Source: Escherichia coli O157 typing phage 7. From it: DNA of 64,000 bases. The stretch's first letter is position 1. Each line of letters begins with the position of its first letter. This document shows positions 1-64,000 of this stretch, in pieces. The notes under the pieces were generated by a model. That model was not told where the DNA came from, ran no database searches, and saw only the letters and a list, made by a program, of their open reading frames with translations. The position numbers were made by a program, and so were the translations under genes. The stretch is taken from sequence record KP869105; one strand, 5' to 3'.

Positions 1-92
1 ATTACGTAACGGCGACTATAAGTTCTTCAACTGTCGGTATGAGAGCAGCAGTTAAAGTTATCGCTACGCAGAAAATCGGGGTGGCTCAATAA
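1..92 (+). CDS. 9: baseplate wedge protein gp9, C-terminal fragment (5' end outside window)
   Basis: Open frame from window edge ending ...ATQKIGVAQ with TAA at 90-92 overlapping the next ATG (TAATG); sits directly upstream of gp10 as in T4. Confidence 0.5.
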   Translation, partial: YVTATISSSTVGMRAAVKVIATQKIGVAQ

Positions 93-1897
93 TGAAACAA
101 AATATTAATATCGGTAATGTTGTAGATGATGGTACCGGTGACTACCTGCGTAAAGGTGGTATAAAAATAAATGAAAACTTTGATGAGCTTTATTATGAAC
201 TCGGTGATGGTAATGTTCCATATTCAGCCGGTGCTTGGAAAACTTATAATGCTTCATCTGGGCAAACATTAAAAGCTGAATGGGGAAAATCATACGCTAT
301 TAATACTTCGTCTGGAAGAGTAACACTGCAACTTCCTAAAGGAACTGTTAATGATTATAATAAAGTAATTAGAGCTAGGGATGTATTTGCAACATGGAAT
401 GTTAATCCAGTTACTTTAGTAGCCGCTTCTGGTGATACTATCAAAGGATCATCGTCATCGGTTGAAATTAACGTTCAATTTAGTGATTTAGAGCTAGTTT
501 ATTGCGCTCCGGGCCGTTGGGAATATGTCAAAAATAAACAAATTGACAAAATTATTAGTTCAGACATTAGCAATGTAGCTCGTAAAGAATTTTTAGTCGA
601 AGTTCAAGGACAAACAGACTTTTTAGATATTTTCCGTGGAACTAGTTATAATGTTAATAACATCAGAGTAAAACACCGCGGTAATGAATTGTATTACGGC
701 GATGTTTTTAGCGAAAATAGCGACTTTGGTTCTCCTGGAGAAAATGAAGGCGAATTAGTTCCTCTTGATGGATTTAATATTCGATTAAGACAGCCTTGTA
801 ATATTGGTGACACTGTTCAAATTGAAACATTTATGGATGGTGTATCACAATGGAGAAGTTCATATACAAGACGCCAAATAAAAGTATTAGATTCAAAATT
901 AACGTCAAAAACTTCTTTAGAAGGAAGTATTTACGTTACTGATTTATCAACAATGAAATCAATTCCATTCTCTGCATTTGGATTAATTCCTGGAGAACCT
1001 ATTAATCCTAATTCTCTTGAAGTTCGTTTTAATGGAATTTTACAACAACAAGCTGGAACAGCTGGATATCCTCTGTTTTTGTGTGAAGGCGCTAGTTCAG
1101 ATACGCAAGAAGGATGTATATCTCTTGGTGGTGAATGGAAAGAATCAAACACAGATTATTCTATAGAATATGAAGATGGAAAACCTACCAGTCTTTTATT
1201 TGATAGAAAATTTGAATCAGGCGATATAATCGTTATAACGTGGTTCAATAATGATTTAGGAACTCTTTTAGAAAAAGATGACATCATTGAATTGACTGAT
1301 GACCGTTATGTTAGCAAAGGATCATCTACCGAAGTTACTGGTGATGTAGCCTTAACAGATTTTGATAAAATCGGTTGGCCAAATGTTGAAAAAGTTGATT
1401 CTTATACTAGAACGTATAATTCAATATCATCTATTTTCGATAGCATTTATCCTGTAGGTTCAATTTATGAAAATGCTATAAATCCAAATAATCCGGTGAC
1501 TTATATGGGATTTGGTTCATGGAAATTATTTGGTAAAGGACAAGTTTTAGTAGGATGGAATGATGATGTTACGGATCCAAACTTTGCTTTAAACAATAAT
1601 GATTTAGATTCTAGCGGAAATCCTTCACATACTGCCGGTGGAACAGTTGGAACAACATCAGTAACGCTTGAAAACGCAAATCTTCCTGCAACTAAAACTG
1701 ATGAAAAAGTTTTAATTGAAGATGAAAACGGATCAGTTATTATTGGAGGTTGTCAATATGACCCAGACGAAACTGGTCCTATATATACAAAATATCGTGA
1801 AGACTACGCAACAACAAACTCTTCACATACTCCTCCTGCTAATATTAGTAATATTCAACCGTCTATTACTGTATACCGTTGGATAAGGATTGCATAA
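92..1897 (+). CDS. 10: baseplate wedge subunit and tail pin gp10
   Basis: 601 aa (T4 gp10 about 602 aa from memory); synteny 9-10-11-12-wac; TAATG coupling at both ends. Confidence 0.9.
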
Positions 1898-2556
1898 TGA
1901 GTTTACTTAATAATAAAGCGGGAGTTATTTCCCGCTTAGCAGATTTTCTTGGTTTTAGAACTAAGAAAAATGATATTTCGGTTATGAATAATCAGCCAGT
2001 AGGTGCTGTAACAATTTCACAAATAGCAAAAGGTTTTTATGACCCAAATGTAGAATCTGCTATTAATGATGTTAGAAATATGGCAGAGCAACAGGTTGGA
2101 GCTGTATTAGTTAATATAAGCGGCGTATCTCCTACTGGAGTGCAACAAACAGACTACTGGTCATTTGAAGGAACTGTCAATGATACTTCAGCCAAACCGG
2201 GTGACACAGTTATTGTTAACATGTTTGGTATTCCAGTTAAAGCTACTAATGGAATGACTTCAATCGAATTTACCAGTGCCGTTAGAACAGCTCTACAGGA
2301 AATGGTTGCAAAATTTATTGCAATTGATTCATTTGAAGACCATCCTACCATAGGAAATAAAATACAAGTTAAGTATTTAGATAACCAAGAACATATCTTA
2401 GAACAATACTCTGATAAAGGAATTACTTTCAAACAAGAAATAATTTCTCCTTCTAAACCTGGATACGGAACTTGGCAATTATTAGGTGCGCAAACTGTCA
2501 CGCTAGATAGTCACACACAACCTACGGTATTTTATTATTTTGAGAGAATAGCATGA
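1897..2556 (+). CDS. 11: baseplate wedge subunit and tail pin gp11
   Basis: Track ORF trimmed to the ATG at 1897 (MSLLNNKAG...), giving 219 aa as in T4 gp11; overlaps gp10 stop (TAATG). Confidence 0.9.
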
Positions 2557-4103
2557 GTAACAATACATATCAGCACGTATCAAATGAATCAAAATACGTT
2601 AAATTCGATCCTGCAGGATCGAATTTTCCTGACACTGTCACGACAGTGCAGTCTGCATTATCAAAAATAAGTAATATCGGCGTAAATGGTATTCCTGATG
2701 CAACTATGGAAGTTAAAGGAATAGCAATGATTGCGTCAGAGCAAGAGGTTTTAGATGGAACTAATAATTCTAAAATCGTTACACCAGCTACATTAGCAAC
2801 AAGATTATTGTATCCAAATGCTACTGAAACTAAGTATGGTTTAACGCGCTATTCAACAAATGAAGAAACATTAGAAGGCTCAGATAATAATTCATCAATA
2901 ACGCCGCAAAAACTGAAATACCATACTGACGATGTGTTCCAAAATAGATATTCGTCTGAGTCATCAAACGGGGTTATTAAAATATCATCTACACCTGCAG
3001 CTTTAGCTGGAGTAGATGATACTACGGCAATGACTCCGCTAAAAACACAAAAACTTGCAATAAAATTAATTTCGCAAATAGCTCCTTCAGAAGACACAGC
3101 ATCAGAATCTGTTAGAGGCGTAGTTCAGTTATCAACTGTCGCTCAAACTCGTCAAGGAACTCTTCGCGAAGGATATGCAATTTCCCCGTATACCTTTATG
3201 AATTCTGTTGCAACACAAGAATATAAGGGTGTTATACGTTTAGGAACGCAATCGGAAATTAACAGTAATTTGGGAGATGTTGCTGTAACAGGTGAAACAT
3301 TAAATGGTCGAGGAGCTACCGGTTCTATGCGTGGGGTAGTAAAATTAACGACGCAAGCCGGTATTGCCCCTGAAGGTGATAGCTCTGGAGCATTAGCATG
3401 GAACGCAGATGTAATTAATACTCGCGGTGGACAAACTATTAATGGTTCTTTAAATTTAGATCATTTAACAGCAAATGGAATTTGGTCACGCGGCGGAATG
3501 TGGAAAAATGGCGATCAACCTGTTGCCACTGAAAGATATGCGTCCGAAAGGGTTCCAGTTGGAACTATTATGATGTTTGCTGGAGATTCAGCTCCTCCTG
3601 GTTGGATTATGTGCCATGGTGGAACTGTGTCAGGAGATCAATATCCTGATTATAGAAACACAGTTGGAACGAGATTTGGTGGCGATTGGAATAATCCTGG
3701 CATTCCTGATATGCGAGGTCTTTTCGTCAGAGGAGCTGGTACTGGTGGTCATATTTTAAATCAACGAGGGCAAGATGGTTACGGGAAGGATAGACTTGGT
3801 GTAGGATGTGACGGAATGCATGTTGGCGGTGTTCAAGCACAACAGATGTCATACCATAAACATGCTGGCGGTTGGGGAGAATACCAAAGACATGAAGCTC
3901 CATTTGGCGCGTCCGTTTATCAAGGATATCTTGGAACTAGAAAATATGCCGACTGGGATAATGCTTCATACTTCACTAATGATGGATTTGAATTAGGTGG
4001 ACCGAGAGATGCCCTTGGTACACTTAATCGTGAAGGATTAATTGGTTATGAAACTAGACCATGGAATATATCATTAAACTATATTATTAAAATTCATTAC
4101 TAA
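2553..4103 (+). CDS. 12: short tail fiber protein gp12
   Basis: 516 aa; ATGA overlap with gp11; N-terminus [29 protein letters not shown] as recalled for T4 gp12; follows gp11 and precedes wac. Confidence 0.9.
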
Positions 4104-4112
4104 GGATTACAA

Positions 4113-5570
4113 ATGATTGAATTAAAAGATTTACCTTTTGTTGATAGCGTTCCTGGCGAAGGTCAGGAACGTATTTCATGGATTAAAAATGGTGAAGAAA
4201 TACTAGGAGCTAGTACTAAGTATGGAAACGATGGATCAATGAATAGACCAACTGTGTCCGTATTTAAAAATGTTGAGGTTCTTGATGAAAATATAGGAAT
4301 TCTTAAAACTGCCGTTGAAACATCACAGGAAGATATTAAAACAATTCAAGGCATTTTGGATGTATCTGGAGATATCGAAGCACTATCACAGATTAGCGTT
4401 AATAAAAATGACATATCAAATTTAAAGACGCTTACGAATGAACACACTGATATATTAAATGGTACAAATACTACGGTTGATAATATTCTTTCTGATATTG
4501 GTCCATTTAATTCGCAAGCAAATTCAGTTTATAGAACGATTAGAAATGATTTGTTATGGATTAAAAGGGAATTAGGACAATATGCTGGGCAAGATATTAA
4601 TGGTCTTCCTGTTGTAGGAAATAGCAGCACGGGGATGAAGCACCGTATCATTAATAATACAGATGCTATAACTTCCCAAGGAATACGTCTAAGTGATTTG
4701 GAAGAAAAATTTATTGAATCTGATGTAGGTTCACTGACAATTGAAGTCGGAAATCTTAGACAAGAACTTGGACAAAGACCATCTTCATTTAGTGAAAGCA
4801 TATATTCACGTGTGCATAATTTAGATCAATCACAGATTAATCTTAGTTCCGAAATTAAATCTATCAAAACTTCTATTGGATATCCAGGAAATACTTCAAT
4901 AATCACAGATGTCAATGTCAACAGTCAAGAAATTTCAGCTTTAAATGATGAACTAAATAAAAGTGGCGGCGTTAAACAGCGATTAACTGTTATTGAAACA
5001 TCGATTGGTTCAGATGATATTCCTTCTAGTATTAAAGGTCAAATTAAAGATAATACCACTTCTATTGAATCTTTAAATGGAATTGTAGGTGAAAACACCT
5101 CGTCCGGTTTAAGAGCTAACGTTTCATGGCTAAATCAGATAGTTGGAACTGATTCTAGCGGAGGTCAACCTTCTCCTCCGGGGTCTCTTTTAAATAGAGT
5201 TTCAACTGTTGAAACCTCTGTTAATAGACTTAACAATGATGTTCAAAACTTACAGGTTGAAATTGGTAATAACAATTCCGGAATTAAAGGGCAAGTTGTA
5301 ACACTAAATAAATTAGTAAATGGAACAAATCCGAATGGTTCAACTGTCGAAGAACGCGGATTGACTAATTCAATAAAAGCTAATGAGACTAACATTTCTT
5401 CAATTAATCAAGAGATTCGTAGTATTAAAGGTAATGTGTCCTCATTGCAGAGGGATGTCCAGACTTTACAAGAAGCTGGTTATATTCCTGAAGCTCCAAA
5501 AGATGGTCAAGCTTACGTTCGTAAAGACGGCGAATGGGTATTGCTTTCTACCTTTTTATCACCAGCATAA
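4113..5570 (+). CDS. wac: fibritin (whisker, neck fibre)
   Basis: 485 aa; long coiled-coil-like body and C-terminal foldon [27 protein letters not shown]. Confidence 0.95.
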
Positions 5571-5573
5571 CAT

Positions 5574-5587
5574 GGGCCGCAAGGCCC
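5574..5587 (+). other. GC stem-loop with GNRA-type loop after wac
   Basis: GGGCC-GCAA-GGCCC; no clear T-run, so not called a terminator. Confidence 0.4.
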
Positions 5588-5600
5588 TAAAGGATTTTAA

Positions 5601-7302
<1,702 letters not shown>

Positions 7303-7343
7303 TAAATATTATAAACTAATTAAAGCCCAGATTAGGAGAAATC

Positions 7344-10481
<3,138 letters not shown>

Positions 10482-10512
10482 ATATATTAAAGCATATTAA
10501 AGAGGATTAAAA

Positions 10513-12492
10513 ATGACTTTATTATCTCCGGGCATTGAGCTCAAAGAAACTACGGTTCAAAGCACCGTGGTTAATAACTCTACTGGTACAGCAGCTTTGG
10601 CCGGTAAATTCCAGTGGGGTCCTGCTTTTCAGATTAAACAGGTTACAAATGAAGTAGATTTAGTTAATACTTTTGGTCAACCAACCGCTGAAACTGCTGA
10701 CTATTTTATGTCTGCGATGAATTTCTTGCAGTACGGAAATGACTTACGAGTAGTTCGTGCTGTTGATAGAGATACCGCTAAAAACTCATCGCCAATTGCT
10801 GGTAATATTGAATACACAATTTCTACCCCGGGTAGTAACTATGCAGTTGGAGATAAAATCACGGTCAAATATGTTTCAGATGATATTGAAACTGAAGGTA
10901 AAATTACCGAAGTAGACGCAGATGGAAAAATTAAGAAAATTAATATTCCTACTGCAAAAATTATTGCTAAAGCTAAAGAAGTTGGCGAATACCCAACATT
11001 AGGTTCTAACTGGACTGCAGAAATTTCTTCATCTTCTTCCGGTTTAGCTGCAGTAATAACTCTTGGAAAAATTATTACTGATTCCGGTATTTTATTAGCT
11101 GAAATCGAGAGCGCTGAAACTGCTATGACAGCAGTTGATTTTCAGGCAAATCTTGAAAAATATGGAATTCCAGGAGTAGTAGCTCTCTATCCAGGCGAAT
11201 TAGGCGATAAAATTGAAATTGAAATCGTATCTAAAGCTGACTATGCGAAAGGCGCTTCTGCATTACTGCCAATTTATCCAGGTGGTGGTACTCGTGCATC
11301 TACTGCCAAGGCAGTATTTGGATATGGGCCGCAGACTGACTCACAGTACGCTATTATAGTTCGTCGAAATGATGCTATTGTTCAAAGCGTTGTTCTTTCA
11401 ACTAAGCGTGGTGAAAAAGATATTTACGATAGTAACATCTATATCGATGACTTTTTCGCAAAAGGTGGTTCAGAATATATTTTTGCAACTGCACAAAACT
11501 GGCCAGAAGGATTCTCTGGAATTTTAACTCTTTCTGGTGGATTATCATCAAATGCTGAAGTAACAGCAGGAGATTTGATGGAAGCTTGGGACTTCTTTGC
11601 TGACCGTGAATCCGTTGATGTTCAACTGTTTATTGCGGGTTCTTGTGCCGGTGAATCTTTGGAAACAGCATCTACTGTCCAAAAACACGTCGTTTCAATT
11701 GGTGATGCTCGCCAGGATTGCTTAGTATTGTGCTCACCACCGCGTGAAACTGTAGTTGGAATTCCTGTAACCCGTGCTGTTGACAACTTAGTCAATTGGA
11801 GAACTGCCGCAGGTTCATATACTGATAATAACTTTAATATTAGTTCAACCTACGCAGCAATTGATGGTAACTACAAATATCAGTATGACAAATATAATGA
11901 TGTGAATCGTTGGGTTCCATTAGCAGCTGATATTGCTGGTTTATGCGCAAGAACTGATAACGTATCTCAGACTTGGATGTCACCAGCTGGTTATAATCGT
12001 GGCCAGATTCTTAACGTTATTAAACTTGCTATTGAAACTCGCCAGGCACAACGTGACCGCTTATATCAAGAAGCTATCAACCCAGTAACTGGTACAGGTG
12101 GTGATGGTTACGTATTGTATGGTGATAAAACAGCTACTTCTGTTCCTTCTCCATTTGATCGTATTAACGTTCGTCGTCTGTTTAATATGTTGAAAACGAA
12201 TATCGGACGTAGTTCAAAATATCGTTTGTTCGAATTAAACAACGCGTTTACTCGTTCTTCATTCCGTACAGAAACTGCTCAGTACTTGCAAGGAATTAAA
12301 GCTCTTGGCGGAATTTATGAATATCGTGTAGTTTGCGATACAACAAATAACACTCCGTCAGTAATTGATAGAAATGAATTTGTTGCAACATTCTACATCC
12401 AACCGGCGCGCAGTATAAATTATATCCAGCTTAACTTCGTTGCGACTGCTACTGGTGCAGATTTCGATGAGTTAACTGGTCTTGCTGGTTAA
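10513..12492 (+). CDS. 18: tail sheath protein gp18
   Basis: 659 aa as in T4 gp18; synteny. Confidence 0.95.
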   Translation: MTLLSPGIELKETTVQSTVVNNSTGTAALAGKFQWGPAFQIKQVTNEVDLVNTFGQPTAETADYFMSAMNFLQYGNDLRVVRAVDRDTAKNSSPIAGNIEYTISTPGSNYAVGDKITVKYVSDDIETEGKITEVDADGKIKKINIPTAKIIAKAKEVGEYPTLGSNWTAEISSSSSGLAAVITLGKIITDSGILLAEIESAETAMTAVDFQANLEKYGIPGVVALYPGELGDKIEIEIVSKADYAKGASALLPIYPGGGTRASTAKAVFGYGPQTDSQYAIIVRRNDAIVQSVVLSTKRGEKDIYDSNIYIDDFFAKGGSEYIFATAQNWPEGFSGILTLSGGLSSNAEVTAGDLMEAWDFFADRESVDVQLFIAGSCAGESLETASTVQKHVVSIGDARQDCLVLCSPPRETVVGIPVTRAVDNLVNWRTAAGSYTDNNFNISSTYAAIDGNYKYQYDKYNDVNRWVPLAADIAGLCARTDNVSQTWMSPAGYNRGQILNVIKLAIETRQAQRDRLYQEAINPVTGTGGDGYVLYGDKTATSVPSPFDRINVRRLFNMLKTNIGRSSKYRLFELNNAFTRSSFRTETAQYLQGIKALGGIYEYRVVCDTTNNTPSVIDRNEFVATFYIQPARSINYIQLNFVATATGADFDELTGLAG

Positions 12493-12508
12493 TACGGTGC
12501 ATTCTAAA

Positions 12509-12526
12509 GGCCTGTTTCGACAGGCC
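12509..12526 (+). other. stem-loop after gene 18
   Basis: GGCCTG-TTTCGA-CAGGCC directly before the late promoter boxes. Confidence 0.4.
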
Positions 12527-12527
12527 A

Positions 12528-12535
12528 TATAAATA
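12528..12535 (+). promoter_or_regulatory. T4 late promoter box TATAAATA (upstream of gene 19)
   Basis: Exact TATAAATA in intergenic region. Confidence 0.6.
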
Positions 12536-12586
12536 CACTATATCCTTAATTCTTTAATTCTATATGCCCTAGGTTAAACATAGGGA

Positions 12587-12594
12587 TATAAATA
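12587..12594 (+). promoter_or_regulatory. second T4 late promoter box upstream of gene 19
   Basis: Exact TATAAATA about 15 nt upstream of the gene 19 ATG. Confidence 0.6.
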
Positions 12595-12608
12595 CTACAG
12601 AGGCTAAT

Positions 12609-13100
12609 ATGTTTGTAGATGATGTAACACGAGCGTTTGAATCTGGTGATTTTGCGCGACCTAACTTATTCCAAGTAGAGATTTCTTATCTTGGCCAAAA
12701 TTTTACGTTCCAATGTAAAGCTACTGCTTTACCAGCTGGTATTGTAGAAAAAATTCCAGTCGGATTTATGAACCGTAAAATTAATGTAGCAGGAGACCGT
12801 ACATTCGATGATTGGACTGTTACAGTGATGAATGATGAAGCTCATGATGCTCGTCAGAAGTTTGTTGATTGGCAAAGCATTGCTGCTGGTCAAGGAAACG
12901 AAATTACTGGTGGAAAACCTGCAGAGTATAAAAAGAGCGCTATTGTTCGTCAATATGCTCGTGATGCTAAAACAGTAACAAAAGAAATTGAAATTAAAGG
13001 TCTATGGCCTACTAACGTGGGTGAACTTCAATTAGATTGGGATTCAAACAATGAAATCCAAACATTTGAAGTAACTCTTGCTCTCGATTATTGGGAATAA
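12609..13100 (+). CDS. 19: tail tube protein gp19
   Basis: 163 aa as in T4 gp19; two TATAAATA late promoter boxes upstream. Confidence 0.95.
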   Translation: MFVDDVTRAFESGDFARPNLFQVEISYLGQNFTFQCKATALPAGIVEKIPVGFMNRKINVAGDRTFDDWTVTVMNDEAHDARQKFVDWQSIAAGQGNEITGGKPAEYKKSAIVRQYARDAKTVTKEIEIKGLWPTNVGELQLDWDSNNEIQTFEVTLALDYWE

Positions 13101-13132
13101 AATGAATGGGGAGAAATCCCCATCCTGCTTAA

Positions 13133-14757
<1,625 letters not shown>

Positions 14758-14758
<1 letters not shown>

Positions 14759-14994
14759 TGGAAGGTTTAATTGAAGCTATTAAATCAAACGACCTCGTAG
14801 CCGCTCGTAAATTATTTGCTGAAGCCATGGCTGCAAGAACGACTGATTTAATCAAAGAAGAAAAAATCACTATCGCTCGTAATTTCTTAATCGAGGGTGA
14901 AGAACCTGATGACGAGGATGACGACGAAGATAGCGATGATGATAAAGACGACAAAAAAGACAAAGACTCTGATGAAGACGAGGATGATGAATAA
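14758..14994 (+). CDS. 67: prohead core protein gp67
   Basis: 78 aa; TAATG coupling to gp20; extremely acidic C-terminal tail (D/E run); T4 position between 20 and 68. Confidence 0.85.
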
Positions 14995-15419
14995 TGATTC
15001 TAATCCCTGAAACTCATGAATTAGTTCTCGAGAATGTCGAAGCACTTATTCCTGAAGCACAGGGTCGCTTTGACGAGTTGTCTTCTGCTTTAAATAAAGA
15101 CGATATAAATAAAATTATCGAGAATATGCTTGATGATGAAACTGATTTAGCGGTTGCATTAGCTTCTATTAATGAAAATATGCCGTTAAATGAATTTATC
15201 GTTAAACATGTTTCTGCCCGTGGTGAAATTACTCGCACTAAAGATCGCAAAACCCGCGAACGTAATGCATTTCAAACTACCGGGTTGTCTAAAGCAAAAC
15301 GTAGACAAATTGCTCGTAAAGCTACCAAAACGAAGATTGCCAATCCAGCAGGTCAATCTCGTGCTCAGCGTAAGCGTAAAAAAGCTCTTAAACGCCGTAA
15401 AGCATTAGGATTAAGCTAA
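14994..15419 (+). CDS. 68: prohead core protein gp68
   Basis: 141 aa; TAATG coupling; basic C-terminus; T4 position. Confidence 0.85.
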
Positions 15420-16057
15420 TGAATGAACCCCAATTGCTAATTGAAACTTGGGGTCAACCTGGCGAAATTATTGATGGTGTGCCAATGCTTGAATCCCATG
15501 ATGGGAAAGACTTAGGTTTAAAACCTGGTTTATACATCGAAGGAATATTCATGCAAGCAGAAGTCGTCAATAGAAATAAACGTCTTTATCCAAAACGTAT
15601 ATTAGAAAAAGCGGTAAAAGACTATATTAATGAGCAAGTTTTAACTAAACAAGCTCTCGGAGAATTAAATCATCCTCCACGCGCTAATGTTGACCCGATG
15701 CAAGCCGCTATCATTATAGAAGATATGTGGTGGAAAGGAAATGACGTATACGGACGAGCTCGTGTTATTGAAGGTGACCATGGTCCTGGAGATAAATTAG
15801 CAGCTAATATTCGTGCCGGATGGATTCCAGGAGTTTCTTCTCGTGGATTAGGTTCATTGACTGACACAAATAAAGGTTATCGTATCGTAAACGAAGGATT
15901 CAAATTAACTGTAGGTGTTGATGCAGTATGGGGTCCAAGTGCTCCAGATGCATGGGTAACTCCTAAGGAAATTACAGAATCACAGACGGCGGAAGCCGAT
16001 ACAAGTGCCGATGACGCCTATATGGCTCTCGCAGAGGCCATGAAAAAAGCGTTATAA
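15419..16057 (+). CDS. 21: prohead core protease gp21
   Basis: 212 aa as in T4 gp21; TAATG coupling to gp68. Confidence 0.9.
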   Translation: MNEPQLLIETWGQPGEIIDGVPMLESHDGKDLGLKPGLYIEGIFMQAEVVNRNKRLYPKRILEKAVKDYINEQVLTKQALGELNHPPRANVDPMQAAIIIEDMWWKGNDVYGRARVIEGDHGPGDKLAANIRAGWIPGVSSRGLGSLTDTNKGYRIVNEGFKLTVGVDAVWGPSAPDAWVTPKEITESQTAEADTSADDAYMALAEAMKKAL

Positions 16058-16087
16058 ATATTATTATCTAAACAACAGGACTACAAA

Positions 16088-16897
16088 ATGCTTAAAGAAC
16101 AACTGATTGCCGAAGCGCAGAAAATTGATGCTTCCGTTGCTCTTGATAGTATTTTCGAATCAGTTAATATTTCTCCGGAAGCAAAAGAAACTTTCGGCAC
16201 TGTATTCGAAGCTACCGTCAAGCAGCACGCCGTTAAATTAGCTGAATCTCATATCGCTAAAATTGCTGAAAAAGCAGAAGAAGAAGTAGAAAAAAATAAA
16301 GAAGAAGCAGAAGAAAAAGCTGAGAAGAAAATCGCTGAGCAAGCTTCTAAATTCCTTGACCATCTTGCAAAAGAATGGCTCACTGAAAATAAATTAGCAG
16401 TAGATAAAGGTATCAAAGCCGAACTGTTTGAATCCATGCTTGGTGGATTGAAAGAGCTCTTCGTTGAACACAACGTTGTTGTTCCAGAAGAATCAGTTGA
16501 TGTTGTAGCTGAAATGGAAGAAGAACTGCAAGAACATAAAGAAGAATCAGCTCGTCTGTTCGAAGAACTCAATAAGCGTGACGCATATATCAATTATGTG
16601 CAGCGTGAAGTGGCATTGAGCGAAAGTACTAAAGATCTGACTGAGTCTCAAAAAGAAAAAGTCTCTGCTCTGGTCGAAGGTATTGATTATTCAGATGCAT
16701 TCTCAAGCAAATTGAGTGCCATCGTAGAAATGGTGAAGAAATCTAATAAAGATGAAAGCACTATTACTGAGAGTATAAATACTCCTGATACTGAAGCAGC
16801 CGGACTGAATTTCGTCACTGAAGCTGTAGAAGATAAATCTGCACAAGGTGCAGAAGATATTGTAAGTGTATATGCGAAAGTCGCATCTCGTTTCTAA
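16088..16897 (+). CDS. 22: prohead core scaffold protein gp22
   Basis: 269 aa; acidic, helix-rich (E/K rich); T4 position; carries the late promoter box for gene 23 near its 3' end. Confidence 0.9.
   Translation: MLKEQLIAEAQKIDASVALDSIFESVNISPEAKETFGTVFEATVKQHAVKLAESHIAKIAEKAEEEVEKNKEEAEEKAEKKIAEQASKFLDHLAKEWLTENKLAVDKGIKAELFESMLGGLKELFVEHNVVVPEESVDVVAEMEEELQEHKEESARLFEELNKRDAYINYVQREVALSESTKDLTESQKEKVSALVEGIDYSDAFSSKLSAIVEMVKKSNKDESTITESINTPDTEAAGLNFVTEAVEDKSAQGAEDIVSVYAKVASRF
16774..16781 (+). promoter_or_regulatory. T4 late promoter box inside 3' end of gene 22 (gene 23)
   Basis: Exact TATAAATA about 135 nt upstream of the gene 23 ATG. Confidence 0.5.
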
Positions 16898-16915
16898 TTT
16901 TAAAGGTTAACACAA

Positions 16916-18481
16916 ATGACTATCAAAACTAAAGCTGAACTTTTGAACAAATGGAAGCCATTACTGGAAGGTGAAGGTTTACCGGAAATTGCTAATAGCA
17001 AACAAGCGATTATCGCTAAAATCTTTGAAAACCAGGAAAAAGATTTCCAGACAGCTCCGGAATATAAAGACGAAAAAATTGCTCAGGCATTCGGTTCTTT
17101 CTTAACAGAAGCTGAAATCGGTGGTGACCACGGTTACAATGCTACCAACATCGCTGCAGGTCAGACTTCTGGCGCAGTAACTCAGATTGGCCCAGCTGTT
17201 ATGGGTATGGTACGTCGTGCCATTCCTAACCTGATTGCTTTCGATATTTGCGGTGTTCAGCCAATGAACAGCCCGACTGGCCAGGTATTCGCGCTGCGCG
17301 CAGTATATGGTAAAGATCCAATCGCTTCCGGCGCTAAAGAAGCATTCCACCCAATGTATGGTCCAGATGCAATGTTCTCTGGTCAGGGTGCTGCTAAGAA
17401 ATTCGCTGCTTTGAAAGCAAGTGATACTCTTGAAGTCGGAACTATTTACACTCACTTCTTCCAGGACACTGGTACTGTGTATCTGCAAGCTACAGAAGTT
17501 AAGCAAATTGATACTAGTGCAAATGATGCAGCTAAATTAGATGCTGAAATCAAGAAACAAATGGAAGCTGGTGTACTGGTAGAAATCGCTGAAGGTATGG
17601 CTACTTCTATCGCTGAACTTCAGGAAGGTTTCAATGGTTCTACCGATAACCCATGGAATGAAATGGGCTTCCGTATCGATAAACAAGTTATCGAAGCTAA
17701 ATCTCGCCAGCTGAAAGCTGCTTACTCTATCGAATTAGCACAAGACCTCCGCGCTGTTCATGGTATGGATGCTGATGCTGAACTGTCTGGTATTCTGGCT
17801 ACCGAAATTATGCTGGAAATCAACCGTGAAGTTGTTGATTGGATTAACTACTCAGCACAGGTTGGTAAATCTGGTATGACCCTGACTCCGGGTTCTAAAG
17901 CTGGTGTATTTGACTTCCAGGACCCAATCGATATTCGTGGTGCTCGCTGGGCTGGTGAATCCTTTAAAGCTCTGTTGTTCCAGATTGATAAAGAAGCAGT
18001 TGAAATCGCTCGTCAGACCGGTCGTGGTGAAGGTAACTTCATTATCGCTTCCCGTAACGTAGTTAACGTTCTGGCTTCAGTTGATACCGGCATTTCTTAT
18101 GCTGCACAGGGTCTGGCAACTGGCTTTAACACTGATACTACCAAGTCAGTATTTGCTGGTGTTCTGGGTGGTAAATACCGTGTATATATCGACCAGTATG
18201 CTAAACAGGATTATTTCACTGTAGGTTATAAAGGTCCGAACGAAATGGATGCTGGTATTTACTACGCTCCATATGTAGCTCTGACTCCACTGCGTGGTTC
18301 TGATCCGAAGAACTTCCAACCAGTAATGGGATTCAAAACTCGTTACGGTATCGGTATCAACCCATTTGCAGAATCCGCTGCTCAGGCTCCGGCTTCTCGC
18401 ATTCAGAGCGGTATGCCTTCTATCCTGAACAGCCTTGGTAAGAACGCTTACTTCCGCCGTGTATATGTTAAAGGTATCTAA
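16916..18481 (+). CDS. 23: major capsid protein gp23
   Basis: 521 aa as in T4 gp23; followed by strong hairpin terminator. Confidence 0.95.
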   Translation: MTIKTKAELLNKWKPLLEGEGLPEIANSKQAIIAKIFENQEKDFQTAPEYKDEKIAQAFGSFLTEAEIGGDHGYNATNIAAGQTSGAVTQIGPAVMGMVRRAIPNLIAFDICGVQPMNSPTGQVFALRAVYGKDPIASGAKEAFHPMYGPDAMFSGQGAAKKFAALKASDTLEVGTIYTHFFQDTGTVYLQATEVKQIDTSANDAAKLDAEIKKQMEAGVLVEIAEGMATSIAELQEGFNGSTDNPWNEMGFRIDKQVIEAKSRQLKAAYSIELAQDLRAVHGMDADAELSGILATEIMLEINREVVDWINYSAQVGKSGMTLTPGSKAGVFDFQDPIDIRGARWAGESFKALLFQIDKEAVEIARQTGRGEGNFIIASRNVVNVLASVDTGISYAAQGLATGFNTDTTKSVFAGVLGGKYRVYIDQYAKQDYFTVGYKGPNEMDAGIYYAPYVALTPLRGSDPKNFQPVMGFKTRYGIGINPFAESAAQAPASRIQSGMPSILNSLGKNAYFRRVYVKGI

Positions 18482-18496
18482 TCTTTGACGATTTAA

Positions 18497-18520
18497 GGGA
18501 CCTTCGGGTCCCTTTAGTTG
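18497..18520 (+). terminator. intrinsic terminator after gene 23
   Basis: GGGACC-TTCG-GGTCCC hairpin followed by a T-rich run. Confidence 0.65.
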
Positions 18521-18529
18521 TTTTTATGG

Positions 18530-18537
18530 TATAAATA
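18530..18537 (+). promoter_or_regulatory. T4 late promoter box (gene 24)
   Basis: Exact TATAAATA between the gene 23 terminator and the gene 24 ATG. Confidence 0.6.
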
Positions 18538-18564
18538 AATCATATAAACTGAAAGGAAAGCGCA

Positions 18565-19848
18565 ATGGCTAAAATCAACGAACTTCTGCGCGAATCAACC
18601 ACAACGAATAGCAACTCAATCGGTCGCCCAAATCTCGTTGCTTTGACTCGCGCTACCACTAAATTAATATATTCTGACATTGTAGCAACGCAAAGAACTA
18701 ATCAACCTGTTGCTGCTTTTTATGGTATCAAATACCTTAACCCAGACAATGAATTTACATTTAAAACTGGTGCTACTTACGCTGGCGAAGCTGGATATGT
18801 AGACCGAGAACAAATCACAGAATTAACAGAAGAGTCTAAATTAACTCTCAATAAAGGCGATTTATTCAAATATAATAATATCGTTTATAAAGTATTAGAA
18901 GATACACCATTTGCTGATATTGAAGAAAGTGATTTAGAATTAGCTCTTCAGATTGCAATTGTTCTTTTAAAGGTTCGTCTATTTTCTGACGCAGCGTCAA
19001 CAAGCAAATTTGAAAGCTCTGATAGTGAAATTGCGGATGCTAGATTCCAGATTAATAAATGGCAAACCGCAGTTAAATCTCGTAAACTTAAAACCGGTAT
19101 CACAGTTGAATTAGCACAAGATTTAGAAGCAAATGGATTCGATGCTCCTAATTTCTTGGAAGATTTGCTTGCAACTGAAATGGCAGATGAAATCAATAAA
19201 GATATTCTGCAGTCTTTGATTACAGTATCAAAACGTTATAAAGTTACAGGAATTACTGATACTGGATTCATTGATTTGAGTTATGCATCTGCACCTGAAG
19301 CTGGTCGTTCATTATACCGAATGGTATGTGAAATGGTTTCGCATATCCAAAAAGAATCAACTTATACAGCAACGTTTTGTGTTGCTTCAGCTCGTGCCGC
19401 TGCGATTCTTGCTGCATCTGGTTGGTTAAAACATAAACCAGAAGATGATAAATATCTTTCACAAAATGCCTACGGGTTCTTAGCTAATGGTTTACCGCTT
19501 TATTGCGATACTAACAGCCCATTAGATTATGTAATCGTTGGCGTAGTAGAAAATATCGGTGAAAAAGAAATTGTTGGATCAATTTTCTATGCTCCGTATA
19601 CAGAAGGTCTCGACTTAGATGACCCTGAACATGTAGGTGCATTTAAAGTTGTTGTTGATCCAGAAAGCTTACAACCGTCTATCGGTTTATTAGTTAGATA
19701 TGCTTTATCTGCAAATCCTTATACCGTAGCAAAAGATGAAAAAGAAGCAAGAGTAATTGATGGTGGAGACATGGATAAAATGGCGGGTCGTTCAGATTTG
19801 TCTGTTTTATTAGGTGTTAAATTACCAAAAATTATTATCGATGAATAA
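18565..19848 (+). CDS. 24: capsid vertex protein gp24
   Basis: 427 aa as in T4 gp24; late promoter box 18530-18537; paralog of gp23 by position. Confidence 0.95.
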   Translation: MAKINELLRESTTTNSNSIGRPNLVALTRATTKLIYSDIVATQRTNQPVAAFYGIKYLNPDNEFTFKTGATYAGEAGYVDREQITELTEESKLTLNKGDLFKYNNIVYKVLEDTPFADIEESDLELALQIAIVLLKVRLFSDAASTSKFESSDSEIADARFQINKWQTAVKSRKLKTGITVELAQDLEANGFDAPNFLEDLLATEMADEINKDILQSLITVSKRYKVTGITDTGFIDLSYASAPEAGRSLYRMVCEMVSHIQKESTYTATFCVASARAAAILAASGWLKHKPEDDKYLSQNAYGFLANGLPLYCDTNSPLDYVIVGVVENIGEKEIVGSIFYAPYTEGLDLDDPEHVGAFKVVVDPESLQPSIGLLVRYALSANPYTVAKDEKEARVIDGGDMDKMAGRSDLSVLLGVKLPKIIIDE

Positions 19849-19854
19849 AACAAA

Positions 19855-19877
19855 GGGACCTTTCGGTCCCTTTTTAT
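19855..19877. terminator. bidirectional hairpin terminator between gene 24 and rnlB
   Basis: GGGACC-TTTC-GGTCCC with T-rich runs on both strands. Confidence 0.65.
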
Positions 19878-20882
19878 TTAGCTCACCAACTCAATCCAAG
19901 CTGGACGAAGTACATCTTGCACCATTTTAACTAATTCCTTTTTAATCAAAGAAGGATTATCTGCTTGAGTTAGAGTAATACCTTCACGAGAAGTTTCTTC
20001 CAAAATATCTTGGACAGTTAGCCCCATCACCTTTCCAAAATCCTTTGGACCAATTTCGCCAATTTTAGAAATAACGTTATTTACTCGGTTCAGTGTAACG
20101 TAACAAGCTAAAATTCCCACCAATTTGTTATCAGCTTCTGACAATTCAACTTTAGCTTTAATAGGCTTATCAGACTTTTTCTTTTCACTAAATTTAGAAT
20201 TCTTGCATTTGATGGCTACACGATTGCGATTAGGCAGCCAAGAAGGATAACAAGGTTTCAATACATATCCTTCAGCGGTAAATACTTCGCCTTTGGCTTC
20301 GGCATTCCAAACGCATTTATTTGCATCAACTAATCCAGCATGGTCTACTGTAAAATTATAATCTTGGACGACAGAATCTAAATCATTTGGCAATTTAATA
20401 AGCTCTTCAAATTTACCGCGACCTAAAAGTGGAGCCATTTTAAATTTAAATGTATTGCAGAATGATTCCATCATATAATCATCGACATAAGTCATGTCAC
20501 CACTTTCTGTAGTGACAATAATGTCAAATACATAGAAATCTTTATCACCATAATCAACATTCTTCTGAATGCCAGGTCCAGCGAATTCGCCAAAAACTTG
20601 ATAAGATACAACCGCTGAAGTTTCCATAATATCTTGTACTGCTTTAATGGAATCAGCGTAATTCTTTAGAATAATTTCATACCCAAAGAAATCTTCAGCA
20701 GGAAGAATCGGTCCAGTACGTTTAGCGCAAGTTACTTTATCACGCTCAATAATCAATGAGAAATTTGTGCCGTGAATCTTTTCACGAGCTACCCATTCGC
20801 CGCCAGTCAATCCCAAGCTATAAAGTTTTTCAATAAATTTAGAGTTGTAATGATTTTCAAGACTGCTATACTTTTTAAACAT
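19878..20882 (-). CDS. rnlB: RNA ligase 2
   Basis: 334 aa as in T4 Rnl2; nucleotidyltransferase lysine motif EKIHGTNFS; convergent with gp24 across a shared hairpin. Confidence 0.9.
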
Positions 20883-20891
20883 AATTAATCC

Positions 20892-21170
20892 TCAAAATGT
20901 AATTTCTAACCAATCACCATCACGCTGATCACTATTGACTTTAAAATTAAATCCTTCTTTTCTCAGCCAATCACCAATTTCTTCAGTAATCAATTTATCA
21001 CGAGCAGTACAATAATAACTAAAATATGTTTTACCTTGTTCAGCTGCTTTATTAGCAAGTTCTGAAAAATCTTTAATAAAACACTCTAGCTTAAACTGTT
21101 TACTTTTTAATGCTTTTTCACGTAATTGATTAGCAAAAGATTCATTTTCATAAAGATCATACTGTTCCAT
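20892..21170 (-). CDS. hypothetical protein (position of T4 24.2)
   Basis: 92 aa ORF with AAGGTGA Shine-Dalgarno; between rnlB and hoc. Confidence 0.6.
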   Translation of the reverse strand: MEQYDLYENESFANQLREKALKSKQFKLECFIKDFSELANKAAEQGKTYFSYYCTARDKLITEEIGDWLRKEGFNFKVNSDQRDGDWLEITF

Positions 21171-21372
21171 TTTTCACCTTTTTATTAATGTGTCTTTTTC
21201 TATAGACAACTTTTTCTCGAGTCTCAAATTTATTCTTTGCAGTCATAGCTCGAGCCCATAATACAGCCACTTCTTTCGCCTGTAAGTTTAATTCACGAGC
21301 AATTTCAATGAATGACTTTCCAGACTCATGAAGTGTAAACACCACAACTTCAGTTCTCATAATCAATCTCAT
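21157..21372 (-). CDS. hypothetical protein (position of T4 24.3)
   Basis: 71 aa ORF overlapping the previous one; start uncertain (alternative ATG 12 nt downstream). Confidence 0.5.
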   Translation of the reverse strand: MRLIMRTEVVVFTLHESGKSFIEIARELNLQAKEVAVLWARAMTAKNKFETREKVVYRKRHINKKVKNGTV

Positions 21373-21426
21373 GTTATCGAGTTGGTGCCATTATATACAT
21401 CATTTTCTGATTGTGTTTTGTGTGCT

Positions 21427-21456
21427 TTCAAAATGAAGAAAGGGGCCGAAGCCCCT
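21427..21456 (-). terminator. intrinsic terminator after hoc
   Basis: AGGGGC-CGAA-GCCCCT hairpin with a T-rich run on the minus strand. Confidence 0.5.
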
Positions 21457-21461
21457 TTCGA

Positions 21462-22886
21462 TTATGGATAAGTATAGATGATACCAGTTTCTAAAGCAGT
21501 TTTATGGATGATGTATCCATTACGTGATTCTTGAACATCAACTTCTGAATAATCTTTCATCATCTTCTGAAGCGTATAACGATGCAAGTAGTACTTACTA
21601 TCTGGATCTTCAGTTTTCCAATCTTTACCTTCTTCAGTCATTTTTTGGATTTCATCCATAACCCACCAACCGCACCAGATATAAGCTGAAGTACGATGTG
21701 GAAGAGGATGAACATAAGGCAATTCACCTTCTGGTTCCGGAGCAACTTTATCAGTTACCTGAACTTGACCTGTTGTTTTAACTGTTTTACTATCATAGTC
21801 GGTTGCTGTAACGACAGCAGTAACTTCAATAGTTTGACTTCCAATAGATGAGGTGTCAACGGTGTATACGTTAGTTGACCCTTCTACAGGAGAAGAATCT
21901 TTCTTCCATGAATAAGTAATTTGTGCTGCTTCAGGTGCTCCAGTAACATTAGCCGTAAATGTAGCCGAAGCATCTTGCTGAACGTTAATAGAAGGAGGAG
22001 TCAATGTAACCTGTGGATTCATTGTCTTCTTATTAACTGTCAATGATACTTCATTAGAAGTAACTTCCTTTTCATTGTAATTTTCTGCAGTTACTTGCGC
22101 TACACATTTAATTCTTTTTACTCCACTTGTAGTTGGAGTATAGTTAAATGTAGAGTTAGTTTCTCCACCAATTTGAGAATCATCTACATACCACTTATAT
22201 GTAGCAGACGCTCCATCAGGTTGAGAAGCTAAGGCAGCAGTAAATTGAACTGGAGTTCCAATTACTCCAGCTGAAGGACTATTAGGAGTTACAACTAAAG
22301 TAGTCGCTTGGGTTTTCTTGTTAACAGTCAGCGACACTTCGTCAGAAGTAACGGTCTTTGTATCATAATCTGTCGCAGTTACTTGAGCTACACACTTAAT
22401 TTTTTTAACTCCGCTTGTGGCAGGAGTATAGTTAAATGTAGCGTCAGTTGCTTCTCCCACAGGAGAACCGTCGACGTGCCATTGATACGTAGCAGATGCA
22501 CCTGGCGGCTGTGAATCTAAGGCAGCGGTAAATTGAACAGCTGTTCCGATTACTCCTTCCGAAGGACTATCAGGAGTTACTGTTATTGTAGTAGTCTGTG
22601 TCTTATTTTGAACTGTGATAGTTGTCGTAGCTTCTGCTGTTTCAGGTTCAGATTCAGATTCTGGAACTGTATTTGTTGCAACGACTTTAATAGTCTTTTG
22701 ACCGGCAGGTCCTTTTAGTACATAACTAAAAGTTGCTTCAGCTCCATCCTGTGGAACATTATCTACACTCCAAGCATAGGTAATAGTTCCACCTTCAGTT
22801 TGACCACTGGGTGCAGCAGTAAACTGCTTGGTTTCATCAATAACTCCTGTTGGGGTTTTAGGAGTTATATCAACTGTAAAAGTCAT
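21462..22886 (-). CDS. hoc: head outer capsid protein Hoc, four Ig-like domains
   Basis: 474 aa; N-terminus MTFTVDITPKTPTGVIDETKQFTA and capsid-binding C-terminus ...YIWCGWWVMDEIQKMTEEGKDWK as recalled for T4 Hoc; internal duplicated Ig module. Confidence 0.9.
   Translation of the reverse strand: MTFTVDITPKTPTGVIDETKQFTAAPSGQTEGGTITYAWSVDNVPQDGAEATFSYVLKGPAGQKTIKVVATNTVPESESEPETAEATTTITVQNKTQTTTITVTPDSPSEGVIGTAVQFTAALDSQPPGASATYQWHVDGSPVGEATDATFNYTPATSGVKKIKCVAQVTATDYDTKTVTSDEVSLTVNKKTQATTLVVTPNSPSAGVIGTPVQFTAALASQPDGASATYKWYVDDSQIGGETNSTFNYTPTTSGVKRIKCVAQVTAENYNEKEVTSNEVSLTVNKKTMNPQVTLTPPSINVQQDASATFTANVTGAPEAAQITYSWKKDSSPVEGSTNVYTVDTSSIGSQTIEVTAVVTATDYDSKTVKTTGQVQVTDKVAPEPEGELPYVHPLPHRTSAYIWCGWWVMDEIQKMTEEGKDWKTEDPDSKYYLHRYTLQKMMKDYSEVDVQESRNGYIIHKTALETGIIYTYP
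22026..22595 (-). repeat. tandem direct repeat of about 285 bp inside hoc (duplicated Ig-like domain)
   Basis: Protein modules TVTPDSPSEGVIGTAVQFTAAL...KIKCVAQVTATDYD...SLTVNKKT and TPNSPSAGVIGTPVQFTAAL...RIKCVAQVTAENYN...SLTVNKKT are in tandem; DNA units visibly alignable. Confidence 0.7.
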
Positions 22887-22895
22887 AAGTTATCC

Positions 22896-23576
22896 TTATT
22901 TTAATGTTACGAAAGAAGAATTGCGTGTTTCACGAATTAGAACTGATCCGTCACGATTAATGTAGTAAATTAAGCTAAACAAAGTTTGATGCGCAGACGC
23001 ATGTTCAAAACTGGTTGGGCGAGATTTCCAATCTGGAGTTTCAGCAATCCATTGGTAAATCCACCAAGGAACAGTGCAGAATCCTGGATTTTTTCCAATC
23101 AGCTGAAGATTCGGGCTAAAGTTTTCCGGAAGAGTAAATACAGACGGCTTTTCAGATTCAATAATCTTATCTACAGCTTGTTCAAACTTTTCTTCAACAA
23201 AAGGAGTGTCTTCAATCAAAACATCAGTATTTTCAGGAATTTTATCCGTTTCTACCACTTCAATTTTAATATCAGATTTAACTGGAGAATCAATCAGAAG
23301 TGCTGCTTCTGGATTAACTTCTTCATCGTCATATTTTAATCCCTCTGCAGCATCAGCAGCATCAATTAAGTCTTTAATAGATAACCCATCAGTCTCTGGC
23401 ATAGGTTCACTAGCGAGCTTCTGGAGGGCTTCTTCAATATCAACAACGATATTATCAAAAGATTTATTCTTTTTGACCTTTATACCAAATTGCTCAGCAT
23501 ATTCAGCTAATTTAGCTTTAGCTTCTTTATTATCATCAAGAGCCTTTAACTCTGCAATATAATCTTTATCTATCAT
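22896..23576 (-). CDS. inh: inhibitor of prohead protease gp21
   Basis: 226 aa as in T4 Inh; immediately downstream of hoc on the same strand. Confidence 0.75.
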   Translation of the reverse strand: MIDKDYIAELKALDDNKEAKAKLAEYAEQFGIKVKKNKSFDNIVVDIEEALQKLASEPMPETDGLSIKDLIDAADAAEGLKYDDEEVNPEAALLIDSPVKSDIKIEVVETDKIPENTDVLIEDTPFVEEKFEQAVDKIIESEKPSVFTLPENFSPNLQLIGKNPGFCTVPWWIYQWIAETPDWKSRPTSFEHASAHQTLFSLIYYINRDGSVLIRETRNSSFVTLK

Positions 23577-23589
23577 AATATTTCCTCAG

Positions 23590-23597
23590 TATAAATA
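23590..23597 (+). promoter_or_regulatory. T4 late promoter box (uvsW)
   Basis: Exact TATAAATA 30 nt upstream of the uvsW ATG. Confidence 0.6.
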
Positions 23598-23626
23598 TAG
23601 ATATATTTATTACATGGTATTTAGAC

Positions 23627-25138
23627 ATGACTGACATTAAAGTACATTTTTATGATTTTAGTCACGTGAGAATTGATTGTGAAGAAAGTACATTTCATGA
23701 ACTCCGTGATTTCTTTAGCTTCGAAGCTGATGGGTATCGTTTTAATCCGAAATACAAATATGGCCACTGGGATGGACGAATCCGTCTTTTAGATTATAAT
23801 CGTCTTCTTCCATTCGGCTTAGTCGGGCAAATTAAAAAGTTCTGTGATAACTTTGGCTATAAAGCCTGGATTGACCCACAAATTAACGAAAAAGAAGAAT
23901 TATCAAGAAAAGATTTTGATGAATGGCTTTCTAAATTAGAAATCTATTCAGGAAATAAAAGAATTGAACCACACTGGTATCAAAAAGATGCAGTGTTCGA
24001 AGGATTAGTTAATCGTCGTAGAATTCTTAATCTTCCAACATCCGCTGGTAAATCTTTAATTCAGGCTCTGCTCGCTCGGTATTATTTGGAAAATTACGAA
24101 GGTAAAATTCTTATCATTGTTCCAACAACTGCTCTAACAACTCAGATGGCTGATGACTTCGTTGACTATCGTTTATTCAGTCATGCAATGATAAAGAAAA
24201 TTGGTGGCGGAGCATCAAAAGATGATAAATATAAAAATGATGCACCAGTCGTTGTTGGTACATGGCAAACTGTAGTTAAACAACCAAAAGAATGGTTCTC
24301 ACAGTTTGGAATGATGATGAATGATGAATGTCATCTTGCTACAGGAAAAAGTATTTCATCTATCATATCAGGTTTAAATAACTGCATGTTCAAATTTGGT
24401 CTATCTGGTTCATTACGTGATGGCAAAGCCAATATCATGCAGTATGTTGGAATGTTTGGTGAAATATTTAAGCCAGTAACGACTTCTAAGTTAATGGAAG
24501 ATGGACAAGTAACTGAGCTAAAAATTAATAGTATTTTTCTTCGCTATCCCGATGAGTTCACTACTAAATTAAAGGGAAAAACTTATCAAGAAGAAATAAA
24601 AATTATTACGGGGCTTAGTAAAAGAAATAAATGGATCGCTAAATTAGCTATTAAGCTTGCGCAAAAAGATGAAAACGCTTTTGTCATGTTTAAACATGTA
24701 TCACATGGTAAAGCTATTTTCGATTTAATTAAAAATGAATACGATAAAGTTTATTACGTATCAGGGGAAGTTGATACCGAAACCCGCAATATAATGAAAA
24801 CCTTAGCTGAAAATGGTAAAGGAATAATTATAGTAGCTAGTTATGGTGTATTTTCTACTGGTATTTCAGTTAAAAATCTGCATCACGTTGTTTTAGCGCA
24901 CGGTGTTAAATCAAAAATCATTGTATTACAAACAATCGGTCGTGTATTACGTAAGCATGGTTCTAAGACAATAGCAACAGTCTGGGACCTCATAGATGAT
25001 TGTGGTGTTAAGCCAAAATCTGCTAATACGAAAAAGAAATATGTTCATTTGAACTATCTTTTAAAACACGGCATTGATCGTATTCAGCGCTACGCAGATG
25101 AAAAATTTAATTACGTAATGAAAACAGTTAATTTATAA
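23627..25138 (+). CDS. uvsW: UvsW RNA-DNA and DNA-DNA helicase
   Basis: 503 aa; SF2 helicase motifs (Walker A-like PTSAGKS, DECH box); late promoter box 23590-23597. Confidence 0.9.
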   Translation: MTDIKVHFYDFSHVRIDCEESTFHELRDFFSFEADGYRFNPKYKYGHWDGRIRLLDYNRLLPFGLVGQIKKFCDNFGYKAWIDPQINEKEELSRKDFDEWLSKLEIYSGNKRIEPHWYQKDAVFEGLVNRRRILNLPTSAGKSLIQALLARYYLENYEGKILIIVPTTALTTQMADDFVDYRLFSHAMIKKIGGGASKDDKYKNDAPVVVGTWQTVVKQPKEWFSQFGMMMNDECHLATGKSISSIISGLNNCMFKFGLSGSLRDGKANIMQYVGMFGEIFKPVTTSKLMEDGQVTELKINSIFLRYPDEFTTKLKGKTYQEEIKIITGLSKRNKWIAKLAIKLAQKDENAFVMFKHVSHGKAIFDLIKNEYDKVYYVSGEVDTETRNIMKTLAENGKGIIIVASYGVFSTGISVKNLHHVVLAHGVKSKIIVLQTIGRVLRKHGSKTIATVWDLIDDCGVKPKSANTKKKYVHLNYLLKHGIDRIQRYADEKFNYVMKTVNL

Positions 25139-25163
25139 GGGCTTCGGCCCTTTGGAGAAAAAG

Positions 25164-25397
25164 ATGTTACTAGAATTTAAACAATTTCTTTATGAAGCTT
25201 CTATTGATGAATTTATGGGTAAAATTGCCTCTTGCCAAACGATAGAAGGTTTAGAAGAACTTGAAGCTTATTATAAGAAAAGAGTTAAAGAAACTGAATT
25301 AAAAGATACTGATGACATCTCTGTGAGAGATGCTTTGGCAGGAAAAAGAGCTGAATTAGAAGATTCAGACGATGATGAAGTAGAAGAAAGCTTTTAA
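25164..25397 (+). CDS. uvsW.1: UvsW.1 small protein
   Basis: Track ORF starts at TTG 25152; ATG at 25164 with GGAG 8 nt upstream gives 77 aa; directly after uvsW. Confidence 0.6.
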   Translation: MLLEFKQFLYEASIDEFMGKIASCQTIEGLEELEAYYKKRVKETELKDTDDISVRDALAGKRAELEDSDDDEVEESF

Positions 25398-25452
25398 ATT
25401 AAAAAAGGCCCAACCAAAAAGGAAGGGCCAAAACTATAGACTAAAGGTCACA

Positions 25453-25620
25453 CTATAGCAAAAGTTGTGTTTCATTTAATTGTTCTTCCGAACTTTCTGA
25501 AACTGGTAGTTCTTTAATGTAATTATAGCAAGGCCCAGGATGTACAGGACCTTTGTCTGTTTCAACAACCAATGCAGAATCGATTGGAGTTTTACAGACA
25601 ACACAAATCTTATCTGACAT
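25453..25620 (-). CDS. small Cys-containing protein (position of T4 uvsY.-2)
   Basis: 55 aa ORF not in the track (under 60 aa): MSDKICVVCKTPIDSALVVETDKGPVHPGPCYNYIKELPV...; late promoter box upstream at 25646-25653. Confidence 0.55.
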   Translation of the reverse strand: MSDKICVVCKTPIDSALVVETDKGPVHPGPCYNYIKELPVSESSEEQLNETQLLL

Positions 25621-25645
25621 GATTGTCTCCTCTGAATTATATATC

Positions 25646-25653
25646 TATTTATA
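25646..25653 (-). promoter_or_regulatory. T4 late promoter box on minus strand (small ORF below uvsY)
   Basis: Plus-strand TATTTATA, i.e. TATAAATA on the minus strand, about 25 nt upstream of the 55-aa ORF. Confidence 0.5.
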
Positions 25654-25743
25654 ACCCCATCTTAAAGCGCATTTCTTGTACAAGCTTTAAACATGCTTCC
25701 ATTTCTGCTAAAAGTCTAAATACTTCTTTATAATTTGTCATAT

Positions 25744-25971
25744 TTACCCCATATCTCTCATATGCATATCAATGCCCATATCTTTAGAATAAAAATATTC
25801 ATCAAGATATCCGGCAAATTTTCCTTTAATATAAAGGACATCTTCACCACACGGGTGGTCGGCCAGGATACGAATATCCTGACGCTTAAGATTATGCTTT
25901 TTCATTAAGAATTGAATTTCCGTTTCAAATTCTTCTTCATAATTAAAAGCGTCATCAATGTTATATCTCAT
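25744..25971 (-). CDS. hypothetical protein (position of T4 uvsY.-1)
   Basis: 75 aa; start overlaps uvsY stop (ATGA-type coupling). Confidence 0.6.
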   Translation of the reverse strand: MRYNIDDAFNYEEEFETEIQFLMKKHNLKRQDIRILADHPCGEDVLYIKGKFAGYLDEYFYSKDMGIDMHMRDMG

Positions 25972-26384
25972 TATTTTCCAGCCTCAAATGCCCGCATGTC
26001 TTGAATATGCTTAATAGCAAATCCTCGTGATTTGATAGCATCAAGAGCTCCGCTACAGAAATCTAATAAAATTCCCCAATATTGTAATGAAGTATCAACC
26101 TTTAAAACATCCTTATCAGCTGATAGAACTGTTTTCATTTCTGATTTCTCGTAACGATCCATACTAAATTCATCACCATCTCCTCGTCCCGAGTAGTAGT
26201 CTAATTTAGCTTTAAGAGCAACTTTTTTCTGTGCTTCAATTCTAAGCATTTCCTTTTTAATACTTGAATGCTTATTAAGCCATTTACTATATAACATCAC
26301 ATTATTAGCTGCTTCATACTGTAATTTAGTCGAATCTATAAACACATCTTTCTTCAATTCTTCTTGAAGATCTTCTAATCTCAT
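25971..26384 (-). CDS. uvsY: UvsY recombination mediator
   Basis: 137 aa as in T4 UvsY; MotA-type middle promoter immediately upstream. Confidence 0.9.
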   Translation of the reverse strand: MRLEDLQEELKKDVFIDSTKLQYEAANNVMLYSKWLNKHSSIKKEMLRIEAQKKVALKAKLDYYSGRGDGDEFSMDRYEKSEMKTVLSADKDVLKVDTSLQYWGILLDFCSGALDAIKSRGFAIKHIQDMRAFEAGK

Positions 26385-26424
26385 ATTGTTCTCTATTCAA
26401 TTGTTATTGGATGGACTTAGATTC

Positions 26425-26450
26425 ATTATACCACGTTTATACGTGAAGCA
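26425..26450 (-). promoter_or_regulatory. MotA-dependent middle promoter for uvsY
   Basis: Minus strand reads TGCTTCA (Mot box), 13 nt, TATAAT, ending about 40 nt upstream of the uvsY ATG. Confidence 0.6.
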
Positions 26451-26849
26451 TTATACTCTATTACTGGAAGCCAGTTGTAGTTTTATCTGCTCAATATCAT
26501 CAGGGTTATCGATGACTGAAAAGCGTATTTCTACTATCAAAGTATAATCATCATAAACCGGTATTACATTAACTGCTAATTTATCAATACGTGGCTCATA
26601 GTTTCTTACTGCGCTTTCGATATTACGCTCAACCGTGTCAGCAGTAAGAGGAGTCATATTCTCAAAAAGTTGGTCAGATAAATCGCATCCAAATTCAGGG
26701 TCAAACGGTCTTGAACCTTTTCTTGTTGTAATAATTCCTAAAAGACTATTTTTAATTGACCTTAATCCAAGTGATCTTGAAACGTCTTTGTTCCAATCCA
26801 TTTTCATCTCTGGGTCAATATCAGAATAAAGCTTATTAATATTTGCCAT
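26451..26849 (-). CDS. 25: baseplate wedge protein gp25
   Basis: 132 aa as in T4 gp25; coupled to gp26. Confidence 0.9.
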   Translation of the reverse strand: MANINKLYSDIDPEMKMDWNKDVSRSLGLRSIKNSLLGIITTRKGSRPFDPEFGCDLSDQLFENMTPLTADTVERNIESAVRNYEPRIDKLAVNVIPVYDDYTLIVEIRFSVIDNPDDIEQIKLQLASSNRV

Positions 26850-27475
26850 TACAATAGCTCAAAGAATTCTTTGAGTCCTCTTATTACATGAGCGTGGGTT
26901 TTTCCACACTCTGGGCACTTAATTGGAACAGCCAAATAAACAGTAGGCTTTAAAAGCATATCTTTTATAGCTACAATATCTGACTCTGTGATGATAGAAT
27001 ATAAATCTTCCAATTCTTTTTCATTTAAGTCTTCAACTGGAATGCTTTCACCGTTAGCATGAATCGTTTCTATACATGATACTATCATGTGGGCTATATT
27101 TTTATCATCAAAAATTTTAGGGTAATGGAATTTAATTTTAATGTCACCCAGTGTATACCAGAGGTCTTCTGGTGCATCTATTTGTGTATGTAATAGATTT
27201 ATATGGGTTGGTATTTCAGTTCCACAGGTGCACTTCCAGGAGTTTTCGTGATTAACTTCTCCAAGAGAATGCGCCCATAAATGAATCAGTAATAGTTCTG
27301 ATTCTTGGCGGTTTAAATCTTTTGCATTTGTGCAGTCTTTGATTAGCTTTTTAACAATTACTTCTACGGAACCATTATTTTTGGCAGTAATAAGTTCTAG
27401 ATATTCTTTAAGAGTAAATGCGCGACAGTTGATTATTTTAGAACCAACTCTCACGTCAAATTTGTATTCATACAT
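26849..27475 (-). CDS. 26: baseplate hub protein gp26
   Basis: 208 aa as in T4 gp26; divergent from gene 51 with overlapping late promoter boxes. Confidence 0.85.
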
Positions 27476-27496
27476 ATTTAGCTCCTTTATTTATCA

Positions 27497-27504
27497 TATT
27501 TATA
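27497..27504 (-). promoter_or_regulatory. T4 late promoter box on minus strand (gene 26)
   Basis: Plus-strand TATTTATA; overlaps the plus-strand box for gene 51. Confidence 0.6.
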
Positions 27505-27508
27505 AATA
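27501..27508 (+). promoter_or_regulatory. T4 late promoter box (gene 51)
   Basis: Exact TATAAATA 18 nt upstream of the gene 51 ATG. Confidence 0.6.
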
Positions 27509-27525
27509 GAATAAAAGGAGCATCT

Positions 27526-28278
27526 ATGGCAAACATTATTCGTTGTAAATTACCTGATGGTGTTCATCGTTTTAAACCATTTACGGTAGAAGATTATCGA
27601 GATTTTTTGTTAGTTCGAAACGATATAGAACATCGGTCACCACAAGAACAAAAAGAAGTAATTGCTGATTTAATTGCTGATTATTTTGGAGACTATCCAA
27701 AGACTTGGCAACCATTTATATTTTTGCAGGTATTTGTAGGGTCAATAGGTAAAACTAAAGTACCAGTCACATTTGTATGTCCAAAATGTAAAAAAGAAAA
27801 GACAGTTCCATTTGAAATATATCAAAAAGAATTAAAGGAACCTATTTTTGATGTAGCTAATGTTAAAATTAAATTAAATTTTCCTTCTGAGTTTTATGAA
27901 AATAAAGCAAAGATGATTACTGAAAATATTCATTCTGTTCAAGTCGATGAAATGTGGTATGATTGGAAGGAAATTAGTGAATCAAGTCAAATAGAACTTG
28001 TTGACGCCATCGAGATAGAAACATTAGAAAAAATTCTCGATGCAATGAATCCTATTAATTTAACATTGCACATGTCGTGTTGTGATAAGTACATTAAAAA
28101 ATACACTGATATAGTAGATGTGTTTAAGCTATTAGTTAATCCAGATGAGATATTTACTTTTTATCAAATTAATCACACGCTTGTAAAAAGTAATTATAGC
28201 TTAAATTCAATAATGAAAATGATTCCTGCCGAGCGCGGATTCGTATTAAAACTGATTGAGAAGGATAAACATCAATGA
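27526..28278 (+). CDS. 51: baseplate hub assembly catalyst gp51
   Basis: 250 aa (T4 about 249); CxxC...CxxC cysteine pairs; late promoter box 27501-27508. Confidence 0.85.
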
Positions 28279-29447
28279 GTATGTTACAACGTCCTGGATA
28301 TCCAAATCTCAGCGTTAAATTATTTGAGAGTTATGACGCTTGGAGTAATAATAGATTTGTTGAATTAGCTGCTACTATTACCACATTAACTATGCGTGAC
28401 TCTCTTTATGGTCGAAATGAAGGAATGCTACAATTTTATGATTCTAAAAACATTCATACAAAAATGGATGGAAATGAAATAATTCAGATTTCTGTAGCTA
28501 ATGCAAACGATATTAATAATGTTAAAACCCGAATTTATGGATGCAAGCATTTTTCCGTGTCAGTAGATTCAAAAGGCGATAACATCATTGCTATTGAATT
28601 AGGAACTATTCATTCTATAGAAAATCTTAAATTTGGTAGACCATTTTTCCCTGATGCCGGTGAATCTATAAAGGAAATGCTTGGCGTAATTTATCAAGAT
28701 CGTACATTATTAACTCCAGCGATAAATGCTATTAATGCTTATGTTCCTGATATTCCATGGACTAGCACATTTGAAAACTATTTGTCATATGTAAGAGAAG
28801 TTGCTCTAGCGGTAGGAAGCGATAAGTTCGTATTTGTATGGCAAGACATCATGGGAGTTAACATGATGGACTATGATATGATGATAAATCAAGAACCATA
28901 TCCAATGATTGTAGGTGAGCCAACTTTAATAGGTCAATTCGTCCAAGAATTGAAATATCCATTAGCATATGATTTTGTTTGGTTGACTAAATCAAACCCG
29001 CATAAACGCGATCCAATGAAAAATGCTACTATCTATGCTCATTCATTTTTAGATTCTTCATTACCAATGATTACTACAGGAAAGGGTGAAAACTCTATTG
29101 TAGTGTCAAGGTCAGGTGCTTATTCTGAAATGACTTATAGAAATGGATATGAAGAAGCTATTCGTCTTCAGACTATGGCGCAGTATGATGGTTACGCTAA
29201 ATGTTCTACTGTCGGTAATTTTAACTTGACTCCTGGCGTTAAAATTATTTTTAATGATAGTAAAAACCAATTTAAAACAGAATTTTACGTTGATGAAGTT
29301 ATTCACGAATTATCAAATAATAATTCCGTAACTCATCTTTATATGTTCACTAATGCAACGAAACTGGAAACAATCGACCCAGTTAAGGTTAAAAATGAAT
29401 TTAAAACTGATACTACCACTGAAGAAAGTAGTTCTTCCGATAAGTAA
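28275..29447 (+). CDS. 27: baseplate hub protein gp27
   Basis: 390 aa (T4 about 391); ATGA overlap with gp51. Confidence 0.9.
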
Positions 29448-29928
29448 TAAAGAGGTTTCTATTCCTAAGATGGGTCTTAAACATTATAACATTTTAAAAG
29501 ATGTTAAAGGTCCTGATGAAAATTTAAAGCTTCTTATTGATTCTATTTGTCCAAATTTATCACCGGCAGAAGTTGATTTCGTTTCTATTCATTTGCTAGA
29601 ATTTAATGGAAAGATTAAATCTCGTAAAGAAATAGATGGTTATACTTATGATATTAATGACGTTTATGTATGCCAAAGATTGGAATTTCAATACCAAGGA
29701 AATACATTTTATTTTAGACCTCCTGGAAAATTTGAACAATTTTTAACTGTAAGCGATATGTTATCCAAATGCTTGCTTAAGGTCAATGATGAAGTTAAAG
29801 AAATTAATTTTCTTGAGATGCCAGCATTTGTTTTAAAATGGGCAAATGATATTTCTACAACTTTAGCAATTCCTGGCCCTAATGGTCCAATAACCGGAAT
29901 TGGCAATATTATTGGATTATTTGAATGA
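29395..29928 (+). CDS. 28: baseplate hub distal protein gp28
   Basis: Track ORF trimmed to the ATG at 29395, giving 177 aa (T4 gp28 length as recalled); overlaps the 3' end of gene 27 in another frame. Confidence 0.7.
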
Positions 29929-31697
29929 AAAAGCCACAAGAAATGCAAACGATGCGTAGAAAAGTTATTTCAGATAATAAACCAACACAGGAAGCGGCTA
30001 AATCCGCTTCTAATACTTTATCTGGTCTTAATGACATTTCTACAAAATTAGATGATGCTCAAGCTGCTTCTGAATTAATAGCTCAGACTGTTGAAGAAAA
30101 ATCAAATGAAATAGTTGGAGCAATTGATAACGTTGAAAGCGCAGTAAGTGATACTACTGCCGGTTCTGAGTTAATTGCTGAAACTGTTGAAATTGGAAAC
30201 AATATTAATAAAGAAATCGGTGAATCGCTCGGAAGCAAATTAGATAAATTAACAAGTTTACTGGAACAAAAAATTCAGACAGCTGGAATTCAGCAAACTG
30301 GAACGAGTTTAGCAGTAGTCGAAAATGCTATTCCTGTTAAAGTCGTCGAGGATGATACAGCTGAATCTGTGGGTCCTTTATTACCGGCTCCTGAAGCAGT
30401 TAATAATGATCCTGATGCTGATTTTTTCCCTACTCCTCAGCCAATTGAACCAAAACAAGAGTCTCCAGAAGAGAAGCAAAAAAGAGACGCATTTAACTTA
30501 AAATTATCTCAAGCTTTAGATAAATTAACAAAGACAGTTGATTTCGGATTTAAGAAATCTATTTCAATTACTGATAAAATATCTAGTATGCTATTTAAGT
30601 ATACCGTCAGTGCTGCTATTGAAGCTGCTAAAATGGTTGCATTGATAATGGCTGTTGTTATTGGAATAGACCTGCTGATGGTTCATTTTAAATACTGGTC
30701 AGATAAATTTTCAAAAGCCTGGGATTTATTTAGCACTGATTTTACTAAATTCTCTAGCGAAACCGGAACATGGGGTCCTTTATTACAGAGCATCTTTGAT
30801 TCTATTGATGAAATTAAAAAGTTCTGGGAAGCTGGAGATTGGGGCGGATTAACAGTAGCTATTATTGAAGGGCTTGGAAGTGTTCTTTATAATTTAGGAG
30901 AGCTTATTCAATTAGGTATGGCTAAATTATCTGCAGCAATTCTTCGAGTCATTCCTGGCATGAAGGATACTGCTGATGAAGTAGAAGGAAGAGCATTAGA
31001 AAATTTCCAAAATTCTACTGGAGCATCTCTTAATAAAGAAGACCAAGAAAAAGTAGCAAATTATCAAGATAAACGAATGAATGATGATCTTGGCCCAATA
31101 GCAAAAGGATTAGACAAAATTGCGAACTGGAAAACTCGTGCATCTAACTGGATTCGTGGTGTAGATAATAAAGAAGCATTGACTACTGACGAAGAACGTG
31201 CAGCAGAAGAAGAAAAATTAAAACAACTTTCACCGGAAGAAAGAAAAAATGCTTTAATGAAAGCTAATGAAGCTCGTGCTGCGATGATTCGTTTTGAAAA
31301 ATACGCTGATTCAGCTGATATGAGCAAAGACTCGACAGTTAAATCAATTGAAGCTGCTCATGAAGACCTTAAAAAACGAATGAATGATCCGGATTTAAAT
31401 AATTCACCAGCAGTTAAAAAAGAACTTGCTTCTAGATTTGCTAAAATTGATGCCACTTATCAAGAGCTCAAGAAAAATCAACCTGAAGCAAAACCTGAAA
31501 CTTCTGCTAAATCACCAGAAGCAAAACAGGTCCAGGTGATTGAAAAGAACAAAGCACAACAAGCTCCTGTTCAACAAGCATCTCCTTCAATCAATAATAC
31601 TAATAATGTTATTAAGAAAAATACTGTCGTTCATAATATGACACCTGTCACAAGCACAACTGCTCCTGGTGTATTTGGTGCGACGGGAGTTAATTAA
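29925..31697 (+). CDS. 29: baseplate hub protein and tail length determinant gp29
   Basis: 590 aa as in T4 gp29; ATGA overlap with gp28. Confidence 0.9.
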   Translation: MKKPQEMQTMRRKVISDNKPTQEAAKSASNTLSGLNDISTKLDDAQAASELIAQTVEEKSNEIVGAIDNVESAVSDTTAGSELIAETVEIGNNINKEIGESLGSKLDKLTSLLEQKIQTAGIQQTGTSLAVVENAIPVKVVEDDTAESVGPLLPAPEAVNNDPDADFFPTPQPIEPKQESPEEKQKRDAFNLKLSQALDKLTKTVDFGFKKSISITDKISSMLFKYTVSAAIEAAKMVALIMAVVIGIDLLMVHFKYWSDKFSKAWDLFSTDFTKFSSETGTWGPLLQSIFDSIDEIKKFWEAGDWGGLTVAIIEGLGSVLYNLGELIQLGMAKLSAAILRVIPGMKDTADEVEGRALENFQNSTGASLNKEDQEKVANYQDKRMNDDLGPIAKGLDKIANWKTRASNWIRGVDNKEALTTDEERAAEEEKLKQLSPEERKNALMKANEARAAMIRFEKYADSADMSKDSTVKSIEAAHEDLKKRMNDPDLNNSPAVKKELASRFAKIDATYQELKKNQPEAKPETSAKSPEAKQVQVIEKNKAQQAPVQQASPSINNTNNVIKKNTVVHNMTPVTSTTAPGVFGATGVN

Positions 31698-31705
31698 GGA
31701 ATAAT

Positions 31706-32800
31706 ATGGCAATTGTTAAAGAAATAACTGCTGATTTAATTAAAAAGTCCGGTGAAACAATTTCAGCCGGACAGAGTACTAAATCAGAAGTAGGAACTAA
31801 AACATACACAGCCCAGTTTCCAACTGGGCGTGCTAGTGGTAATGACACTACAGGGGACTTCCAGGTAACAGATCTATATAAGAATGGATTATTATTTACT
31901 GCATACAATATGTCATCTAGGGATTCTGGAAGTCTTAGAACGATGAGATCTAACTACTCTTCTTCATCTTCGAGTATTTTACGTACAGCCAGAAACACTA
32001 TCAGTAATACAGTATCAAAACTATCAAATGGACTAATATCAGATAATAATTCAGGAACAATAAGTAAAGTTCCTGTTGCAAATATTCTTTTACCTAGATC
32101 TAAATCTGACGTCGATACGTCATCACATAGATTTAATGATGTTCAAGATAGTCTTATTACAAAAGGCGGAGGTACTGCTACTGGTGTGCTAAGTAATATG
32201 GCTTCAACTGCAGTATTTGGTGCGCTTGAAAGTATAACACAAGGAATAATGGCTGATAATAATGAACAGATCTATACAACAGCTAGAAGTATGTATGGCG
32301 GTGCTGAAAATAGAACAAAAGTGTTCACCTGGGATTTGACTCCGCGCTCAACAGAAGATTTAATGGCTATTATTAATATCTATCAGTATTTTAACTATTT
32401 TTCTTACGGTGAAACTGGTAAATCTCAATATGCTGCTGAAATAAAAGGATATTTAGATGAGTGGTATCGTTCTACATTTATTGAACCATTAACGCCAGAA
32501 GACGCGATTAAAAACAAGACGTTATTTGAAAAAATGACATCGAGTTTAACGAACGTTCTTGTAGTTTCAAACCCGACAATTTGGATGGTGAAAAACTTTG
32601 GTGCAACTTCTAAATTTGATGGAAAGACTGAAGTATTCGGTCCATGCCAAATACAGAGTATTAGATTTGATAAAACACCAAATGGTAACTTTAATGGATT
32701 AGCTATTGCTCCTAACCTTCCAAGTTCTTTTACACTCGAGATTACTATGAGAGAGATTATTACGTTAAACCGTGCTTCTTTATATACGGGGACTTTCTAA
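31706..32800 (+). CDS. 48: baseplate tail tube cap gp48
   Basis: 364 aa as in T4 gp48. Confidence 0.9.
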   Translation: MAIVKEITADLIKKSGETISAGQSTKSEVGTKTYTAQFPTGRASGNDTTGDFQVTDLYKNGLLFTAYNMSSRDSGSLRTMRSNYSSSSSSILRTARNTISNTVSKLSNGLISDNNSGTISKVPVANILLPRSKSDVDTSSHRFNDVQDSLITKGGGTATGVLSNMASTAVFGALESITQGIMADNNEQIYTTARSMYGGAENRTKVFTWDLTPRSTEDLMAIINIYQYFNYFSYGETGKSQYAAEIKGYLDEWYRSTFIEPLTPEDAIKNKTLFEKMTSSLTNVLVVSNPTIWMVKNFGATSKFDGKTEVFGPCQIQSIRFDKTPNGNFNGLAIAPNLPSSFTLEITMREIITLNRASLYTGTF

Positions 32801-33765
32801 TGTATTCTTTAGAGGAATTTAATAATCAAGCAATAAACGCAGACTTCCAACGTAATAATATGTTCAGCTGTGTTTTTGCTACAACTCCATCAACTAAAAG
32901 CTCATCGTTAATAAGCTCAATTAGTAACTTTGCTTATAATAACTTGGGTCTAAATTCAGATTGGTTGGGATTAACTCAAGGTGATATTAATCAGGGAATT
33001 ACTACGCTAATTACCGCTGGCACACAAAAACTGATAAGAAAATCAGGGGTTAGTAAATATCTTATTGGTGCCATGAGTCAACGTACAGTTCAAAGTTTAT
33101 TAGGCTCATTTACAGTTGGTACATATTTAATTGACTTCTTTAACATGGCATATAACTCATCTGGATTGATGATATATTCTGTAAAAATGCCAGAGAATAG
33201 ATTATCCTATGAAACTGACTGGAACTATAATTCTCCTAATATTCGTATAACTGGAAGAGAATTAGACCCTTTGGTTATTTCATTTAGAATGGATTCAGAA
33301 GCTTGTAACTATCGTGCAATGCAAGACTGGGTTAACGCTGTTCAAGACCCAGTAACTGGATTGCGTGCTTTACCGCAAGATGTCGAGGCAGATATTCAGG
33401 TCAATCTTCATTCTCGCAATGGATTACCACATACTGCGGTGATGTTCACTGGCTGTATTCCAATATCTGTGAGTGCTCCTGAGTTATCATATGATGGAGA
33501 TAACCAAATAACTACATTTGATGTTACTTTCGCTTATAGAGTCATGCAGGCTGGAGCAGTTGATAGACAAGCTGCCCTTGAATGGCTTGAATCTGCTACT
33601 ATAAATGGTATTCAAAGCGTTCTCGGAAATAGTGGAGGTGTTACTGGACTATCTAATTCGCTTTCACGACTTAGTAGATTAGGGGGAACTGCAGGAAGCA
33701 TTTCAAATATTAATACTATGACAGGAATTGTCAATTCGCAAAGTAAAATATTAGGAGCAATATAA
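32800..33765 (+). CDS. 54: baseplate tail tube initiator gp54
   Basis: 321 aa (T4 about 320); TAATG coupling to gp48; followed by bidirectional terminator. Confidence 0.9.
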   Translation: MYSLEEFNNQAINADFQRNNMFSCVFATTPSTKSSSLISSISNFAYNNLGLNSDWLGLTQGDINQGITTLITAGTQKLIRKSGVSKYLIGAMSQRTVQSLLGSFTVGTYLIDFFNMAYNSSGLMIYSVKMPENRLSYETDWNYNSPNIRITGRELDPLVISFRMDSEACNYRAMQDWVNAVQDPVTGLRALPQDVEADIQVNLHSRNGLPHTAVMFTGCIPISVSAPELSYDGDNQITTFDVTFAYRVMQAGAVDRQAALEWLESATINGIQSVLGNSGGVTGLSNSLSRLSRLGGTAGSISNINTMTGIVNSQSKILGAI

Positions 33766-33769
33766 CAAT

Positions 33770-33795
33770 GGGGACCGAAAGGTCCCCATATTTTT
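33770..33795. terminator. bidirectional hairpin terminator between gene 54 and the minus-strand early block
   Basis: GGGGACC-GAAA-GGTCCCC followed by ATATTTTTATTT. Confidence 0.65.
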
Positions 33796-34084
33796 ATTTA
33801 CGGAATGAAATAAAAGCAGCAACTGAAGCAACAGAGGTTTCTTCAATATAAACCTCAATTTTTACCGGAGCTTCTGACTCAAATTTACCTGTTACTACAC
33901 CTTGGAAAATACTTTCAGTCTGTTCTGGCTTTGAAAAATTTTCAGAAGGAAAAATTCCGAACTTTTTATCTGTTCCAAAAATTTTGATAAATTCATCGTA
34001 AACTGCTTCATTGAAAGCGTTATCAGCGGGAATAACGCCTTCAACGACGAGTTCTTGACCTAAAAAGCGCAAAGAAGATTTCAT
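33794..34084 (-). CDS. hypothetical protein downstream of the alt genes
   Basis: 96 aa; GAGGA Shine-Dalgarno; own early promoter/stem-loop cassette upstream. Confidence 0.55.
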   Translation of the reverse strand: MKSSLRFLGQELVVEGVIPADNAFNEAVYDEFIKIFGTDKKFGIFPSENFSKPEQTESIFQGVVTGKFESEAPVKIEVYIEETSVASVAAFISFRK

Positions 34085-34092
34085 TTTGTGTT

Positions 34093-34145
34093 CCTCATGT
34101 TATGTCAGTAAGACTACTATAACACAACATGAGGGACTTGTAAAC
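34093..34145 (-). promoter_or_regulatory. T4-type early promoter with stem-loop (PeSL-like cassette), copy A
   Basis: Minus strand: GTTTAC, 17 nt, TTATAG-type -10; 9-bp inverted repeat CCTCATGTT/AACATGAGG around the -10; GAGGA Shine-Dalgarno follows. Confidence 0.6.
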
Positions 34146-36202
34146 TACATTTTGAACTTTTTAGACATTCCGTTGATGTTAACCAAAGAAGCTAAGATTT
34201 GAGAAACTTCGTTTTCCTCTTCTTTTGATTCTTCTACAAGGAATTGATTAAATCCAGCCATTGGACGAACTTCACCAGTTTCCATTAGATGGTCGCCATC
34301 ATATACTGATTCTTCTAATTGTTCAGAAGGAGGAACGATTGTACCTTCGATTAGATACTTGTTATAAGCAGTTTCTTTCATAAAGTAAGTACTTACTTTA
34401 TTAATCTTCAGTAAAATTCCACGTGGTAGAATAACTTCAGCTTCTGATGGAAATCCTGACAAATGACCTGGAACGATAACTTTAACTCGTTCAGCTCCTT
34501 TAATTACCATACCCACGCTAGTTTCAGCATCTTCATTAGCATATGTAGAATGACTACCCATATGCATCAAATCTTCTGCATCAACGGAACCTTCTCCTTC
34601 ACCAGAAAATACTGCTCCGGAATTATCTAAGGCCATATAATTTTTACCATACTCACCAAAGATATTTGGTTTAAGTGATGTCGATACGAAGTTCTTGAAA
34701 TAGAACATTTTATTTTCAATGTTATGACGCAAAGTTTTAAAAGTAACTTCTTGTCCACGGTAAAGTGTAGTTCCTGGAGGAAGAACTGAACCTTTAGCGA
34801 ATGCAGAATCCAGCGTCTCAATATGTTTAATAGCTCGTTCCATATATTCTTCACGTGTAGAATCAGGTTTACCTAAAAGGAATGAGTTCATTTCAACATA
34901 CGAATCTGCGCAATAATCTTCAATTACATCAGACTCAGCCTGAGTCAATCCTTTTGGAGTTACTTCAGTGCTTGCATATTCATACGCCTGAGCAGCGGAT
35001 TCATCAATTAATTTATAAATGCCATTCATGACAAATTGAATAATAGCTGTCTTTTCATCTGGCGTAGCTTTAGAACCTTTAACTAAATCATTGACAATTT
35101 TCTTAATAACATCAAAGCTATTAGAAATATTAATGTCAGCAAGATCGCTTAAAATTTTATCAGTTTTATAATCAAAAAATTCTTTATTCTTTAAATATTC
35201 TTGAGAACTTTGATATGTTATATCGCTCTGCAACTTGATAGATGGATCACGTAAACGTGCATGGGCTAATGCAATATGATTTCGGAAGCTTTCTAGTTCA
35301 TAATCGTTAGATTTAAAACGAGAAGCACTTCTCATACCACCGATAGCTCCTTTGCTGAAGTTTGAACCAATCTGAATAACGCCAGAGTTCATTGGTCCTT
35401 CTGCTTTATATACCGGAACTTTAGATTCAAACTCTTGATATTTCTTAGCAGCGAAGCTATCACCCTGAAGTGAAGCATCAACAGTAGAATATTGAGCTTG
35501 TGCTGCTAATCGACGGCTAATTTTAGTTTTCTGAATAACAGCTTGATCCGTACGCTTATCATTTTCTAAAGCAATAGAAGCAGCAACTGCGACAGCTTTA
35601 GGAACAGCATTACCTGTTTTAACGTCTACATAAACATCACCAACCTTTGATTCAACTTTTGTGAATAACTCAGTTGAAATAGGAGGTACACCTGGAATGT
35701 CTTCTAAATTGGCATTTTTACGGTAAACCATAATATATGCATATTTCTTATCATAGTCCCAGATTTCCTTTAAAAGAACATATCGACCTGCTCCTTTAGT
35801 ACGTACTAAACGGTCAGCAATAACTTGCATTTGACGAGCAGCGCCGTTTGTTTTACTTTTTAGTACGCGGAATAGGCATGCATCAATTTTATACTGTTTC
35901 ATTGTTTGAAGAGCAGTATCAAAAACCGCATTAATGACGCCAATTGGATTTCCACCCAAGTTTTTAAGCTTAACTAACGATAATTTCTCGTTGACGCCTA
36001 TCATTACGATATGCATCATTTTGTCGCCTGGCTTAACGTTTTTATTCGTATCACCGCCAGAGGTGTATGTACAAAATCTAAATCCAGGAAGCACGCTTTC
36101 TTCACCGGCTTGAATAGCAAAAATTTGTGGTATTTTATGCTTAGGATTTAAGTTAACAACCGGCGCCGAAGCGCCGTCAAATAATTCTGTAATAAGTTCC
36201 AT
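34145..36202 (-). CDS. Alt-family ADP-ribosyltransferase, paralog A (candidate alt.-1)
   Basis: 685 aa; N-terminus MELITELFDGASAPVVNLNPKHKIPQIFAIQ parallels the upstream paralog; R-S-E ART motifs (LYRGQE, FVSTSL, SEAEVILPRG). Confidence 0.85.
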   Translation of the reverse strand: MELITELFDGASAPVVNLNPKHKIPQIFAIQAGEESVLPGFRFCTYTSGGDTNKNVKPGDKMMHIVMIGVNEKLSLVKLKNLGGNPIGVINAVFDTALQTMKQYKIDACLFRVLKSKTNGAARQMQVIADRLVRTKGAGRYVLLKEIWDYDKKYAYIMVYRKNANLEDIPGVPPISTELFTKVESKVGDVYVDVKTGNAVPKAVAVAASIALENDKRTDQAVIQKTKISRRLAAQAQYSTVDASLQGDSFAAKKYQEFESKVPVYKAEGPMNSGVIQIGSNFSKGAIGGMRSASRFKSNDYELESFRNHIALAHARLRDPSIKLQSDITYQSSQEYLKNKEFFDYKTDKILSDLADINISNSFDVIKKIVNDLVKGSKATPDEKTAIIQFVMNGIYKLIDESAAQAYEYASTEVTPKGLTQAESDVIEDYCADSYVEMNSFLLGKPDSTREEYMERAIKHIETLDSAFAKGSVLPPGTTLYRGQEVTFKTLRHNIENKMFYFKNFVSTSLKPNIFGEYGKNYMALDNSGAVFSGEGEGSVDAEDLMHMGSHSTYANEDAETSVGMVIKGAERVKVIVPGHLSGFPSEAEVILPRGILLKINKVSTYFMKETAYNKYLIEGTIVPPSEQLEESVYDGDHLMETGEVRPMAGFNQFLVEESKEEENEVSQILASLVNINGMSKKFKM

Positions 36203-36205
36203 GAT

Positions 36206-38302
36206 TTATCCTTGAACGAACTTGTAAGGCATGTTTGTAATATCTATGCAAGACGCAATAATTCCAAGAGATGATTCTACTTTCTGTTTAACATTTGATG
36301 AAACAAATGATGCAAAGTCAACTCTGTCTTCTATTTCAATATCACCTGTCATTGCAACCAATTCACCAGTTTCCATTAAATGGTCTCCGTCATAGATTAC
36401 CGATTCGGTGAGCTCTTCCGTGGTCATAACTTCAGCTTGAATGAGTTTTGTATTATTAGATGTTGTTCCGTCATTATTAGAAGCATCAGTTATTTTATTA
36501 ACTTTGACCATCAATCCACGCGGTAGAATAACTTCAGCTTCTGTTGCTATTCCGAGACTTCCTGGATATACAACATTAACTTTATGAGCTCCATCAATTG
36601 CCCATCCTATTTGAACTTTAACGTATTCAGGATTTTCTTTATACGCTCTTATTTCGTTTGGATTAATAGTTATTCCTTCTTCATTTTTATCAACTGTTAA
36701 TTCATTGCGAGCTTCTGGTTCTAAAAGACCAATACCAGCATGTGTGATTCCAAAACGTCCAAAAATGATAGGAGTTAAAGAAGTAGATACAAAATTTCTG
36801 AAGTAGAACACTTTATTTTTAACTAACGCTTCATATATAGGAGCAGTCATACTTTGAGCACGATAAACTGTGATGCCTTCCGGTATGCGGTCACCATTTT
36901 CAAAAGCTGAATCTAAGTTATTTATAGCAGATTCAATTTCTTTTTCACTCATTACATCATATCGTTCTGGATTGTAACGACCTAAAAGAAGATTATTGAT
37001 GTCAGTATATCCTGAACCGCAATATTCTCTAATGCCACGCTTTTGTGATGGAGTATATTTAGAACCATCGCGGGCAATAGTAATATCAATCATTGGACCA
37101 GCACCAATTCCAGAAAAACTGTAAATCATTCGTTTGAGGAATTTAGTTTTTGCTGCGTTCCAGGAATTTTTAGTTATTTCTTCCCAGACTTCATCTGGTT
37201 GTCCTTTACGATTTTTATTATGATTAGCAAGCCATTTATCTTTATAATCTTCAAAGAATTGATTTACAGCTGCTGCGTATTTCTCTAAACATTTTATTGA
37301 AGTAGTTGGTTCATTTTTAATTGCATTAAAAATTACTTCTTTAATTTTTTCTGAAACTTCACCGACTTGACTCATTGGAAAGAATTTATAATCATAGTGA
37401 AGTTCATCTGCCGTTCCTTCAGCAATAATTTTTGCTGCCTTTGTTTTAGAAGCTAATGAATTAATTCCAATTTTCATTTCTTCTGCTTCGGGAATTAAAG
37501 GTGCAGTAGCTGGTTTATTAAAATTAGCTGCTGTAGATTCATACTTCTGGAATAATTCACTTTCAAATCTAGAAGATTCCAATGACTGACTTTGTGCAAT
37601 TGCTCTACGGGAAATTTTAACTTTAACGATTACGGCTTGGTCAGAACGTTTATCATTTTCTTGTGCAATAGATGCAGCAATTGCCTCATTTTTGGTTACT
37701 TGAGCTCCAGTATCTTTATTGATATAAACATCACCGACCTTCGATTCAACTTTAGTAAAGAGCTCGGTGCTAATTTCTGGAACTCCTGGAATGTCTTCTA
37801 GTGATACATTTTTACGATGTATAAGAATATATGCATACTTTTTATCGTAATCCCAGAGTTCCTTAAGAAGGACGTATCTGCCACCTGAACGACTACGGAT
37901 AAGTCTATCAGCAATAACTTGAATTTGTCGAGCTTGGCCAGCAGTTTTAGACTTAAGAATACGAAGCATACAAGCATCAATTTTATATTGACGCATTGTT
38001 TGCATTGCAACAGTAAAAACTGAATTGATATAATTAATTGGGCTTGGACCAAGACCTTTTAATTTAGCAATTGAACCTTTAGCAGTTAATGTAAAAGGAA
38101 CAATGTGCATCATTTTGTCGCCCATTTTTAAATCGCGATTAGTATCACCTCCAGATGTATATGTACATAAACGAAAGCCTGGTTGTTCAATTGCATCATC
38201 AACATGAACTGAAAAAATTTGTGGTATTTTCTTCTTTGGATTTAAGTTTGTAATCGGAAGAGTAGTATCTTCGTCAAATAATTCTGTAATAAGTTCCATC
38301 AT
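36206..38302 (-). CDS. alt: Alt ADP-ribosyltransferase (packaged, modifies host RNA polymerase in T4)
   Basis: 698 aa from first ATG (second ATG at 38299); N-terminus MELITELFDEDTTLPITNL as recalled for T4 Alt; R-S-E motifs (VYRAQS, FVSTSL, TEAEVILPRG); late promoter box upstream. Confidence 0.9.
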   Translation of the reverse strand: MMELITELFDEDTTLPITNLNPKKKIPQIFSVHVDDAIEQPGFRLCTYTSGGDTNRDLKMGDKMMHIVPFTLTAKGSIAKLKGLGPSPINYINSVFTVAMQTMRQYKIDACMLRILKSKTAGQARQIQVIADRLIRSRSGGRYVLLKELWDYDKKYAYILIHRKNVSLEDIPGVPEISTELFTKVESKVGDVYINKDTGAQVTKNEAIAASIAQENDKRSDQAVIVKVKISRRAIAQSQSLESSRFESELFQKYESTAANFNKPATAPLIPEAEEMKIGINSLASKTKAAKIIAEGTADELHYDYKFFPMSQVGEVSEKIKEVIFNAIKNEPTTSIKCLEKYAAAVNQFFEDYKDKWLANHNKNRKGQPDEVWEEITKNSWNAAKTKFLKRMIYSFSGIGAGPMIDITIARDGSKYTPSQKRGIREYCGSGYTDINNLLLGRYNPERYDVMSEKEIESAINNLDSAFENGDRIPEGITVYRAQSMTAPIYEALVKNKVFYFRNFVSTSLTPIIFGRFGITHAGIGLLEPEARNELTVDKNEEGITINPNEIRAYKENPEYVKVQIGWAIDGAHKVNVVYPGSLGIATEAEVILPRGLMVKVNKITDASNNDGTTSNNTKLIQAEVMTTEELTESVIYDGDHLMETGELVAMTGDIEIEDRVDFASFVSSNVKQKVESSLGIIASCIDITNMPYKFVQG

Positions 38303-38322
38303 AGCCTCTCTAGTGTTTATTC

Positions 38323-38330
38323 TATTTATA
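38323..38330 (-). promoter_or_regulatory. T4 late promoter box on minus strand (alt)
   Basis: Plus-strand TATTTATA about 20 nt upstream of the alt start. Confidence 0.6.
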
Positions 38331-38351
38331 AAATTAAAGGCCCGAAGGCCT

Positions 38352-38540
38352 TTAGTAATCTAGTGGTAAGAGAGTACGATATATTTCAAACTTTGGTCCT
38401 TTTTCATAGGCATCAAATGTTTCTGTAAATTTATTGTAAGCATATGCATCTACAAATTCGAGAATGACTTGTGATACAGAAGTAGAAACATCTCCACCTT
38501 CTTTTTGAGCAATGACAATTGTTTCTAAGTAAGCTTTCAT
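38352..38540 (-). CDS. hypothetical small protein
   Basis: 62 aa; start overlaps DNA ligase stop (ATGA). Confidence 0.5.
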   Translation of the reverse strand: MKAYLETIVIAQKEGGDVSTSVSQVILEFVDAYAYNKFTETFDAYEKGPKFEIYRTLLPLDY

Positions 38541-40000
38541 AAACCAGTTACCTCATGAAAATCGCCAAATACATCCTCGAATGTATTAGCTTTAGTTTTA
38601 TCTTCACGTAAACGAATCGCAATCGGAAGAAATAATTTAACGTAATCAGTGCGGCCATCAGATTTTAACCAACCGTTGCATTCGCACTCTAGAATTTTTC
38701 CAATATAATAATTTTGGTTTTCCATAATGCGAGTACGGTCAAGTTCATGCGATTTTACACCAGCTTTATCTTTTAAGCCTGAACCAGCATTTACTTTAAT
38801 TTTTCCACACTCTGACTCAAGAATAAATCCACCCGCTTTAGTAGGGTCTTTACGGTGAGGATAAATTCCTACAATTTTTAAATCAACATCAATTACTTCT
38901 TTAAATTTATAAAGATTTTTTGAACGAGCATTTTCCCATAATCCATCGATATTTTTGAGAATAATACCTTCAAGACCTTGGTCAATATACTTTTTATAAA
39001 TTACCTTAGCTTCATCTAGGTTATTTACTACCTGGTTTTCAATTAAAATTACTTTATCATAACCTGATGTCATTTGTTCTAGTTTAGAAAAACGTACATC
39101 ATATTTCAAACGAAATGCAGGAAGACCGTATATTTCTACCAACGGGACATAATCCCAGACCTGAAACTTCATGCATTGAGCTTCTTTTTCAGAAATGGTT
39201 CCCTTTAAAGATTTATTAGCGATTCCATTAGAAGTAGTACGTGATTCAGCTACTTCGGCGAATTCTTTAGCTTTACTAATTTCAGGATAAGCATCAAAAA
39301 GAAAATCTAGGCCTTCTGGTTCCTTTTCAACTTGCTCATGGTATACCAATTCGCCATCAATTAACACACCTTCTGGATGAATCTGGCGAGCTTCTGCAGT
39401 CATTTTGATTAACTCTTCCTTGAGAAGATCTAATCCTAGATATTCATTACCAGCTCGTGATAAAAGACGAACATCATCTAATTCATCACCTCTGACTTCA
39501 GCAAAGCACCGAGCTCCATCAGCTTTTAACTGCGCAAAAGCTGGAAACTTGATATTCTTACTAATGCCTTTTTCATCATAAGAACTTGCCAGCATTTGAG
39601 GTTGTTCAGGAATTAAACCTGGCCAAACTTTGTTTGCAATAGATACTGAAGCACCGCATTCAAGGTCTCGCATCATCACCCGACGCAAAACTTCAACATC
39701 ATCTTTTTTACCGTCAGCAATATATCCAGTTAATTCCTCAATTGCCGCATTTCCGGTCAATTTCCGAGTAGCTAACGTGAATTCAATGAAGTCAAGCATA
39801 TCGGTAAGAGTCAACATTCCAAAACTCTGGGTAGCAATACCAGGTTTAGGCCATTTCTTGATATAATACTGTAACCCACGAGAATAAGTCAGACGATATA
39901 CTCGTTTAAGCAATTCATTATCTTTATTCTTTTCAAGAATTGCTTGCTTCTGCTTAGTTGAACCAATAGATGCTATTTCGTTCAGAATTTTAAGAATCAT
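38537..40000 (-). CDS. 30: ATP-dependent DNA ligase gp30
   Basis: 487 aa as in T4 ligase; adenylation motif KADGAR. Confidence 0.95.
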   Translation of the reverse strand: MILKILNEIASIGSTKQKQAILEKNKDNELLKRVYRLTYSRGLQYYIKKWPKPGIATQSFGMLTLTDMLDFIEFTLATRKLTGNAAIEELTGYIADGKKDDVEVLRRVMMRDLECGASVSIANKVWPGLIPEQPQMLASSYDEKGISKNIKFPAFAQLKADGARCFAEVRGDELDDVRLLSRAGNEYLGLDLLKEELIKMTAEARQIHPEGVLIDGELVYHEQVEKEPEGLDFLFDAYPEISKAKEFAEVAESRTTSNGIANKSLKGTISEKEAQCMKFQVWDYVPLVEIYGLPAFRLKYDVRFSKLEQMTSGYDKVILIENQVVNNLDEAKVIYKKYIDQGLEGIILKNIDGLWENARSKNLYKFKEVIDVDLKIVGIYPHRKDPTKAGGFILESECGKIKVNAGSGLKDKAGVKSHELDRTRIMENQNYYIGKILECECNGWLKSDGRTDYVKLFLPIAIRLREDKTKANTFEDVFGDFHEVTGL

Positions 40001-40266
40001 TGTTCATCCTTTAGAGTTTGGTTTACAGCTCTATTATAAATCAATTCATCATTAAGCTCAGTCAAAGACTTGTGGTACGTGGTTCTAACTTTATTTCCTT
40101 GCATCCAGTGCTTGACGTAAATGAAACCTTGCTCTACACATTTTTTAAAAATTCGTTCGTCTTTTTGAGCTCGGAATTCTGGATTGCATCTAAAAAATTG
40201 ATTTACGTGACCGTAATCACGTGTAGTATTACCTTCATTTTCATAAATAGTATGAACAACAAACAT
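39997..40266 (-). CDS. hypothetical protein (30.1 position)
   Basis: 89 aa; ATGA-coupled between 30.2-position ORF and ligase. Confidence 0.6.
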   Translation of the reverse strand: MFVVHTIYENEGNTTRDYGHVNQFFRCNPEFRAQKDERIFKKCVEQGFIYVKHWMQGNKVRTTYHKSLTELNDELIYNRAVNQTLKDEQ

Positions 40267-41102
40267 TAGAATGCTCCTTGGAAAATATTATCACCACTAG
40301 TAGGTCTATTATACAAATACTCTATGCCACCGGGTTTAATATAGTTCCATGTCTGAAACGGATGCGTCTGATATGGATGATATAGATTATAAGGATTAAA
40401 TCCAGGAGTTCTCCAGGTAGTGTTCCAAGGAAAAGAATCGTTTTTAATCATCTTTTCAATTACATCTTTTATAGCTTTTTCACTATCAAAACTTTCTTTA
40501 TTTTCCTTCGATGGAAAAAGCTTATTCTCTACATCATTCCATGTATAAACTCGCTGCGCAGTTTTTGGAATACTGTCACGCTCCCCTCGAGCCATCCAAT
40601 AAACAGGAACATTTAATATTTCACTCGCGTGATCGCAGTGGTGAGCGAGATCGTCAATATAACAAATTACGTTATATTTCTCTTTTGCCTTTTTGAACAA
40701 CTCTTCTTTTGAAGAATCATGACCACACATCAATACTTCTGAGAAGGCACCAGGAAAAAGAGCATTCAAATTAAATTGACGATTTAGCAGAGCGTCAATA
40801 GAATCACCCAATGCTGTAACAGCTACAAAATTATAATCTTCTTTTAATTTGTTAATTACACACAGGGCATCTTTATACGGAGACAAGTAACGAATAAAAT
40901 CTGAACGATTATACTTTTCGATTAATTTAACACCAAGTTCTTCATCGCAATTAAAGAGCTTACCAGGAGAAATAAATTTTTCGTCCTGAATCATTTTTAA
41001 AATATGTTCCAACGGAAGATTATATTTTTGGGCAAAATAAGGAAGGCCCGATTGCCAGCTTAAACACACCCCGTCAATATCAGTCAAAATAGTAGGCTTC
41101 AT
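40266..41102 (-). CDS. HAD-like hydrolase-fold protein (30.2 position)
   Basis: 278 aa; N-terminal LTDIDGV (HAD motif I-like DxDG) and later YIDD. Confidence 0.6.
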   Translation of the reverse strand: MKPTILTDIDGVCLSWQSGLPYFAQKYNLPLEHILKMIQDEKFISPGKLFNCDEELGVKLIEKYNRSDFIRYLSPYKDALCVINKLKEDYNFVAVTALGDSIDALLNRQFNLNALFPGAFSEVLMCGHDSSKEELFKKAKEKYNVICYIDDLAHHCDHASEILNVPVYWMARGERDSIPKTAQRVYTWNDVENKLFPSKENKESFDSEKAIKDVIEKMIKNDSFPWNTTWRTPGFNPYNLYHPYQTHPFQTWNYIKPGGIEYLYNRPTSGDNIFQGAF

Positions 41103-41563
41103 AGAGAGTCTCTTAATAGGTTTAACACATCAATAAATTCAGCTTCGGTTAGTATTGTATCATCTTTTGTTAGACCACTAGCCATGCTATGCTTCAAAAC
41201 TTTTCCTTTCGAGGCTAGTAATGCATCACGAAAGCCCTTGTTTTGAATCGCTGCTTCAAAATATGCATTTGTGTACAACTCTTTCCACGCTGGTGAGTAT
41301 CTTGAAAACGGAACTCCAAGCCAGAAGAGGGTCCCACGGTCCTGAGCTCTTGCATAAGACCTTCCAGCTTGTTGGGCGGCAAGTCCGGATAACCCAAATA
41401 TACGTCTTTGCTGCTCAACATTTTTCACCTTGCACCCTTGGAGAAATCCTTCAAGACCTCCAAATTGGATACCATCCATAACAAAAGGCCATTGAGCGAA
41501 ATTACTTAATGCACACGATGGCCATCTAAAATTGCTTCTAATCTCTAACTCAGGCATTTTCAA
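41099..41563 (-). CDS. NADAR/YbiA-like (DUF1768) protein (30.3 position)
   Basis: 154 aa; segment FRWPSCALSNFAQWPFVMDGIQFGGLEGFLQGCKV resembles the SNF...WP...DG core of E. coli YbiA-family proteins as I recall it. Confidence 0.6.
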   Translation of the reverse strand: MKMPELEIRSNFRWPSCALSNFAQWPFVMDGIQFGGLEGFLQGCKVKNVEQQRRIFGLSGLAAQQAGRSYARAQDRGTLFWLGVPFSRYSPAWKELYTNAYFEAAIQNKGFRDALLASKGKVLKHSMASGLTKDDTILTEAEFIDVLNLLRDSL

Positions 41564-41756
41564 TGCTTATAATTTCAACATCAGCCCAATGACCATAGCA
41601 AGGAAGACGAAATTCAACTGGCCAGTTAGGGTCCTTTTCTAATATAATAGACTTAACTTGTGGTTCTTCATGTTCATCAGTATATGGATTTTTATCTGTT
41701 ACTTTATATGTGACCTTAATGTACTGAATTCCAAAAATCTTATTAATTATATTCAT
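41550..41756 (-). CDS. hypothetical small protein
   Basis: 68 aa, overlapping neighbours by a few nt. Confidence 0.5.
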   Translation of the reverse strand: MNIINKIFGIQYIKVTYKVTDKNPYTDEHEEPQVKSIILEKDPNWPVEFRLPCYGHWADVEIISIENA

Positions 41757-41950
41757 ACTAATTCCTTTAATCCGTAAATAGGAGATAATTCATCACCCAT
41801 ACGAAGGTCTTCATTTCCATCTACCCAGGAAACAATATAAGCCTCTTTTATTTGAACACCACTCCATTTAAATGGAGGTAGAACCTTAGAAATTAATCCA
41901 GGTATACCAACTCCCTTTAATTCAACAGTTTGACCTAAAAAGAATTTCAT
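41753..41950 (-). CDS. hypothetical small protein
   Basis: 65 aa, ATGA-coupled. Confidence 0.5.
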   Translation of the reverse strand: MKFFLGQTVELKGVGIPGLISKVLPPFKWSGVQIKEAYIVSWVDGNEDLRMGDELSPIYGLKELV

Positions 41951-42237
41951 CAGAACCTCATCTGAAAGCCATGTGATTTAACATTACCGCCGCCAATATC
42001 AGAAATATTAATTTCACGCGCAATTGAAGGGTCAATGTCAATTTCACGATTAAGTTTAGCGATAGCTAAAGTATCACGCCCATTTACTGTACGGAATTCT
42101 AAAGGACAAACCACATCAACATAATTTTTAATCGATTCACTGGTAGGTTGCAAATGAGCAGGAAGGTCTTTAGGCGCCTTAGAGAAAACAACTTCACAGA
42201 AATTTTTGCGGGTATCAAAATAAGTAGTCATAAACAT
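41950..42237 (-). CDS. hypothetical protein
   Basis: Track ORF (to 42288) trimmed to ATG at about 42237 (MFMTTYFDT...), preceded by GAGGAAA; the longer form would read through a GC hairpin. Confidence 0.5.
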   Translation of the reverse strand: MFMTTYFDTRKNFCEVVFSKAPKDLPAHLQPTSESIKNYVDVVCPLEFRTVNGRDTLAIAKLNREIDIDPSIAREINISDIGGGNVKSHGFQMRF

Positions 42238-42252
42238 AGTATTTTCCTCAGT

Positions 42253-42268
42253 AAGGGGCCGAAGCCCC
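42253..42268 (-). other. intergenic GC stem-loop
   Basis: AGGGGC-CGAA-GCCCCT between two small ORFs, just upstream of a GAGGAAA ribosome binding site. Confidence 0.4.
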
Positions 42269-42277
42269 TGTTTTATT

Positions 42278-42643
42278 TTAAATATCAAATTCGTTAAGAA
42301 CTACATCAAAGATTGCTTCAAGATGCTCAGGTTTAGCTCTGTTACTCAGAATATGACGAATCCAAGTTTTAACCAAAAGCTTGCGATTATCACCATTCCA
42401 GCAAGGATGAGTCCCTAAATCGCGTTGACGAAAATCATCATCCAGAGCGATTTTGAAGTTTGAACCTTCCATTGTGATTGAAACCGTGATGCCATTTTCA
42501 AATCGCATATAAACGTAGTTAGGAGTCATATACTGTTCAATTTCGCATACTGATCCATTTTGATGTTTCCAAAGGCAGATAGTATCAATAGAACCTGCAA
42601 TACCATTAGAAACATATTTACGTTCAAAGTTGATGTAGTTCAT
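42278..42643 (-). CDS. hypothetical protein
   Basis: 121 aa; early promoter/stem-loop upstream. Confidence 0.55.
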   Translation of the reverse strand: MNYINFERKYVSNGIAGSIDTICLWKHQNGSVCEIEQYMTPNYVYMRFENGITVSITMEGSNFKIALDDDFRQRDLGTHPCWNGDNRKLLVKTWIRHILSNRAKPEHLEAIFDVVLNEFDI

Positions 42644-42669
42644 TTTTATTCTCCGAGATGTTTAATTGC

Positions 42670-42709
42670 GGTACAGGTATATAATATCATATCCTGTACC
42701 AAAGTAAAC
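42670..42709 (-). promoter_or_regulatory. T4-type early promoter with stem-loop
   Basis: Minus strand: GTTTAC, 17 nt, TATTAT; inverted repeat GGTACAGG/CCTGTACC flanks the -10. Confidence 0.5.
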
Positions 42710-42711
42710 AA

Positions 42712-43044
42712 TTATTTTACTACTTTCCAGTGCTTCATGTCAAGTTTACCAACTTTTTTCATCTTCTCAATCAAACGTTCGGCACGTTGGCGAGCTGTAA
42801 CATAATACCATTCGCCTAATTCATTTTGTTCAATTTTTCCAACGATTACTGTATTCAATTCATAAATCCAACCAGTAAAGAAATTATGAACTTGAATTGT
42901 AAAGGTGAAATCTGTTCCCATACCTTCTGTTGTTTCTACTTCAATAATATCACCTTCAACTGCCATTAAGAACCACATAGTTTCATCATATTTACCATTG
43001 AAGCATTTAGTTTTAACTGCAGCGTTCAGATTAATCGTTTTCAT
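42712..43044 (-). CDS. hypothetical protein
   Basis: 110 aa; early promoter/stem-loop upstream; Shine-Dalgarno AAGGAG. Confidence 0.55.
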   Translation of the reverse strand: MKTINLNAAVKTKCFNGKYDETMWFLMAVEGDIIEVETTEGMGTDFTFTIQVHNFFTGWIYELNTVIVGKIEQNELGEWYYVTARQRAERLIEKMKKVGKLDMKHWKVVK

Positions 43045-43070
43045 TTTATTCTCCTTTGTTTGTGTAAGAT

Positions 43071-43110
43071 AATACTATCACAAAGGAACCATACTGTAAA
43101 CAACTTTGTG
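43071..43110 (-). promoter_or_regulatory. T4-type early promoter with stem-loop
   Basis: Minus strand: GTTTAC, 17 nt, ATAGTATTAT; inverted repeat CACAAAG/CTTTGTG. Confidence 0.5.
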
Positions 43111-43118
43111 CAATCTTT

Positions 43119-43150
43119 GGAAAATAAAAAAGGACTCCCGAAGGAGTCCT
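43119..43150 (-). terminator. intrinsic terminator after the basic small protein gene
   Basis: AGGACTCC-CGAA-GGAGTCCT hairpin with T-run on the minus strand. Confidence 0.6.
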
Positions 43151-43154
43151 CAAC

Positions 43155-43331
43155 TTATGCTTTCTGCTTACCAAAACGAGAAGCATCATCTCGAAGAACC
43201 GCACGTGCTCGGCGCATGATCTTCTCAACAGTTTGATTGATACGAGAGTTCGACCCACGCTTGTAACCAGCGCGTTTAGAATCACCAACTTTCTTTTCAA
43301 CTGCTTTCTTTGCTTTAACTTGTTTTGCCAT
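43155..43331 (-). CDS. small highly basic protein, likely nucleic-acid binding
   Basis: Track ORF trimmed to MAKQVKAKKAVEKKVGDSKRAGYKRG... (58 aa, K/R rich); followed by hairpin terminator 43131-43150. Confidence 0.5.
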   Translation of the reverse strand: MAKQVKAKKAVEKKVGDSKRAGYKRGSNSRINQTVEKIMRRARAVLRDDASRFGKQKA

Positions 43332-43620
43332 TATAAATTCTCTTTTAAATGAAAATGCAGGACTTATTGGCATTGCCTGCGCAAGCCCTCAAGGGGGAAC
43401 ATAGGTTTTGTATATTTACCGACAGGATAACCATAAACCTCGTCAACATACCACCAAGACTTACACAGATAACACTTTTCTGACGCATGATAGTAACATT
43501 CAAGAGGTACACCATAAAACTGCCGGGGTCTTAAAACTATAATGATTCGCAAATCATTAATCAGACAGTTCGATGGCTCCTCGATTTTAGCTCACACTAA
43601 GGCAGTGAATCTCCAATAAA

Positions 43621-43869
43621 TTACTTCAGTGTTACCACAAAGTGACGAACTGCTTTTCGTGCAGCAGAAGCCAGAGGCTTAGCATACTTAAGTTCATCTT
43701 TTTCCTGAAGCTCAGCAGCTAATGCAGTTTGAGCAGGATTTAGATGTTTGAAATAACGCAGGATTTCAAGAGCTTCGGCTTCAACATCAATAGATGCGCC
43801 ATAGTTTTCGTGACCATTATTCCATGCGTTTCGTTGCAGTTCAAGAGCGTGTTGTAATTGTTTAATCAT
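43621..43869 (-). CDS. rIII: rIII lysis inhibition accessory protein
   Basis: 82 aa as in T4 rIII; adjacent to gene 31 as in T4. Confidence 0.7.
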   Translation of the reverse strand: MIKQLQHALELQRNAWNNGHENYGASIDVEAEALEILRYFKHLNPAQTALAAELQEKDELKYAKPLASAARKAVRHFVVTLK

Positions 43870-44008
43870 TTAAAAATTCTCGTTAGAGATTAAAACTCGG
43901 TAGTCACGTTCTTCTGAATTTCATCTTCTTTCGACAGATCTCTCAGTTGTAGACTACCACATAGAATTGTTCGGTTAACTTATTATTCCGACACCCAATT
44001 CATATTAT

Positions 44009-44016
44009 TATTTATA
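44009..44016 (-). promoter_or_regulatory. candidate late promoter box on minus strand (rIII)
   Basis: Plus-strand TATTTATA immediately after the gene 31 stop, about 140 nt upstream of rIII. Confidence 0.4.
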
Positions 44017-44352
44017 TCACTTATAAAGACACGGAATAGCTTTATAGTGACAGGTAACGAATTTTTGTTTAATTTCTTTTGGCTGCTTAAGACCCAGAGC
44101 TACAAAAGGATGCGGAACGTTTCGAATTTGACCAACTGGAAGAGAAGTCAAATCACCAACTTCGCAGAAACCTTCAGGAACATCAGGACCGACAGAGTGA
44201 ACTACACATAGTTCAGGAACTTCACCTTGAACACGTTTACCGATAATAAGTCCTGATTCTGTAACTTCTTCATCACCGGCTTGTGCAGGTTCAGAAACTA
44301 AAATAACATATTCACCGACAGCACGAATTGGTAGCTGTTGTACTTCAGACAT
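44017..44352 (-). CDS. 31: co-chaperonin gp31 (GroES analogue for capsid folding)
   Basis: 111 aa; sequence [29 protein letters not shown]... as recalled for T4 gp31; MotA-type middle promoter upstream. Confidence 0.95.
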
Positions 44353-44382
44353 CGTTTTTCCTTTTTGTTAACAGATGAATTA

Positions 44383-44407
44383 ATAATAACAAATAATTCT
44401 TAAAGCA
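44383..44407 (-). promoter_or_regulatory. MotA-dependent middle promoter for gene 31
   Basis: Minus strand reads aaTGCTTTA, 12 nt, TATTAT, then leader to the gene 31 ATG. Confidence 0.55.
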
Positions 44408-44408
44408 T

Positions 44409-44717
44409 TTATTTACCAATAAATTGGAGTAAATGCTCAACTTTCATACCATTAACAGAAATCAATTTGTCAATAGAAAAACCTCGCCACTCGCCAAGCT
44501 CAACATCAAATACTGGAATCATATCAGTAGATTCTTTCCGAGCAGATTCAGTCAATTTACCAGTTTGCATGGTTGGCATAAAGTCAGCATCGCGAGTACC
44601 TTTCATAGTACGAATAGTACCATCAGACTTTTCAAAAACTACGTTTGAAATACCCATGGACAATTTAGTTTTCAAAATTTCACGAATTGCTACTTTCTGT
44701 TCAGTTATCAGTTTCAT
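44409..44717 (-). CDS. hypothetical protein (31.1 position)
   Basis: 102 aa between cd and 31. Confidence 0.6.
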   Translation of the reverse strand: MKLITEQKVAIREILKTKLSMGISNVVFEKSDGTIRTMKGTRDADFMPTMQTGKLTESARKESTDMIPVFDVELGEWRGFSIDKLISVNGMKVEHLLQFIGK

Positions 44718-44954
44718 TTATTTACCTATTACAGTTTTAATATGAGTTATTCCACGTTCTTTAAGGGTGGAAAGTAATTTTTGACATTTTTCTAAATCAG
44801 ATTTCCAACTATATGGTCTATCTATACTAGTCCAATCAGTTTTATAATACTGTTTCCATTTAGAGAAAAAATATTTCTTATACTCTACAGCAAACGAGAT
44901 GTTCTCGTTAGAATAAGAACTAATTGCTGTAAGCTTTACCAAACGAAATTTCAT
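44718..44954 (-). CDS. hypothetical protein (31.2 position)
   Basis: 78 aa. Confidence 0.55.
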   Translation of the reverse strand: MKFRLVKLTAISSYSNENISFAVEYKKYFFSKWKQYYKTDWTSIDRPYSWKSDLEKCQKLLSTLKERGITHIKTVIGK

Positions 44955-45535
44955 TATTCACCACAGAATTCGTTGATATTTTCCCAGTTTAACTTATTCA
45001 AGTTTTTCTTAGGAACATTAAACACTTCAATACCTGCATTTCGCAGAATATCATCCCAGCCAGGTTTATTTTTATCGTATGTTTCGCAATAAACCAGTTT
45101 TTTAATACCAGATTGAGCTATCGCTTTTGCACAATCTGGACAAGGAGAAAGTGTTACATACATAGTAGCACCTTCAATAGAAGAACCATTTCGTGCAGCA
45201 AACAAAATTGCATTTAGTTCAGCATGAATTTCATTTTTAGACGACCATTCAGAGTGAGCGCTCCGGTGTTCTTTTGCCAAGACAAAACGATCAGTTGAAC
45301 CAAATGATACACATTCGGGCTTATGACCTTGGATGATAGTATGTTTAGGCTTATTCAGCAACCAACCTTGCTCAGCAGCATAATCACAACAGTTCACACC
45401 ACCAGCAGGTGAACCATTATATCCGGTAGAAATAATACGTCCATTCTTTTCAATTACTGCTCCTACCTTCCAGGAGCAACATTTTGATTCCTGCGATACT
45501 AAATATGCAATTTGAAGTACTGTACTCGCTTTCAT
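44954..45535 (-). CDS. cd: dCMP deaminase
   Basis: 193 aa as in T4 Cd; zinc-binding deaminase motifs HAELNAI and SPCPDCAKA. Confidence 0.9.
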   Translation of the reverse strand: MKASTVLQIAYLVSQESKCCSWKVGAVIEKNGRIISTGYNGSPAGGVNCCDYAAEQGWLLNKPKHTIIQGHKPECVSFGSTDRFVLAKEHRSAHSEWSSKNEIHAELNAILFAARNGSSIEGATMYVTLSPCPDCAKAIAQSGIKKLVYCETYDKNKPGWDDILRNAGIEVFNVPKKNLNKLNWENINEFCGE

Positions 45536-45870
45536 TTCATAATCACCAGATAAGCAGATTTAGCAGTTTCAACACGATAAATTTCGTGACGAAGTTTAGT
45601 TATACTTTTAATAACAGAACTAATTATATTCTGCCCATCTTTAAAGCGGTTTTTCTTATCAATAAAAATTGCGCCAACCATCTTTTTGTGAAGCTCAACT
45701 GGATACTTCGTCACAATAATAGCATCATATACGGAAGGATGAATACTATTTACTAGAGTGTCATTCATTAAAGTTATTCTAATGAACTGTGCTGTTTCAG
45801 AGTCAAGCGCTCTATGATCGCCAGTATCATTTTCAAGACAATTATCAATTATATCAGTTAAATTCATCAT
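45532..45870 (-). CDS. hypothetical protein (cd.1 position)
   Basis: 112 aa, ATGA-coupled. Confidence 0.5.
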   Translation of the reverse strand: MMNLTDIIDNCLENDTGDHRALDSETAQFIRITLMNDTLVNSIHPSVYDAIIVTKYPVELHKKMVGAIFIDKKNRFKDGQNIISSVIKSITKLRHEIYRVETAKSAYLVIMK

Positions 45871-46106
45871 AGTACGCCATACACCCTTTGTGCTTCAACT
45901 AATCCATCAAAATCTAATTTAAGATGCGATATTTGATCGCCATCACCTGGATTCACAATTACTAATACTGAACGAGGAGTTTCAGTAATAACACGAACCG
46001 ATGTTTCAGGAAATCGTTCAGAAACCTTATTTACCAATTCCTGTGCAAATAGCTTAACTTTTTCTTGGAATTCTTTAACAGTAATCGGTTTTTCACTTAG
46101 CAGCAT
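45867..46106 (-). CDS. hypothetical protein (cd.2 position)
   Basis: 79 aa; early promoter/stem-loop upstream. Confidence 0.5.
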   Translation of the reverse strand: MLLSEKPITVKEFQEKVKLFAQELVNKVSERFPETSVRVITETPRSVLVIVNPGDGDQISHLKLDFDGLVEAQRVYGVL

Positions 46107-46127
46107 TTTGTTTTCCTCATTTGTTTT

Positions 46128-46166
46128 GGTAGAGCTATAATATCACAACTCTACCGTAAAGTAAAC
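46128..46166 (-). promoter_or_regulatory. T4-type early promoter with stem-loop
   Basis: Minus strand: GTTTAC, 17 nt, TATTAT; inverted repeat GGTAGAG/CTCTACC flanks the -10. Confidence 0.5.
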
Positions 46167-46168
46167 TA

Positions 46169-46474
46169 TTAAATTGCTTTGAATTCTGATGTCTGTGATT
46201 CAAAACGAATGTCGCCTTTGATAACTAGCTCAGCATCAAGACCGAATACAACAATGATATGCGCGGAACCTGGATACAACGTGATGGCAACAGAATCCAC
46301 CTGGTCTGGAAGCAAAGTGTTCAATACATGAGTCACTTGAGCATGAATTCGAAGCTCGGCTGCGTTATCAAGCTTTTCAAACATATTATTAGCGATAATT
46401 TGACTAAACACTACTTCTACAATTTTAGAATAAGTCGGAAACATATTTACCTCACATAATTTTCTTCGAGCCAA
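46169..46474 (-). CDS. hypothetical protein
   Basis: 101 aa. Confidence 0.5.
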   Translation of the reverse strand: MARRKLCEVNMFPTYSKIVEVVFSQIIANNMFEKLDNAAELRIHAQVTHVLNTLLPDQVDSVAITLYPGSAHIIVVFGLDAELVIKGDIRFESQTSEFKAI

Positions 46475-46647
46475 TCAATAACATCCAACGCATTATCAAA
46501 AGTTGAACCATCTACTTTGTCTTCTGTTTCATAATCAAGAACATCTAAACCTACTCTTCCATCAACAATAGGCCATAAACAAAATAGATATTTCTTTTCT
46601 TTTTCAATTTTATCACAAAGACGATAAATCTTTTCTATGTTATTCAT
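46447..46647 (-). CDS. hypothetical protein
   Basis: 66 aa. Confidence 0.5.
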   Translation of the reverse strand: MNNIEKIYRLCDKIEKEKKYLFCLWPIVDGRVGLDVLDYETEDKVDGSTFDNALDVIDWLEENYVR

Positions 46648-46836
46648 AAGTTTTCCATGGTAAAGGCAGTTTAGTTTTCTTTACTGTTAGTTCAACATCA
46701 GGATTCTTTTCTCTTAATTTAAGGCATTCCTCCCAAGCTCTGATTTCACTAGTGAATACACAAAATTGCCCATTACTAGTACCGACTAAACCACTATTTA
46801 CAATAATAATAGCCCAAGTTTCATGATGCCACGCCA

Positions 46837-46837
<1 letters not shown>
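46640..46837 (-). CDS. hypothetical protein
   Basis: Track ORF trimmed to ATG at 46837 (MAWHHETW...), which overlaps the pseT stop by one base. Confidence 0.45.
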
Positions 46838-48037
<1,200 letters not shown>

Positions 48038-48041
<4 letters not shown>

Positions 48042-48268
48042 TTATTTTTCTCAACCAATGATTGAATATAATCATGCAGGTCTTTAGATGCTTTACCCCA
48101 CTTATTTTGATATTCATTTTTGAGATTAGCGCGTGATTGAGCTAATAAAACATCATTAGTTGGAGGTAAAGATTCTAATCGTTGAATCTGTCGTCCATAA
48201 ATCATTGCAGCCATCTCGGATTCATAAATTAATCCTTTTAGATGTTCAAATTGATACCATGAAATCAT
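48038..48268 (-). CDS. hypothetical protein
   Basis: 76 aa. Confidence 0.5.
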
Positions 48269-48564
48269 TTACATTTATCCTCTTTTAGCTCTTGACGATA
48301 ATAACATATCATAGTTTTCTGGTCATGTACATATCGTTTTACATCATTAAGCCAAATACGAAATTCCTGAGAATCTTCAAATGGCATACCTACCCAAGCT
48401 TTACCATCAATAACTTTAACTTGCCAAGATAGTTTAGCTTCGTCATATGACTTTATTTGCACAGGCCAATTAGGATGAACTGTTTCTTTCTTTACTTCTA
48501 GAGGCTTTGTCGAACAACCAACTAGAAGACCAATAGATAATATTACTGCAGATAATTTAATCAT
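48265..48564 (-). CDS. o-spanin (outer-membrane lipoprotein lysis protein; T4 pseT.2 equivalent)
   Basis: 99 aa; signal peptide with lipobox LLVGC; directly follows and overlaps the i-spanin gene. Confidence 0.7.
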   Translation of the reverse strand: MIKLSAVILSIGLLVGCSTKPLEVKKETVHPNWPVQIKSYDEAKLSWQVKVIDGKAWVGMPFEDSQEFRIWLNDVKRYVHDQKTMICYYRQELKEDKCK

Positions 48565-48914
48565 TTAGAAAGGTCCTGGATGTCTTCTGCGAACTTGTTG
48601 AAGGAGTTGTTGATTTGTTTTTCAACCAATCCTGGCTTACGAGCCACCACATCCGCCTTCTTTGCATCTTTGCGCAGTTTTTCATTTTCACGCTCAATAG
48701 CAGCAATCGCCTCACGATTTTTATTATTCATCGCATCAATATAATTATACTGAATTCGCAAATTATTTAATGCTAAGGCGTTTTCATTGGCCGTTTTTGT
48801 AATTTCTACAACAGACGTTTCTAATCTTTCTACCTTATTTTTTAAAATAATAGATGTTCCGCCAAATGCTATTACAAGTAATAGCAATCCAGCTGTAAAA
48901 TTACTTACATGCAT
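48561..48914 (-). CDS. i-spanin (inner-membrane lysis protein; T4 pseT.3 equivalent)
   Basis: 117 aa; N-terminal transmembrane helix FTAGLLLLVIAFGGTSIIL followed by charged helical region. Confidence 0.7.
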   Translation of the reverse strand: MHVSNFTAGLLLLVIAFGGTSIILKNKVERLETSVVEITKTANENALALNNLRIQYNYIDAMNNKNREAIAAIERENEKLRKDAKKADVVARKPGLVEKQINNSFNKFAEDIQDLSK

Positions 48915-49411
48915 AAAGTTTTAATAACCTCTATAATATCGTCTTGAGAAAGACCGTTAATTAAAATATGATGTTCAGCCGGAGATTTAGAAATTTTAAA
49001 GCACGCCGCAACATCTTCTGCCATATCCGATGCGCTACGATTTGGATTACTAATTCCAAGACGATGCTTTCCTGTCAAAGGATTAACGATGATATAGCAT
49101 TTGCAGCTATTGATATGAACATTAGGTTGAGTCTGATTAATAAACACTTCACAATCATACTTAGCGAGTTGATTTTCTAAAAAGACTTTCATCTCCTCAA
49201 CCGCATCAGGAAGCATATCACGGGCTTGCTCAAGACGACGATTTCGATATTCTTTAATGGTCGTTTTCCGCTTGACTTGCTTAGCTAAATCTTTCTTAAG
49301 ATCGGTGATATATCCAACTCGACGATTTCCTTTGAATACAGAAATCCCATCTGTAGTATCACCGTATGCTTCAACGACCATTTCAGTAGTAATAAGCTGC
49401 AAATCCATCAT
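48905..49411 (-). CDS. alc: Alc (unfolds host nucleoid, blocks host transcription)
   Basis: 168 aa from first ATG (167 from second, matching recalled T4 Alc length); position between spanins and rnlA. Confidence 0.75.
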   Translation of the reverse strand: MMDLQLITTEMVVEAYGDTTDGISVFKGNRRVGYITDLKKDLAKQVKRKTTIKEYRNRRLEQARDMLPDAVEEMKVFLENQLAKYDCEVFINQTQPNVHINSCKCYIIVNPLTGKHRLGISNPNRSASDMAEDVAACFKISKSPAEHHILINGLSQDDIIEVIKTLCM

Positions 49412-49416
49412 AAAGT

Positions 49417-49469
49417 CCTCATGTTATGTCAGTAAGATTACTATAACACAACACGAGGGACTTGTAAAC
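49417..49469 (-). promoter_or_regulatory. T4-type early promoter with stem-loop (PeSL-like cassette), copy B, upstream of alc
   Basis: 51 of 53 nt identical to copy A, including GTTTAC, -10 and leader. Confidence 0.6.
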
Positions 49470-49472
49470 AGC

Positions 49473-51060
<1,588 letters not shown>

Positions 51061-51090
51061 AATAAAATGGGCCTTGCGGCCCACTCCTTA
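51061..51090 (-). promoter_or_regulatory. hairpin-bridged ribosome binding site of denA
   Basis: Minus strand reads AAGGAG-T-GGGCC-GCAA-GGCCC-ATTTTATT-ATG; folding the hairpin would place the SD about 9 nt from the ATG. Confidence 0.45.
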
Positions 51091-52266
51091 AAAGTATTTT
51101 TTAAAACTCATCATAACTTTATCATCAACATCATTATCAATCTGTGCAACAAGATAAGATGACAGTTCTACTTCTTGCGGCGCGGATTGAACATTATCAG
51201 AATTAAGGTATTCACGAATCCAAGGATATGGATGTTTAACCGGAGCATCGGTAATCGGGCATGGAAGACCACACTGTTTCATACGAGATACAGTTAAGTA
51301 ATCAATAAAGCTCCACATGCTATTTGTATTTAATCCAGGAACATCGCCATCTTTAAATAAATGAACTGCCCAATCTTTTTCTTGGCGGTTAACTTCCATG
51401 AAAATATCAACTGCTTCTTGTTCACACTCTTTGGCAATTTTAACCCATTCATCACCATCAGTGCCAAGTTGAAGTTGACGAATAATATATTGTGTACCTT
51501 TAAGATGAAGCTGCTCATCACGTGCAATGAACTTCATAATCTTGGCATTACCTTCCATGATTTCCATGTTTTTATGGAAGTTAAAGGTACACGCAAATGA
51601 TACATAAAAACGAATAGCTTCTAATGCATTAATAACGTGCAGACAGAGATAAAGCGACTTCATCAGGTCTCGTTTACATTCTTCCAAATGAGTGAGACTG
51701 TTTGAATATGCTTCTAAATCATATTCATTTTCAGCAAAATAACTAAAGTTTTCTTTGGCGTTTTCCCAAATACGTGTCTTGTCCAGAACATCATCATAAT
51801 AACGACCAATAGATTCAGCACGTTTCATGATAGCTTTATCTAATACAATCTCATCAAATACCTTTGACGGATCAGCATAAAGATTTCGCATAATATGAGT
51901 GTATGAACGACTGTGAATAGTTTCACTAAAAGTCCATGTAGCAACCCATGTATCAAGGCTTGGGTCTGAAATCAATGACATAAGTACAGCAGACGGTGCA
52001 CGACCCTGAATGCTATCTAGAAGTGATTGATACTTCAGATTATTAGTAAAAATATTCTGCTGATATTGAGGAAGCTTATTAAACTGTGCAGCATCCATCA
52101 TTAAGTTTACTTCTTCAGGACGCCAGAAAAATGACAACTGCTTTTCGGTTAAATCTTCAAAAACTTTATGACGTTGAATATCATAACGCGCAATACCAAG
52201 ACCTGAACCAAAAAACATAGGTTCTTTTAAAACATCAACTGGATTTGTATTAAAAACTGTGCTCAT
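51088..52266 (-). CDS. nrdB: ribonucleotide reductase small subunit, uninterrupted
   Basis: 392 aa continuous ORF with di-iron RNR beta features; no intron-like interruption. Confidence 0.9.
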   Translation of the reverse strand: MSTVFNTNPVDVLKEPMFFGSGLGIARYDIQRHKVFEDLTEKQLSFFWRPEEVNLMMDAAQFNKLPQYQQNIFTNNLKYQSLLDSIQGRAPSAVLMSLISDPSLDTWVATWTFSETIHSRSYTHIMRNLYADPSKVFDEIVLDKAIMKRAESIGRYYDDVLDKTRIWENAKENFSYFAENEYDLEAYSNSLTHLEECKRDLMKSLYLCLHVINALEAIRFYVSFACTFNFHKNMEIMEGNAKIMKFIARDEQLHLKGTQYIIRQLQLGTDGDEWVKIAKECEQEAVDIFMEVNRQEKDWAVHLFKDGDVPGLNTNSMWSFIDYLTVSRMKQCGLPCPITDAPVKHPYPWIREYLNSDNVQSAPQEVELSSYLVAQIDNDVDDKVMMSFKKYF

Positions 52267-52318
52267 AAATTTTCCGCTTAGTTAATAGTTTGGTGACTCG
52301 TCCGTGAGTCAAATTATA

Positions 52319-54583
52319 TCATAATTTACAGGATGAACAATCTTCAGCTTTTGGAGTTTCTATTTCATAATCATCAGTACCAGAACCATCACGGGTATTA
52401 TGATAATAGAAATTTTTTCCGCCAAAATACCAAAAATACAAAAGGTCATCAATCATTATTGACATTGGAACCTTTCCTTTTGGAAAAATCTGCGGGTCAT
52501 AATATGTATTCGCTGAAGCTGATTGACATACCCATTTCAGCATAATAGCTACCTGCGTAAGATAAGGTTTATTACCTTTCTTAGCTAATTTCCATGTATA
52601 ATCATATAGGTCTATGTTATGTTCAATATTGGGCACGACTTGATTAAAGGAACCCTCTTTTGATTCTTTAACAGAGACTGGTCCACGTGGAGGCTCGATA
52701 CCGTTTGTACTGTTAGAAACTTGGGAAGATGACTCACATGGCATAAGTGCTGATAATGTGCTATTACGGATGCCAAAGAGCTTAAGGTCTTCCCGCAGCG
52801 ACGACCAGTCACAAACGTATTTTGGAGATGCGATTTGGTCAATCTTTTTATTGTACCAGTCGATAGGTAATTCGCCTCGAGACCAACGAGTGTCTGAATA
52901 ATATTCACAAGGTCCTTTTTCTTTGGCGAGTTTAATGGATGCTTTAATGAGTCCATACTGTAATCTCTCAAATAGTTCATGTGTTAAATCGTTAGCATCT
53001 TCATAAGAAGCAAAGTTACTTGCCAACCAAGCTGCATAGTTAGTAACACCTACACCGAGGTTACGACGCTTTTTAGCTTTTTCTGCTTCAGGAACTGGAT
53101 ATCCTTGGTAATCCAAAAGATTATCAAGAGCACGAACCTGGACTTCTGCCAATTCATTAATTTTATCTTGGTCTTGCCAGTCAAAATTATCCAGTACGAA
53201 TGCAGAGAGAGTACACAATCCAATTTCAGCATCAGGACTATTCACATCATTTGTTGGAATAGCAATTTCACAGCACAAGTTACTCTGACGAATAGGTGCC
53301 TTTTCACGAATAAACGGAGTATAGTTATTCGTATTATCAATGAACTGTACATAAATCCTTGCTGTTCCTGAGCGTTCAGTCATGAGCAATTCAAATAGTT
53401 CACGAGCTTTAATACGCTTTTTACGAATATTAGGGTCTTTTTCTGCGGCTTCATACAATTCACGGAAACGGTCTTGGTCTTTAAAATAAGAATAATAAAG
53501 CTCTCCGCCCATTTCATGGGGACTGAACAAAGTAATGTAATCGTTCTTTCCAAAACGTTCCATCATCAAATCATTCAGTTGAACACCATAATCCATATGA
53601 CGAATGCGGTTTTCTTCTACGCCTTTGTTATTTTTCAAAACAAGAAGATTTTCAACTTCCAAATGCCAAATAGGATAATAAGCAGTAGCAGCGCCGCCAC
53701 GAATTCCACCCTGTGAGCATGATTTAACAGCAGTCTGAAAATGTTTCCAAAAAGGAATAACACCAGTATGGCGTACTTCACCCATGCCAATCTTAGAACC
53801 TTCAGCACGAATCATACCAACGTTAATACCAATTCCAGCGCGTTTAGAGATATATTCAACAATTGAAGCGGAAGCCTTATTGATAGACTTTAATGAATCA
53901 CCTGCCTCAATAACAACGCATGAACTAAACTGCCGGGTTGGAGTACGGCAACCAGCCATAATAGGAGTTGGCAATGAAATCTGTCGAGTAGATACTGCTT
54001 CATAAAAACGGATAACGTGTTTTAATCTATCAACAGGTTCATCTTGATGCAATGCCATTCCAATAGTCATAAATGCAAACTGTGGAGTTTCATAAATTTG
54101 ACCAGTGGTTTTATCTTTAACTAGATATTTTTCTTTTAATTGCATCGCCCCGGAATAAGTAAATTCCATATCCCGCTCGTGCTTAATTTTTGATTCTAAA
54201 AATGTAATTTCTTCTGCAGAATATTTTGACAACAATTCAGGGTCGTATTTACCTTCATTTACACAGTAAGAAATATGGTCAATAAATGAACGTGGTTCAT
54301 ACTGCCCATAAACATGCTTACGAAGAGCAAACATTAAACAGCGTGCAGCTACATATTGATAATCAGGTTCTTCAACCGAAATAGAATTCGCAGCGGCCTT
54401 AATGACAATAGTCTGAATATCATCAGTTGTCATTCCATCACGGAGATAAGATTTAATATTTTCATATAATTCATAAGGATCTACTGATGTTCCTTCAGCT
54501 GCCCAAGATAAAACTTTAATAATTTTTTGTGGGTCAAAGCTCTGAGAAACACCACTACTTTTGATAACATTAATTAATTGCAT
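52319..54583 (-). CDS. nrdA: ribonucleotide reductase large subunit
   Basis: 754 aa as in T4 NrdA; C-terminal CSSCKL-type redox cysteines. Confidence 0.95.
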   Translation of the reverse strand: MQLINVIKSSGVSQSFDPQKIIKVLSWAAEGTSVDPYELYENIKSYLRDGMTTDDIQTIVIKAAANSISVEEPDYQYVAARCLMFALRKHVYGQYEPRSFIDHISYCVNEGKYDPELLSKYSAEEITFLESKIKHERDMEFTYSGAMQLKEKYLVKDKTTGQIYETPQFAFMTIGMALHQDEPVDRLKHVIRFYEAVSTRQISLPTPIMAGCRTPTRQFSSCVVIEAGDSLKSINKASASIVEYISKRAGIGINVGMIRAEGSKIGMGEVRHTGVIPFWKHFQTAVKSCSQGGIRGGAATAYYPIWHLEVENLLVLKNNKGVEENRIRHMDYGVQLNDLMMERFGKNDYITLFSPHEMGGELYYSYFKDQDRFRELYEAAEKDPNIRKKRIKARELFELLMTERSGTARIYVQFIDNTNNYTPFIREKAPIRQSNLCCEIAIPTNDVNSPDAEIGLCTLSAFVLDNFDWQDQDKINELAEVQVRALDNLLDYQGYPVPEAEKAKKRRNLGVGVTNYAAWLASNFASYEDANDLTHELFERLQYGLIKASIKLAKEKGPCEYYSDTRWSRGELPIDWYNKKIDQIASPKYVCDWSSLREDLKLFGIRNSTLSALMPCESSSQVSNSTNGIEPPRGPVSVKESKEGSFNQVVPNIEHNIDLYDYTWKLAKKGNKPYLTQVAIMLKWVCQSASANTYYDPQIFPKGKVPMSIMIDDLLYFWYFGGKNFYYHNTRDGSGTDDYEIETPKAEDCSSCKL

Positions 54584-54900
54584 AAGTCCTCAACTTGAAA
54601 ATCGTCTTTAAACAATCGGTTAACTATATGAGCTATTATATCACCATGACACGGCTTTGGTTTACATGTGCATCCTAGCCTCATTCCACGTAAAGGCTCT
54701 AAATGTGCTTTAGTTATTTCTCCGGATTTAATTCGACGTATAAAATCTTTTTTGAATAATTCAATGGCAGCCTCCCGGCTGCCAGCATCTTTACCGACGT
54801 AATTTCCCCAAAATGTACCACGGTGAATATTAACATCAAAGTCGGATTTATATTTATTCACTACTCGGCATATACGGCCTGCGCGGTTGTAAGTGTTCAT
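54574..54900 (-). CDS. hypothetical protein with Cys/His cluster (nrdA.1 position)
   Basis: 108 aa; [12 protein letters not shown] motif. Confidence 0.55.
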
Positions 54901-55129
54901 ATTGTTCTTCCGTTAAAACAGTAATATCGTAGTAACAGTCAGAAGAAGTTTTAACTGTGGAAATTTTATTATCAAAATACTCACGAGTCATTTTATGAGT
55001 ATAATATTTTTTGCCATAAATGATAATAGGCTGATTTGGTCCTGGAACTTCTAACTCACTTGGATTAGGAAGTGTAAAAAGAACTACACCAGAAGTATCT
55101 TTAAATCGTAAAATCATATATCCTCGCAA
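54854..55129 (-). CDS. hypothetical protein (nrdA.2 position)
   Basis: 91 aa. Confidence 0.5.
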
Positions 55130-55137
55130 TAATAAAA

Positions 55138-55998
55138 TTACACCGCCATCTTTCCTTTAATAGGAGGATGTGATTCATAGTTGTTAAGAACAAAATTATG
55201 AGGCTTTGCAAATTGACTCAACCAAAATACCTGCGATTCTGTGTCCCATTCATCAAATTCATCTGGAAATTTTAATTGTAATTCGCATAAATCCATAGGT
55301 TCACGACATAAAATTTCTTTACATTGTTCTACGTGATTCATATAGATATGAGTATTACCACCAGAAAATATCAAATCTCCCGGAATAAGATTACACATCT
55401 TAGCTACAATATGAACTAACGTAGCATATGATGCAATATTAAATGGAAGACCGAGGAAAACATCTACCGAACGTTGATACCACTGAAGGTCAAGGTATCC
55501 ATTACGCACATTAAACTGATAGAACATATGACAAGGCGGTAATGCCATATATTTAAGTTCAGCTGGATTCCACGCAGAAACAATTTGACGCCTATCATTT
55601 GGCAGTTTTTTAATACGATCAATAACTTCTATAATTTGATCTACACCGCCAAAATCACGCCACTGTTTTCCATAAATTGGACCAAGTTCACCGCTATGGT
55701 ATCCTAAATCTTTTGCTTGATTTTCGTAATTTTCATCCCAGACTGTTTTGCCTTGAATTAATGAATCATGTTGAATTAATCGCAAATCATTGACATTTGT
55801 GCTTCCTGATAAAAACCATATTAGCTCAGCAATGCATGCATTCCAGGCGAGCTTTTTAGTTGTTACTGCAGGAAAACCTTTGGTTAAATCCCAACGCAAT
55901 TTAGTACCGAACAAAGCAATTGTTCCTGTGCCCGTTCGGTCATCGGTTTCATAGCCATTTTCAAAAATGTCTTTAATTAAATCTTGGTATTGTTTCAT
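55138..55998 (-). CDS. td: thymidylate synthase, uninterrupted
   Basis: 286 aa continuous ORF; TS active-site region [11 protein letters not shown]; no intron. Confidence 0.95.
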
Positions 55999-56043
55999 TT
56001 AGTACCTTATATAAATTATAATACATTTTATGAAGCTAAATAA

Positions 56044-56391
56044 TCAATACGGTTTAGCATCAAATTTTCTCTCAATTTCAGGCGTGAAATATAATTCTTT
56101 ACCGCGTTTGGAAAAGCGACCAATAATATGATAATTATTCTCATCAAACGTGATATTACCAATATCCATAGCTTTCAACCAAATATCGATATTTCTATCC
56201 AGCTTTATGTCAAAATTCCAATACGGAGAACTATTACCGAAAATACTACAAGCGGATTCAGTGAAACAACTGCTATAAATCTTGTCTTTAGGAACTACTA
56301 ATTGATAGACACCTTTAATAAACTGAGGACCCTGCCACTTTGGCTGTTTCTCATCTTTTTCTAATAGAATAGGGTAATAATTAAAATTCAT
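56044..56391 (-). CDS. hypothetical protein inserted between frd and td
   Basis: 115 aa ATG-initiated ORF with no recognisable motif; occupies a site where T4 frd and td overlap. Confidence 0.5.
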   Translation of the reverse strand: MNFNYYPILLEKDEKQPKWQGPQFIKGVYQLVVPKDKIYSSCFTESACSIFGNSSPYWNFDIKLDRNIDIWLKAMDIGNITFDENNYHIIGRFSKRGKELYFTPEIERKFDAKPY

Positions 56392-56410
56392 ATTTCCGCC
56401 GCGCGTTATT

Positions 56411-57369
<959 letters not shown>

Positions 57370-57422
57370 TTTTTAAAGCATTGCATAATAGAATTCATCA
57401 TTCATAAACTCAAATACAAAAA

Positions 57423-57782
57423 TTATATTATCTCCCATCGAAAAGGGTCAGGAGCATATCCGATAGAGTTAATCATTTTAACTAAAGTTACCATTCCTTT
57501 GTTAACTGCTTGTGCGATTTCATCAAAAACTTCATCGCTATCATCATAAAGGTCATTAAAAAGTTCTAACACGTTCTTCTGAACTTTTAATTTATGACCA
57601 ACAATCTCGCCTACAGTAAATTCGTTTCCGCCGATTCCAGTGTAAAACGTAATTACACCAGTTAACAGACTTTCGCGAGAATCTAGGTCATGTGATAAAT
57701 TAATATAAGCCATCCCGGGTGCAGTTTTAAGTTGGCAACGAATTCTTACTTGGGTAATTCCGGTTACATGAATGTCGGACAT
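57423..57782 (-). CDS. hypothetical protein
   Basis: Track ORF trimmed to ATG at 57782 (MSDIHVTGITQV...), preceded by GAGGAAA; 119 aa. Confidence 0.5.
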   Translation of the reverse strand: MSDIHVTGITQVRIRCQLKTAPGMAYINLSHDLDSRESLLTGVITFYTGIGGNEFTVGEIVGHKLKVQKNVLELFNDLYDDSDEVFDEIAQAVNKGMVTLVKMINSIGYAPDPFRWEII

Positions 57783-57792
57783 ATTATTTTCC

Positions 57793-58032
57793 TCACGCTT
57801 TCTTAGCGACTTTCCAGTCAGCTTTAAATTGGTCAACGTCAGAGTGATGAATCCAGAAACCAGATGAGCTACCATCTTCATAAAGAGGACAACCATCACA
57901 CTCATCTTCCCATCCCATATCACGTAAAAGATGTTCAGCTTTTTCAATGAGTTCAGAATCTTTACCGATGATATTAAAATACCATTTACCTCTAACTTCT
58001 GAATCTTTGATGCTCTGGCGTTGTAATCTCAT
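57793..58032 (-). CDS. hypothetical protein
   Basis: Track ORF trimmed to ATG at 58032 (MRLQRQSIKD...), preceded by GAGGAG; 79 aa; early promoter/stem-loop upstream. Confidence 0.5.
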   Translation of the reverse strand: MRLQRQSIKDSEVRGKWYFNIIGKDSELIEKAEHLLRDMGWEDECDGCPLYEDGSSSGFWIHHSDVDQFKADWKVAKKA

Positions 58033-58053
58033 TTTATTCTCCTCAAGTTGATA

Positions 58054-58088
58054 GGGTAATAGTATCACACTACTACCCTGTTGTAAAC
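58054..58088 (-). promoter_or_regulatory. T4-type early promoter with stem-loop
   Basis: Minus strand: GTTTAC, 17 nt, ATACTA; imperfect inverted repeat GGGTAGTAG/CTATTACCC. Confidence 0.45.
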
Positions 58089-58090
58089 AA

Positions 58091-58351
58091 TTATTTTTGA
58101 ATTTTATCGAGCCACTTACCAAGCTTAATCATTTCTTTAGTAGCCTTTTCCATACTTCTGAACTTAACCAATAGAGGATAGGTATCGACACCCATAACTA
58201 AACTGGTTACAAGACTGTGTTCACCCACAAGCCATAACGAATACGTTTGAATATCGAGTCCGTAATTTCTGTCTTTATGGACCCGTACACCCATCACTTC
58301 AAATTTCTCACTAGCTTTTTCTACCGCATCCAGGAAATCATCTTTAGTCAT
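58091..58351 (-). CDS. hypothetical protein
   Basis: Track ORF trimmed to ATG at 58351 (MTKDDFLDAVEK...), 86 aa. Confidence 0.45.
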   Translation of the reverse strand: MTKDDFLDAVEKASEKFEVMGVRVHKDRNYGLDIQTYSLWLVGEHSLVTSLVMGVDTYPLLVKFRSMEKATKEMIKLGKWLDKIQK

Positions 58352-58352
58352 A

Positions 58353-58739
58353 TTAGGCCTTAAAAGTTTTTCGCAAAAGTTCAATGATTTCATCTACATT
58401 GTTTTCGTCAACAATGCAGTGAATTTTTGTTACGCCAGAAACTATACCTTCATTAGCGGATTGAGGCTTTTCTAAAGTTACCTCAGTAAAGTATTTGAAT
58501 TCTTCAGAGTAAATCTCAAAATACGTCTCAAGTGGGCCACCCGCCATGTATTCAGTGCCGTCTTCCATAGTTACACGTACCACACAGTCACCAGCACAAT
58601 CATCACTTTCCATTTCATCTACAACAAAACTAGGTCCGTGCTTCTCTATTAAATTTAGCATCATTACATTGCAACGGCACTCGTTAGCAAAGTCATTTTT
58701 AAATAAAGGGTTAATGATATAAGTTTTTCCAACTTCCAC
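58353..58739 (-). CDS. hypothetical protein, GTG start
   Basis: 128 aa; GTG start with GAGGAAA 7 nt upstream. Confidence 0.5.
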   Translation of the reverse strand: MEVGKTYIINPLFKNDFANECRCNVMMLNLIEKHGPSFVVDEMESDDCAGDCVVRVTMEDGTEYMAGGPLETYFEIYSEEFKYFTEVTLEKPQSANEGIVSGVTKIHCIVDENNVDEIIELLRKTFKA

Positions 58740-58785
58740 TTTGATTTCCTCATTTTAACGGGGCTATCAAATAGCCCCTTGATAA

Positions 58786-59016
58786 TTATTGTTCAATCAG
58801 TCCCATGTAAAATTCTGCGTCTTCAGAATCCATGCCATCGCAATATTCATTAGCCATAAAGCGGGTAAGGTCTTCAAGAGGACCTTCAATGACAATAGAA
58901 AAATTGCAATAATTGGGATCATCATGAATACTTGTGATACTAAGTTCAGGATAACGATTACGAATAATCTCTTCAATATATTCAAAATCAACGATGTCAA
59001 TATCAACTTTAGCCAT
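58786..59016 (-). CDS. hypothetical protein
   Basis: Track ORF trimmed to ATG at 59016 ([13 protein letters not shown]...), preceded by AAGAGGAAA; 76 aa. Confidence 0.5.
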
Positions 59017-59108
59017 ATTATTTTCCTCTTTAATCATCAGCAGTATTGCCGATAGTTGTATAGTACCATGGAAGGACAAGGATGTAAACAGTTTTGTGAA
59101 AAAATTTT

Positions 59109-59139
59109 TGAAAATAAAAAAGGGGACCTCTAGGGTCCC
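59109..59139 (-). terminator. intrinsic terminator after gene 32
   Basis: GGGGACC-CTCTA-GGGTCCCC hairpin with TTTTTTATTTT on the minus strand. Confidence 0.65.
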
Positions 59140-59163
59140 CAATTAATTAGTAATTATAATCTA

Positions 59164-60072
59164 TTAAAGGTCATTCAAAAGGTCATCCAGGTCCGTGTCA
59201 TCAGCACTAGATGAACTACCAGAGCTTGAGCTCATAAAATCATCTTCAGTTTTTGTATTGAAGTCATCAACATTGAATGCATCCAAATCATCAGCAACTT
59301 TATCAGCTTTCTTAGCAGCAGTTGCAGCGGCACCGCCCATCACAGCAGTTCCCATAACTTGACCGAATTTAGTATTCAGTTCTTCAAACGATTTGAATTT
59401 ATCTTTAGAAGTCATTTCAGAAAGGTCAACCATTTGTTCGAACAGTTCTTTCTGGAAAGATTCATCGTCAATGTTTGGAATCGCAGATTGATTCAGGAAT
59501 TTAGATTCGTCGTAGTTACTAAAACCAGAAACTTGTTTAACTTTCAGTACAAAGTTAGCACCTTCCCACGGACAAGTTACATCAACCGGAGTTTCACCCA
59601 TTTCAACATCAACTGCAATCATTGCATTGATTTTATCCCAGATTTTCTTACCGAAACGGTATTTAAATACTTTACCTTCATTTTCTGGAGCAGCTGGGTC
59701 TTTTACTACAAGAATGTTAGCCCAGTAAGAAGTTTTACGTTTAACAAGACCGTACTCTTTATTGTCAGTGTTGTATAAATCATTTTTACTGATGTATTGA
59801 CATACTGGGCAAGAATCGTAATCACCGTGGGTAGATGAACAGTTTTCAATATACCATTTACCATTTTTCTTGAAACCGTGATTTACAAGAATTGCGAATG
59901 GTGCTTGTTCATCATTTTTAGACGGAAGAAAACGAATTACTGCTTGACCGTTACCCGCATTGTCGAGTTTCAGTTTCCACTCGCCTTTATCTTCAGAAGA
60001 AAAACCACCTTTATTTCCAGCCAGTTTAGCCATTTGTGCAGCGAGTTCAGCAGTAGATTTACGTTTAAACAT
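59164..60072 (-). CDS. 32: single-stranded DNA-binding protein gp32
   Basis: 302 aa; N-terminus [17 protein letters not shown] and acidic Ser/Asp-rich C-terminus as in T4 gp32; leader with pseudoknot-forming repeats. Confidence 0.95.
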
Positions 60073-60140
60073 TTTTATTTCCTTTTTAATTTAATTAACA
60101 GTTGGTGCTATGACGATGTATGACCTCATAGCTGGTCAGT
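60073..60140 (-). promoter_or_regulatory. gene 32 mRNA leader with pseudoknot-forming inverted repeats (autoregulatory operator)
   Basis: Interleaved stems 60107-60113 with 60126-60132 (GCTATGA/TCATAGC) and 60121-60125 with 60134-60138 (TGACC/GGTCA), 35-66 nt upstream of the gene 32 start, then an AT-rich tract. Confidence 0.55.
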
Positions 60141-60165
60141 GAGATAATTATAATCTATTTATAAT

Positions 60166-60173
60166 AAGCAATT
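60166..60173 (-). promoter_or_regulatory. T4 late promoter box on minus strand (gene 32)
   Basis: Plus-strand TATTTATA overlapping the gene 59 stop. Confidence 0.5.
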
Positions 60174-60825
60174 AATACTTGCAAGATTTCACAGTTTCAA
60201 TGAAAACATTTTTAGCTTTCTGTGAATCAATATTTAAAATTTTTCTATAAGCCTTTAACTTTATAGAATAATTATTCCAGACTAAATTATCAGTCTGTTC
60301 ATCATGTTTATCAATTATATTTAAAAATGAATCAAGCAAGATAAACGTTTCAAACGAAATTATGTTCGACTGAAGCAGTTTAAAAATATAACTTGATTGA
60401 ACCTTTGGATTATATTCAAAGATTTCTTTAAAAGCAGAAACTTCAACTTTTTTACTAAAATAATAAATGTTGCGAATATCTTCTTCAAACTTAAATTTAA
60501 TTTGCTTTAAGCGTCCGATATATTCACGATAAAACACAAGTGCATCAGCGTCAGAGATGTCACCAATCCAAGCATCTTGGTTAGCAACCAAATTGCTTAT
60601 AAAGATTAAAGCAAGTTCCTTTAATTTATATTTTTCTGATAACTTCTGGAAAAAATACTTATCCCTTCGCTTTTGATAAGCGGCATCAGACACCCGCATG
60701 CACCAATTATACTTAATAACATCATACTTTCCATTCATATGTTGTTTTATCATTAAGTATAATTTATAAACTGATTTACCATCAATGTATCTTTCACCAC
60801 CAGCAGGCATGCGGAGTTTAATCAT
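60172..60825 (-). CDS. 59: gp59 helicase loader
   Basis: 217 aa as in T4 gp59; between 33 and 32. Confidence 0.9.
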   Translation of the reverse strand: MIKLRMPAGGERYIDGKSVYKLYLMIKQHMNGKYDVIKYNWCMRVSDAAYQKRRDKYFFQKLSEKYKLKELALIFISNLVANQDAWIGDISDADALVFYREYIGRLKQIKFKFEEDIRNIYYFSKKVEVSAFKEIFEYNPKVQSSYIFKLLQSNIISFETFILLDSFLNIIDKHDEQTDNLVWNNYSIKLKAYRKILNIDSQKAKNVFIETVKSCKY

Positions 60826-61160
60826 AGTAGAAAATCTAATGTATTAGTTTTTTCACAACGAACAACAGAAGGACGTAAAAGATTTTCGTCAATAGCTTCT
60901 GACTGAATTTTTTCAATTATACCCGAAGGAATAAATTTAGCAAATTGAGTTTCAGGAATAGAATTTTCTTCCAAGAATGCTGTCGTAGCTTCAAGATAAC
61001 TCATTCCAAACTCTTCTACCATTTTTTCAATAATAAATCCATTTTCTTGGCGGTCAAGAAGCTTTGCAATTTCATCCTTTTCTTTCTTAATTGAAAGTTC
61101 TTTTTCTGAAAGCCCGGCCTCATCGACCGGGCGAATATCATTTAGAGAAAACTGTGTCAT
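60822..61160 (-). CDS. 33: gp33 late transcription co-activator
   Basis: Track ORF trimmed to MTQFSLNDIRPV..., about 112 aa; ATGA-coupled to gene 59. Confidence 0.85.
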   Translation of the reverse strand: MTQFSLNDIRPVDEAGLSEKELSIKKEKDEIAKLLDRQENGFIIEKMVEEFGMSYLEATTAFLEENSIPETQFAKFIPSGIIEKIQSEAIDENLLRPSVVRCEKTNTLDFLL

Positions 61161-61407
61161 AAAGTTCAACTACCTCTTCAGTTTCAGCTTCAAACACATC
61201 ACGGTTATCTTTATGATATAGAGCCAAAAGACGATTAAACATCTTGCCATCAACACCAAGTTCATCTTTGGCACGAATTCGAATATCTTTAATCAATTCA
61301 TTATAACCGGAAATTTTCAGTTTATGATCAGATGCTTCTTTAATAAATTTAGCCAAGTCTTCGCCGTGGATAGCTTCATCAAATTCAACCATTTCTTTTT
61401 TAGCCAT
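61138..61407 (-). CDS. dsbA: DsbA double-stranded DNA-binding protein
   Basis: 89 aa as in T4 DsbA; between rnh and 33. Confidence 0.8.
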   Translation of the reverse strand: MAKKEMVEFDEAIHGEDLAKFIKEASDHKLKISGYNELIKDIRIRAKDELGVDGKMFNRLLALYHKDNRDVFEAETEEVVELYDTVFSK

Positions 61408-61415
61408 TATTCACC

Positions 61416-62333
61416 TCAAAATTCATTAATGCTATTAGTTAATTTAGAAAGACCCGCTTTTACAAAATATGAATAAATTTTGCCACGCGGTGGTAATTTA
61501 TATGAATTATAGTAATTCACAATGTTTGAAGCAATATTATCAGGAATATAATCAAAATCAATTAGAACTAAATTTTCTTTATAACGATTATATTCAGATT
61601 CTGTTAGAAGCACCTTAGCTTGCTCACGGTCATTAGCAATAGCTTCAACGATTGAAGTTTTCATTGAAGGGGTTCGTTCACCTTCAACTTTGGTAAACCA
61701 AAAGTCAGATCGTACTTTAACTGAAGCAACGTTATCCTTTTTGTCGCCTTTAAGGATTTTAGTCATACAGTCAATTTCAGCAGAACCGCTTTTAATTTTA
61801 ACCCATTTCTTGTGCATCGGTGACCATTGCTTAACATTTGGATATTTGTGAAGTTGAGTAAAGTCACCATCAGATGAAATGATTAAAATCTTGTGTCCTT
61901 CTAAAGAGAACTTTTTAACAAGAACAGCAATGTGGTCATCTGCTTCATACTTATCGATATCCATAACAATGTATGGCATATAAGCTTTCAATTCATCTAT
62001 AACTTTATGACTGGATTCAAAATAACCTTCCCAGTCCCAAGTAGATTCTTCTCGTGCTTTTCCACGGTTTTTCTTATAATAATACGCGAAATCACGACGC
62101 CAATATCCAGATTTCGCATTATCAATACACAGTACAATTTTAGTGTATCCAAGAGTTTTTGCTTTTTTGACATTAAACTTAATTGAGTTCAATATCAAAT
62201 GACGAACCATTGATAAATTAATTTTTTCTTTATCTGGAAAGTTTACCAAAGCAGTTGAAAGCGCAATTTGACTAAAGTCAATAAAGCAAATTCCTTCTTT
62301 GTAATCTTCATCCAGCATCATTTCTAAATCCAT
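61416..62333 (-). CDS. rnh: RNase H (5'-3' exonuclease, FEN-1 family)
   Basis: Track ORF trimmed to ATG at 62333 (MDLEMMLDEDYKEG...) giving 305 aa as in T4 RNase H. Confidence 0.9.
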   Translation of the reverse strand: MDLEMMLDEDYKEGICFIDFSQIALSTALVNFPDKEKINLSMVRHLILNSIKFNVKKAKTLGYTKIVLCIDNAKSGYWRRDFAYYYKKNRGKAREESTWDWEGYFESSHKVIDELKAYMPYIVMDIDKYEADDHIAVLVKKFSLEGHKILIISSDGDFTQLHKYPNVKQWSPMHKKWVKIKSGSAEIDCMTKILKGDKKDNVASVKVRSDFWFTKVEGERTPSMKTSIVEAIANDREQAKVLLTESEYNRYKENLVLIDFDYIPDNIASNIVNYYNSYKLPPRGKIYSYFVKAGLSKLTNSINEF

Positions 62334-62395
62334 ATGAACCTCGTTCAATTAGTGAGATTTCTATTATATACCATCCAAATCTTAAAGTAAACAAG

Positions 62396-62403
62396 TATAA
62401 ATA
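62396..62403 (+). promoter_or_regulatory. T4 late promoter box (gene 34)
   Basis: Exact TATAAATA about 35 nt upstream of the gene 34 ATG. Confidence 0.65.
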
Positions 62404-62437
62404 CTTATTATTGAAAACACAATAGGAGCCCGGGAGA

Positions 62438-62851
62438 ATGGCCGAGATTAAAAGAAAGTTCAGAGCAGAAGACGGTCTGGACGCAGGTGGTGATAAAATA
62501 ATCAACGTAGCTTTAGCTGATCGTACCGTAGGAACTGACGGTGTAAACGTTGATTACTTAATTCAAGAAAACACAGTTCAACAATATGATCCAACTCGTG
62601 GATATTTAAAAGATTTTGTAATCATTTATGATAACCGCTTTTGGGCTGCTATAAATGATATTCCAAAACCAGCAGGAGCTTTTAATAGCGTACGATGGAG
62701 AGCGTTACACACTGATGCAAACTGGACAACTGTTTCGTCAGGACCCTATCAATTAAAATCAGGCGAATCGATTTCAGTTAACACCGCAGCGGGTAATGAC
62801 ATTACATTTACTTTGCCATCTTCTCCAATTGATGGTGATACTATCGTTCTC
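62438..62851 (+). CDS. 34: long tail fiber proximal subunit gp34, N-terminal part (sequence then breaks into gapped fragments)
   Basis: MAEIKRKFRAEDGLDAGGDKIINVALADRTVGTDGVNVDYLIQ... N-terminus; late promoter box 62396-62403; continues in 63168-63404 after collapsing duplicates. Confidence 0.8.
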
Positions 62852-62861
62852 NNNNNNNNNN
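62852..62861. other. assembly gap (10 N)
   Basis: Run of n in the sequence. Confidence 0.95.
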
Positions 62862-63004
62862 GCACTGATGCAAACTGGACAACTGTTTCGTCAGGACCCT
62901 ATCAATTAAAATCAGGCGAATCGATTTCAGTTAACACCGCAGCGGGTAATGACATTACATTTACTTTGCCATCTTCTCCAATTGATGGTGATACTATCGT
63001 TCTC
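62862..63004 (+). other. redundant copy of gene 34 sequence 62709-62851 (unmerged overlapping fragment)
   Basis: Identical to the preceding about 143 nt except the first base; bounded by N runs. Confidence 0.85.
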
Positions 63005-63014
63005 NNNNNNNNNN
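63005..63014. other. assembly gap (10 N)
   Basis: Run of n. Confidence 0.95.
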
Positions 63015-63157
63015 ACGAATCGATTTCAGTTAACACCGCAGCGGGTAATGACATTACATTTACTTTGCCATCTTCTCCAATTGATGGTGATACTATCGTT
63101 CTCCAAGATATTGGAGGAAAACCTGGAGTTAACCAGGTTTTAATTACAGCTCCGGTA
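63015..63157 (+). other. overlapping gene 34 fragment (repeats 62764-62851, then extends 55 nt)
   Basis: Sequence identity with the earlier fragment, then new in-frame gp34 sequence QDIGGKPGVNQVLITAPV. Confidence 0.85.
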
Positions 63158-63167
63158 NNNNNNNNNN
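63158..63167. other. assembly gap (10 N)
   Basis: Run of n. Confidence 0.95.
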
Positions 63168-63404
63168 CAAGATATTGGAGGAAAACCTGGAGTTAACCAG
63201 GTTTTAATTACAGCTCCGGTACAAAGCATTGTAAACTTTAGAGGTCAACAAGTACGCTCAGTACTAATGACTCATCCAAAATCACAGATAGTTTTAATTT
63301 TTAGTAATCGTCTGTGGCAAATGTATGTTGCTGATTATAGCAGAGAAGCGGCAGTTGTAACACCGGCAAGTCTTTATCAAGCGCAATCAAACGATTTTAT
63401 CGTG
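63168..63404 (+). CDS. 34: gp34 internal fragment (overlaps previous fragment by about 52 nt, then extends)
   Basis: Continues the gp34 reading frame: ...QSIVNFRGQQVRSVLMTHPKSQIVLIFSNRLWQMYVADYSREAAVVTPASLYQAQSNDFIV. Confidence 0.7.
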
Positions 63405-63504
63405 NNNNNNNNNNNNNNNNNNNNNNNNNNNNNNNNNNNNNNNNNNNNNNNNNNNNNNNNNNNNNNNNNNNNNNNNNNNNNNNNNNNNNNNNNNNNNNNN
63501 NNNN
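63405..63504. other. scaffold gap (100 N)
   Basis: Run of 100 n, the usual unknown-length gap placeholder. Confidence 0.95.
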
Positions 63505-63592
63505 AAACCAACATCGCTGTTAAAGCCAACTGGATTTAATGCTGCTTCGTCAAGCTGCTGATTCTGGTTTACTGGATTAAGGCCAAAGTAAC

Positions 63593-63943
63593 TCATTGCG
63601 GAATATCTCCGGAGAATCTCTGACGCTTCTGTGTCAGATCAAGAACAACGGGAGAACCATCATCTTTTAGCAGATAACCAGTACCAAGTTTCACCAGGTA
63701 CTGACTATCGCCGTAACTTTGCAAACCATACTGACCAGGCGGTGTTTTTATCCCTGTGCCAACAACTTGTTCATTCCAAGCCTGATTAACCTGCTTATCG
63801 AATTGCTCTGCAGACATTCCCCACGGCAAAAGAACATTCCCCATTCCGTTATAGTCATGCACGCCACCTGTAGCTACGTTAACAGCCTGTTTCCAGATAT
63901 CATTGTCAATTTCGCCTGATACCACGCCTTTTTTCGCCATCAC
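63593..63943 (-). CDS. unidentified protein on a higher-GC segment, probably not part of this phage locus
   Basis: 116 aa ORF (GTG then ATG start), ATGA-coupled to a downstream ORF running into the N gap; base composition visibly richer in G+C than the rest of the window. Confidence 0.3.
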   Translation of the reverse strand: MMAKKGVVSGEIDNDIWKQAVNVATGGVHDYNGMGNVLLPWGMSAEQFDKQVNQAWNEQVVGTGIKTPPGQYGLQSYGDSQYLVKLGTGYLLKDDGSPVVLDLTQKRQRFSGDIPQ

Positions 63944-63965
63944 ACCAGCGTAATAGTCCTTTGCG

Positions 63966-63989
63966 ATCTCGTATGCCGTCTTCTGCTTG
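63966..63989 (+). other. Illumina P7 adapter, reverse complement
   Basis: ATCTCGTATGCCGTCTTCTGCTTG is the exact reverse complement of CAAGCAGAAGACGGCATACGAGAT. Confidence 0.9.
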
Positions 63990-64000
63990 AAAAAAAAAAA
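63990..64000 (+). other. terminal poly-A run (sequencing or read-through artifact)
   Basis: 11 A residues directly after the adapter at the sequence end. Confidence 0.85.

Follow-up and report, generated by a model that had tools for sequence, protein, structure and literature searches.

Allelic bubbles left unmerged are known from short-read scaffolds assembled with Velvet, in which the variant paths are placed in series with short fixed spacers between them, the length of each fragment equals k and each fragment starts with its variant base. Such bubbles are usually discussed for heterozygous diploid genomes. A node of the Velvet graph is a run of overlapping k-mers labelled by their last nucleotides, bubbles in the graph stem from errors or SNPs, and scaffolding is carried out by Pebble and Rock Band (PMC3488206).

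The likely source project of the record analysed here is one in which 11 E. coli O157 typing phages were pooled and sequenced in one MiSeq run with 150-nt paired reads, then assembled using VelvetOptimiser with stated Velvet k-mer values of 90–120, giving 1–7 contigs per phage (PMC4429339). Two sibling deposits contain terminal direct repeats, of 290 nt in TP3 (KP869101.1; 1–290 / 168444–168733, mismatches at 145 and 146) and of 298 nt in TP6 (KP869104.1; 1–298 / 160273–160570, mismatches at 145 and 154), and in both the variant cluster is flanked on either side by exactly 144 nt without a mismatch. The two repeats have the signature of an unmerged bubble at the point where a circular assembly was opened. 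As a repeat of this kind consists of (k−1) + the variant span + (k−1), both correspond to k = 145.

The stretch of DNA that was analysed (the window) is 64,000 nt of the typing phage 7 record KP869105. Near its end the 5′ part of gene 34 is given as overlapping fragments with runs of 10 N between them (N10), and these apparent repeats are very probably the unmerged SNP-bubble paths of a Velvet graph with k = 143, printed serially. On this reading the locus resembles the Velvet scaffolds described above in its serial variant paths, its short fixed spacers, its k-long fragments and their variant first bases; it differs in that the source was a phage stock and in that k was unusually large (143 of 150 read bases) and outside the range stated in the paper. 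With KP869101 and KP869104 it would share the project, an unmerged variant bubble at high k and the resulting duplicated sequence. In those records, however, the duplications are at the record ends and lack N spacers, whereas here they lie within a scaffold, with N10 between them.

Gene 34 and its fragments

The window was compared with Escherichia phage wV7 (HM997020), a T4-like Tequatrovirus that is the earlier sequence of typing phage 7. Positions 1–62851 were colinear with wV7 85055–147905 at a constant offset, with one mismatch in total. Two 25-kb single-piece matches were perfect, there were 0 mismatches in 24951–30450, and the 7452 nt of 55400–62851 contained 1 mismatch, at 62709. This base, the lone mismatch to wV7 in 62.8 kb, is the first of the terminal 143 nt of the main contig. 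The window contains only four N runs, three of 10 nt (62852–62861, 63005–63014 and 63158–63167) and one of 100 nt (63405–63504). The features of the region, with nucleotide numbers of gene 34 taken from its first base, are:

62438..62851, + strand: piece A, the end of the main T4-like contig; gene 34 nt 1–414 by mapping to wV7
62709–62851, + strand: final 143 nt of piece A, the probable A272 branch of a SNP bubble
62709, + strand: variant base A at gene 34 nt 272, codon 91 CGC to CAC (R91H); G in wV7 and all relatives
62852..62861, no strand: N10 spacer, read as a minimum-length scaffold gap
62862..63004, + strand: fragment B, 143 nt (the proposed k); gene 34 nt 272–414, the probable sister branch with the reference G272
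63005..63014, no strand: N10 spacer
63015..63157, + strand: fragment C, 143 nt (the proposed k); gene 34 nt 326–468, the probable branch of a second SNP, first base A
63158..63167, no strand: N10 spacer
63168..63404, + strand: fragment D, 237 nt; gene 34 nt 415–651, probably nodes downstream of the bubbles
63405..63504, no strand: N100 spacer between unrelated scaffolds
63505..63977, + strand: stray contig of a phiV10-type podophage; matches phiV10 at 100% identity and has no relation to the T4-like genome
63966..64000, + strand: end of the Illumina P7 adapter, ATCTCGTATGCCGTCTTCTGCTTG (63966–63989), followed by poly-A

Fragment B and 62709–62851 are the same 143 nt except for the first base (G versus A), which agrees with the repeat described in an earlier note on this DNA. 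The first 89 nt of fragment C repeat the end of B, again with a mismatch at the first base alone (A versus G), and its remaining 54 nt are new. Fragment D shares 54 nt with C, without a mismatch. The staggered overlaps proposed in that note were therefore present, with sizes of 89, 54 and 54 nt in place of about 88, 55 and 52, and its statement that each new fragment differs only in the first base held for B and C and failed for D, which has no mismatch. Other than the overlaps among A, B, C and D, no exact repeat of at least 40 nt was detected in the whole 64-kb window, so a chance origin of the overlaps is excluded.

Gene 34, the ORF beginning at 62438, encodes gp34, the proximal subunit of the long tail fibre. 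After the overlaps were collapsed, the merged pieces gave 651 nt in frame (217 codons) without a stop, of which 650/651 were identical to nt 1–651 of wV7 gene 34; B and D were each 100% identical to wV7. The product matched phrog_972, "tail fiber protein proximal subunit" (E = 1.4e-103), with residues 1–217 on profile positions 1–216. Both the assignment to gene 34 and the proposal that the collapsed fragments form one continuous in-frame gp34 sequence were thus confirmed by the merge, the profile match and the wV7 alignment. The upstream ORFs are T4-type genes 32, 59, 33, dsbA and rnh in an order identical to that of wV7, and gene 34 starts downstream of rnh, as it does in wV7. The scaffold ends at nt 651, before genes 35–37, so that the window holds codons 1–217 of 1289 and gene 34 nt 652–3870 are missing from it. 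The incomplete ORF reflects the assembly, not the phage.

The listed ORF 62438–63196, of 252 aa with X residues, is artificial, as had been claimed from the letters. Fragments B and C stay in frame because 143 + 10 = 153 = 3 × 51, and the +1 shift of D makes the ORF terminate at 63196, shortly past the third N run. An exact look-up of the 252-aa X-containing product in the protein collection returned no match.

Fragment boundaries and a probable de Bruijn graph with k = 143

The main contig A and fragment B share the same end base (gene 34 nt 414), and the start of D (nt 415) adjoins the end of A with zero gap and zero overlap. B and C are equal in length (143 nt), and each begins at a base where two versions of the sequence differ; in gene 34 coordinates, 272 + 143 = 415, the start of D. 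A SNP at position p lies in exactly k k-mers, so the label of its branch runs from p to p+k−1 and the next node starts at p+k. For k = 143 the predicted boundaries are 272–414, 326–468 and a downstream node from 415, which are those observed.

For simulation, a de Bruijn graph was constructed from the wV7 sequence and the observed variants, with nodes spelled by the final bases of their k-mers, at odd k from 31 to 149. The simulated haplotypes at nt 272/326 were GG, AG and either AA or GA. At k = 143 two nodes were identical to B and C, nodes 415–468 and 469–651 concatenated to D, and nodes 272–325 and 326–414 gave the tail of A. B and C were reproduced at k = 143 and at no other k in the tested range.

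The following course of events would produce the deposited arrangement. The DNA pool would have contained three or more sequence versions at the start of gene 34, differing at nt 272 (G/A) and nt 326 (G/A), and each single-base difference would have given a bubble with k k-mers in both branches. With Velvet nodes labelled by the last base of each k-mer, a branch would be printed as 143 bases from the variant base. The bubbles would have been left unmerged, the paired-end scaffolder would have set the alternative branches in series, and for estimated gaps that were zero or negative the minimum spacer of 10 N would have been inserted. The order printed would be the A272 main path to nt 414, N10, the G272 branch (272–414), N10, the A326 branch (326–468), N10 and 415–651. 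The scaffold would have stopped at nt 651, after which the depositor would have added an unrelated junk contig via N100.

Velvet writes scaffold gaps of less than 10 nt as 10 N and appends scaffolded nodes as bare labels. Its default bubble merging is limited to branches of 100 nt, which would explain the survival of 143-nt bubbles. In a literature search for the 10-N minimum gap and the default bubble-length limit of Velvet, only the existence of the parameter was found. SPAdes, whose artificial gap is likewise 10 N, was rejected as the assembler: it prints edges in full with the variant mid-edge, and its k is capped at 127. We infer that the assembler was almost certainly Velvet, and likewise why the bubbles were not merged and what the N10 spacer represents.

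Deposits KP869101 and KP869104 and the window show signatures of k = 143–145, values at odds with the 90–120 given in the project paper (PMC4429339). The k = 145 signature of the siblings indicates that assemblies of the project were run at k in the 140s with variant bubbles left unmerged, and this removes the main objection to k = 143, which was the k range of the paper. The TP8 deposit (KP869106.1) has one N10 run in the whole record, without flanking overlap, and so provides no estimate of k. That run stands between the main contig and an unrelated junk contig, so the N10 runs of the window could in principle be the depositor's spacers and not the assembler's.

The depositor may accordingly have concatenated separate small redundant contigs with N10, with no scaffolding by the assembler, an explanation that fits the join in TP8 and the report of 1–7 contigs per phage (PMC4429339). 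We consider it improbable, as stand-alone de Bruijn contigs carry a prefix of k−1 and would overlap their neighbours by k−1, whereas the zero overlap of A and D and the variant starts of B and C fit node labels within one scaffold. The use of N100 for the unrelated join also suggests that the two spacer lengths had different origins. Even if true, concatenation by the depositor would amount to another form of this artefact, with the same bubbles underlying it.

The 143-nt pieces could alternatively be single trimmed reads or read-sized mini-contigs, each with an error at its first base, that were placed unmerged by a scaffolder or a reference-guided pipeline; the earlier note had called them read-like. 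B and C are short, equal in length, close to the read length of 150 nt and different from the overlapping sequence at the first base only. However, the deviant base at nt 272 sits inside the long contig (62709) and the first base of B is that of wV7, so at least this variant is covered by assembled sequence and is no error at the start of a read. Reads would give neither the end that A and B share at nt 414 nor a start of D at the next base, 415, and the signatures in the sibling deposits are k-mer-sized (144 + 144), not read-sized. With pieces of 143 nt versus reads of 150 nt and boundaries of this kind, the read-like description was not upheld, and an origin from reads is unlikely.

Relatives contain the region once. 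The 2005 nt of 61400–63404 correspond to 1689 nt of wV7, which is 2005 − 30 N − 143 − 89 − 54, and the 805-nt query 62600–63404 covered 488–489 nt, equal to one copy, in 40/40 listed relatives, wV7 included. The repeat was sought in six IMG/VR relatives and none was seen in them. A biological tandem repeat is thus not what was found: the copies are linked by N runs alone and the relatives are single-copy. A real tandem duplication in the 5′ part of gene 34, with a period of about 153 nt and unresolved by the assembler, has nothing in its favour beyond the appearance of the sequence and a period that keeps the frame for two copies, and is effectively excluded by the N-run joins, by staggered overlaps in place of repeat units, by boundaries set by k-mer arithmetic, by the single copy in the 40 relatives and by that in wV7, an independently determined genome identical over 62.8 kb. 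The repeat feature is an ordinary draft-assembly artefact and not biological, which upholds the earlier proposal of assembly or scaffolding artefacts, and the true sequence is a single copy that is identical to wV7 gene 34 apart from possible variants.

Variants at nucleotides 272 and 326

In fragment C, the change G to A at nt 326 converts codon 109 from GGC to GAC (G109D). G was present at both nt 272 and nt 326 in 7/7 relatives examined (83–99.8% nt identity). The 61-mer containing A272 was carried at 100% by 0/76 matching phage records and the 61-mer containing A326 by 0/23, so both variants are private to this data set.

With k = 143, a 150-nt read provides 8 k-mers. A continuous path of 143 k-mers needs many variant reads, and the variants are therefore likelier to be subpopulations of the stock than random errors; from the same requirement, a substantial allele frequency is plausible. 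The G to A variants R91H and G109D may coexist in the phage stock. That they are real coexisting gp34 variants, perhaps joined by a third one at nt 652, has in our estimate slightly less than an even chance. The scaffold may have stopped at nt 651 because of a third variable site or a drop in coverage. The variant sites, including the possible one at nt 652, fall within 380 nt near the start of gene 34, and the preceding 62.7 kb equal wV7. If the variants are real, the reference stock of this typing phage would be heterogeneous, and its variation would cluster in the part of the long tail fibre nearest the baseplate. The gene 34 artefact is otherwise a matter of data hygiene only, its sole possible biology being this minor heterogeneity of the stock in the N-terminal part of gp34.

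Use of the record and the stray phiV10-like contig

The deposited sequence misrepresents gene 34, which appears with an artificial 252-aa ORF, duplicated segments and a truncated gene, and the record fuses a T4-like genome to an unrelated podophage fragment with Illumina adapter and poly-A attached. Repeat counting, variant calling in tail fibres and prediction of host range from this record would all be misled. Artefacts of this type can be recognised by a simple rule: the fragments are k long, each opens with its variant base, and the piece that follows begins k bases after the variant. Sibling deposits labelled "complete genome" have redundant ends of about 290 nt from the same cause.

Positions 63505–63977 were 100% identical to phiV10 and to nt 19–491 of KP869106.1 (typing phage 8, TP8), and 63966–63989 match the 3′-terminal 24 nt of the Illumina P7 adapter exactly. 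The phiV10-like DNA joins the adapter through a 12-nt microhomology; phiV10 has ATCTCGTATGCC in its own sequence. The same chimera of phiV10 and adapter is present, base for base, at the start of the TP8 deposit (KP869106.1 nt 480–502), where it is followed by N10. These findings suggest mispriming by the P7 oligonucleotide as the source of the chimera, and we speculate that index-less molecules from such mispriming leaked into several samples. The T4-like record is itself chimeric, and its podophage part would come from either an induced prophage or contamination within the pooled run.

The small ORF of the stray contig matched the TP8 deposit and many E. coli prophages, and no T4-like context was found for it. 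In five independent E. coli draft genomes, a contig end lay 0–2 nt from the start of the same 115-aa phiV10-like gene, which suggests a recurrent assembly breakpoint at this gene in phiV10-like prophages.

Follow-up and report, generated by a model that had tools for sequence, protein, structure and literature searches.

A phiV10-type fragment joined to the Illumina P7 oligonucleotide at the end of the Escherichia coli O157 typing phage 7 scaffold: a probable primer-microhomology chimera

The stretch of DNA analysed here (the window) comprises 64,000 nt of the sequence record of Escherichia coli O157 typing phage 7 (TP7; KP869105). The body of the window is T4-like and aligns collinearly, at 100% identity, with Escherichia phage wV7 (rnh, gene 33, dsbA and the start of gene 34). 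The T4-like scaffold stops inside gene 34 at a point equivalent to wV7 position 148142, and the tail-fibre locus is incompletely assembled in the record. At 62852–63404 there are three mini-contigs of 143, 143 and 237 nt that lie between runs of 10 N and are near-duplicate, overlapping pieces of the gene 34 start. The mini-contigs, at 62862–63404, have exact overlaps of 87 nt and 54 nt with their neighbours, yet were not joined; they are unmerged contigs of the Velvet assembler. A spacer of exactly 100 N follows at 63405–63504 and parts the wV7-identical scaffold from an appended, unlinked contig. This final contig, directly behind the spacer, is 496 nt in length (63505–64000).

The final contig has a G+C content of 0.446, or 0.455 for its phiV10 part alone (see below), compared with 0.358 for the main 62.8-kb contig (1–62851). 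The phiV10 part exceeds the mean of 473-nt segments in the T4-like part of the window by about 3 SD; however, one T4-like segment of that length reaches 0.467, the highest value there, and G+C by itself is thus not decisive for a foreign origin. Two open reading frames are found on the minus strand. One (63593–63943) has the C-terminal sequence ...GDIPQ and the other (63387–63596) has the N-terminal sequence MSYFGLNPVNQNQQLDEAALNPVGFNSDVG, and they share an ATGA overlap at 63593–63596. The contig ends with 11 A residues (63990–64000, plus strand) that run up to the window end. An initial annotation made from the sequence of the window had described a 100-N gap followed by a last segment of raised G+C, two ATGA-coupled open reading frames on the opposite strand with one ending in DIPQ, and 11 terminal A residues, and all of these are present as described.

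The larger part of the contig, 63505–63977, consists of 473 bp that match bacteriophage phiV10 on the minus strand at 473 of 473 positions (NC_007804.2, 14672–15144), and equally typing phage 9 (TP9; KP869107, 18833–19305). PhiV10 is a temperate, epsilon15-like podovirus (Uetakevirus) of E. coli O157:H7. When the whole phiV10 genome was compared with the window by local BLAST, no shared stretch other than 63505–63977 was found. The interval 63505–63965, for which a BLAST check had been proposed, proved to be phiV10-type DNA at 100% identity, which is also found at that identity in the records of O157 typing phages 8, 9 and 10. Prophages that match this interval are present in 315 of 5426 complete E. 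coli genomes, and those of the O157:H7 strains TT12A and TT12B are 100% identical to it. The segment is absent from wV7 and from more than 500 T4-like records.

The phiV10 fragment contains the 3′ end of gene p18 and the start of gene p19. The last 127 codons of p18 are at 63596–63977 on the minus strand, with the stop codon at 63593–63595. The first 30 codons of p19, which belongs to phrog_1145, are at 63505–63596 on the same strand, are ATGA-coupled to p18 and are cut by the contig end. Accordingly, the fragment retains the conserved p18–p19 gene order, ATGA coupling included, and differs from the phiV10 locus in being truncated and outside the phiV10 genome context. PhiV10p19 is 600 aa at full length. 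PhiV10p18 is an 837-aa internal-virion or ejection-type protein with a transglycosylase-like region, and a T7 gp14-like gene adjoins it. Its matches in PHROGs (phrog_992, phrog_1044 and phrog_7182) carry the generic labels head protein, endolysin and tail-injection transglycosylase, and a Pfam search of p18 and p19 gave zero matches. Prokka called an open reading frame of 115 aa that starts at an internal ATG within the p18 3′ end (63593–63940, minus strand; ECTP7_01401). The exact 115-aa product is found at NCBI as AKE46257.1 (ECTP7_01401, typing phage 7) and AKE46258.1 (ECTP8_01402, typing phage 8). The E. coli relatives of p18 are mostly a 935-aa variant that has only about the N-terminal 70% in common with phiV10 p18. 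This ejection-protein gene thus has an internal mosaic boundary, far from the P7-like site described below.

The complete P7 oligonucleotide, CAAGCAGAAGACGGCATACGAGAT, is found on the minus strand at 63966–63989 with an exact match of 24 of 24 nt, and the plus strand reads ATCTCGTATGCCGTCTTCTGCTTG. This 24-mer is Illumina P7 according to Illumina adapter documentation. Adapter screening had also been proposed, and a screen of the window for P7, P5, TruSeq and Nextera sequences gave no adapter-type match other than 63966–63989. Elsewhere, at 1–63404, a single stretch of 10 nt matches the 3′ end of P7 (CATACGAGAT or its complement), with no sign of an artefact at this match. The poly-A tract follows directly on the P7 reverse complement and indicates a read running off the end of its template. 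Surface-bound oligonucleotides have a 5′ T-spacer, whose complement would give about ten A residues, and the tract at 63990–64000 may be this complement.

The identification of the terminal 24-mer as the P7 reverse complement by the initial annotation stands with respect to the sequence match, but not with respect to origin, as the first 12 nt (63966–63977) are native phiV10. The part that is non-biological is therefore only 63978–64000. Put differently, the 24-mer is genomic for 12 of its 24 bases only, and the genome concerned is that of phiV10, not that of the T4-like phage. The 12 nt, ATCTCGTATGCC, are at the same time the complement of the 3′-terminal 12 nt of P7 (GGCATACGAGAT). The second half, which reads GTCTTCTGCTTG on the plus strand (63978–63989), is the non-genomic part of P7, and native phiV10 has ATTGATGCCCCC in its place. 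The native phiV10 order is ...TCCTTTGCG ATCTCGTATGCC ATTGATGCC..., i.e. the 12-mer is preceded by TTTGCG and followed by ATTGATG. PhiV10, TP9, TP10 and eight other records run on as ATTGATGCC past the 12-mer. Thus, native records match the window through 63977, and the continuation found in the window, GTCTTCTGCTT, is common to typing phage 8 (TP8) alone. The 12-mer is present once in phiV10 and once in TP9, and 0.0047 copies would be expected in phiV10.

The orientation of the oligonucleotide relative to the fragment is informative. P7 runs along the minus strand and its 3′ terminus, at 63966, is directed into the retained phiV10 fragment, which is the geometry expected if P7 annealed internally and was extended. 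The junction thus has the appearance of an internal-priming, or primer-microhomology, chimera, as judged from the sequence. The contig partly resembles untrimmed adapter read-through, the class of artefact addressed by NCBI VecScreen and FCS-adaptor, in that an exact P7 reverse complement and poly-A are at a contig extremity. However, ordinary read-through has the whole adapter, AGATCGGAAGAGC, followed by the index and the P7 reverse complement, whereas in the window the insert abuts the P7 reverse complement directly and half of the 24-mer is native. Since neither an index nor any read-primer part separates insert from P7, the contig is not ordinary adapter read-through.

Mispriming at genomic adapter-like sites is a documented artefact in other protocols (PMC4858895). 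In HITS-CLIP, a library primer anneals at short genomic matches to the adapter and gives rise to site-anchored molecules and pile-ups (Gillen et al., 2016; PMC4858895). That case concerns a reverse transcription primer on RNA, matches of about 6 nt and false peaks, whereas the present one concerns P7 on DNA, a 12-nt 3′ match, and an orphan chimeric contig with assembly lesions. A search of the literature for mispriming by P7 or on the flow cell brought up no direct account of such an artefact. Counting against priming, a 3′ match of 12 nt primes only weakly at 60 °C.

TP7 was sequenced together with TP1, 3, 4, 5, 6, 8, 9, 12, 13 and 14 as TruSeq DNA libraries in one pooled MiSeq run with 150-nt paired reads, and the genomes were assembled with Velvet at k 90–120 and annotated with Prokka (Cowley et al., 2015; PMC4429339). 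TP9, whose genome is phiV10-like, was thus in the same pool as TP7 and TP8. The TP8 record (KP869106, a Felixounavirus) begins with the same chimera. At positions 1–512 it has 491 bp of phiV10 and the junction GTCTTCTGCTT, then 10 N, followed by the 88.5-kb phage. The phiV10 part is 18 nt longer than that of TP7 at the far end, and the junction is identical. No further phiV10 sequence is found in the 89-kb TP8 record, which has two contigs in total. The fragment is absent from seven of the other non-phiV10 libraries of the run (TP1, 3, 4, 5, 6, 13 and 14). In TP8 the contaminant is annotated as the CDS ECTP8_01402, and a second CDS, ECTP8_01403 (487–1059), spans adapter and N-gap.

These findings bear on whether the final contig belongs to the phage at all. 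A genuine hybrid, with phiV10 ejection-protein genes inserted at the gene 34 tail-fibre region of the T4-like phage, has in its favour the adjacency in the scaffold and nothing else. The initial annotation had considered such a foreign insertion and had held that the adapter speaks against it, and this argument is strengthened here: the join is a 100-N spacer without sequence continuity, the fragment ends in a synthetic oligonucleotide and poly-A, gene 34 is uninterrupted at the corresponding place in wV7, the phage whose sequence matches the window body at 100%, and the same fragment heads the record of the unrelated TP8. A hybrid can be regarded as vanishingly improbable. The last 496 bases are not part of the T4-like phage; they are a sequencing and assembly artefact and have no biological meaning. 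The view first put forward, that a contaminant or host-derived contig was mis-scaffolded with its adapter left untrimmed, is supported by the 100% match to phiV10 and TP9, the 100-N join and the P7 and poly-A end.

The phiV10 DNA and P7 could also have been joined at random, e.g. by blunt ligation of an adapter or primer to a phiV10 end, the 12-nt identity being coincidental. Ligation chimeras do arise in TruSeq preparations. In this case, however, the break is exactly on the sole copy of a 12-mer that is hardly expected in phiV10, the orientation fits primer extension, and the identical junction is found again in TP8 and in unrelated data sets (see below). A random origin is extremely improbable.

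A computational false join, made by the assembler or scaffolder between a phiV10 contig and adapter reads through the 12-mer, would account for a break exactly at the shared word, and adapters were evidently left untrimmed. It is nevertheless highly improbable. With k of at least 90, a 12-nt shared word cannot connect nodes, and the reads themselves would have had to span the junction; the unmerged exact overlaps of 87 nt and 54 nt near the gene 34 start agree with k of at least 89. Furthermore, TP8, assembled independently, has the same junction, as do unrelated E. coli assemblies for which other software was used. Because of the large k, each read contributing to the contig would have needed about 55 nt or more of phiV10, followed by the P7 reverse complement and A residues.

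The final contig is probably a P7-primed chimera of 473 bp of phiV10-type DNA that became an orphan contig and was appended untrimmed to the TP7 scaffold. The following series of events may be envisaged. A P7 oligonucleotide, either TruSeq PCR primer 2.0 or the flow-cell lawn oligonucleotide, would anneal at the internal 12-mer and be extended. Extension would yield a truncated P5-adapter-insert-P7 molecule without an index and without the primer sites for read 2 and the index. In clusters of this kind, read 1 would proceed from phiV10 into the P7 reverse complement and then into run-off A residues, and Velvet (k 90–120) would build from these reads an orphan contig of about 0.5 kb, its length limited by the maximum insert size. 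The orphan contig would then have been placed after 100 N on the TP7 scaffold and deposited untrimmed. The lengths of the two chimeric contigs (485 and 502 nt) fit the insert size. Both assemblies hold only about 0.5 kb of phiV10, immediately upstream of the P7 site, with ragged far ends, which is expected if all molecules ended at P7 with inserts of up to about 500 nt, and which is unlike general phiV10 contamination.

How phiV10 DNA entered the TP7 and TP8 read sets is a separate question. Clusters without an index of their own could pick up the index of a neighbouring cluster, and then only P7-terminated molecules would leak to other libraries. A leak limited in this way would explain why TP7 and TP8 have exactly this fragment and no other phiV10 sequence. 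At the assembly level, phiV10 in the recipients is confined to the fragment beside the P7 site, as seen in the TP8 record and in the 64 kb of the TP7 record. The TP9 library, pooled on the same MiSeq run, is somewhat favoured as the source by way of such mixed-cluster bleed. This is because truncated molecules need a spurious index to enter a read set and TP9 is the library richest in phiV10. TP7, TP8 and TP9 were on one run and the TP9 identity is 100%; however, the prophages of TT12A and TT12B are equally 100% identical, and the sequence alone is therefore no proof that TP9 was the donor.

A precedent is found in single-indexed runs, where unindexed phiX reads gain sample indexes via mixed clusters, at a rate of 0.14–0.17% of unindexed reads (Kircher et al., 2012; PMC3245947). 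The likeness is that molecules without their own index appear under sample indexes; bleed for TP7 and TP8 is an inferred process, and a rate of about 0.15% is low for the assembly of a Velvet contig. To supply the 30 or more reads of the contig, the leak model would thus require many chimeric clusters, or a higher bleed on the MiSeq. The lack of the fragment in TP1, 3, 4, 5, 6, 13 and 14 and the low penetrance of the artefact (see below) likewise count against the explanation.

Alternatively, phiV10-type DNA may truly have been present in the TP7 and TP8 lysates, released spontaneously by a phiV10-like prophage of the O157 propagating strain or carried over from cross-contaminated typing-phage stocks, with the P7 chimera formed within each library. 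The contig would then be true contamination of the sample and not bleed between libraries. During propagation, temperate prophages that the propagating strains carried were sometimes induced (Cowley et al., 2015; PMC4429339), phiV10 belongs to the same typing-phage set, and the segment is carried by the 315 E. coli genomes mentioned above, with two O157:H7 strains at 100%. The TP9 record itself carries appended contigs of an O157 lambdoid prophage. General coverage of phiV10 would be expected from lysate DNA, yet TP8 and the window hold only the 473–491 bp upstream of the P7 site, with far ends just 18 nt apart. In addition, index-less molecules would need a spurious index in any case, and this points back to TP9, the richest phiV10 source, as the likeliest donor. 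The presence of phiV10 in the lysates is thus possible but rather doubtful.

The contigs appended to the TP9 record merit description. At 39375–43991 of KP869107.1 there are five small contigs (556–1106 nt, GC about 0.52) behind a 100-N spacer. All five match the portal/terminase region of an E. coli O157 lambdoid prophage at 100% identity, and a single CDS, ECTP9_01612, has been annotated in them. This is host-prophage contamination deposited with the phage, and the number of genes reported to differ between TP9 and TP10 could be inflated by it. As 100 N precedes the host-prophage contigs in TP9, a 100-N spacer flags appended non-target material in these records.

Lesions at the same site are found in other assemblies. 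Recurrences were located through exact look-ups of the partial proteins that a chimeric contig end would encode. For the exact 115-aa product, 10 of 10 encoding places are damaged no further than about 35 nt from the 12-mer. One is TP8 itself (L019). In another (L015), a run of 60 N ends exactly after the 12-mer, and in two (L016 and L018) "NN" is followed by a contig that starts exactly at the 12-mer. A 10-N insert is 21 nt away from the 12-mer in L014. In four others (L020–L023), the contig ends 0–2 nt before the internal ATG. The remaining place (L017; GCA_900603375.1, UWKP01000001.1, about 2966–2985) has a 2-nt deletion right after the 12-mer that changes CGCAAAGG to CGAAGG. It is within a 1.97-Mb E. 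coli contig, and the deletion splits p18 into open reading frames of 732 aa and 115 aa. This deletion may be a polishing or consensus error from chimeric reads, or a real frameshift.

Residues of P7 itself can be recognized at the translated amino acid level. In frame, P7 at the junction gives ...KQKT-AYEIAK..., in place of the native phiV10 ...GASM-AYEIAK.... The exact partial protein QKTAYEIAK... is found in three unrelated data sets, and a second allele with the QKT start (P0025) is found in two further contigs. At the nucleotide level, the first of the three data sets, a 328-kb contig of GCA_043912825.1, ends with GCAGAAGAC+GGCATACGAGAT+CGCAAAGG, i.e. bases 4–24 of P7 at the same junction, in a prophage 98% identical to phiV10. 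The other two, Logan contigs from runs ERR10711860 (L024, positions 1–22) and SRR5833457 (L026, positions 1–21), have GCAAAAAAC before the 12-mer, where P7 has GCAGAAGAC. GCAAAAAAC is P7 with two G>A differences, and the same pair is seen in the two unrelated runs; these could be a systematic base-calling error at the end of the template. Over-trimming by adapter trimmers was considered as a cause of the recurrent breaks and was rejected, as the internal match of 12–14 nt is below usual thresholds and true P7 residues are found in one contig (L025).

The extent of the phenomenon must be viewed with caution. Many "partial" proteins of 105–148 aa point to clustered contig ends, but are suggestive only, since the sample is biased by the route to the clusters. 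A search of full-length p18 against a set of 5.8 billion proteins returned only the full-length 935-aa and 837-aa variants and was unusable as a control for fragment end-points. An unbiased control was provided by a pattern scan for the 12-mer and its downstream flank in IMG/VR and metagenome contigs (n = 92). Of these contigs, 90 read through natively; a control contig, L027, stops precisely at the 12-mer's first base. The artefact is thus reproducible, yet of low penetrance, and with 90 of 92 contigs intact the claim of a "hot spot" is tempered. The exact 37-nt chimeric junction gave zero matches in the viral, genome and metagenome contig collections.

This raises the question of whether GGCATACGAGAT in p18 of phiV10-like prophages is a systematic internal P7 priming site, one that repeatedly yields truncated, index-less molecules which leak from one pooled library to another, give rise to contaminant orphan contigs, and cause contig breaks, N-gaps, frameshift-like lesions and residual P7 at this gene in many public E. 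coli assemblies. Such a role is about as likely as not. About 6% of complete E. coli genomes carry a phiV10-like prophage with the p18 12-mer. If the proposal is correct, this would be a predictable, sequence-specific class of artefact that adapter screens catch only in part, since half of the match is genuine genome. More broadly, where a genome matches the P7 3′ end over a short length, reproducible chimeras and lesions can result that trimmers miss or over-trim, part of the "adapter" being real.

For the typing-phage records, the importance of these observations is in database hygiene rather than biology. A foreign 0.5-kb contig, a synthetic primer and a bogus "hypothetical protein" (AKE46257.1 and AKE46258.1) are present very probably at the end of KP869105 and certainly at the start of KP869106, and the sequence should be trimmed. 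Comparisons between typing phages with respect to gene content, tail-fibre loci and host range could misread the contig as horizontal transfer. Added here to what was initially annotated are the name of the donor, the finding that half of the "adapter" is native to that donor, and the reading of the junction as a primer-microhomology chimera. The wider value is as an example of a probable sequence-specific P7 priming site that harms or contaminates public assemblies.

P7 has also been deposited in phage records of another host. The P7 reverse-complement 24-mer followed by A8 is found at about 30015–30046 of OZ195765.1 (L119, 154–185), inside the annotated CDS VPHD65_0037. The same 24-mer and A8 are found in about 10 sibling Vibrio phage records (D59, D173, D57, D195, D198, D193 and others), which are 52-kb "chromosome" records. 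In these Vibrio phage records, adapter and run-off appear to have been assembled in mid-genome.
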